NCBI GenBank assembly: GCA_018692925.1
Contig: JABHLH010000002.1
Coordinates: 1-32,000 of the forward strand
Length of the DNA stretch: 32,000 nt
DNA from: an archaeon
GTDB taxonomy: Archaea > Nanobdellota > Nanobdellia > SCGC-AAA011-G17 > GW2011-AR17
Reading direction: 5' to 3'
Under the pieces are notes generated by a model. The model did no database searches and was not told where the DNA came from. It worked only from the letters and a program-made list of their open reading frames with translations. How positions within the stretch are numbered: the stretch's first letter is position 1; every line of letters begins with the position of its first letter. Below are positions 1 through 32,000 of this stretch, one piece after another. The position numbers and the translations under genes were made by a program.

Positions 1-195
1 ATTAGTTGTTGTATCACAAAGGTAATCTCCACAATCTGAATCCCAAGAACATCTTCCTAAACTTGAACAAACATTTGTTGCATTACAGTAAGCATTTGTT
101 CCTGTATCAGTTTGACAATTTGAATCATCCGCACTTACCATTCCAATTGAAAGTACAATTAAACCTAAAATTAAAAATAATATTTTTTTATTCAT
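1..195 (-). CDS. Secreted cysteine-rich protein, 5' fragment (gene runs off the left edge); paralog of 282..2069 and 7792..8122
   Basis: Not in the ORF track because it is truncated. ATG at 195..193 on the minus strand, with GGAGG 9 nt upstream. My translation is MNKKILFLILGLIVLSIGMVSADDSNCQTDTGTNAYCNATNVCSSLGRCSWDSDCGDYLCDTTTN. The signal peptide is almost identical to those of the two paralogs. Confidence 0.75.
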   Translation of the reverse strand, partial: MNKKILFLILGLIVLSIGMVSADDSNCQTDTGTNAYCNATNVCSSLGRCSWDSDCGDYLCDTTTN

Positions 196-261
196 TTCTT
201 TTTTCCTCCCTTTAAAGAATATTTAATATTTAAGAAGAAAATCTACTTTATAAGTTTTATT
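196..261 (-). promoter_or_regulatory. Promoter plus SD-containing leader of the truncated Cys-rich gene (cassette copy A)
   Basis: On the minus strand, TTATAAAG lies at 253..246 and GGAGG at 209..205, 9 nt before the ATG. These 66 nt align without gaps to 2070..2135 with 6 mismatches by hand count. Confidence 0.5.
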
Positions 262-281
262 GAATTAAAAAAAATAAAAAA

Positions 282-2069
282 TTAAAAAAAGAATTTACTC
301 CAAAGGCTACTTACCCAAGATCCAAAACTAAATCCATCATCACCTGCAGCTCTTGATAATGAAGAACTACTTGTTGGCACTTGGATTACTACTTGATCTG
401 CTGCTCCATTTGTAGCTGGACTTTCAACAACTAATCCATCACTTGTACTTTGGCCACTTATTTGGGTTCCAATTCCTGTACCTGAATTTCTTAGTTCATT
501 AGCTTCTTCTAAAGAATAGGTTTGTCCTAAACTATTAAAAATTCCATCTTCTCCATCTAATCCCCATGAAACTAAAAGTTCACTTCCTACAAAGAATTGA
601 ATTATTTCTCCACCTGCAAAAATAGGCGCTCTATTTGTTAATACAGAATAACTTGTACTTCCTACTTGCAGTTCAATGATTTCTAATCTATTTTCTGTTG
701 CTGATATATGTCCAAAAAGTTTCATTTGGTTATCACTTAAATCTCTATAGAAAACACCAACCCATTTTCCACCTTTAAAGATAGTTCCATCTGTTAATTG
801 ATTTGCTATGCTTGTTGTGTATAAAAATACTTCATCTGTTTCAACAAGACTTGTAACACCTGTAACATGTCCTCTTCCATAATAAGGTTTTAAAACAATT
901 TCGTTATCTGTTGTATGGATAGAAATTCCTTCTACAGAAGATAAACTTGAATCAAAATCACTTAAATCCATTGCAGAATCAAATTCAAAACTAACTTCTT
1001 TACTTGTTTCTTCTTCAACTTCTACATCAATCTCAACAACATCTTCATCAGCTAAACGACAGTCTGCACCTTCACCAGTTTCAAAACATTCATAACCAGT
1101 TCCATAACTTGAACAAGATGTTATTTCTGAATGTAAACCTACTCCATCACAAGTCATTTCATTAATATTTCTGGTTCCAGTATCACAGTGATCCACAAAT
1201 GTAACATAACCTGCACTTGCATTATATGTTTCTACATTTCCTACAGTAGTAGGGTCATCGCCATCACTATCTGTACAAGTCTTTTCTTCATCTAAATAAC
1301 AGTATGCACCTTCATCTGTTTCCAAACATTCATATCCTGCACCTAAGTATAAACAATTTGTAAATGTATTAGCTAAAGAAGTTCCATCACAAACCATTTC
1401 ATGAAGATCAGTAGAATCTTTACATTCATCATAATATATAACTTCTCCAGCACTATCATTATTAGTAGTTACAGTTCCAGCTGTTGTATAATCATAATCT
1501 TCATCACTATCAACACATGTATCTTCAACAACTTCTGCAACACAAGCACCGTCTAAACAAACCATTCCTAAATCAGCACAGTCATAGACCTCAGAAGCAT
1601 ATTCTCCATCACAATAATACTCAACAACTTTTGTATCTGAACCTGGCCAACAAGAATCACTTTTAGAATCTTCACTATTTGTTGTGAAGTTAAAAAAAGT
1701 CAAAACTCCTTGAGTTTCATAATCTTGATCATCTGAATCTGAACATTTAATTGCACAAAGACCTGCATCATTTCCATCAGTAGTTATAGTTATACATTCA
1801 TAATCTGTACCGTAATCAGTACAATCTACTGAAGGAATATCAGATAATTTAGTTCCATCACAAATAAGTTCACTCAAATAACGTGTATTATGGCTAGCAC
1901 AAGTATCCCAAGCTTCAACTTCTCCATCTGTTACATTATATGTAGTTACATTTCCAGCACTAAGTGGAAAATTTCCTTGATCACCATCAACACATGTATC
2001 TTCCGCACTTACCATACCAATAGAAAGCACAATTAAGCCTAACAATAAAAATAATATTTTTTTATTCAT
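282..2069 (-). CDS. Secreted protein with four tandem six-cysteine modules, a ~250-aa C-terminal domain and a Trp-rich tail
   Basis: 595-aa ORF. Signal peptide MNKKILFLLLGLIVLSIGMVSA. Four repeats match C-x-D-(S/G)-D ... D-x-C ... E-x-x-C-D-G ... C ... Y-E-C ... G-x-x-C, at aa 26-105, 109-176, 185-257 and 265-337. The C-terminus ends AAGDDGFSFGSWVSSLWSKFFF. No family recognised. Confidence 0.8.
   Translation of the reverse strand: MNKKILFLLLGLIVLSIGMVSAEDTCVDGDQGNFPLSAGNVTTYNVTDGEVEAWDTCASHNTRYLSELICDGTKLSDIPSVDCTDYGTDYECITITTDGNDAGLCAIKCSDSDDQDYETQGVLTFFNFTTNSEDSKSDSCWPGSDTKVVEYYCDGEYASEVYDCADLGMVCLDGACVAEVVEDTCVDSDEDYDYTTAGTVTTNNDSAGEVIYYDECKDSTDLHEMVCDGTSLANTFTNCLYLGAGYECLETDEGAYCYLDEEKTCTDSDGDDPTTVGNVETYNASAGYVTFVDHCDTGTRNINEMTCDGVGLHSEITSCSSYGTGYECFETGEGADCRLADEDVVEIDVEVEEETSKEVSFEFDSAMDLSDFDSSLSSVEGISIHTTDNEIVLKPYYGRGHVTGVTSLVETDEVFLYTTSIANQLTDGTIFKGGKWVGVFYRDLSDNQMKLFGHISATENRLEIIELQVGSTSYSVLTNRAPIFAGGEIIQFFVGSELLVSWGLDGEDGIFNSLGQTYSLEEANELRNSGTGIGTQISGQSTSDGLVVESPATNGAADQVVIQVPTSSSSLSRAAGDDGFSFGSWVSSLWSKFFF
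1059..1994 (-). repeat. Protein-level tandem repeat: 4 x ~70-80-aa six-Cys module inside CDS 282..2069
   Basis: Cysteine spacing and the anchor motifs CxDSD, CDG and YEC recur four times. Modules 3 and 4 are the most similar pair (EDTCVDSDEDYDYTTAGTV... versus KTCTDSDGDDPTTVGNV...). Confidence 0.7.
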
Positions 2070-2135
2070 TTCTTTTCTCCTCCTTTTAAAAAATAATTAA
2101 AATTTAAGAAGGAAATCTACTTTATAAGTTTTATT
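2070..2135 (-). promoter_or_regulatory. Promoter plus SD leader of 282..2069 (cassette copy B)
   Basis: On the minus strand, TTATAAAG lies at 2127..2120 and GGAGGAG at 2083..2077. The geometry matches copy A, with the TATA about 52 nt upstream of the ATG. It fills the 70-nt gap after the rpa stop. Confidence 0.5.
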
Positions 2136-2139
2136 AGAA

Positions 2140-3126
2140 TTAATTTTCTTTCAATTCCATTGCCAACTCTTTCGGATCAGCGTCTTCAACACTAAAAGAA
2201 ATAACTTCTAATCTATCAAAGAAAGTATTTCTTTTCACATTACCTTGAATTTTTAATTGTTTTCCAGCAACATTTCTTTGCACTTCTCTAAACTTATCTG
2301 CATTATCTTTTAGTGAAGCAACATCTTCAATGCCTAAAATCTTACTAATATTTTCTCTAAAGCTAACTACTCTAATATTCTCTGTACCATCATCAAAAAC
2401 AATATTCAAAATTCCTTGTGGTTTACTTTCAACAACTCCATGCTCATTACATGAAAATTTTTCACCCTCTACTTGAACTTTTTTACCACATTCTGGACAA
2501 GAGTCATAAAATCTTGGTTCAAATATTTGCACAACTGTTCCCATAATTGTAGCATTTTCACCTTCAGCTAAATCTTTAATATATTTTCTTGCAACTTCTT
2601 CTTTTTGTTTAACTGTAACGTCTTCACCTTTAGGATCAACAATCCATGAACCACTTCCACCTAAATGTAATTCTTTGTATCCTCTATTTTCTCTAACATA
2701 AGCATTAGTAATTTTCAAAACAGTATCTTCTTTAATTCTTCCTGTTTCAACTTCTTTAATTTGGTTTTCATCCCACAGAACTAATCTACAAGATCCACTA
2801 TCATCTCCAACAAACAAATTTGCAACTCTTCCTTCTCTCATTGCAGTTTTAAAAGTTCTCACTTCATACAACTTAATTACTTTTACAAGAATATCAACAT
2901 TTTTCAACATAGGATTTAAATCTTTAACTTGTGCTTGTCTAGATTCATTTTTATTTTCATAAACTTTAACACCATATTCATTTGCAACAATATGTGCTGC
3001 ACCATCTCTAGAAATTAAATCTGATAACTGGTTTAATTTTTCTTTTATTTTTCCTTCTACTTCTTCTTTAGAAACACCTTTTTCTTCACAGATTTTTGTA
3101 ATTATTTCTTCATGATTAATTCCCAT
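2140..3126 (-). CDS. rpa: Replication protein A-like ssDNA-binding protein (OB folds plus zinc ribbon)
   Basis: 328 aa. OB-fold-like segments (VDILVKVIKLYEVRTF..., ATIMGTVVQIFEPRFY). A C-x2-C-x(n)-C-x2-H zinc ribbon (DSCPECGKKVQVEGEKFSCNEHG) lies inside the last OB fold, as in archaeal and eukaryotic RPA large subunits. Confidence 0.75.
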   Translation of the reverse strand: MGINHEEIITKICEEKGVSKEEVEGKIKEKLNQLSDLISRDGAAHIVANEYGVKVYENKNESRQAQVKDLNPMLKNVDILVKVIKLYEVRTFKTAMREGRVANLFVGDDSGSCRLVLWDENQIKEVETGRIKEDTVLKITNAYVRENRGYKELHLGGSGSWIVDPKGEDVTVKQKEEVARKYIKDLAEGENATIMGTVVQIFEPRFYDSCPECGKKVQVEGEKFSCNEHGVVESKPQGILNIVFDDGTENIRVVSFRENISKILGIEDVASLKDNADKFREVQRNVAGKQLKIQGNVKRNTFFDRLEVISFSVEDADPKELAMELKEN

Positions 3127-3273
3127 TTTATTATCCTTCCCTTAAAATGGATCCAAAGAATTTCTATTTATAAGCTTTTATATCTTTTATTGAAAATCTT
3201 TCAAAAAATTGACCCAAAACTTTTTAAACTAATTTACTTATCTATAAGTATAACTTATAAATAGGTAAGAAAT

Positions 3274-3849
3274 ATGAAATATATTTGTAAAAGATGCTCT
3301 CATAGGTGGAATCCAAGAAAAAAAGAAAAACCTACAATTTGTCCTAATTGTAAAACTCCTTATTGGAATAAACCTACAAAGATAACAAAAGAACAGACTT
3401 TGAGAATTAAAGATAAACTTATTGATATTCATAACAAAATTATACATAATACAGGTGGGGAATTTGGAATTAGAGATGATGGAGGTCTACATTATGCTAT
3501 TTTCAATATTTTAAAATTTCAAAATAGAGAAAATCCTATTAAAACTGCAGCTTTTGTTTTTGATGATTTAGCAAAAAAACATTATTTTGTTGATGGAAAT
3601 AAAAGAACAGCTTATATTTTTACAAAAATCCTTCTAATTAATCAAGGATTTCATTTAAGTTTAAATTACAAAAACTCTGTAGATTTTATTTTAAAAATTG
3701 CTAGATATAAAAATCCTAAAACTAAAAGGGAAATTGAATCTTGGATTAAAAAATATATCAAAAGAATCAATGAAAAAGAAATAGATAAATATTTAAAAGA
3801 AATTTATTATGATTTAACTCATGGAGAAGAAAATGACAAAGAAAGATAA
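3274..3849 (+). CDS. Zinc-ribbon fused to a Doc-type Fic domain (death-on-curing family toxin/kinase)
   Basis: 191 aa. The N-terminus CKRCSHRW...CPNCKTPYW is a CxxC...CxxC ribbon. The motif HYFVDGNKRTAY (nt 3580..3606 for HYFVDGNKR) matches the Doc variant HxFx(D/N)(A/G)NKR of the Fic motif. The upstream GIRDDGGLHYAI is also typical of Doc. Confidence 0.75.
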   Translation: MKYICKRCSHRWNPRKKEKPTICPNCKTPYWNKPTKITKEQTLRIKDKLIDIHNKIIHNTGGEFGIRDDGGLHYAIFNILKFQNRENPIKTAAFVFDDLAKKHYFVDGNKRTAYIFTKILLINQGFHLSLNYKNSVDFILKIARYKNPKTKREIESWIKKYIKRINEKEIDKYLKEIYYDLTHGEENDKER

Positions 3850-3934
3850 AAAGTTTTTAGAACTTATGGATATTGCTGCAAACGTTTTTATTGAAGAAGA
3901 TAAAAAACTTTTAAAAGAACTTGCTAAACATTAA
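3833..3934 (+). CDS. Candidate 33-aa micro-ORF overlapping the 3' end of the Doc gene (possible cognate partner)
   Basis: Found by hand: MTKKDKKFLELMDIAANVFIEEDKKLLKELAKH. GGAG at 3823..3826 lies 6 nt before the ATG. It overlaps the Doc CDS by 17 nt. There is no homology evidence, and short ORFs arise easily in AT-rich DNA. Confidence 0.25.
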   Translation: MTKKDKKFLELMDIAANVFIEEDKKLLKELAKH

Positions 3935-3960
3935 TTCTTTAATTTTAAAAAATAAAAAAA

Positions 3961-4887
3961 TTATGGTTCCAACCAAATTGTTGTGCTTGGAATCTCATCT
4001 TCATATGCAAATTCGTCCATTGTTATTGTTATTTCACTTGGTGCAGCTCCTAAATTAGTTACATCAATTCCTGTAATTTTACAAGTAACAACATCTGTTC
4101 TCTCATCTCTACTTAGTTTAACTGTTTCTGGACACTCAATTGTATCATAAGCTCCTGTTACTGAAATATGTAACTCTTCATCAAACCCAGTATCTCTATA
4201 TCCAAAACAATCATCTAAACTTTCAACTATTGTTCCTGAACCTAAATTTTGCACATAAATTTTAAATCTCATATCTCCAGAGTTATCATCTCTATCTACA
4301 TCAACTGGATTTTGTTCAATTTTAGTAACTTGAACACTTGAAGGTGGATTTGATCCAGATGGCAAATTTTCTCCAATTTCAGTTGAATCTTCTGTAAAGT
4401 ATAAATACCCTTTTACAACTACAGGTTGCGCATAACAATACAATCCAGTAATTTCTTTACTAACTTTTGTTGTAATATCTCCTTGATATATAATAGGACC
4501 AATATCTAATTCAGTATCTTCAGTTAAACAAGTTTCAGTATCAATACCATATATTGTATCTGCACTTTGTATTAAAGCTCCTGAAAAAATATTTTCTAAA
4601 GCAGCATCTCCAGTCAATCTAGCTTTTACATTACCTTCTTCAATATCTTCGGTATAAAAACTTTCAAATACAACTGTTATATCAATTTCTTCTCCTGGTT
4701 CATAAGGATTTTCTTCAGAACTTACAGGTGCATAATTTTCAAAGCCAGCACTAACCATTTGAATATTATCTCCAAAACAATTTGCATAAGCTCCTTGTAA
4801 GCCACTAGTAGTTTGACTTCCTTCACAACCATAAATAAATAGAACTCCTAACAATAGGAAAACCATCACCATCTTTTTACTTACCAT
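3961..4887 (-). CDS. Acidic secreted protein with lipobox-like signal (third gene of a three-gene surface-protein operon)
   Basis: 308 aa. N-terminus MVSKKMVMVFLLLGVLFIYGC. GGAGG at 4898..4894 lies 6 nt before the ATG. A beta-rich Ig-like segment is present (MRFKIYVQNLGSGTIV). The linker motif SSVQVTKIEQNPVDV resembles GPLQVNKITQEIIPV in the neighbouring gene. Confidence 0.7.
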   Translation of the reverse strand: MVSKKMVMVFLLLGVLFIYGCEGSQTTSGLQGAYANCFGDNIQMVSAGFENYAPVSSEENPYEPGEEIDITVVFESFYTEDIEEGNVKARLTGDAALENIFSGALIQSADTIYGIDTETCLTEDTELDIGPIIYQGDITTKVSKEITGLYCYAQPVVVKGYLYFTEDSTEIGENLPSGSNPPSSVQVTKIEQNPVDVDRDDNSGDMRFKIYVQNLGSGTIVESLDDCFGYRDTGFDEELHISVTGAYDTIECPETVKLSRDERTDVVTCKITGIDVTNLGAAPSEITITMDEFAYEDEIPSTTIWLEP

Positions 4888-4938
4888 CTTATTCCTCCTT
4901 TAATCATTTTAACTTATTAAACTTTTCTTTTATTTGAT

Positions 4939-5856
4939 TTAAGCATTAACATTAAATTTCACTGATTGTTTTTCTTCAATTCCATATTTTAGTTCAACCC
5001 AACCACTTTGTTCTTTGTGTCCACCAACTAAACTTCTTAGATCAATGTTCTCAATACTACATTGCATTTCTGCACTATTTTCTCCATATTCAAATTCTAA
5101 GTAATCACAATAAAATCTCTCTCCAAACAAAATAACATCTGCATTAATTTTAATTGTTAGATCATCATTAATGTATAAACAACTTGTCTCAGTAATATCT
5201 TCAATAGGCATTAACTGTTGATTATCACTCAAACTCACATCAGCTTCAATATTTAATACTAAAGAAATTGTATCTCCACCTACTGGAATAATTTCTTGTG
5301 TAATTTTATTTACTTGCAAAGGTCCAGCTGAACTTTTACTTAATTTATTTTTCTTTGAATCAGCATTACATTCTGTTTCTGCTGCAGGATCATCAGTTAA
5401 ACATAAATCCATTATTCCATAATTAGTATAACCATATCTTGTAACTACACTTAAAAATTCTTCATAATTCTCTTCAGTATTTACACTTGATTGCGTAAAT
5501 TCAACTTTTGTTTCTTTAAAATTATCACTATGAGTATCTTCTTGTGTAATATAAAAATCTAAAGCATGACATCCTCCTAAACTACTAAAAACTTCTTCAT
5601 CTAAACCAGAGATTAAAACTATTCCATCAGTTCCAATTTCTCCAACATCATAAATATTAATTTGTGGAACAAAAGGATATCTAGAATAAACATTTGCATC
5701 TTCTCCTGGGTATGTAATACTAATATCTAAAGCTTTATTTCCAGAATTACAATCTGGTGGACATGTACCTATTAAAGTTTCTTCATCTGAGCTAGTACTT
5801 GGGCCACAACCACTTATTAATATTACTATCAACATTAAAATCAAAACTTTTTTCAT
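4939..5856 (-). CDS. Acidic secreted protein with lipobox (LISGC)
   Basis: 305 aa. N-terminus MKKVLILMLIVILISGCGPS. Its ATG overlaps the stop of the upstream gene (ATGA at 5853..5856). It is a weak paralog of 3961..4887. Confidence 0.7.
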   Translation of the reverse strand: MKKVLILMLIVILISGCGPSTSSDEETLIGTCPPDCNSGNKALDISITYPGEDANVYSRYPFVPQINIYDVGEIGTDGIVLISGLDEEVFSSLGGCHALDFYITQEDTHSDNFKETKVEFTQSSVNTEENYEEFLSVVTRYGYTNYGIMDLCLTDDPAAETECNADSKKNKLSKSSAGPLQVNKITQEIIPVGGDTISLVLNIEADVSLSDNQQLMPIEDITETSCLYINDDLTIKINADVILFGERFYCDYLEFEYGENSAEMQCSIENIDLRSLVGGHKEQSGWVELKYGIEEKQSVKFNVNA

Positions 5857-7139
5857 TCAAAAAAACTCTCCTCATTATTTGTTTCAATTAAACTTTCTCC
5901 TTCACCTTTAATTATAATTGATTTTTCTACTTCAGTTGACCTATATCTATATTCAATCTCTGCCATAATTTCAACATTATCATAAGCTTGAGTTCCTAAA
6001 ATATCATAATCAACATTTAACCAACATTGGAATGAAATAGGGAAATTTATTTTTCCATATTCGTCTTTAATAAATACAAGATCTTTAAAATCTTCAGCCA
6101 TACTATATTCTATAGTGTTTCTAAATCCACCAACTTCTTCAAATGGACAACCTAAGCTTGGTAAATCATTTAGTCCTTCATCAAGTTGTATATCATCTGG
6201 TAAACTTAAATATAAATTTTCAATATTTACAATATCTCCATCCCATTCATTTCTTAATGTAAATCCTATTGTATTAAAAGAGTCTCCAGTTCTAACAATT
6301 AAAGGTTGTTGATCTCCTTCACCAAAAACACCCATCCCTATACTCATAGGCTCACCATTATACAAAGGTTCTAAATCACCTCTACTAACATCTAAATCTT
6401 GATCATCAAAAAAATCTACATTTCTTCTATCTAAGTCATCTGCTAACTCTCCACTAATAACATATACAGGTAATTTAACTTCTTCTGTTGCAAAATCAAA
6501 TTCTAACCATCCTGTAATTGTATAAGCACCGTCTAAACTTTCAGTATCTGTTCCATCAATATTACATGATACTTGTGTCCCTTCTGTTAACGAAACTTCA
6601 TAACTAGGTTTTATTTCTCCTTCAATTGCTTCTTCTAAAGATTCTTGATCTGTAGAATCATTCAAGAAACATTCAAACTCTGTTTCTAAAACATAATCTT
6701 CAATATTTTGAAATTCAATATCATAATACAATTGGAAATCATAACCAGCTGGATAACCAACTTGTGAACTATATCCTATGGGGTTTAAATCTTCTAAAAT
6801 AATTCCTTTAGTTTTACTTTCTGAATTTGTTTTTCTTCCAAACAAGTCTCCTGACCCAACATATTCTAAAGATGTTGTTGATTCTTCTATACTTGTTCCT
6901 ACCCATTCACTAATTCCTGAAAATGCATTTGCAACATTTTCTCTTGCTAATGCTCCTGCATCCGAAGAATAAAATCCTTTGAATAAAAACCATCCTCCAC
7001 CTGCTACTAATATTAAAATAATTAAAGTTGCAACTAATTTTCCATTACTACTTTTTTCAGAATCACTTGAATAACTATCTTTCTTACTAAACAATCCACC
7101 TTTCTTGTCGAAGAATAAACTTTTCCCACCTCTCTTCAT
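5853..7139 (-). CDS. N-terminally membrane-anchored acidic surface protein (first gene of the triad)
   Basis: 428 aa. A Lys/Ser-rich cytoplasmic tail is followed by the TM segment LVATLIILILVAGGGWFLF and an acidic ectodomain. The C-terminal half has the same overall layout as the two downstream genes. TATA (TTTATATATT, rc of 7161..7170) lies about 21 nt upstream of the ATG. Confidence 0.7.
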   Translation of the reverse strand: MKRGGKSLFFDKKGGLFSKKDSYSSDSEKSSNGKLVATLIILILVAGGGWFLFKGFYSSDAGALARENVANAFSGISEWVGTSIEESTTSLEYVGSGDLFGRKTNSESKTKGIILEDLNPIGYSSQVGYPAGYDFQLYYDIEFQNIEDYVLETEFECFLNDSTDQESLEEAIEGEIKPSYEVSLTEGTQVSCNIDGTDTESLDGAYTITGWLEFDFATEEVKLPVYVISGELADDLDRRNVDFFDDQDLDVSRGDLEPLYNGEPMSIGMGVFGEGDQQPLIVRTGDSFNTIGFTLRNEWDGDIVNIENLYLSLPDDIQLDEGLNDLPSLGCPFEEVGGFRNTIEYSMAEDFKDLVFIKDEYGKINFPISFQCWLNVDYDILGTQAYDNVEIMAEIEYRYRSTEVEKSIIIKGEGESLIETNNEESFFE

Positions 7140-7184
7140 ATCACAATAAATAACTTTATTAATATATAAACCTTTTCCACAATC

Positions 7185-7727
7185 ATGGCTTATGTTTGTG
7201 TAGAATCTATTGTAATGTTTTTTTTCTTAATGATTAGAGAGATTGGTAGTTTTGCTTTAGCTCATTGGGGTTTAGTAATTTCTGTAATGATCATTTTATT
7301 TTTACTAAGTAGATTTTTACCTGGGTGGTTAGTTGGTGTTCTTGGTGATGCTGAAGATTCTTTAACAGATTTGATTGGTGATGCATTAGCACAAACATTT
7401 TTTGGAACTCTTGTCTTTGCAGGAATCGGTGGAGCATTTACAAGTATAATTTGGGTATTTATAATTTTAACATCAAAAGCAAGTTTTTTCTTAAAAGTAA
7501 TTTCTGCTCCTTTCTTTTTTCTTGCTGGTGCATTAGTTGGTATTTTTCCAATTCCTACTCCTGGTTTAACAACTGCTATAGCTTGGTCTTTAGATCAAGA
7601 AACTTTTGCAGACTTAGCTTGTTTGTCTCCTTTCATTATTATTGTTATTATAGTTATTTTAATCAAATTAATAATTGGCCAAGATTTTTGTTCTTTCCTT
7701 AATGATATAATGAATAGCTTTGCATAA
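7185..7727 (+). CDS. Polytopic membrane protein of unknown function, divergent from the triad
   Basis: 180 aa with 4-5 hydrophobic segments. The start is uncertain, because in-frame ATGs at 7215 and 7230 fit the TATA spacing better. No family recognised. Confidence 0.55.
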   Translation: MAYVCVESIVMFFFLMIREIGSFALAHWGLVISVMIILFLLSRFLPGWLVGVLGDAEDSLTDLIGDALAQTFFGTLVFAGIGGAFTSIIWVFIILTSKASFFLKVISAPFFFLAGALVGIFPIPTPGLTTAIAWSLDQETFADLACLSPFIIIVIIVILIKLIIGQDFCSFLNDIMNSFA

Positions 7728-7791
7728 AAAAACTTTTAAACTATAAATTCTATTATTATATTAACTTTTTTTAAAAAGGAGGAAAAAAGAA

Positions 7792-8122
7792 ATGAATAAA
7801 AAGATATTATTTTTAATTTTAGGCGTAATGGTACTTTCTATTGGAATGGTAAGTGCAGAAACTTGTGCAACAAATGCTGACTGTGCTGATGGATTATATT
7901 GTGATAATCAATTTTATTATGATACTTAAATATTCTTGTGAAGAAGGACAGTGTTTACAAAAAGGATTGTTAGGTAAAAGAACTCCTCAAATTGCAAGTT
8001 CAGGAAAAGGTTTCGGTGCTGCAGAAAATGAAGGTTTCTTTTCAAAAATCTGGGAATGGTTATTCTGGGGTAGATCTGATTCTAACTTAGAAACTACTGA
8101 AGTTGTAGAAACTACAGAATAA
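7792..8122 (+). pseudogene. Third member of the Cys-rich secreted family, interrupted by a +1 frameshift near 7915..7929
   Basis: ATG at 7792 with GGAGG at 7778..7782. It encodes MNKKILFLILGVMVLSIGMVSAETCATNADCADGLYCDNQFYYDT and then TAA at 7927..7929. The next frame (track ORF 7853..8122) continues KYSCEEGQCLQ... It ends with AAENEGFFSKIWEWLFWGR, which aligns with the C-terminal tail of 282..2069. Confidence 0.6.
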
Positions 8123-8137
8123 ATTTTTTTTATTTTT
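8123..8137 (+). terminator. Oligo-T tract after the + strand gene
   Basis: An A followed by T-runs of 8 and 7, separated by a single A, starts directly after the TAA at 8120..8122. This is the archaeal-style oligo-T termination signal. Confidence 0.4.
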
Positions 8138-9517
8138 TTATTTAAATTTCTCAAACAAACTATCTACAAAATAACAAACTTGATTTCCATCCATTAAAAG
8201 AACACAAGGGTCATTTGTTTCGGTATAATTATATGCTAACAACAAATCATTATTCAATCTATCAATATAAGATTCATCAACAGAACTAATTTCAACACAA
8301 CCTTCTCCAATTAAAATATAATCTTCATCTTGATATACTACTGGGAATTCACTCATAAAACTTTCATTGAACATATACTCAGGTTCTCTAGCATCATATT
8401 TGAACAACATATAATATCCTTCATCAATATAATAAGAGACTAATTCTTTTCTTGGAAATACTTCTGCAGCTCTTTCATTATAATTAAAGCTTACCCATAG
8501 ATTTGTTTTCAAAGCACAATTCTCATCAATACTTAAATCATCATAATCAGTATTAACAAATTTTCCAGAAGAAAAAACAAAAGCAGTACTAACTAAAGTC
8601 AAAATAATAAAAGCAAGAAGAATAAATTTCTTCCATTTAATTTTTTTCAAAGCATAACTTGCAAATATAGCTCCTGGGATTGTAAAAATCATAAAGTATC
8701 TAACTATATTTGATTTCAGATTATACACAGAATAAAATGACAGAGCTACAAATCCAAAGATCAGCAAATATTTCCTATCTATTCTTTCTTTCCAAACAAA
8801 ATAAATTAAACCAATTACAACCAAAGGAATTAAAAAATTCCAAGCATAAGCAAAATTCATATAATCAATACTGCTTTTAATATAATCTCTATAAACAACA
8901 TTCAATGCTACTGAACTCGCAATACTATAAAAAATATTTCCATAAGCCATTTTATTGTAAATAAACCATGGAACAAATACTAAACAATAACTTAAACAAC
9001 TCAAAATAAAACTTCTAATTTTTTTATGGAATAACAAGAGAGGTATAAATATTACAAATGTGTATCTTGTCAAACATGCTAATCCTAAGAACAAACCTGC
9101 TTTCCAATCATTCTTCAACAAATAGACTAAAAACAGTCCTAACAAGCTCAAAGCTAATAAATCACTTCCTTCAATTAAACCATAAACTAAAACAAAAGAA
9201 TTCAAACTAAACAAATAAAAAACAAACTTGTCTACTCTAAAAACTTCAGCTAATTTTACAGAGGAAAAAAAGAATAAACTAGACACTAATATAATATACA
9301 GATACTCAGCAACTTTCCAACTAAACATACTAAACAAACCAATAATCAAACTCATCAATGGTGCTCTTTCAATTTCAAAATACATTCCATTTCCAAACCA
9401 ATATTGAGCATTCAGGACATAAACTGAAAAGTCCCATCCCATATATTTAAAATGCCAAATAAGAAAAATAATTGTAGATACAATATACAAGCTTAATAAT
9501 TTATACGAACTCCGCAT
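8138..9517 (-). CDS. GT-C fold membrane glycosyltransferase-like protein (PMT_2/ArnT-like)
   Basis: 459 aa with about 10-12 TM segments followed by a ~130-aa soluble C-terminal domain. The first-loop region WDFSVYVLNAQYWFGNGMYFEIERAPL resembles the acidic-loop ... PPL pattern of GT39/GT83-type enzymes. Confidence 0.45.
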   Translation of the reverse strand: MRSSYKLLSLYIVSTIIFLIWHFKYMGWDFSVYVLNAQYWFGNGMYFEIERAPLMSLIIGLFSMFSWKVAEYLYIILVSSLFFFSSVKLAEVFRVDKFVFYLFSLNSFVLVYGLIEGSDLLALSLLGLFLVYLLKNDWKAGLFLGLACLTRYTFVIFIPLLLFHKKIRSFILSCLSYCLVFVPWFIYNKMAYGNIFYSIASSVALNVVYRDYIKSSIDYMNFAYAWNFLIPLVVIGLIYFVWKERIDRKYLLIFGFVALSFYSVYNLKSNIVRYFMIFTIPGAIFASYALKKIKWKKFILLAFIILTLVSTAFVFSSGKFVNTDYDDLSIDENCALKTNLWVSFNYNERAAEVFPRKELVSYYIDEGYYMLFKYDAREPEYMFNESFMSEFPVVYQDEDYILIGEGCVEISSVDESYIDRLNNDLLLAYNYTETNDPCVLLMDGNQVCYFVDSLFEKFK

Positions 9518-10163
9518 CGATCAATTCCTTCAACTCTTCATAGCTAACATATCCTTCTCTTTTAATATCATCATTAATAATCATTGTAGGTGTATCTGTA
9601 ACATCATAAAACATTTTCATAGTTTCAATTGCTATATCATCTTCTAGATCATAATTAATAGAAAAGACATCTACTGTACTATTACTTCTTGAAACGATCA
9701 TATCTAAAACATAACCTTGTCTTTCAGATTCAGAATCATCTTCTCCATAAAAGAATAATATATAGTTCAAATCCATTTCACATTCTTCATTCATATGATT
9801 TACTAAAATATAAGTTTGAATTTCTAAAAGAAAATATCTTCTTGCTAAATATTCATATTCTGCTTCTTCAAAAATACTTTTATCTGTATAACTATTCAGG
9901 TACTGTCCAAGTTCAACTAGTTCTGTAGATAAAGAATTTAATCTTTGTTCAGCAAATTGACAATTATCTCCTCCAAATTCATCCCAGAAAGCTTGTTCAA
10001 TAGATAAACTTTCAGCATCTAATTCATTTCCTTTCAAATCGTCTAATATTGAATCAGTCCTAATATTATCTAAATTCCATCCTAAAAATAAACCTGCGAT
10101 AAAAACCATTAACGTAATTAACAAACTTGTTACAAATGCCTTTCTTGAAAATTTTCTTACCAT
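9501..10163 (-). CDS. Membrane-anchored thioredoxin-fold-like protein lacking CxxC
   Basis: 220 aa with N-terminal TM FVTSLLITLMVFIAGLFLGW. The C-terminus YDVTDTPTMIINDDIKREGYVSYEELKELI resembles the end of DsbA/thioredoxin-like domains. The position where CxxC is expected (ILFFYGEDDSESE) has no cysteines. Confidence 0.35.
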   Translation of the reverse strand: MVRKFSRKAFVTSLLITLMVFIAGLFLGWNLDNIRTDSILDDLKGNELDAESLSIEQAFWDEFGGDNCQFAEQRLNSLSTELVELGQYLNSYTDKSIFEEAEYEYLARRYFLLEIQTYILVNHMNEECEMDLNYILFFYGEDDSESERQGYVLDMIVSRSNSTVDVFSINYDLEDDIAIETMKMFYDVTDTPTMIINDDIKREGYVSYEELKELIDAEFV

Positions 10164-11395
10164 TTTTTCTTTGCTCTTATTACTTCTTTATAAAATGCTG
10201 TCATCCAATGCATTCCTCTAACAAACGGATACAGTGTTAAATATACTACCAATGCTTCTGGATATCTCCATCTCTCTTTTAAGTTTTTATGTGCTTGATG
10301 ATAGATAAATAATGCTACACCAAAGGAAATAGCTATAGGGAATAACAAAGTAACATTCAAACTTAATATTATATCTTTAATACTTGGCCAAGTCCATGCA
10401 AAATAGTCCATTCCTACAATAGCAAATTTATCTACAAAATATATAGCTTTTTTGATTAGTGCATATGATAACAAACTAAACATCAACAAAACAGTAACAA
10501 CTGATAAAATATTTAATGGGTATTGAAAGGTCCCTAATAGTCCATATTTTTTATTCATTACCATTCCCTTGTATTTATTTGTATTGTACAAAAAACCTCT
10601 AAACCATCTCACTCTCTGTCCCCATAACATTTTAAATGAATCTGGAACTTTTGTAAAACTCACACACTCCTTTGCAATTTTAATTTTATAACCTTTATAC
10701 CTTAATCTCATAGCAATCTCTAAATCCTCAGTAAAATTACCTTCATCAAAACCACCAAACTTATCCAAGAGATCTTTTCTATAGATACTCAATGCACCTT
10801 GACTAATATGTAAAGTATCAATCTTTGACATTAAAGTTCTTGTAAAAGTAGCAAACATATATTCTAAGTGTTGGAGTTTTTCATAAATATTTGTAGGCTT
10901 TGTAACTTTTATTGTACTAATCACAGCTCCTACATCTTTATCATCAAAAAATGGAATAATTCCTCTAATAGCATCTTCCATTACAATAGAATCAGCATCA
11001 ACACAAGCAACATATTTTCCTGTAGCAAATTTTAATCCTTCATTGAAAGCATGCGACTTCATATGTCCTTTTTCATGTTTCATATTTACTAACTTAATAT
11101 TATGTTCCGAAAAACATCTAATTAATTTATTTGCAACTTTTTCAGTTTTATCTATTGATCCATGATTTACAATAACAATTTGTATTTTTTCTTTAGGATA
11201 ATCTGACATTGCTATAGAATGGACTGTTTTCCACAAACCTTTTTCTTCATTTCTTGCAGGTACAACAACAGATACATTTGGAAATTTTTCTGAAAGAACT
11301 TTCCTAGGTTCTTCTTTAAAGAATACAACATGCAACCAAAAAACACCAATATACAAACTAACAAAAGATACGATCCAAATAATCCAATTCATCAT
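10157..11395 (-). CDS. Processive family-2 glycosyltransferase (PgaC/NodC/hyaluronan- or cellulose-synthase-like)
   Basis: 412 aa. N-terminal TM, a GT-A core with VDADS and TEDLEI (TED), the QRVRW (QxxRW) signature, and 3-4 C-terminal TMs. The ATG overlaps the upstream stop (TAATG at 11393..11397). Confidence 0.8.
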   Translation of the reverse strand: MMNWIIWIVSFVSLYIGVFWLHVVFFKEEPRKVLSEKFPNVSVVVPARNEEKGLWKTVHSIAMSDYPKEKIQIVIVNHGSIDKTEKVANKLIRCFSEHNIKLVNMKHEKGHMKSHAFNEGLKFATGKYVACVDADSIVMEDAIRGIIPFFDDKDVGAVISTIKVTKPTNIYEKLQHLEYMFATFTRTLMSKIDTLHISQGALSIYRKDLLDKFGGFDEGNFTEDLEIAMRLRYKGYKIKIAKECVSFTKVPDSFKMLWGQRVRWFRGFLYNTNKYKGMVMNKKYGLLGTFQYPLNILSVVTVLLMFSLLSYALIKKAIYFVDKFAIVGMDYFAWTWPSIKDIILSLNVTLLFPIAISFGVALFIYHQAHKNLKERWRYPEALVVYLTLYPFVRGMHWMTAFYKEVIRAKKKW

Positions 11396-12792
11396 TAGCC
11401 TTCAATCCTCCAGATATCTACTCCTTTTTCTTCATAGATCTTATTAAAGTCTTTCGTATATTGAGCTACAAATAGGAGTCCTTCTGTCTCATAATCCCAT
11501 ATTTCATCCCTATACCAGTCATCTACCCAAATATAGCTAACATTATATTTTTCTAAAATTTCTTCAGAATCTTCTAAATTTCTTAGATAAAATACATTTT
11601 CAATATCTTGATATCTTTCTTCTGCATCACTTACAAACAAATAATTTTCATCAATAACATTTTTGTGTCCAGCATAATTAATCCAAACTCCTCTACTATA
11701 ATCTGATAAGATAACAACTTCATTATGTTGTGATAATAAATCTACAGCTTCCATAATCTCTGTATTAGGTAATGCTTCAATTATTTGTATTTCTTGTGAA
11801 GCTCCTGAAAAAACAACACCTATTAAAATTAACAATAAAGTAACTCTTCTAAAATATTGTGAGCTCCATCTTCTTTTAATTAAACTTAAAAATCCTAATG
11901 CTGCAAAAAATATCAAAAATATATTGAAAAAGATTAAAGCAGTTTGAAAAAAGTAAGACAGTACAAATAAGATTAAAACTGAAAAGAAGACAAATAGGTT
12001 TTCATATTTTTTACTCCATAAATAAATAAATCCCATTATTGCCAAAACAAATGTAAATATTGCTACGCCTAAATTACTTCCAAAGTCAAACAATAATTCT
12101 TGAAATAAACTAAAATTAACTTCTTTATTAATTTCAAATAAATTAGGCAATCCTGTATTATAAACTATAACTGAGAAATATATAAGACTAACAAAAGCTC
12201 CTACATAAAATAATCTTAAAAAATCTTTTTTCCTATCTTTCTTCCATGCAAAGGAATATAGTCCTAATATTAATAACAAGAAAATACTAAAGCTAATACT
12301 AAATAGGGGCATAACTGCAATTAATACATAATTTAGTTTTTTCCATTTATTCTTTACAAATAAATAAAAGATGCTTAAAGAGATAAAGAAAGGCATAAAA
12401 ATTGTATTTGCTGAGCTAAAAAGATAAATATAAATTGGTGAAAATATAAAAAAGATTGATGCAATATTAACTAAAGCTTTTTCTTCAACAAATTCCTTTA
12501 CAATATTTCTAAATACAAAAATACTCAATACTCCTAATATAATAGGCAATACTAAAGCTAAAAATTCTGGTGCTGGGCTTAATACTAAAGGTGTTCCCCA
12601 AGAATAAGCTGCAAACCTTCCACCAAAACTCAATGGATCAAATAAACTTAACAATCCTGCCAATCTAATATTCAAATAATGTTCTGTTCCAAAAGGTACT
12701 TCTCTCAAGAGTTGTATAACTAACAAAATTAGAAATCCTATTACATAGGTTCCATTTTCAACATAAGACTTTGTAAATACTTGCTTCTTCAT
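11395..12792 (-). CDS. STT3/AglB-like GT-C membrane protein with degenerate WWDYG region
   Basis: The track ORF starts at a TTG (12798); the first ATG is at 12792. The first-loop motif TEHYLNIR...DPLSFGG aligns with STT3 DPWFNYR. After the last TM, EAVDLLSQHNEVVILSDYSRGVWINYAGHKNVIDEN aligns with the (V)VxWWDYGYxIxxxxxRxxxxD region, but WWDYG is replaced by LSDYSRG. Confidence 0.5.
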   Translation of the reverse strand: MKKQVFTKSYVENGTYVIGFLILLVIQLLREVPFGTEHYLNIRLAGLLSLFDPLSFGGRFAAYSWGTPLVLSPAPEFLALVLPIILGVLSIFVFRNIVKEFVEEKALVNIASIFFIFSPIYIYLFSSANTIFMPFFISLSIFYLFVKNKWKKLNYVLIAVMPLFSISFSIFLLLILGLYSFAWKKDRKKDFLRLFYVGAFVSLIYFSVIVYNTGLPNLFEINKEVNFSLFQELLFDFGSNLGVAIFTFVLAIMGFIYLWSKKYENLFVFFSVLILFVLSYFFQTALIFFNIFLIFFAALGFLSLIKRRWSSQYFRRVTLLLILIGVVFSGASQEIQIIEALPNTEIMEAVDLLSQHNEVVILSDYSRGVWINYAGHKNVIDENYLFVSDAEERYQDIENVFYLRNLEDSEEILEKYNVSYIWVDDWYRDEIWDYETEGLLFVAQYTKDFNKIYEEKGVDIWRIEG

Positions 12793-14224
12793 TTTCAAAC
12801 ATTAATTCAAAACAGGTTTCATCATTGATATAAACCAGTTCTTCAACATCAAACATCTCCTTACTTTTTTCTGAAAAATATAAATAATCTACACTATATT
12901 TATTCAAAACTGTACCTGCATTAATTAAAGATTCTGTAGTATATATCTTTTCTACATCTAAAAGTCTATCTTCTGCATAGAAAAATTGTGTATCTATTAC
13001 ATTGGCTCTATTTGCTATATATGCAATCAAGTTTCCTTCATACACATTTCCTAAAATAACACTATCTTCTTCTGCATATATACTTGCCCAAGTTAAAACA
13101 TCAACTTCTCCTTGACTAACTCCTTCATTAATAACCACTTCTGCATTACTTATTGAAGGCACAATTAAACTAACTAGACTAATCAAAATTAATCCCCATA
13201 CAATATAACTTGTATACTTTGAAATTTTTGTTAAATTTAAATAATCTATAAACCAATTTATACTAATTGCTGAAGTTATACAAAAGACTACAGCTAAAAT
13301 AATCAATCCATATTCAAATGCTATTAATTTCAATAATAACAAAGTAAACGAAGATAAAATAATTGCACTAACTATATTTATTGCTGTATTTCTCCTCGGT
13401 GCTAAAATCATTCCAGTAACTCCTAATAATAACGGGATAAACCCAATTATTGATACTGTTTCAAAAACATTAAAATTTTGGAATAATGATCCATATAATT
13501 CAATTGGAAAATTTCCCCAAACAGTAGCCAAACCAATATCCAAATAAATATTTTTAAAGAAAATCAAATTTACTAAAACAAATAAAACCATATGCATACC
13601 AATAGCTTCTTTTATTTCTGTTTTTAGTGACATGGATTCTGCTATCATAATTATTGCAAATATTACTAATGTAAACAACATTAACAAGTTCAATGGTTCA
13701 ATCATAATATATACAAATGATAAAAACATAAACAATCCTTTTCTATTTTTTATATCTAAGAAAGTATAAATTAAAAGGAAAAACAAGGGTACTGACAAAC
13801 TTAAAATAGAAATTTGATTTAATGTATTTTTTATAAAAATTGGAATAAATGCTGCTAAGATCGCTGCAAACAAAGCTGTTTTTTTATTCTTTGTTATATC
13901 CTTTGCTAATAAATATACAATAAAAATTATACTACTTGCAAAAATTGCCGGAATTACTTTGTAAGCAAATCCTTGACTTAAAAAAAGATCCCAAACTGCT
14001 ATAAAATAATTAAAAACATTTGTATTCAAAATAACATTTCCTCCATAACTTAGAGGATCATAAACTAAAGGAACAAAATTACTTACAATATATTCAGAAT
14101 GTCTCAAACTAAAATATGCATCATCACTACTAAAAAATGGAATTTTATATTCATAAAAAAGTCTAAAACCTAGACTAAGTAAAAATACAAAAGGCAGTAA
14201 TAATTTTTCTAATTTGAATTTCAT
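12758..14224 (-). CDS. STT3/AglB-like GT-C membrane protein with degenerate WWDYG region (paralog of 11395..12792)
   Basis: The track ORF starts at a TTG (14242); the first ATG is at 14224, 7 nt after the scpB stop. The first-loop motif SSDDAYFSLRHSEYI...DPLSYGG is present. The post-TM region LTWASIYAEEDSVILGNVYEGNLIAYIANRANVIDTQ occupies the WWDYG position without the motif. Confidence 0.5.
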   Translation of the reverse strand: MKFKLEKLLLPFVFLLSLGFRLFYEYKIPFFSSDDAYFSLRHSEYIVSNFVPLVYDPLSYGGNVILNTNVFNYFIAVWDLFLSQGFAYKVIPAIFASSIIFIVYLLAKDITKNKKTALFAAILAAFIPIFIKNTLNQISILSLSVPLFFLLIYTFLDIKNRKGLFMFLSFVYIMIEPLNLLMLFTLVIFAIIMIAESMSLKTEIKEAIGMHMVLFVLVNLIFFKNIYLDIGLATVWGNFPIELYGSLFQNFNVFETVSIIGFIPLLLGVTGMILAPRRNTAINIVSAIILSSFTLLLLKLIAFEYGLIILAVVFCITSAISINWFIDYLNLTKISKYTSYIVWGLILISLVSLIVPSISNAEVVINEGVSQGEVDVLTWASIYAEEDSVILGNVYEGNLIAYIANRANVIDTQFFYAEDRLLDVEKIYTTESLINAGTVLNKYSVDYLYFSEKSKEMFDVEELVYINDETCFELMFENEEASIYKVLC

Positions 14225-14231
14225 AGGATTA

Positions 14232-14933
14232 TTAGGATCCAAAATCTTCAGGGTCTAACTCTTCTAAATTTGAACTTTTTGAAACATCTTCTTTTTTCTC
14301 ATCTCTTAATTCAACAACTGCTTCAACTTTCTCTTCTTTTTTATTCTCTATTTCAAATCTTTCATCTTTAGCAATTTTATCAAGAATTTCTTCTTTAGCA
14401 TCTTCTTTAATTTTATTCTCTAATTTCTCTTCTTGTTTCTCAGCAATCTCTTTAAATTTCTTTTTCAATGCTTCTTGTTCTACAATATCAAAGTAATCAT
14501 AAAATTTAGAAGTTAATTTCAACATTCTTGTTCTTCCGAATCTTTCGGAGGTTACAAAATCTTGTTCTTTCAATGCTTTAATATGATCATAAGCTGTATT
14601 TCCTCTCATTTTTATTATTTCTGATTGTACAGCTGGTTGTTTATATGCAATCAAAGCTAATGTTGCTTGTGATGGTGCATCTAATTCTGAACCTGAAACT
14701 AATTTTGTTGACAAATGATTATATTCTTTTTTAATATTTAATTTATAACTATTATCTTCTTCGTAAACTTCTAATCCGCCCTCTTTATTTTTGTAATCTA
14801 AATGTAAGGCTTTCATTGCTTCTTTTACAACACCTACACTTTTAATTCCACAGTATTCTGCAATTTCATCAACCTTCATAAGTCGACCAGTCATAAACAA
14901 TACTGCTTCAATTTTATTCTTAATATCTTGCAT
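14232..14933 (-). CDS. scpB: Segregation and condensation protein B (ScpB) with Lys/Glu-rich tail
   Basis: 233 aa with two winged-helix segments typical of ScpB: KIEAVLFMTGRLMKVDEIAEYCG and SQATLALIAYKQPAVQSEIIKMRGNTAYDHIKALKEQDFV...GRTRMLKLTSKFYDYF. Confidence 0.8.
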   Translation of the reverse strand: MQDIKNKIEAVLFMTGRLMKVDEIAEYCGIKSVGVVKEAMKALHLDYKNKEGGLEVYEEDNSYKLNIKKEYNHLSTKLVSGSELDAPSQATLALIAYKQPAVQSEIIKMRGNTAYDHIKALKEQDFVTSERFGRTRMLKLTSKFYDYFDIVEQEALKKKFKEIAEKQEEKLENKIKEDAKEEILDKIAKDERFEIENKKEEKVEAVVELRDEKKEDVSKSSNLEELDPEDFGS

Positions 14934-15047
14934 ACTCTCGATAAAAGAAATCTAGATTTAAAAAGATTATGCTTATTTTCATTTATAAAAGGATCATAAA
15001 TTATAATCATCAAAACAATTATATACTCTTTATATTAATTTAATATT

Positions 15048-15305
15048 ATGAAAAAACAAGAGATCTTACAAATCTTAATGATTTTATCAATTTTAATTCT
15101 TCTATCTATTGCAGTTTACCAATTTTCAAATGCTCCTATTGAGTGTTGGGATGGTACAGAAACAGATTCTGATACTGGAGAATTAATTCCTATTGGTGGC
15201 TGTAATGCTTCATATACTTTAGTTCTTTCTAGTCTAATCTTACCTTCTCTAATTATTTTACTAATCTTTGGAACTCTTTTATTTTTTTATTATAAAAAGA
15301 ATTAA
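15048..15305 (+). CDS. Small two-TM protein with a short Cys-bounded acidic loop
   Basis: 85 aa. An N-terminal hydrophobic segment, the loop ECWDGTETDSDTGELIPIGGC, and a C-terminal TM. Its stop overlaps the convergent aRF1 stop within TTAA at 15302..15305. Confidence 0.5.
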   Translation: MKKQEILQILMILSILILLSIAVYQFSNAPIECWDGTETDSDTGELIPIGGCNASYTLVLSSLILPSLIILLIFGTLLFFYYKKN

Positions 15306-16792
15306 TTCAAAGCAAACCTTAGAATAGCAGCAATTCTACCAATATCTTTTAACTGTGCTCCTTCAGAAGTTTCTGTACTAATTAATATTACTTCGGCACC
15401 TGTTTCTTCAGCTTTATCTTCATATCTTTCAACCATATCATCATCTAAAGCTTCTGATAATAATAATTTATCCACAGCACCCATTTCTAAAGCCTTATCC
15501 ACTTCTGTTTCACCATAAACAACTTTATTAGCTTCTTGAGACAACAATCTAAAAAATTCAGCCATAATTTTTCTCTCTGTAATAATAGCTTCATCTGATA
15601 AAATATCTGCACTTTTTTCAACTAACTCTTTCAGACCCCAACTTCCAGTATAACTTAAATCCTGAACAGAAATTACTTTTCTTTTCAATTGTTCATTCAA
15701 ATGTCCTTTATCTACAAAAGTATTTTTAGTCATTCCTGGTCCACCTACTAAAATTCCTTTCATATCTTTTAATCCTAAGAAAGCTTTATTTGCAGCATCT
15801 GCAATTCTACCAAAAAAATCTTTAGCTGCTTCTTCTCTTATTCTTGCAAATCTTTGTGCAGAATTATGAACAACTAATCCTTCGACGACAAAATTCTTTT
15901 TTTCAACTTCAATATCAATTAAAGGAATTTCTTTTTCTTCAATATTAATGCTATTAATAACTACTCCTGTACCTTTATCACTTAACAATTCCATTCCTTC
16001 TTCTAAATCTTTAGCAGCTTTTTCTTCTTTATTACTTAAGAAAAATACATGGTCTTCAGAACTTTCAATAACTCTCTCTCCTGCTTTTATTTTGTAAATT
16101 CTATTTTTTTTCTCTTCCCATTTCTTTAAAACTTTTGAACCAACAAAATCTTCAGTATCAAAATCATAACTTAAAACTTCATCACCTTCTTGAATTTCTT
16201 CAATTGGAATAAATTGTCCATCTGCTAAATGTACTGAACTATCTGGATGTAAACATTGTCCTCCAGCTTTTGTTTTTCCTGGTACTGCTGAGTGCATACT
16301 TTTTAATTCAATAATTGATGTACCTTTTAATAATCCAACATCTGCATCTCTTTTATCTAAAACTAAAAGTCCATAGCTCTCTCTTAATTCAACCATCTCT
16401 TTCAAAACATCAAGAACAAATTTTTGATCACACCTATATAATCTCATTTTCATAGGCTGTGGAGGTTCTACACTAAAAACTTGAATATCCACTTTGCCTT
16501 CTTTATCTGAAACATTTCCTGAAAAAATAGCTAATCCATTTTTTGGATTTTTCTTAAATGTTCTCAGGTGTCTAATCATTTTTTCTAAAGAATCAACAAC
16601 ATGTGTTTGTGTAGTTTTATCTTTAATATTAGAAGCTGTTCCTTGTTCTTGTTGTAAATGTTGAATAATTTTTATAAGATCATAACCTGCTGGCACATAA
16701 ACAGAGACTAATTCAGTATGTCTACCTCGAATTTTTTCAAGACTTCTTACAAATCTCTTTAACTTCTGTTTTTCTTTTTTATTGTCAGCCAT
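15302..16792 (-). CDS. prf1: Peptide chain release factor aRF1, interrupted by a mini-intein
   Basis: 496 aa. Motifs TASNIKD (NIKS-type), YRCDQKF (YxCxxxF), GGQ at aa 177-179 and SAQRFARIREE resuming at aa 311. The C-terminal domain is typical of aRF1/eRF1. Confidence 0.9.
   Translation of the reverse strand: MADNKKEKQKLKRFVRSLEKIRGRHTELVSVYVPAGYDLIKIIQHLQQEQGTASNIKDKTTQTHVVDSLEKMIRHLRTFKKNPKNGLAIFSGNVSDKEGKVDIQVFSVEPPQPMKMRLYRCDQKFVLDVLKEMVELRESYGLLVLDKRDADVGLLKGTSIIELKSMHSAVPGKTKAGGQCLHPDSSVHLADGQFIPIEEIQEGDEVLSYDFDTEDFVGSKVLKKWEEKKNRIYKIKAGERVIESSEDHVFFLSNKEEKAAKDLEEGMELLSDKGTGVVINSINIEEKEIPLIDIEVEKKNFVVEGLVVHNSAQRFARIREEAAKDFFGRIADAANKAFLGLKDMKGILVGGPGMTKNTFVDKGHLNEQLKRKVISVQDLSYTGSWGLKELVEKSADILSDEAIITERKIMAEFFRLLSQEANKVVYGETEVDKALEMGAVDKLLLSEALDDDMVERYEDKAEETGAEVILISTETSEGAQLKDIGRIAAILRFALN
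15863..16255 (-). mobile_element. Mini-intein (131 aa, no homing endonuclease domain) inserted between GGQ and S of aRF1
   Basis: The junctions read GGQ|CLHPDSSVHLADG ... VVEGLVVHN|SAQRF. Cys1 is TGT at 16255..16253. The terminal His-Asn is at 15868..15863 and the +1 Ser at 15862..15860. A block-B-like SSEDH is present. The size is too small for an endonuclease. Confidence 0.85.
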
Positions 16793-16835
16793 ATTCTATA
16801 TATTACTCTCTTTTTATCTTTTAAAAGTATTATTG

Positions 16836-19232
16836 TTACAGTTTTACTTCGATTTTTTTACCAAAACTAATCTTTTCAGCTTTTGTAACTGATTTAAGAT
16901 CTTCAAGGAAAGGTTTTACTTCCTCTTCACTTAAATCTAAAACTATTTCTTTAACTGCCTCTTTTAGTGATAAACTATTTTCAGATTTTACTTTTCTTAC
17001 TAATCCAATAACTTCAATTAATTTATCTCCAATTTCTTCAGCTTTTTCATCTATTAACTTAGAATTATACTCTGGCCATGAACTAATATGTACAGATTTT
17101 ATTTTTTCTTTCTTTGCAAAATACAATTGATAAATTTCTTCAGTAATGTGTGGCATAATTGGCGCCATCATTTTAATAATTCCATTAAGACTTTGTTCTA
17201 AACATTCTTGTCCACTTTCTCTTCCTTCTTTACTTCTTTTTTCAGGATTATACAATCTATCTTTAGCTATTTCTAAATAATTATCACAGAAATTTTGCCA
17301 GAAAAAATTATCTGCTTTAGATTTTGCATTGAAAAAATTATAATTATCTAAACTTTCTGTAGCTTCTTTTATTGTTTTATGTAATTTTGTAATTAACCAT
17401 TTATCAAAAGCTTCACTAACTTTACTCTCTTTATAATCTTCAAGGTGCATTTGACAAAACTTTGAAGCATTCCATAATTTTGTAACTGTTTTCTTTCCTG
17501 TAACTAACTCTTTTTCTTGGAAAGGCAAATCATCTCCTAGTTTCGCACTTCCTGCCATAAATCTTAAAGCATCTGCAGAATATTTATCAATCATCCCTTG
17601 AGGTTCAATAATATTCCCTTTTGATTTTGCCATTTTTTTACCATAAGGATCTAAGATCCATCCATTGATGAAACAATCTTTCCAAGGTAACATATCAAAA
17701 TGTAATTTACTCTTTGCAACTGTATTAAATAACCAGAATGAAATAATATCATGACCTTGTGGTCTATAGTCCATTGGTCTTTCAATTAAATAATCATAAA
17801 CTTTTTTCCCTTTAAACAATTCTTTAACAATTGTTGGGGTCAATGAAGAAGTAGCCCATGTATTAATTATATCTTTCTCTCCAATAATTTTTTCACTTTG
17901 ACATTTAGGACATTTATCGACTGGTGCTTTATCTTCAGTAGGGTCTACAGGTAAATCTTTTTCTTTTGCTAGAATAACTTCATCACAATCTTCACAGTAC
18001 CAAACTGGGAACGGAATTCCAAAATGAATTTGTCTAGATATACACCAATCCCATTGTAAACCTTTAACCCAATTATCATATCTATTTTTCATATGTTTTG
18101 GGAACCAATTTAATTCTCCACCTAATTTCAAAAAATCTTCTTTTAAATCTAAATATTTAATGAACCATTGTTTAGAATGAATAAATTCAATTGCAGTTCC
18201 ACATCTCTCATGAACATTTACAGCATGAGTAATTGGTTCTTGTTTTAATAACAATCCTTCTTTTTTCATTTCTTCTAAAATTTCTTTTCTAGCTTCAACA
18301 ATTTTTAATCCTTCATACTTTCCTGCTATAGAAGTCATTTTTCCATTCTTTCCAATTGCTTCTTTGATAGGTAGATTGTGTGCTTTTTGCCATTCCATAT
18401 CGACTGTATCTCCGAATGTACAACACATTACTAAACCTGTTCCTTTTTCAGGGTCTGCTCTTTCATCTTCTAGAATTGGAACTTCGAAATCAAACAAAGG
18501 AACTTTTGCTTTTTTACCTTTTAATTCTTGATATCTTTTATCTTTTTTATTATAAAATACAGCAACACAAGCAGGTAAAAGTTCTGGTCTTGTTGTTGCA
18601 ACAACTAATTCTTTTTTTCCAGACTTAAACACAATATCATTAAATGAAGAACTCATCTCTTTATCTTCACATTCTACTTGTGAAATTGCAGTTTGGCATT
18701 TTGGACAATACATTGCTGCAGCTTCTTTTCTATATTGTCTTCCTGAATTATATAAATCAATGAAAGATTTTTGAGAAATCCTTTGAGAATGTTTATCAAT
18801 TGTTGAATAATTAACTTCAAAATCACAACTTATTCCTAAGTCTTTCCAATCTTGAATATATTTTGGTTTTAATTCATTATTTATTGTATCTAAACACAAT
18901 TTTCTAAACTCTTTCCTATCCATTTTATTAGCATTAACTTTTTTCAATTTTTGGACTAGAATTTGTGTTGGTAATCCATTATCATCAGTACCTAAAGGTT
19001 GCAAAACATTGAATCCTTTCATTCTTTTATATCTTGCAATAAAATCTTGTTGGCTATTTCCAAAAGCATGTCCCATGTGCATTCTACCTGAAACTGTAGG
19101 TGGTGGAGTATCAATAGAAAATATCTTTTTATCACTATTAGAATCAAATTTGTAAATACTTTCTTTTTCCCAATACTCTTGCCATTTCTTTTCTGAAACT
19201 TTAGGGTCATATTTCTTTGGAATTTCACTCAT
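16836..19232 (-). CDS. valS: Valyl-tRNA synthetase
   Basis: 798 aa. Motifs PPPTVSGRMHMGHAF (HIGH), TTRPELLPACVAV and KMAKSKGN (KMSKS), plus CP1 editing-domain-length insertions. The pattern is typical of ValRS rather than IleRS or LeuRS. Confidence 0.9.
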   Translation of the reverse strand: MSEIPKKYDPKVSEKKWQEYWEKESIYKFDSNSDKKIFSIDTPPPTVSGRMHMGHAFGNSQQDFIARYKRMKGFNVLQPLGTDDNGLPTQILVQKLKKVNANKMDRKEFRKLCLDTINNELKPKYIQDWKDLGISCDFEVNYSTIDKHSQRISQKSFIDLYNSGRQYRKEAAAMYCPKCQTAISQVECEDKEMSSSFNDIVFKSGKKELVVATTRPELLPACVAVFYNKKDKRYQELKGKKAKVPLFDFEVPILEDERADPEKGTGLVMCCTFGDTVDMEWQKAHNLPIKEAIGKNGKMTSIAGKYEGLKIVEARKEILEEMKKEGLLLKQEPITHAVNVHERCGTAIEFIHSKQWFIKYLDLKEDFLKLGGELNWFPKHMKNRYDNWVKGLQWDWCISRQIHFGIPFPVWYCEDCDEVILAKEKDLPVDPTEDKAPVDKCPKCQSEKIIGEKDIINTWATSSLTPTIVKELFKGKKVYDYLIERPMDYRPQGHDIISFWLFNTVAKSKLHFDMLPWKDCFINGWILDPYGKKMAKSKGNIIEPQGMIDKYSADALRFMAGSAKLGDDLPFQEKELVTGKKTVTKLWNASKFCQMHLEDYKESKVSEAFDKWLITKLHKTIKEATESLDNYNFFNAKSKADNFFWQNFCDNYLEIAKDRLYNPEKRSKEGRESGQECLEQSLNGIIKMMAPIMPHITEEIYQLYFAKKEKIKSVHISSWPEYNSKLIDEKAEEIGDKLIEVIGLVRKVKSENSLSLKEAVKEIVLDLSEEEVKPFLEDLKSVTKAEKISFGKKIEVKL

Positions 19233-19313
19233 ATAAAGCTTTTATTCGACGGAATTTAAATACTTTTCTAATAGAAACTTTTATAAATAAAACCTTTGGT
19301 TTCAGAACTTAAT
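19233..19313. promoter_or_regulatory. Divergent promoter region with two TATA boxes (valS and GGDEF gene), both implying leaderless mRNAs
   Basis: GTATTTAAAT (rc of 19254..19263) is centred about 26 nt from the valS ATG (19232). TTTATAAATA at 19280..19289 is centred about 29 nt before the ATG at 19314. Confidence 0.45.
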
Positions 19314-20111
19314 ATGACAGAAAGAACTGAATTAGAAGCGTATCTAAATGTATTCTTAGAAGAGCCTAGTATGGCTACTTTTGAAGCAATTTCAGAAGTG
19401 CTTGATCCTTCAGTTTTACCAGAATTATTAGATTTTACTTATTCATTTATCCTTGAACAAAGAGATCCTCAATATTTTGATTTGCTTATTGAATTAAATA
19501 ACAAAAAAGATGAGATGCGTAAAGCTAAATTTGAAGATTTAAGACAACTTTCAACTTTAGATCCATTAACTGGTTTACCTAATAGAAGAGGTTTATATCA
19601 AAGATTAGACTCCTTAATGTCTATTGCTTCAAGAAAAAGTTCTCCTCTATCAATCAGTATTTTAGATATTGACCACTTCAAAAGATTTAATGATACTCAT
19701 GGTCACCTAGTAGGTGATGAAGCTTTAACTTATTTTGGAAATTTTTTCAAAGAGAGACTTAGAGGTTCTGATTTAATTTCAAGGTTTGGGGGGGAGGAAT
19801 TTGTTGTATGTCTTTATGGCCCTTCATATGCTAGTGCAATTGATAAAATTAAAGATCTAGGTAGAAGTATTCAAACAGAATCTTTAAGATGGGAATATTC
19901 TGCTTCTGGTGTTAATCCTATTAGTTTTAGTGCAGGCTTATCTTGGTTATCTTCACCTTCTTCTCCAGGTTCTAATTTTACAGAAAAAATAACTGAACTT
20001 CTAAATTTTGCAGATAGAAATCTGTATAAAGCAAAAGAATCTGGAAGAAATGCTTTAGTCTCTTCAAAAGTGGGTTTCAGAAATAGTGAGAGTTTACACC
20101 ATTTTGCATAA
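19314..20111 (+). CDS. GGDEF-domain diguanylate cyclase with intact active site and I-site, plus an ~80-aa unknown N-terminal domain
   Basis: The track ORF starts at TTG 19296; ATG 19314 fits the TATA spacing. Motifs: DPLTGLPNRRG, ILDIDHFKRFNDTHGHLVGDEAL, RGSD (19761..19772) then 5 aa then GGEEF (19788..19802), and FADRNLYKAKESGRNA. Confidence 0.85.
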   Translation: MTERTELEAYLNVFLEEPSMATFEAISEVLDPSVLPELLDFTYSFILEQRDPQYFDLLIELNNKKDEMRKAKFEDLRQLSTLDPLTGLPNRRGLYQRLDSLMSIASRKSSPLSISILDIDHFKRFNDTHGHLVGDEALTYFGNFFKERLRGSDLISRFGGEEFVVCLYGPSYASAIDKIKDLGRSIQTESLRWEYSASGVNPISFSAGLSWLSSPSSPGSNFTEKITELLNFADRNLYKAKESGRNALVSSKVGFRNSESLHHFA

Positions 20112-20155
20112 ATCTAACCAAAATCTTTAATAACTAAGTTCTCATTAATCATTAT

Positions 20156-21265
20156 ATGTCAACTGTAACACCTTGGGAAGTTAAAGGGAATCTTAATTAT
20201 GGTAAACTGATAAAAAAATTCGGATTAAAACCTTTGAAGAAACTTCCAAAAATATTTGATGACAATCTTTTATTTAGAAGGTATCTTATTTTTGCTCACA
20301 GAGACTTTGACAGAATCCTAAAATCTATAAAAGAAAAAAAACCATTTGTAATGATGACTGGCCTTATGCCTTCAGGAAAATTTCACTTTGGTCATAAAAT
20401 GGTTGCAGATCAAATTATTTTTTATCAAAAACTAGGTGCAAAAATTTATCTTACTGTAGCAGATGTTGAAGCTTACAATTCTAGAAATCCTAATTTGGAA
20501 GAATTAAGAAAAACTGCAATAGAAGAATATCTAACAAATTATGTTGCTTTAGGTTTAGACTTAAAAAAGTGTGATTTTTATTTTCAATCTTCAAGATCAA
20601 AAGATGGAAAAAAATCAAATGCATATTATAGTTTAGCTAACATGTTATCAAGACATGCAACTTACAATGAGTTCAAAGCAATTTATGGAGAGATTTCTCC
20701 TGGAAAAATGGCTTCTTCACTTTTACAAGCTGCTGACATGCTTCATCCTCAATTAAAGGAATTTGAAGGTATTATTCCTGTAGTAATTCCTGTTGGTTCA
20801 GATCAGGATCCTCACATCAGATTAGCAAGAGATCTTTCACAAAGAATTAAACTTTTCAAGTTCATGCAATTAAGTTCAACTTATCATAAATTTTTACCTG
20901 GGTTAAAAGGTGATAAAATGTCTTCTTCAGATGCAACAAGTTTTATTGCATTAACAGATTCTCCTAAAGAGGCAACAAGAAAAATAATGAAGTATGCTTT
21001 TTCTGGTGGTCAAGCTACTTTAGAAGAACATAGAAAAAAAGGTGGTAACCCAGATGTTGATGTTGCTTTCCAAATGTTACTTTATGGTTTAGAAGAAGAT
21101 GATAAACAATTAAAAAATATCTTTAACGATTACAAATCTGGAAAATTACTTTCTGGTGAACTAAAAAAATATACTGCAGAAAAAATTTCTAAATTTTTAG
21201 AAGAGCATCAAAAGAAAAGAATCAAAGCAAAAAAAGAAGTTGAAAAATTCTTAAAAAATCTATAA
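20156..21265 (+). CDS. trpS: Tryptophanyl-tRNA synthetase (archaeal/eukaryotic type)
   Basis: 369 aa. Motifs TPWEVKGNLNYGKLIKKFG (compare the DPW...DYDKLI..FG N-terminus of this TrpRS type), PSGKFHFGH (HIGH), GSDQDPHIRLARD, KMSSS and AFSGGQATLEEHRKKGGNPDVDV. Confidence 0.85.
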   Translation: MSTVTPWEVKGNLNYGKLIKKFGLKPLKKLPKIFDDNLLFRRYLIFAHRDFDRILKSIKEKKPFVMMTGLMPSGKFHFGHKMVADQIIFYQKLGAKIYLTVADVEAYNSRNPNLEELRKTAIEEYLTNYVALGLDLKKCDFYFQSSRSKDGKKSNAYYSLANMLSRHATYNEFKAIYGEISPGKMASSLLQAADMLHPQLKEFEGIIPVVIPVGSDQDPHIRLARDLSQRIKLFKFMQLSSTYHKFLPGLKGDKMSSSDATSFIALTDSPKEATRKIMKYAFSGGQATLEEHRKKGGNPDVDVAFQMLLYGLEEDDKQLKNIFNDYKSGKLLSGELKKYTAEKISKFLEEHQKKRIKAKKEVEKFLKNL

Positions 21266-21297
21266 ACTTATAAATATTATTTACTACTATACACTTT

Positions 21298-24200
21298 ATG
21301 AAAAAGGGGCTCATATTTATTATCTTAATTTTATTAGTCGTACCATGTGTTTTTGCACAAGAAACTGTTAACGAACAAATCGAAGTTCTCACTGATACTG
21401 CATTGGAGTATGAGAGAGGAAATCTTAACTATGCACAACTTATGATGTTGTCAAATTTAATTAAAGAAGAGATAAATTCTAATCTTGGTGAATTTAAATT
21501 TGAAGAACATGGTCCAAGTGGAATTACTGCTGAAGCTGCAGAAGATTTCTTTGGCAGACCTCAACATTATACTAAACATGCTTGGAGTATGAATGAAGAA
21601 AGAGATGTTTTTCTGGATGAAGCTCTACCTTCTTTTGAAAAAGTCCTTTTTGATGGACACAAAATAAAAATCACTTTTAATGCTTGGCCCCATGTATTAA
21701 CTGCTGATGAAGAAATCACTGTTTTTTATTGGACAGATTTTAGAGTAATTTTCAAAAATGATTTTGATTTAGATCCTTCTGAAATGGTATCAGCTGTAAA
21801 AAGTATAGGTACAGATTTTTCTAATGGTCAAGCTTCTGCATCTGATGTTGCAAGTACAATCCAAGAATATCAAAGTGTTTTAAATTCTTATCTTGAAGAG
21901 AATAGAGATAATTGTGAATCTTCAATTTCAAGTTTATTTTCAGAAGCAGTTTATGAAGAAGAACGAGACAGTTACACTTCAACTATTTATGAAGGTGATA
22001 ACTTAAATTTTATTATTGGAGTTCAAACTCCAAATTGTGATAATGGCTGTGAATGGCCTTGGATTAATTTATGGGGCAGAGAGGAATTTTTTGGTGGAAT
22101 GTATCCAGAAGACGAACAAAATTATTATGAACCTAATTATGAAGAATATGAATTTAAAGATTATACTATTGAGGAACTAGAAACAAGGTTAGGTGATTTA
22201 CTAAATGATATTTATAGAAATGCAAATCAAGTTGATGAAGGCAGAGGTTCTATGTCATCAGTTTATGCTTCTGTAGAAGAATTAAGATTTGTAGTTGAAC
22301 ATATGTTAGAAAAAAGTGTTTGGCAAGAAAATGGAAACATTGATTCATACAACGATATATTATCTAGACTTATTAATTCTCTTTCAGAATATGACAGTCC
22401 TGAAAAAGAAACTGTAACTGAAAAAAGATGGGAAAATAAATTAGTTGAAAATACTGTTTCTAACCAAGATGCTTGGTGTAGAGAAATATCTTATGAAAAA
22501 TGTGACATTACTCAAGATGCTTGTATTGAAGGAGGGTGTACAAATGCTTTAGGTGGTGCTGAAATTTGTGATGATGGTCTAGACAATGATGGAGACACAG
22601 TTACAGATTGTGATGATCCTGATTGTGCAAATGAATGTGGAAGAATTTGTGAACCTGTTTGTGAAGAATCTTGTTGGTCTTGTCATAGTGAAAATTGTCA
22701 ATCTACTTGTAACGAATGTTGGGATTGTGATTGGGAGACTGAAGACTGTAATGTAATTTGTGATAGTACTGGTTGTAATGAATGTATAAATAATTGTAAA
22801 TCTCAAGATTTTTGTTCAGCTTGTGTAGAGTGTGAAGGCTCTCAACAATCTAAATCTGATTGTTCTTTTGAGTGTGATCCTTGTGAAGAATGTAAAGTAA
22901 CTTATTCTGATGACCCCGAAGCTTGTATTGATGAATGTCAAACTTGTTCAGATTGTTTAACTCCTTACAATGCACAATGTTATTCTGTTTGTGAAAGTAT
23001 TTCTGAAACTGGTTCTCAAGAAGAAATTTGTAAAAGTCTTTGTGATCAAAATGTAAATTTTTATTGTGGTGGTGGAAAGCAAGATTATCCTTGTGAAGAT
23101 ACAACTTACATTTGTGATGGAACATCACAACCTTTCCCATGTACAATTTACACTTGTCAATTTAATGGTGAAGAAGTAAAACAAACTGTTCCTTGTGATG
23201 AATCTTCTATTTGTGGAGAGAATCAAATATTAAAAGATGAAATTTGTGTTTGTCAATCTGGTTATTATGATTGTGATGGTGATGCAACTTGTGAATCTCA
23301 AGAATCTTGTGGTGGAGCATCTGAAATTTGTGATGACGGTATTGACAATGATGATGACTATTTAGCTGACTGTAGTGATTTAGCTGATTGTAGATTGCAA
23401 TCTTGTGGTGAATCTTTAATTTGTTATGAGGGTGAATGTCAAGATGAAAGTATAACTTCTATTTGTGAAGAGAATCAAAAACTTCTTGAAGGTGAGTGTG
23501 TAGGTGTTTGTGAATTTAATGAAGATTGTTCAGAAGGATATTTTTGTGAATATGGTCTTTGTACTTTGCAAAGTGAATGTGAAATAGATTCGGAATGTTC
23601 TTATGGTGAAATTTGTGTAGACAATTATTGTGTAACAGATAATCCTAGTACTGGTGAAACTTGTACATTAGCATCTGATTGTACAAACCCAAGTGAAGTT
23701 TGTGCTAATGGTGTTTGTGTAGATTTAGAAGTAGAAATGTACTGTGGAGATAATATTTGTGATGAAAGTGAAATAGGTATTTGTTTTGAAGATTGTTTTT
23801 ACGATATAGTTTGTGGTGATAATGTTTGTGACTCTGGTGAAGAAGGTACTTGTCCTGAAGATTGTGGTGAAGAAGAAAAGATTCCAGAAACTGAACCTAT
23901 AGAAGAAGTTGTTGAAGAAGAAGTTATTGAAGAAGAAGTTATTGAAGAAGAAGTTATTGAAGAAGAAATTGTTGTAGAAGAACCTGTACAAGAAGAAGTA
24001 GTTGAAGAAGTTCAAGAAGAAACTGCAGAACCTGCTCAAGACGAAATCACTGGAATGTTTTCAGCAATCACTGGATATTTTTTCAAAGTAACTGGAAATT
24101 ATTATCAAGAAGGAGATTTTTGTGAATCTGATGATGCTTGTAATGCAAATCAAAATTGTGATACTTTCCAAGGTAATTGTTATTGTGAATATGGTTATAC

Positions 24201-25590
24201 TGATTGTAACAGTAATAATGGTCAAGGTTATGATGAAGATGGTTGTGAATCTTCTGACGCTACTTGTGGTGGTGAAAGAGAAATTTGTGGTGGAGGCTGT
24301 GGAGAAAACCAATACTGTGATGACATTAATGGGGGTTGTGAATGTGAAGAAGGTTATTACAACTGTGATGGTGTTTGGTGGACTTGTGAATCAACAGAAC
24401 AATGTCAAGCTTGTACTTCCAACGATGATTGTGCAGAACCAATTTGTGATCAAAACAATCCTTCTGTAGTATTAAACTATGGATGTTTCCAAGGTGGTTC
24501 TTGGACTGAAGAAAAAGGAGCAATATCTTTTTCTGGTGGGTGTACTAAACATGCAGATGGACAAGTTGATAGTTACTTAAGTTTTAACACTTGGGGTGAA
24601 CCTTTTGATGAAATCAATCAATACCAAAATGGATTTGGTCATAACTCTTGGTGTGAATGGGAATTAGAAAATGCATTAAAACAAAGAGAAGAACTTGAAG
24701 CTTCATTAAATACTGAATTATTTGATTGGTACTTTACAAATTATGTAAATCCTAATTCTGAAGAATGGCAAAAATATATTTCTAGTGTTTATGAAATTTA
24801 TTGGGTAGCTTTAGTTGACAACACAAGACAATTAGCAATGTCTTCTCAATGTTTAGATCAAGAATTCCCTGAAGTAAATCCAATCTCTGTTTCTTATGAA
24901 GATGAATCTTCTACTGGTGAAATTCATATCTACGAAGAGTGGGGCTATGTTGACCAATTTGATTTAGACATGTACACACCTTATATGGAAGTTTGGATTT
25001 TTCCTCCAGAAGAATTTTTGAAACAAGAATTTGCAAACGCTATGGCTGAAGGAACAATTCCTGGTCCTAAAAGAGTAAATCCTGATGAGTTCCAATATGA
25101 TCCAATAAAAATGGAAGATGCAAGATATTATTTGGAAGACTATGGACCTAAAGATGGTGTAATTAGAATGCTTGATGGTGATGAAGAAGTTTATGTAGTT
25201 GCTATAAGTGTTAGTGAAGAGAATTTATTAGAGGTTATGCCTGGAGAAGATTTTGCTGGTCAAGAAGATCTTTCAGTTACAATAGAATTTGATTTCATCT
25301 ATAACATGATTTCAACAACTGAAAAAGAATTAAGAGTAGAATCTCCTGAATGGATTGACAGAGGATTTGGTGATGTGTTCCAAGAAACTGTAACTAGGGG
25401 AAAGCAAGGAGCAATGTTTGTAGGAGCAATAGCAACTGGTGACATTAGAGTAAGTTCCTTGGCAGACATAGGTGCAGCAATGGATTTAATGGGTCTGGCT
25501 TTTGATTCCGAAGGTGATAGAGGAGATGAAGAGGAAAGAGACGATAAAGACAGAGAAGAAGATTTTGAATTCGAAAAAGAATTCAATTAA
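21298..25590 (+). CDS. Giant secreted cysteine-rich modular protein (1430 aa)
   Basis: Signal peptide MKKGLIFIILILLVVPCVFAQE. A ~370-aa N-terminal domain is followed by Cys-rich region 1 (aa ~393-863, 76 Cys by hand count). That region contains CDDGLDNDGDTVTDCDDPDC and CDDGIDNDDDYLADCSDLADC, C-x5-C-x5-C-x4-C knots, and YCGDNICDESE...CFEDC / VCGDNVCDSGEEGTCPEDCG. Next come an acidic EEV(I/V) repeat and Cys-rich region 2 (21 Cys). The protein ends with a ~380-aa C-terminal domain and an acidic tail. Confidence 0.85.
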   Translation: MKKGLIFIILILLVVPCVFAQETVNEQIEVLTDTALEYERGNLNYAQLMMLSNLIKEEINSNLGEFKFEEHGPSGITAEAAEDFFGRPQHYTKHAWSMNEERDVFLDEALPSFEKVLFDGHKIKITFNAWPHVLTADEEITVFYWTDFRVIFKNDFDLDPSEMVSAVKSIGTDFSNGQASASDVASTIQEYQSVLNSYLEENRDNCESSISSLFSEAVYEEERDSYTSTIYEGDNLNFIIGVQTPNCDNGCEWPWINLWGREEFFGGMYPEDEQNYYEPNYEEYEFKDYTIEELETRLGDLLNDIYRNANQVDEGRGSMSSVYASVEELRFVVEHMLEKSVWQENGNIDSYNDILSRLINSLSEYDSPEKETVTEKRWENKLVENTVSNQDAWCREISYEKCDITQDACIEGGCTNALGGAEICDDGLDNDGDTVTDCDDPDCANECGRICEPVCEESCWSCHSENCQSTCNECWDCDWETEDCNVICDSTGCNECINNCKSQDFCSACVECEGSQQSKSDCSFECDPCEECKVTYSDDPEACIDECQTCSDCLTPYNAQCYSVCESISETGSQEEICKSLCDQNVNFYCGGGKQDYPCEDTTYICDGTSQPFPCTIYTCQFNGEEVKQTVPCDESSICGENQILKDEICVCQSGYYDCDGDATCESQESCGGASEICDDGIDNDDDYLADCSDLADCRLQSCGESLICYEGECQDESITSICEENQKLLEGECVGVCEFNEDCSEGYFCEYGLCTLQSECEIDSECSYGEICVDNYCVTDNPSTGETCTLASDCTNPSEVCANGVCVDLEVEMYCGDNICDESEIGICFEDCFYDIVCGDNVCDSGEEGTCPEDCGEEEKIPETEPIEEVVEEEVIEEEVIEEEVIEEEIVVEEPVQEEVVEEVQEETAEPAQDEITGMFSAITGYFFKVTGNYYQEGDFCESDDACNANQNCDTFQGNCYCEYGYTDCNSNNGQGYDEDGCESSDATCGGEREICGGGCGENQYCDDINGGCECEEGYYNCDGVWWTCESTEQCQACTSNDDCAEPICDQNNPSVVLNYGCFQGGSWTEEKGAISFSGGCTKHADGQVDSYLSFNTWGEPFDEINQYQNGFGHNSWCEWELENALKQREELEASLNTELFDWYFTNYVNPNSEEWQKYISSVYEIYWVALVDNTRQLAMSSQCLDQEFPEVNPISVSYEDESSTGEIHIYEEWGYVDQFDLDMYTPYMEVWIFPPEEFLKQEFANAMAEGTIPGPKRVNPDEFQYDPIKMEDARYYLEDYGPKDGVIRMLDGDEEVYVVAISVSEENLLEVMPGEDFAGQEDLSVTIEFDFIYNMISTTEKELRVESPEWIDRGFGDVFQETVTRGKQGAMFVGAIATGDIRVSSLADIGAAMDLMGLAFDSEGDRGDEEERDDKDREEDFEFEKEFN
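23902..24021 (+). repeat. In-frame tandem repeat encoding (EEEVI)n-like acidic linker
   Basis: The perfect 15-nt unit gaagaagaagttatt occurs at 23914..23928, 23929..23943 and 23944..23958, flanked by degenerate copies. It translates to EEVVEEEVIEEEVIEEEVIEEEIVVEEPVQEEVVEEVQEE. Confidence 0.9.
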
Positions 25591-25604
25591 TTTTTTATTT
25601 TTTT
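25591..25604 (+). terminator. Oligo-T tract after the giant gene
   Basis: TTTTTTATTTTTTT starts immediately after the TAA at 25588..25590, in an 18-nt gap between convergent genes. Confidence 0.4.
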
Positions 25605-25608
25605 AATT

Positions 25609-26670
25609 CTAAGGAACAACTTCAACACCATTATATTTCACATGTTTAAAATCATCTAAAGAAATAGTTTTATTCTCAATTAACTTTTCAACTTCTTTTT
25701 TATTCTCTTCTAAACTTTTAATTAAATGTTTTACAGTCCCACAAACTTTCTCCCAACCTTTCTCTCCCCAGAGTTTAGTAAGATTTGCATACAAACATCT
25801 ACCTCCACAGAGATCTAAAACTTCACATGAGCTACAAGGTTCTCCTACATACATTTTCTTAACTTCTTTTTCTTTAATATCTCCAACATAATATTTTTTC
25901 ATTTCACTCATAATTGGACAAGGTGCAATTTTCCCTTGAGTTGTAATTGTAAAATTTTCAATACCACATCCACACCTTAATGTAGACTTTTCATTTTTTA
26001 ATAAAGAATCCATAATTACTAAGAAAGGATACATTCTCAAAACTTTTCCTTCTCTCATCTTAGACATCCAATAATCCATCAACTTTGTAATTTCTAAATT
26101 ATAATTTTCTAACCATTCTATTTTTTCTTCTTCATAGAACATAACATCTAACTGCCAATGTACACTCTCAAAACCATTTTCCATCAACCACTTCACTTGT
26201 TCATAAACATTAGATCCTTCACTAATACACATCCTTGCAATTAATTCTCTATCAAAATTTTCTTTAACCCAAGCAACATTTTCCATAACTTTCTTATGTA
26301 CACCTTTTCCTCTATTCTTATCAGTTATTTCTTCATCTCCATCAATAGAAATTAAAATAGTATGCATTCTTTTTACATAATCACCTAACTTTTCTAACAA
26401 CATTCCATTTGTTTGTATCATAAAACCTTTACATTTCACATTATCCATTATTTCTTTGATCATAGGAATATTCAGTAATGGTTCTCCTCCTCCATAGAAA
26501 GTTAGATAATCTTCTTCTGTAATCTTTTTTTTCAAATCTTCAATAGAATATTCTGGTTTTTCTGGCATACATAATTCATAAGTTTCATCGTCATAAGGAA
26601 TAAATTCATCTTTATCACAATACTTACATTTCAAATTACATCCTGTATGCATGATTAAATGGTAAAACAT
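25609..26670 (-). CDS. Radical SAM enzyme with C-terminal SPASM domain (peptide/protein-modifying type)
   Basis: 353 aa. The motif CNLKCKYC (CxxxCxxC) at aa 11-18 corresponds to nt 26617..26640. The C-terminus LRCGCGIENFTITTQGKIAPCP...GEPCSSCEVLDLCGGRCLYAN matches the SPASM CxxCx5Cx3C pattern plus upstream Cys. It has its own TATA (TTTTATAAAAAG) about 19 nt upstream of the ATG. Confidence 0.85.
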   Translation of the reverse strand: MFYHLIMHTGCNLKCKYCDKDEFIPYDDETYELCMPEKPEYSIEDLKKKITEEDYLTFYGGGEPLLNIPMIKEIMDNVKCKGFMIQTNGMLLEKLGDYVKRMHTILISIDGDEEITDKNRGKGVHKKVMENVAWVKENFDRELIARMCISEGSNVYEQVKWLMENGFESVHWQLDVMFYEEEKIEWLENYNLEITKLMDYWMSKMREGKVLRMYPFLVIMDSLLKNEKSTLRCGCGIENFTITTQGKIAPCPIMSEMKKYYVGDIKEKEVKKMYVGEPCSSCEVLDLCGGRCLYANLTKLWGEKGWEKVCGTVKHLIKSLEENKKEVEKLIENKTISLDDFKHVKYNGVEVVP

Positions 26671-26701
26671 TCATATATAGAAAAATTATCTTTTTATAAA
26701 A

Positions 26702-26959
26702 TTATGCTCTGCTATATTTTATTCTTTGTATAAAAAGAGTTAACCACAAAGTTGCATTGATTGTTGCAACAACTGATGAAAAATATAGATTTAATGTAAA
26801 AAAAGCTATTGCTATTGCATAAAGTCCAATAAAGGTCAAACCTGAAGCTATTAAAGTTAGTAGCCCTTTTTTCTTTTTAAATCCATAATACACTTGGTGA
26901 GCTAAAGAATAAGTAAATAATAAATTTGCAATTGTAATTACAAGGTCTTGCCATAACAT
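26702..26959 (-). CDS. 3-TM small membrane protein, SemiSWEET/PQ-loop-like (tentative)
   Basis: 85 aa. TM1 is followed by AHQVYYGFKKKKGLLT, where SemiSWEETs have PQ-x(5-7)-basic-x-G-(I/L)-S, then two more TMs and a terminal IKY. Length and topology match SemiSWEET, but PQ is replaced by HQ. Confidence 0.4.
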   Translation of the reverse strand: MLWQDLVITIANLLFTYSLAHQVYYGFKKKKGLLTLIASGLTFIGLYAIAIAFFTLNLYFSSVVATINATLWLTLFIQRIKYSRA

Positions 26960-27000
26960 ATAGTCTTTTTTTTAATCTAACTTTATATACTTTTTGAAAA

Positions 27001-27249
27001 TTATTTTTTTATAAACTTAATCCAAAATCTTTTAAAATACTTTAAGGACAAAGTTGACAACACAAAACCTGAAGTAGGCACAATTGAGTTAACAAATGGT
27101 TTAGGTAAATCTGCCATAAAGAAAAATAGTACTATAACTAAGTATGTTAACAGAGCAATAATTACTTTCCTAGTAAAACTTGTCTCCCAAGCTTTATCTA
27201 TTTCAACTCTTTTATTTCTTCTTTCTATTTTTTTTATTCTTTTTTCCAT
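27001..27249 (-). CDS. Small membrane protein with basic N-terminus and two TM segments
   Basis: 82 aa, MEKRIKKIERRNKRVEIDKAW followed by two hydrophobic helices. It overlaps the poly-Lys tail of the upstream gene by 38 nt within an A-rich tract. Confidence 0.45.
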   Translation of the reverse strand: MEKRIKKIERRNKRVEIDKAWETSFTRKVIIALLTYLVIVLFFFMADLPKPFVNSIVPTSGFVLSTLSLKYFKRFWIKFIKK

Positions 27250-27808
27250 TTTTCTTAATGTGATTATACTTAACTAATAAAATTGATGTTCCTAAACCAA
27301 AAATTGATAGTACTAACATAATAACAAATAATGGCCTAAATCCATATTTCAAAGCTATATATCCACCTACAAGTGCTGCAATTCCTTGAAAAATATAATT
27401 TAATGATTCCCAAGCTCCCCACTCAGACACATCTTTTCCTTCATCAATATTTTTTGAATACAAACCATCAAAAAGTGGAGTTCCTATTGCATCACCTATA
27501 CCAAATACGATTTGAACTAAAAATAAATGAATTGGACTTTGAATAAACAAGTAACCTAAAAATCCTATACAAGATAATGCATAACTTCCAATTAATAATT
27601 CTTTTTTATACTTTATTTTATCTTCCCATTTACTAATAAAATAAATTATTACTCCTGCAGTAATTGCAAAAATACTATAAGCTGCTCCTGCTGTTAATAA
27701 ATCTCCTCCAATCTCTTCAACAAAGATCGCATAGATCGGACCAAAAAGCCCTCCAGCCAACATAAAGAATGATGATGCTACTAATAAAATTTTAATATTT
27801 CTATTCAT
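27212..27808 (-). CDS. Half-size (6-TM) major facilitator superfamily-like transporter
   Basis: 198 aa with six hydrophobic helices. MFS-like features include GIGDAIGTPLF in TM4 and a Gly-rich TM5 (QGIAALVGGYIALKYG). It ends in a KKNGKKNKKNRKKK tail. No second half is encoded on either side. Confidence 0.5.
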   Translation of the reverse strand: MNRNIKILLVASSFFMLAGGLFGPIYAIFVEEIGGDLLTAGAAYSIFAITAGVIIYFISKWEDKIKYKKELLIGSYALSCIGFLGYLFIQSPIHLFLVQIVFGIGDAIGTPLFDGLYSKNIDEGKDVSEWGAWESLNYIFQGIAALVGGYIALKYGFRPLFVIMLVLSIFGLGTSILLVKYNHIKKNGKKNKKNRKKK

Positions 27809-27839
27809 ATTTTAATTCAAGAGTTTAGAGATTATAAAT

Positions 27840-28520
27840 TTATCTCAAATTTTTTAATTTACCAAAATCATAAACTTTATCAGAAACAACAAAAACTTCA
27901 AACTTATCTAAATTTCCTTGTAGATAAGGCGACAACTTTTTTTCTCTCAAAACATCACTTCCTTCAGCCAACAAGTTATAAGAAGGCATTGCAATCAAAA
28001 CTTTTCTTTTATACTTTCCTTTAATAAAACATTTATATTTCTCTAATCTCACACCTTCTCTTAAACCAATTGCACAGTGTTCATGTCCAATAATAATAAC
28101 TTTAGATTCAACATCTTTAATATCATCTCCATGACAAATCATAACGTCTCCAACTTTATAATAATCTACTAACTCCATATCTTTAACTATTGGTTTCAAA
28201 ATTCTATCATGGTTACCTTGCACTAAAACTATTTTTCTTTCTCCAAAAAGTTCTAAAAAATCTCTAACATCTTTCCATTCGGTATTCATAATTCCACCAA
28301 ACTTATGTTTTATATCTCCATTAATTACAACAGTTTCAACATTATCTAAAATTTTCAAAATTCTTTCTTTCAAATCTTTAAAATTAAATCTTGGAATCAT
28401 TAAACCTTTAATATTCAATTCTTCCTCATATCCAATATGTATATCTCCAATAACAAGAACTTTCTCTTTAACCAAATACAATCCTAAATCCCGAATTTCA
28501 ATATTTTTGTGGATTAACAT
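27840..28520 (-). CDS. Binuclear metallophosphoesterase, PdeM/MPE-like (Lhr-associated nuclease family)
   Basis: The track ORF starts at TTG 28535; the first ATG is at 28520. Motifs VLVIGDIHIG, INGDIKH, VQGNHD and IIGHEH are present. The size (~226 aa) and the N-terminal layout (hairpin, then GD-H-G ... G..(I/P) ... L..L) resemble the ligase-associated DNA-damage-response endonuclease PdeM. Confidence 0.65.
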   Translation of the reverse strand: MLIHKNIEIRDLGLYLVKEKVLVIGDIHIGYEEELNIKGLMIPRFNFKDLKERILKILDNVETVVINGDIKHKFGGIMNTEWKDVRDFLELFGERKIVLVQGNHDRILKPIVKDMELVDYYKVGDVMICHGDDIKDVESKVIIIGHEHCAIGLREGVRLEKYKCFIKGKYKRKVLIAMPSYNLLAEGSDVLREKKLSPYLQGNLDKFEVFVVSDKVYDFGKLKNLR

Positions 28521-28545
28521 ATAATAAGAAAACAATTAATAGATT

Positions 28546-28815
28546 TTAAATCTTGTTACAATAATGGCATGAACTTCTTTGTATTTCTGTAGGTTCTTCG
28601 TGTTTTTCACCATTTTTAGTTCCTACAAAAGTAAACCCTGCTTCTTGTCCTTTAGGTACATTTTCAGCATATTTACAATTTTCATTACCTGTTGCACAAT
28701 AATTTCTATCTCTGTGTACTGGTTTAAAATATTGACTTCCTTCTTGGCAGCCTGGCTCTATAACAAATTGAAAAGCTTCTCTACTCATTTCCACAACTCT
28801 TTCGACTAAACTCAT
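28546..28815 (-). CDS. Small Cys/His-containing protein of unknown function between lhr and the phosphoesterase
   Basis: 89 aa with Cys at positions 23, 40, 47, 83 and 86 (C-x6-C ... C-x2-C). Its own TATA (AATTTATAAATG) lies about 20 nt upstream of the ATG. The composition is not low-complexity, unlike the antisense ORF 28579..28809. Confidence 0.5.
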   Translation of the reverse strand: MSLVERVVEMSREAFQFVIEPGCQEGSQYFKPVHRDRNYCATGNENCKYAENVPKGQEAGFTFVGTKNGEKHEEPTEIQRSSCHYCNKI

Positions 28816-28847
28816 ACCACTAAAAATAAATTTTTCATTTATAAATT

Positions 28848-31463
28848 TTACGATCTTCCTTTCTTCAAAGCAATTTTAGCTTTAACCATATAATGCATTC
28901 TCTGCAAGAATTTCTGCTTATCTTCCATCTTCAAAATGTCAGAATACCCTTGCATTACTAGATTCATAGCAAAAGGAGAAGGAATTAGCGTATTAACTTC
29001 TTTAATCTTAATCTTTTTATTTTCAATATTTGTAAAAACTTCTAAAGCTCCTTGAACATCCATAGAATCTTCTAAAATTTCTCTTTTTGTTTCTCTAATA
29101 ATAAAAAAGTTTTCAGAAATTCTTCTAACTGCACACAACAACAACATGGAACTAACTTGTTGTCTTCCAACTCTTTTTCTTTTTCCACCATAATTTCTTA
29201 AAATCATCATAGCTCTTCCTGCACAGTGTCTAAATCTTCTTCTTAAAACTTCAGACTTATCAATTGCCAACTCTAGAAGTTTTCTAAATTCTTTTGCTTT
29301 AATCAAAGATAAAGCTTTCATTACATTTACATGTTTTTCAAATGAAACATAAAATCCATTATCGTCAATTCCAATTTCTACATCTTTATGTTGTGATCTT
29401 GCAATCGCAAAAGCAATAGCTCTTGATAACGCATCATTAACTCTTCTTCCATACAAACTATGAAATATAACATAAGTTTTTTCATATTCATCTTTATAGT
29501 GTTCAACAATTAATTTATTCTCGTGAGGGATTCCAATATAATCAAACTGTTCTTTAAAATAATTATACAATGCTTCAGCAGCAACCTCATCAACATAAAG
29601 ATATTTATTGATAAATTTTATAATTTCCTTTTTACTCTTTTTATTTCTAAATTTTTCATCTAATAATTTTCTAAATCTTTGAATACCATTTGCTAAATCA
29701 AAAGAAAGAGGCAATCTTTGTGAATACCATGAAGGGACTGTTGGTTTTCTACCTGGTACTGGACTTACTCTTGCTACCATTCCTCTCGCATACAAAAACA
29801 TGTATGTATTTCCACCTAAAACAAAAACATCTCCTCTATCTAATTTCTCTAAAAAGATTTCATCCAACATTCCAATTTTATTTCCACCTTTATCTTTTAC
29901 AAGAATTCCTTGTTGATCAGGAATAGTACCAATATTAGTCATATAAATTACTCTTGTTAATCTTCCTTTTTTTCCAATCTCATTTGTTTCTTTATCCCAC
30001 CAAATTCTGGCATAGATATATCTATCTTCTAAAGAAATAAAATTTCCAGCTAAGTAATCTAAAATTTCATCAAAATCTTTTTTTGTTAATTCAGAATAAC
30101 AATAAGATCCTTTTACAACTTCAAACATTTCATCATGCTTCCAAACTTGGTCCAAAGCCATTCCAAACATTTGTTGTGCTAAAACATCTAAAGAATATCT
30201 AGGAATATGAATTTGATCAATTTTTTTCTCAATTGCATGTTTTAATAAAACTGAACATTCAACTAAATCATTTCTATCTGTAACTATAATTTTGGCTTTT
30301 ACAGTCTCATGTAATTTGTGTCCAGCTCTCCCAGCTCTTTGTAAAAATCTTGCTGCAGACTTTGGTGAACCTACACAGATTACTAAATCAATATATCCAA
30401 TATCAATACCTAATTCTAAACTTGTTGAACAAACAACAGCTTTCATTTTTCCAGATCTAAGATCATCTTCTAATTGAATTCTATGTTCTTTTGAAAGAGA
30501 TCCATGGTGTGCTCCAATTAAAGAACTATCTGCTTCTCCATTTTCAGAAACTTCGTAATACTTTTTTGGAAATTTTGTTTTCAAATGATGCACTATACTT
30601 TCTGTACCAGCTCTTGTATTTGTAAAAACTAAAGTAGTTTTATGTTCTTGAATTAATTTATCCATTAATTTATAACTTTCAACTTGAATATTTTCATAAG
30701 TATTATTTACTAAATCTTCTACAGGAGACATAACTTCCAAATCCATTTTTTTTAAATATTGTACATCTATAATTTTACAACTTCTTTTATCTCCCACTAA
30801 AAATTTTGCAACTTCTTTTAATGGTGCCACTGTTGCACTTAATCCAACTCTACACATTCCTGGTGATAAATATTGTAATCTTTCTAAGGATAAAGATAAA
30901 TGTACTCCTCTTTTATTTTCTGCAATAGAATGAATCTCATCTATAATTGTCCATTCAACAGTTCTTAAATGGTTAGAAAATTTATATGAAGAAAGCATAA
31001 TTGCTAAACTTTCAGGGGTAGTTATCAAAATATGTGGAGGGTTTTTCAACATTTTTTGTTTTTCATAAGCTGTTGTATCTCCAGTTCTAACTCCAATTCT
31101 AAGGCCTAAACTTTTACCAGCCATTTCTTCCATTTCTTGCAAAGGCTCAATTAAATTTTTATGAATATCATTATTCAAAGCTTTTAATGGTGAAACATAA
31201 ACACAATAAATTTTATCTTCCAAAATTCCTTTCTCTGAAGAATCTACTAATTCATTAAGAATAGCTAAAAAGGAAGTCATTGTTTTACCTGATCCAGTAG
31301 CTGCAGATACTAAAACATTATTTCTTGAATGAACTTCCATAACTCCAAAAAGTTGGGGTAATGAAAAATCTTTAAATTTTGAAAAGAACCATTTTTTTAC
31401 GATAGGGTGTAGCAACTCTTTAACTGCTTTACTTGTATTTGGTGTTTTTTTGTTCCTTATCAT
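28848..31463 (-). CDS. lhr: Lhr-type large DEAD/DEAH-box helicase
   Basis: 871 aa. The N-terminus LHPIVKKWFFSKF...LPQL is typical of Lhr. Motif I is SAATGSGKT, motif II is IIDEIHS, and motif VI is LQRAGRAGH. A long C-terminal DEAD/H-associated region follows. Confidence 0.85.
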   Translation of the reverse strand: MIRNKKTPNTSKAVKELLHPIVKKWFFSKFKDFSLPQLFGVMEVHSRNNVLVSAATGSGKTMTSFLAILNELVDSSEKGILEDKIYCVYVSPLKALNNDIHKNLIEPLQEMEEMAGKSLGLRIGVRTGDTTAYEKQKMLKNPPHILITTPESLAIMLSSYKFSNHLRTVEWTIIDEIHSIAENKRGVHLSLSLERLQYLSPGMCRVGLSATVAPLKEVAKFLVGDKRSCKIIDVQYLKKMDLEVMSPVEDLVNNTYENIQVESYKLMDKLIQEHKTTLVFTNTRAGTESIVHHLKTKFPKKYYEVSENGEADSSLIGAHHGSLSKEHRIQLEDDLRSGKMKAVVCSTSLELGIDIGYIDLVICVGSPKSAARFLQRAGRAGHKLHETVKAKIIVTDRNDLVECSVLLKHAIEKKIDQIHIPRYSLDVLAQQMFGMALDQVWKHDEMFEVVKGSYCYSELTKKDFDEILDYLAGNFISLEDRYIYARIWWDKETNEIGKKGRLTRVIYMTNIGTIPDQQGILVKDKGGNKIGMLDEIFLEKLDRGDVFVLGGNTYMFLYARGMVARVSPVPGRKPTVPSWYSQRLPLSFDLANGIQRFRKLLDEKFRNKKSKKEIIKFINKYLYVDEVAAEALYNYFKEQFDYIGIPHENKLIVEHYKDEYEKTYVIFHSLYGRRVNDALSRAIAFAIARSQHKDVEIGIDDNGFYVSFEKHVNVMKALSLIKAKEFRKLLELAIDKSEVLRRRFRHCAGRAMMILRNYGGKRKRVGRQQVSSMLLLCAVRRISENFFIIRETKREILEDSMDVQGALEVFTNIENKKIKIKEVNTLIPSPFAMNLVMQGYSDILKMEDKQKFLQRMHYMVKAKIALKKGRS

Positions 31464-31485
31464 ATTTATTTACTAGAATCAACTC

Positions 31486-31521
31486 TTTTAAAAGGCTCAC
31501 GCCTGTATGTCCTGTCCGGAC
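31486..31521 (-). promoter_or_regulatory. lhr promoter: TATA (TTTTAAAA) preceded by a 28-nt GC-rich element containing the palindrome GTCCGGAC
   Basis: On the minus strand the sequence reads GTCCGGACAGGACATACAGGCGTGAGCC-TTTTAAAA-N22-ATG. The GC-rich block (31494..31521) is a clear compositional outlier in this window and starts immediately after the upstream stop codon. Confidence 0.4.
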
Positions 31522-31998
31522 TCAATTAAAATTTCCCCTAATTCTTCTTAACTGTTCTAATATTATTGCTTCAGGGGTAAATGAAAATACATAAGATAAT
31601 GATCTCCAATGTTCTTCAGGAATATTTCCTATATGTTCTTCAAATTCACTATATGTTTCTTCAATTGTACTTCTTTGTTCTTCTAATTCTTTTTTTCTTC
31701 TAATTGCTCTTTCATATATTTTTGTAAAAATAGGATTTCTTCTTCCAGAGCTTGTATTTAATTTCAAAGTTTTAATTGTTTCTGTCATTTCTTCAATTAA
31801 TCTATCCTTTGTTCCAATTAAATTTTCAGAATCTCTTTTAACTCCATTAATTCCTGCTGAAGTCACTAGGCTAGCTTTTATTTCTTCTAAATTTAATCCA
31901 CCATACTCCTTTGTTCCCATAATATTTTCAATTACATGTCTTAATTCATGATCTACTGTTTCAATTTCTCTTTTTTCTTCAAAATCCATCGTACTCAT
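31522..31998 (-). CDS. Hypothetical charged helical protein (may extend beyond the right edge)
   Basis: 158-aa ORF whose first ATG lies 2 nt from the window end, so the true N-terminus is unknown. It contains HELRH near the start. No family recognised. Confidence 0.5.
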   Translation of the reverse strand: MSTMDFEEKREIETVDHELRHVIENIMGTKEYGGLNLEEIKASLVTSAGINGVKRDSENLIGTKDRLIEEMTETIKTLKLNTSSGRRNPIFTKIYERAIRRKKELEEQRSTIEETYSEFEEHIGNIPEEHWRSLSYVFSFTPEAIILEQLRRIRGNFN

Positions 31999-32000
31999 TC

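Follow-up and report, generated by a model that had tools for sequence, protein, structure and literature searches.

Cyclic di-GMP (c-di-GMP) signalling is regarded as essentially bacterial, and a gene for a GGDEF diguanylate cyclase on a contig that appears archaeal therefore raises the question of whether the gene truly resides in the archaeon and whether its product could still make the signal. There is no archaeon in which the molecule has been detected (PMC10249747, PMC8646023). Braun et al. (2021) found archaeal MAGs to contain >300 BLAST hits, unvalidated and in many cases from DPANN and Asgard (PMC8646023); the rarity of GGDEF domains in Archaea, to which the first-pass annotation of this locus had pointed, is thus less absolute than claimed, although the host is indeed unusual. 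It has also been cautioned that archaeal GGDEF hits are possibly contamination and ‘need to be confirmed in archaeal contigs’ (PMC5847659, PMC10086821). Here we consider one such gene, located in a 32 000 nt stretch of DNA that was analysed as a whole (the window). The features of the gene and its product are as follows.

19314..20111, plus strand: coding sequence of the apparent GGDEF diguanylate cyclase, 265 aa plus stop, starting at ATG 19314
19314..19553, plus strand: N-terminal helical module, residues 1-80, delimited in AF2 models
19554..20063, plus strand: GGDEF catalytic domain, residues 81-250, delimited by Pfam, PDB sequence matches and Foldseek
19761..19772, plus strand: primary I-site R150-G-S-D153 (RxxD), aligned with PleD R359/D362 and WspR R242/D245
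19788..19802, plus strand: A-site motif G159-G-E-E-F163, aligned with PleD G368-F372 and invariant in three orthologs

The first-pass annotation had the open reading frame at 19296-20111. The location stood, but the listed TTG start did not: the orthologs carry TTA at the position of TTG 19296, whereas ATG 19314 is conserved, and the TTG lies just 6 nt past a TATA element. Because it is unconserved and too close to the TATA, we take ATG 19314 as the true start. The deposited record (MBT3324437.1) reads ‘GGDEF domain-containing protein [archaeon]’. The protein is soluble, with neither a signal peptide nor a transmembrane segment; the top Kyte-Doolittle 19-mer score is 1.06.

The profile search that had been suggested as a check matched Pfam PF00990 to residues 81-246 with E = 1.4e-35 and 122.9 bits, covering profile positions 2-160 of 161; as the cut-off is 23.8 bits, the score is far enough above it to rule out a chance match. 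PDB sequence matches to DgcR, WspR and PleD had E-values of 1e-23 to 1e-27. The AF2 full-length model (pLDDT 93.4) predicts a GGDEF fold, and the 50 matches listed by Foldseek against PDB were all GGDEF-domain structures, nearly all named diguanylate cyclases (E 1e-12 to 1e-16).

All four motifs quoted in the first-pass annotation, PLTGLPNRR, DIDHFKRFNDTHGH, GDEAL and GGEEF, were found in the translation. With PleD numbering checked against PDB and the WspR sequence against PDB 3bre, we could assign the metal residues D118 and E161 (PleD D327 and E370), the guanine-specificity residues N126 and D135 (PleD N335 and D344) and the phosphate-binding residues K241 and R245 (PleD K442 and R446), each of them invariant in three orthologs. 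The RGSD sequence of the I-site stands exactly 5 residues upstream of G159 of GGEEF and aligns with the I-site of PleD and WspR; its partner arginine, R107, aligns with WspR R198 and is likewise invariant across the three orthologs. In total, functional residues were invariant at 16 of 16 positions, compared with 44% invariance overall in the three orthologs (hypergeometric P = 1.1e-6). Retention of Asp135 in all orthologs agrees with the earlier proposal of a GTP-specific rather than a Hypr-type enzyme. Judged by its residues, the protein is apparently a functional, GTP-specific and product-inhibitable diguanylate cyclase.

One of the closest known systems is WspR of Pseudomonas aeruginosa (PA3702; PDB 3bre, with the GCN4-stalk fusion 3i5c), which gave the best Foldseek match (E = 1.1e-16; sequence E = 8.7e-24). 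The two proteins share the GGEEF A-site, the full I-site (R198, R242 and D245 of WspR corresponding to R107, R150 and D153) and a helical stalk running straight into the GGDEF domain. They differ in that the archaeal protein has no REC receiver, in place of which there is a ∼80-aa four-helix input module, and in that the host is an archaeon. In comparison with PleD of Caulobacter (PDB 1w25/2v0n), D327, K332, N335, D344, R366, GGEEF, K442 and R446 are all identical and the primary RxxD I-site is present in both; on the other hand, the archaeal protein lacks REC domains, and the extra I-site residues R390 and R313 are replaced by D181 and I104.

The N-terminal module was described at first pass as a ∼80-aa helical region with no recognizable sensor, and the searches agree with this description. 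No Pfam domain was found in it, 1.84 billion proteins searched exhaustively by profile yielded no relatives outside the clade, and Foldseek against PDB gave nothing better than E = 2 for its fold. From AF2 models of the full-length protein and of the module alone (pLDDT 93.4 and 87.7), the module is predicted to form helices at residues 4-16, 20-29 and 32-49, followed by a long stalk helix, 52-79, that enters the GGDEF domain; the heptad pattern of this predicted stalk is weak, and one ortholog has a 3-residue indel in it. The pre-GGDEF helices of bacterial cyclases of ∼310-345 aa show a BLAST resemblance, a candidate relationship that profile-profile comparison did not support (probability 1.6%, E = 0.032). 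Short all-helical N-termini followed by GGDEF are also known in DgcZ/YdeH (4h54), SiaD (7e6g) and DgcB (6ttr), and such helical-bundle/stalk cyclases gave the best full-length superpositions (DgcZ, TMq 0.68 over 274 columns). The archaeal module differs from this group in matching neither CZB nor any other PDB domain, in sequence or in fold. As the N-terminal 80 residues contain no His or Cys, zinc sensing of the DgcZ type is excluded; the role of the module, we infer, is dimerization and/or sensing.

Is the gene, then, a resident of the archaeal genome? The neighbours are archaeal, as had been noted at first pass: aRF1, an RPA-like OB-fold protein, ScpB, a class I TrpRS and an Lhr helicase are encoded nearby, and the best named relatives of ValRS and TrpRS belong to ‘Candidatus Woesearchaeota’ and ‘Nanoarchaeota’. 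By its marker proteins the genome belongs to Woesearchaeota (DPANN). The identical gene with identical flanks was found on at least 24 contigs, up to 429 kb in length, from separately deposited ENA, NCBI, JGI and Logan assemblies. Its GC3 of 0.13 is inside the window range of 0.09-0.20, and a tetranucleotide test for chimerism gave a correlation of 0.89 for the gene, the window mean being 0.90 ± 0.07. The way in which the gene came to lie where it does can be read from the following features of the valS/trpS region.

16836..19232, minus strand: valS (ValRS), the divergent left flank, with its own TATA at 19254-19261
19265..19277, no strand assigned: 13-bp palindrome TTTCTA-A-TAGAAA, two back-to-back BRE-like elements
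19271..20116, plus strand: insertion cassette of 846 bp (promoter, coding sequence and 5 nt), delimited by empty-site comparison
19279..19290, plus strand: TATA box of the GGDEF gene, TTTTATAAATAA, invariant in three species
20117..20134, plus strand: ancestral trpS promoter core ACCAAAATCTTTAATAAC, directly 3′ of the insertion, present in carriers and in empty-site L092 and L139
20156..21265, plus strand: trpS (TrpRS), the right flank

The valS/trpS site is empty in four related genomes, P128sp (L092), P129sp, L139 and L199. When the cassette was removed in silico, a 77-bp intergenic region was restored, which matches that of the non-carrier L092 in length and core sequence. The cassette is bounded by CTA/TCTA microhomology at 19267-19270 and 20113-20116; no integrase and no long repeats flank it. 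The right junction is identical in P2sp and P3sp, and the junction is common to the three sequenced carriers. A viral or mobile-element vector was considered and rejected, as an IMG/VR scan returned generic GGDEF matches only (28-47%), none covering the N-terminal region. The first-pass description of the gene as part of a ‘housekeeping core’ holds for the neighbours but not for the gene itself, which is a lineage-specific 846-bp insertion in about four lineages.

The archaeal promoter reported at first pass was recovered: TTTTATAAATAA is centred ∼29 nt upstream of ATG 19314, a spacing that implies a leaderless or near-leaderless mRNA, and a TATA at −28 to −34 also precedes several other genes of the window. 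The species that keep this TATA unchanged have GGDEF proteins only 57-64% identical. Over the 27-nt BRE/TATA block 26 of 27 positions are invariant, while synonymous sites differ by ∼41-47%. Of the two arms of the palindrome, the right one is part of the GGDEF promoter, and the left one, CTTTTCTA, is part of the ancestral valS promoter and is found in empty-site genomes. The palindrome could be a regulator binding site. The clean insertion together with the archaeal promoter shows that the gene is genuinely archaeal and not a bacterial contaminant, and the view of the gene as domesticated is borne out by the separately deposited assemblies, the empty sites, the conserved promoter, an active site kept intact in a fast-evolving protein and the ameliorated composition.

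Orthologs preserve the position of the gene. The order GGDEF-trpS is kept in P3sp and the order valS-GGDEF in P2sp; in P248sp this position is taken by a putative ortholog, a GGDEF protein of 317 aa known from Pfam annotation alone. None of the three sequenced carriers has a disrupted reading frame. Carriers amount to about four lineages, and the gene is absent from syntenic relatives. A metagenome scan of trpS yielded at least 80 neighbourhoods, including 49 informative Woesearchaeal ones; among the matches listed, none of these 49 other neighbourhoods had a GGDEF gene. The nearest relatives outside the clade, among the matches listed, share 36-45% identity and come from bacterial contigs, which indicates bacterial ancestry. 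Two proteins, P0013 and P0016, were considered as divergent archaeal orthologs and rejected for their high-GC bacterial composition and lack of RxxD.

The GGDEF protein evolves ∼3-10 times faster than its neighbours do. We obtained dN of 0.25-0.38 and a dN/dS of roughly 0.42-0.60, where most neighbours have 0.08-0.23; with dS close to saturation at 29% GC, the ratios are upper estimates. One neighbour is an exception, ValRS in the window-P3sp pair (dN 0.41, dN/dS 0.55), which we interpret as the result of gene replacement. The dN and dN/dS of the GGDEF gene are compatible with relaxed constraint. A segment swap was rejected as the source of the 57% identity between close relatives, because the dS of the gene, 0.59-0.68, is within the 0.35-0.80 of its neighbours; it was rejected for P2sp as well, where the adjoining ValRS fragment is 94% identical and the GGDEF protein 64%. 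In the six contigs with the window allele that we compared the gene was identical in all, so that they allow no polymorphism-based test of selection.

The search for partners in c-di-GMP signalling gave negative results within its range. No EAL, HD-GYP or PilZ domain had been visible at first pass in the window, and the Pfam search confirmed this; extended by 10 kb on each side (∼52 kb in total), it had no match to EAL, HD-GYP, PilZ or MshEN, nor to a degenerate GGDEF/EAL domain that could serve as receptor. The Rfam scan of the window produced no family at threshold, hence no c-di-GMP riboswitch in the window. The processive GT2 synthase at 10157-11395, earlier put forward as a speculative output of the signal, finds no support in this role: it is a minimal GT2 of archaeal type. 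Pfam shows GT2-family domains only, with no C-terminal PilZ and no PgaD-like partner; the best PDB sequence match is 6yv7, a 356-aa family-2 glycosyltransferase, and the match to BcsA is confined to the GT-A core, residues 31-268. Moreover, a GT2 gene also occupies this position in non-carriers, with 35.5% identity for the L092 copy. Membership in an anti-phage defence system was rejected too, as the GGDEF protein had no match among PADLOC models.

Several other readings of the locus have to be weighed. Contamination, or a chimeric assembly that joins a bacterial fragment to an archaeal contig or bin, is precisely the worry voiced for archaeal GGDEF hits (Galperin et al. 2018, PMC5847659; Roemling 2022, PMC10086821), and the closest non-clade homologs are bacterial among the matches listed. 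This reading is nonetheless effectively refuted: an artefact would have to account for the same junctions in at least 24 contigs of separately deposited assemblies, for a 798-bp gene within an 846-bp insertion that has archaeal genes within tens of bases, for host-like GC3, codon usage and tetranucleotide profile, for an archaeal-type BRE/TATA promoter conserved between species, for synteny kept by diverged orthologs and for precise empty sites in relatives. It is quite unlikely that the gene is a neutral or decaying passenger, acquired horizontally, un- or marginally used and drifting, even though the high dN and a dN/dS of about 0.42-0.60 as an upper estimate, the absence of partner genes within the 10-kb flanks, the very limited occurrence (none of the 49 informative Woesearchaeal trpS loci among the matches listed has the gene) and an N-terminal region unrecognizable beyond the clade would all suit such a passenger. 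DPANN genomes are small and useless DNA is expected to be lost from them, yet the frame is intact in three sequenced carriers, with a GGDEF protein annotated in a fourth, the 16 catalytic and I-site residues have not varied (P about 1e-6) and the promoter block is better conserved than synonymous sites.

DPANN archaea are typically episymbionts, and one could imagine an active cyclase whose product is no classical intracellular messenger but acts on a host, on neighbouring bacteria or on viruses, in signalling between organisms or in conflict, or a protein that mainly binds c-di-GMP or serves as a scaffold. Fast, conflict-like evolution outside the active site fits such a role, as do an N-terminal module that has no relatives and carries a stalk indel of 3 residues in one ortholog, and canonical turnover or receptor genes that were not found nearby. 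We consider it unlikely: the protein has no signal peptide or transmembrane segment (Kyte-Doolittle 19-mer maximum 1.06), no PADLOC defence-family match and no adjoining effector gene, viral and mobile-element relatives are limited to generic GGDEF matches, and the conserved I-site suits homeostatic control of an intracellular pool. Very unlikely is a different product, 3′,3′-cGAMP or c-di-AMP of the Hypr type, or plain NTP hydrolysis. GGDEF enzymes of altered specificity are known (Hallberg et al. 2016, as cited in PMC10249747), but D135 (PleD D344) and N126 (PleD N335) are kept in all orthologs here, and the GGEEF motif is intact, in contrast to degenerate GGDEF domains of the ATPase type. 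In Hypr enzymes the position of the specificity Asp is taken by Ser.

The locus thus probably encodes a diguanylate cyclase that descends from bacteria, is catalytically competent and subject to product inhibition, and resides in a small, apparently marine clade of Woesearchaeota. Gene integrity, archaeal residence, the insertion and the conservation of functional residues have been shown; enzymatic activity and dimerization, as well as any downstream receptor, we infer. In the scenario that we propose, a single ancestral event would have brought the 846-bp cassette, a BRE/TATA promoter with its ORF, into the 77-bp divergent valS/trpS promoter region, leaving both the valS and the trpS promoters intact, after which the cassette would have been passed on vertically. 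Homology with WspR, PleD, DgcB and DgcZ suggests a mechanism in which the soluble protein may dimerize via the N-terminal module and stalk helix, pairing two GGDEF half-sites. Each half-site would take Mg2+-GTP, with D118 and E161 holding the metal, N126 and D135 the guanine and K241 and R245 the phosphates, while K123 would stabilize the transition state; two GTP would then condense into c-di-GMP. Binding of c-di-GMP at the I-site (R150xxD153 with R107) would exert feedback inhibition, and input may come from the N-terminal module and/or from transcription off the conserved promoter.

GGDEF domains in sequence that is archaeal, or labelled as such, were reported earlier too: Methanocella arvoryzae CAJ37382, a REC-(inactive GGDEF) protein from Ca. 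Micrarchaeum, and the Asgard/DPANN MAG hits (PMC5847659, PMC8646023). As described, however, the earlier reports are hit lists whose authenticity has been explicitly questioned (PMC5847659, PMC10086821), whereas the present analysis tested archaeal residence, the site of insertion, the promoter and the orthologs as well as the integrity of the active site. The enzyme family is known and the host is unusual; what is added is a well validated member. The locus provides base-level confirmation of an archaeal GGDEF gene in one clade, with an empty site, a shared filled site, an archaeal promoter, and active and feedback sites untouched despite divergence. A vague database observation is thereby turned into a defined target, a soluble 265-aa enzyme in a small genome with natural carrier and non-carrier relatives.

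Archaeal use of c-di-GMP is not yet established by this locus. We put forward, tentatively, the possibility that c-di-GMP is a working signal in this marine Woesearchaeota clade, made by just one rapidly evolving cyclase, inhibited by its product and fitted with a lineage-specific sensor, and served by receptors and turnover enzymes other than PilZ, EAL and HD-GYP. If true, this would be the first archaeal c-di-GMP pathway, and the signal might be tied to the attachment of a symbiont to its host, or to its interaction with that host.

The ORF at 19296-20111 (+), 271 aa with a TTG start in the ORF listing of the window, had been read in the first-pass annotation as an apparently functional GGDEF diguanylate cyclase in an archaeal genome, and every motif quoted there is present in its translation. 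The true start is almost certainly the ATG at 19314, giving 265 aa, because this ATG and its context are kept in the orthologs, while the TTG is TTA in both. GGDEF (PF00990), the model with which a search had been suggested, is the single Pfam match of the protein (E = 1.4e-35; 122.9 bits versus a gathering score of 23.8), spanning residues 81-246 and profile positions 2-160 of 161. There is no hydrophobic segment (maximum Kyte-Doolittle 19-mer score 1.06); therefore, the protein is expected to be soluble and cytoplasmic. It is already deposited in GenBank as 'GGDEF domain-containing protein [archaeon]'. The features of the locus are as follows (window coordinates).

1-12800, large glycosylation/polysaccharide cluster
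3274-3849 (+), Fic/DOC-family gene
10157-11395, GT2 synthase
15302-16792 (-), aRF1 gene with mini-intein
16836-19232, valS
19254-19261, valS TATA
19265-19277, 13-bp palindrome TTTCTA-A-TAGAAA, between the two TATAs
19279-19290 (+), GGDEF TATA (TTTTATAAATAA), centre ~29 nt upstream of the ATG
20117-20134, trpS promoter core (ACCAAAATCTTTAATAAC), retained directly downstream of the insert
20156-21265, trpS
21298-25590 (+), giant 1430-aa ORF
26671-27808 and 27840-28535, variable radical-SAM-to-Metallophos region

The contig had been called archaeal, and this holds: neighbours of the GGDEF gene include aRF1 (eRF1 domains 1-3), an RPA-like OB-fold protein, ScpB, class I TrpRS and an Lhr-type helicase. 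The nearest named relatives of ValRS (64-70% identity) and TrpRS (74-78%) carry the labels 'Candidatus Woesearchaeota archaeon' or 'Nanoarchaeota archaeon', and the genome is therefore a DPANN one; its habitat may be marine, to judge from the record names of related contigs (TARA, 'marine metagenome'). Composition gave no signal of foreign DNA in the gene: GC is 31% (window, 29% overall), GC3 is 0.13 (window range 0.09-0.20), codon-usage distance is within the range for other short genes, and the tetranucleotide correlation with the window, suggested earlier as a check for chimerism, is 0.89 versus a mean of 0.90 +/- 0.07 for all 798-bp segments. The contig is not a chimera: in the assembly collection, 45 blocks index the exact 265-aa protein, which occurs with identical gene order on at least 24 contigs, the longest 429 kb, and the sources are separate ENA assemblies plus three NCBI MAGs (GCA_018648525.1, GCA_018659445.1 and GCA_018661605.1).

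In six such contigs from different deposited assemblies (L001-L006), compared with window 16900-21300, the GGDEF gene was 100% identical, with 0-1 differences in 3.6 kb of flanks. Either the population is near-clonal or the samples have a close relationship, and this near-identity limits the assemblies as independent biological replicates. The radical-SAM-to-Metallophos region varies between these otherwise near-identical contigs, with called lengths of 183 or 198 aa (MFS fragment), 341 or 353 (radical SAM) and 211 or 226 (Metallophos); the MFS ORF covers just half an MFS fold and thus may be a pseudogene or a split gene.

Related genomes share a conserved neighbourhood: Metallophos, radical SAM, giant ORF and trpS on one side; valS, intein-containing aRF1, ScpB and GT2 on the other. 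In P0128 (L092, an 841-kb contig) and P0129, valS adjoins trpS without the GGDEF gene, and the metagenome survey gave, among the matches listed, two more empty sites, L139 and L199. In-silico removal of 19271-20116 leaves a 77-bp intergenic region, exactly the L092 length, and the healed core (AATTTAAA..CTTTTCTA/CCAAAA.CTTTAATAAC) is near-identical to L092 (alignment A6) and contiguous in L139. The healed site thus equals the 77-bp empty site, and the insert is therefore 846 bp (promoter, ORF and 5 nt), with 3-4 nt of microhomology (CTA or TCTA) at its edges. The right junction (CTA/ACCAAAATCTTTAATAAC) is common to all three sequenced carriers, which argues for one ancestral insertion event. 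Carriers also nest together by TrpRS identity, which fits a single gain in their common ancestor.

TrpRS identity to the window and state of the valS-trpS site
P0003 species: 93%, GGDEF gene present
P0248 species: 80%, GGDEF gene present (317 aa)
L139: 76%, empty
P0128 species: 58%, empty
L199: 59%, empty

Among 5.8 billion clustered proteins, full-length relatives form only three clusters: P0001 (the window protein itself), P0002 (64% identical; TARA contig) and P0003 (57% identical; contigs up to 148 kb). The P0003 species retains the order GGDEF, trpS, giant ORF, and in the P0002 species valS is directly upstream of the GGDEF gene. In the P0248 lineage, a fourth carrier whose GGDEF gene is known from Pfam annotation alone, the order is ScpB, aRF1 (with intein), ValRS, GGDEF, TrpRS. 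The next matches are bacterial GGDEF proteins, 36-45% identical and confined to the catalytic domain; of these, the two nearest inspected are on plainly bacterial contigs, one beside a sigma-70 factor and a REC-HD-GYP gene, the other beside TRAP transporter genes. A GGDEF HMM scan covered 80 Woesearchaeal trpS loci among the matches listed, and in none of the 49 with at least 1 kb upstream of trpS was a GGDEF gene detected. No close relative was found on viral or mobile-element contigs. Taken together, the empty sites, orthologs and survey indicate a real, resident and narrowly distributed gene; the earlier view that it is an archaeal resident between valS and trpS and not a contaminant is borne out by the same junctions in at least 24 contigs and by the precise empty sites.

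The 81-bp gap between valS and the GGDEF gene carries two divergent promoters. The palindrome between their TATAs can be read as a back-to-back pair of BRE-like elements; since the left arm also occurs in empty-site genomes, that arm is part of the ancestral valS promoter. The block TTTTCTAATAGAAAC-TTTTATAAATAA is invariant at 26 of 27 positions in three carriers, while synonymous sites of the gene differ by 41-47% in the same comparisons; the archaeal TATA noted in the first-pass annotation lies within it. Several other window genes, valS included, likewise have a TATA at -28 to -34, and some have GGAGG-like motifs in its place. The spacing between the GGDEF TATA and the ATG suggests an archaeal mRNA that is leaderless or nearly so.

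Several other features of the locus were recorded. The aRF1 gene (also L092 10427-11917 and L007, the P0003-species locus, 4526-6016) carries a ~131-aa mini-intein (Cys180 ... His-Asn310, +1 Ser311) placed directly after the catalytic GGQ motif (KAGGQ/CLHPD...VVHN/SAQRFARIR); the 496-508-aa architecture with Hint/intein Pfam hits was found in every related genome examined, carriers and non-carriers. The histories of valS and trpS (also in L007, L092, L139 and L199) are mosaic: ValRS types ~45% identical (A in the window, P0002 and P0128 species and L199; B in the P0003 species and L139) and TrpRS types ~58% identical (366-370 versus 356-357 aa) occur in differing combinations, which implies that Woesearchaeal lineages have recombined or have replaced these genes xenologously in situ. 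In the P0003 species the GGDEF gene is separated from the replaced valS by an additional ORF of 470 aa without a Pfam match (L007 8454-9866, -), and the sequence upstream of the GGDEF gene shows no relation to the window's before the conserved BRE/TATA block is reached. The giant ORF directly downstream of trpS, with a weak DUF7107 match only, may encode a surface protein; it keeps its position in carriers and P0128/P0129 non-carriers (1425-1602 aa), is not there in the P0248 species, and evolves fairly fast, given identities of 80.5% (P0003 species) and 48% (P0128 species). The Fic/DOC gene (Pfam E = 4e-12) has the window's minimum GC, 23%, and weak PADLOC matches to two candidate defence-system models (PDC-S04 and PDC-M59B).

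All functional positions are kept in the three orthologs when aligned with PleD (reference sequence confirmed against PDB 9g85/2wb4, residues 1-454) and WspR (confirmed against PDB 3bre, residues 1-347); the residue roles are those assigned in published PleD/WspR structural work.

Functional residues of the window protein, reference counterparts and roles
D118; PleD D327; metal binding
K123; PleD K332; transition-state stabilisation
N126, D135; PleD N335, D344; guanine recognition
R157; PleD R366; conserved Arg beside A-site
G159-F163; PleD G368-F372; A-site, E161 binding metal
K241, R245; PleD K442, R446; phosphate binding
R150, D153; PleD R359, D362 / WspR R242, D245; primary I-site (RxxD)
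R107; WspR R198; I-site partner Arg

Invariance at 16 of 16 functional sites, versus 44% of all positions, has a hypergeometric P = 1.1e-6 (1.3e-5 for the catalytic domain alone); the catalytic hallmarks and RxxD I-site claimed earlier are thus invariant in three orthologs. With Asp kept at the PleD D344 position the protein should not be a Hypr-type cGAMP synthase, and retention of D135 and N126 in three orthologs agrees with the GTP specificity predicted earlier. The additional PleD arginines R390 and R313 are not kept. The AlphaFold2 model (pLDDT 93.4, pTM 0.84; 55-sequence alignment) matched only GGDEF-domain structures in a Foldseek search of the PDB, almost all named diguanylate cyclases; WspR ranked first, and DgcZ, SiaD and DgcB gave the best full-length superpositions.

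Residues 1-80 are modelled by AlphaFold2 as four helices (4-16, 20-29, 32-49 and 52-79), the last continuous into the catalytic domain. When a profile built from the three N-termini was run exhaustively against 1.84 billion representative proteins, it recovered the clade itself and, beyond that, just a 60-aa fragment of P0003 and a spurious repeat match; no Foldseek match to the isolated module was better than E = 2. The domain therefore matches no known sensor in these searches, in line with the first-pass reading. In the window protein the module has no His or Cys, which excludes zinc sensing of the DgcZ kind. The stalk heptad pattern is weak, with a 3-residue insertion in P0003; from the architecture, a role in dimerisation and/or sensing may be proposed. 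A likeness to the pre-GGDEF helices of ~310-345-aa bacterial cyclases, hinted at by BLAST, was not supported by profile-profile comparison (probability 1.6%, E = 0.032). Separately, many ~340-aa cyclases among the bacterial best matches (P0005, P0012, P0015, P0033, P0106, P0120 and others) share a Pfam-unannotated N-terminal region (for example ...YFRLALEEIG..LP..P.NY...Y.Y.S... then ...L.LTRTMIE..R...), which looks like an undescribed diguanylate cyclase N-terminal domain family.

Between the window and the P0003 species the GGDEF protein is 57% identical and its neighbours 80-94% (TrpRS 93.5%, radical SAM protein 92%, aRF1 86%, giant ORF 80.5%). Nei-Gojobori estimates for the gene are dS 0.59-0.68, dN 0.25-0.38 and dN/dS 0.42-0.60; for neighbours except valS they are 0.35-0.80, 0.03-0.16 and 0.08-0.23, all of the ratios, those of the GGDEF gene included, being upper estimates, since dS is near saturation at 29% GC. 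The contrast in dN is robust. The exception, ValRS in the same pair (dN 0.41, dN/dS 0.55), is read as gene replacement. A recombined segment as the source of the GGDEF divergence is ruled out by the P0002 species, where the ValRS fragment beside the gene is identical at 191 of 204 positions and the GGDEF protein at 64%; the divergence therefore belongs to the gene. Rate and site data thus characterize a fast-evolving accessory gene with catalytic and feedback sites held fixed.

As for partners, no EAL, HD-GYP, PilZ or MshEN domain was found in the window ORFs, in line with the first-pass reading on the first three, or in precomputed annotations of 10 kb more on each side; no Rfam family reached threshold in the window, and the GGDEF protein matched no PADLOC defence model. 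The GT2 synthase, earlier speculated to be the c-di-GMP output, has GT2 domains only, matches BcsA across the GT-A core only, and has a GT2 counterpart at the same position in genomes without the GGDEF gene (35.5% identical in L092); we thus see no evidence for the link, and the speculation is not sustained. Among solved structures, its best match by sequence is 6yv7 (356 aa, 'Glycosyl transferase, family 2'), probably an archaeal membrane mannosyltransferase. The surrounding cluster (also L094 13000-21788), left of the locus in carriers and non-carriers, contains GT2, a GT87/EpsG-like membrane protein, GT4 enzymes, sulfotransferases and a Polysacc_synt flippase.

Galperin et al. 2018 knew of one archaeal GGDEF domain, in Methanocella arvoryzae, and an inactive one in Ca. 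Micrarchaeum, and considered that such bacterial-type proteins might be contamination (PMC5847659). Braun et al. 2021 did not detect c-di-GMP in Haloferax or Sulfolobus and reported >300 GGDEF BLAST hits among archaeal sequences, many of them Asgard or DPANN (PMC8646023). According to Roemling 2022, presence of GGDEF proteins 'need[s] to be confirmed in archaeal contigs' (PMC10086821), and a 2023 review states that c-di-GMP is not described in archaea (PMC10249747). Our phrase searches of the literature found no paper on an archaeal diguanylate cyclase, and other searches gave no validation study. The enzyme family, its mechanism and the occurrence of archaeal GGDEF hits are already known; what is new here is validation and evolutionary anatomy for one clade.

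The original observation and its main interpretation stand, given the motifs, invariant sites, archaeal neighbours and empty-site insertion. The best explanation, which we consider probable, is that the gene encodes a predicted-active, product-inhibited diguanylate cyclase of bacterial ancestry, whose 846-bp cassette would have been gained once, in the valS-trpS promoter region of a Woesearchaeal ancestor; its expression would be driven by an archaeal promoter, and it would be retained by selection on the catalytic and feedback sites as the remaining protein diverges fast.
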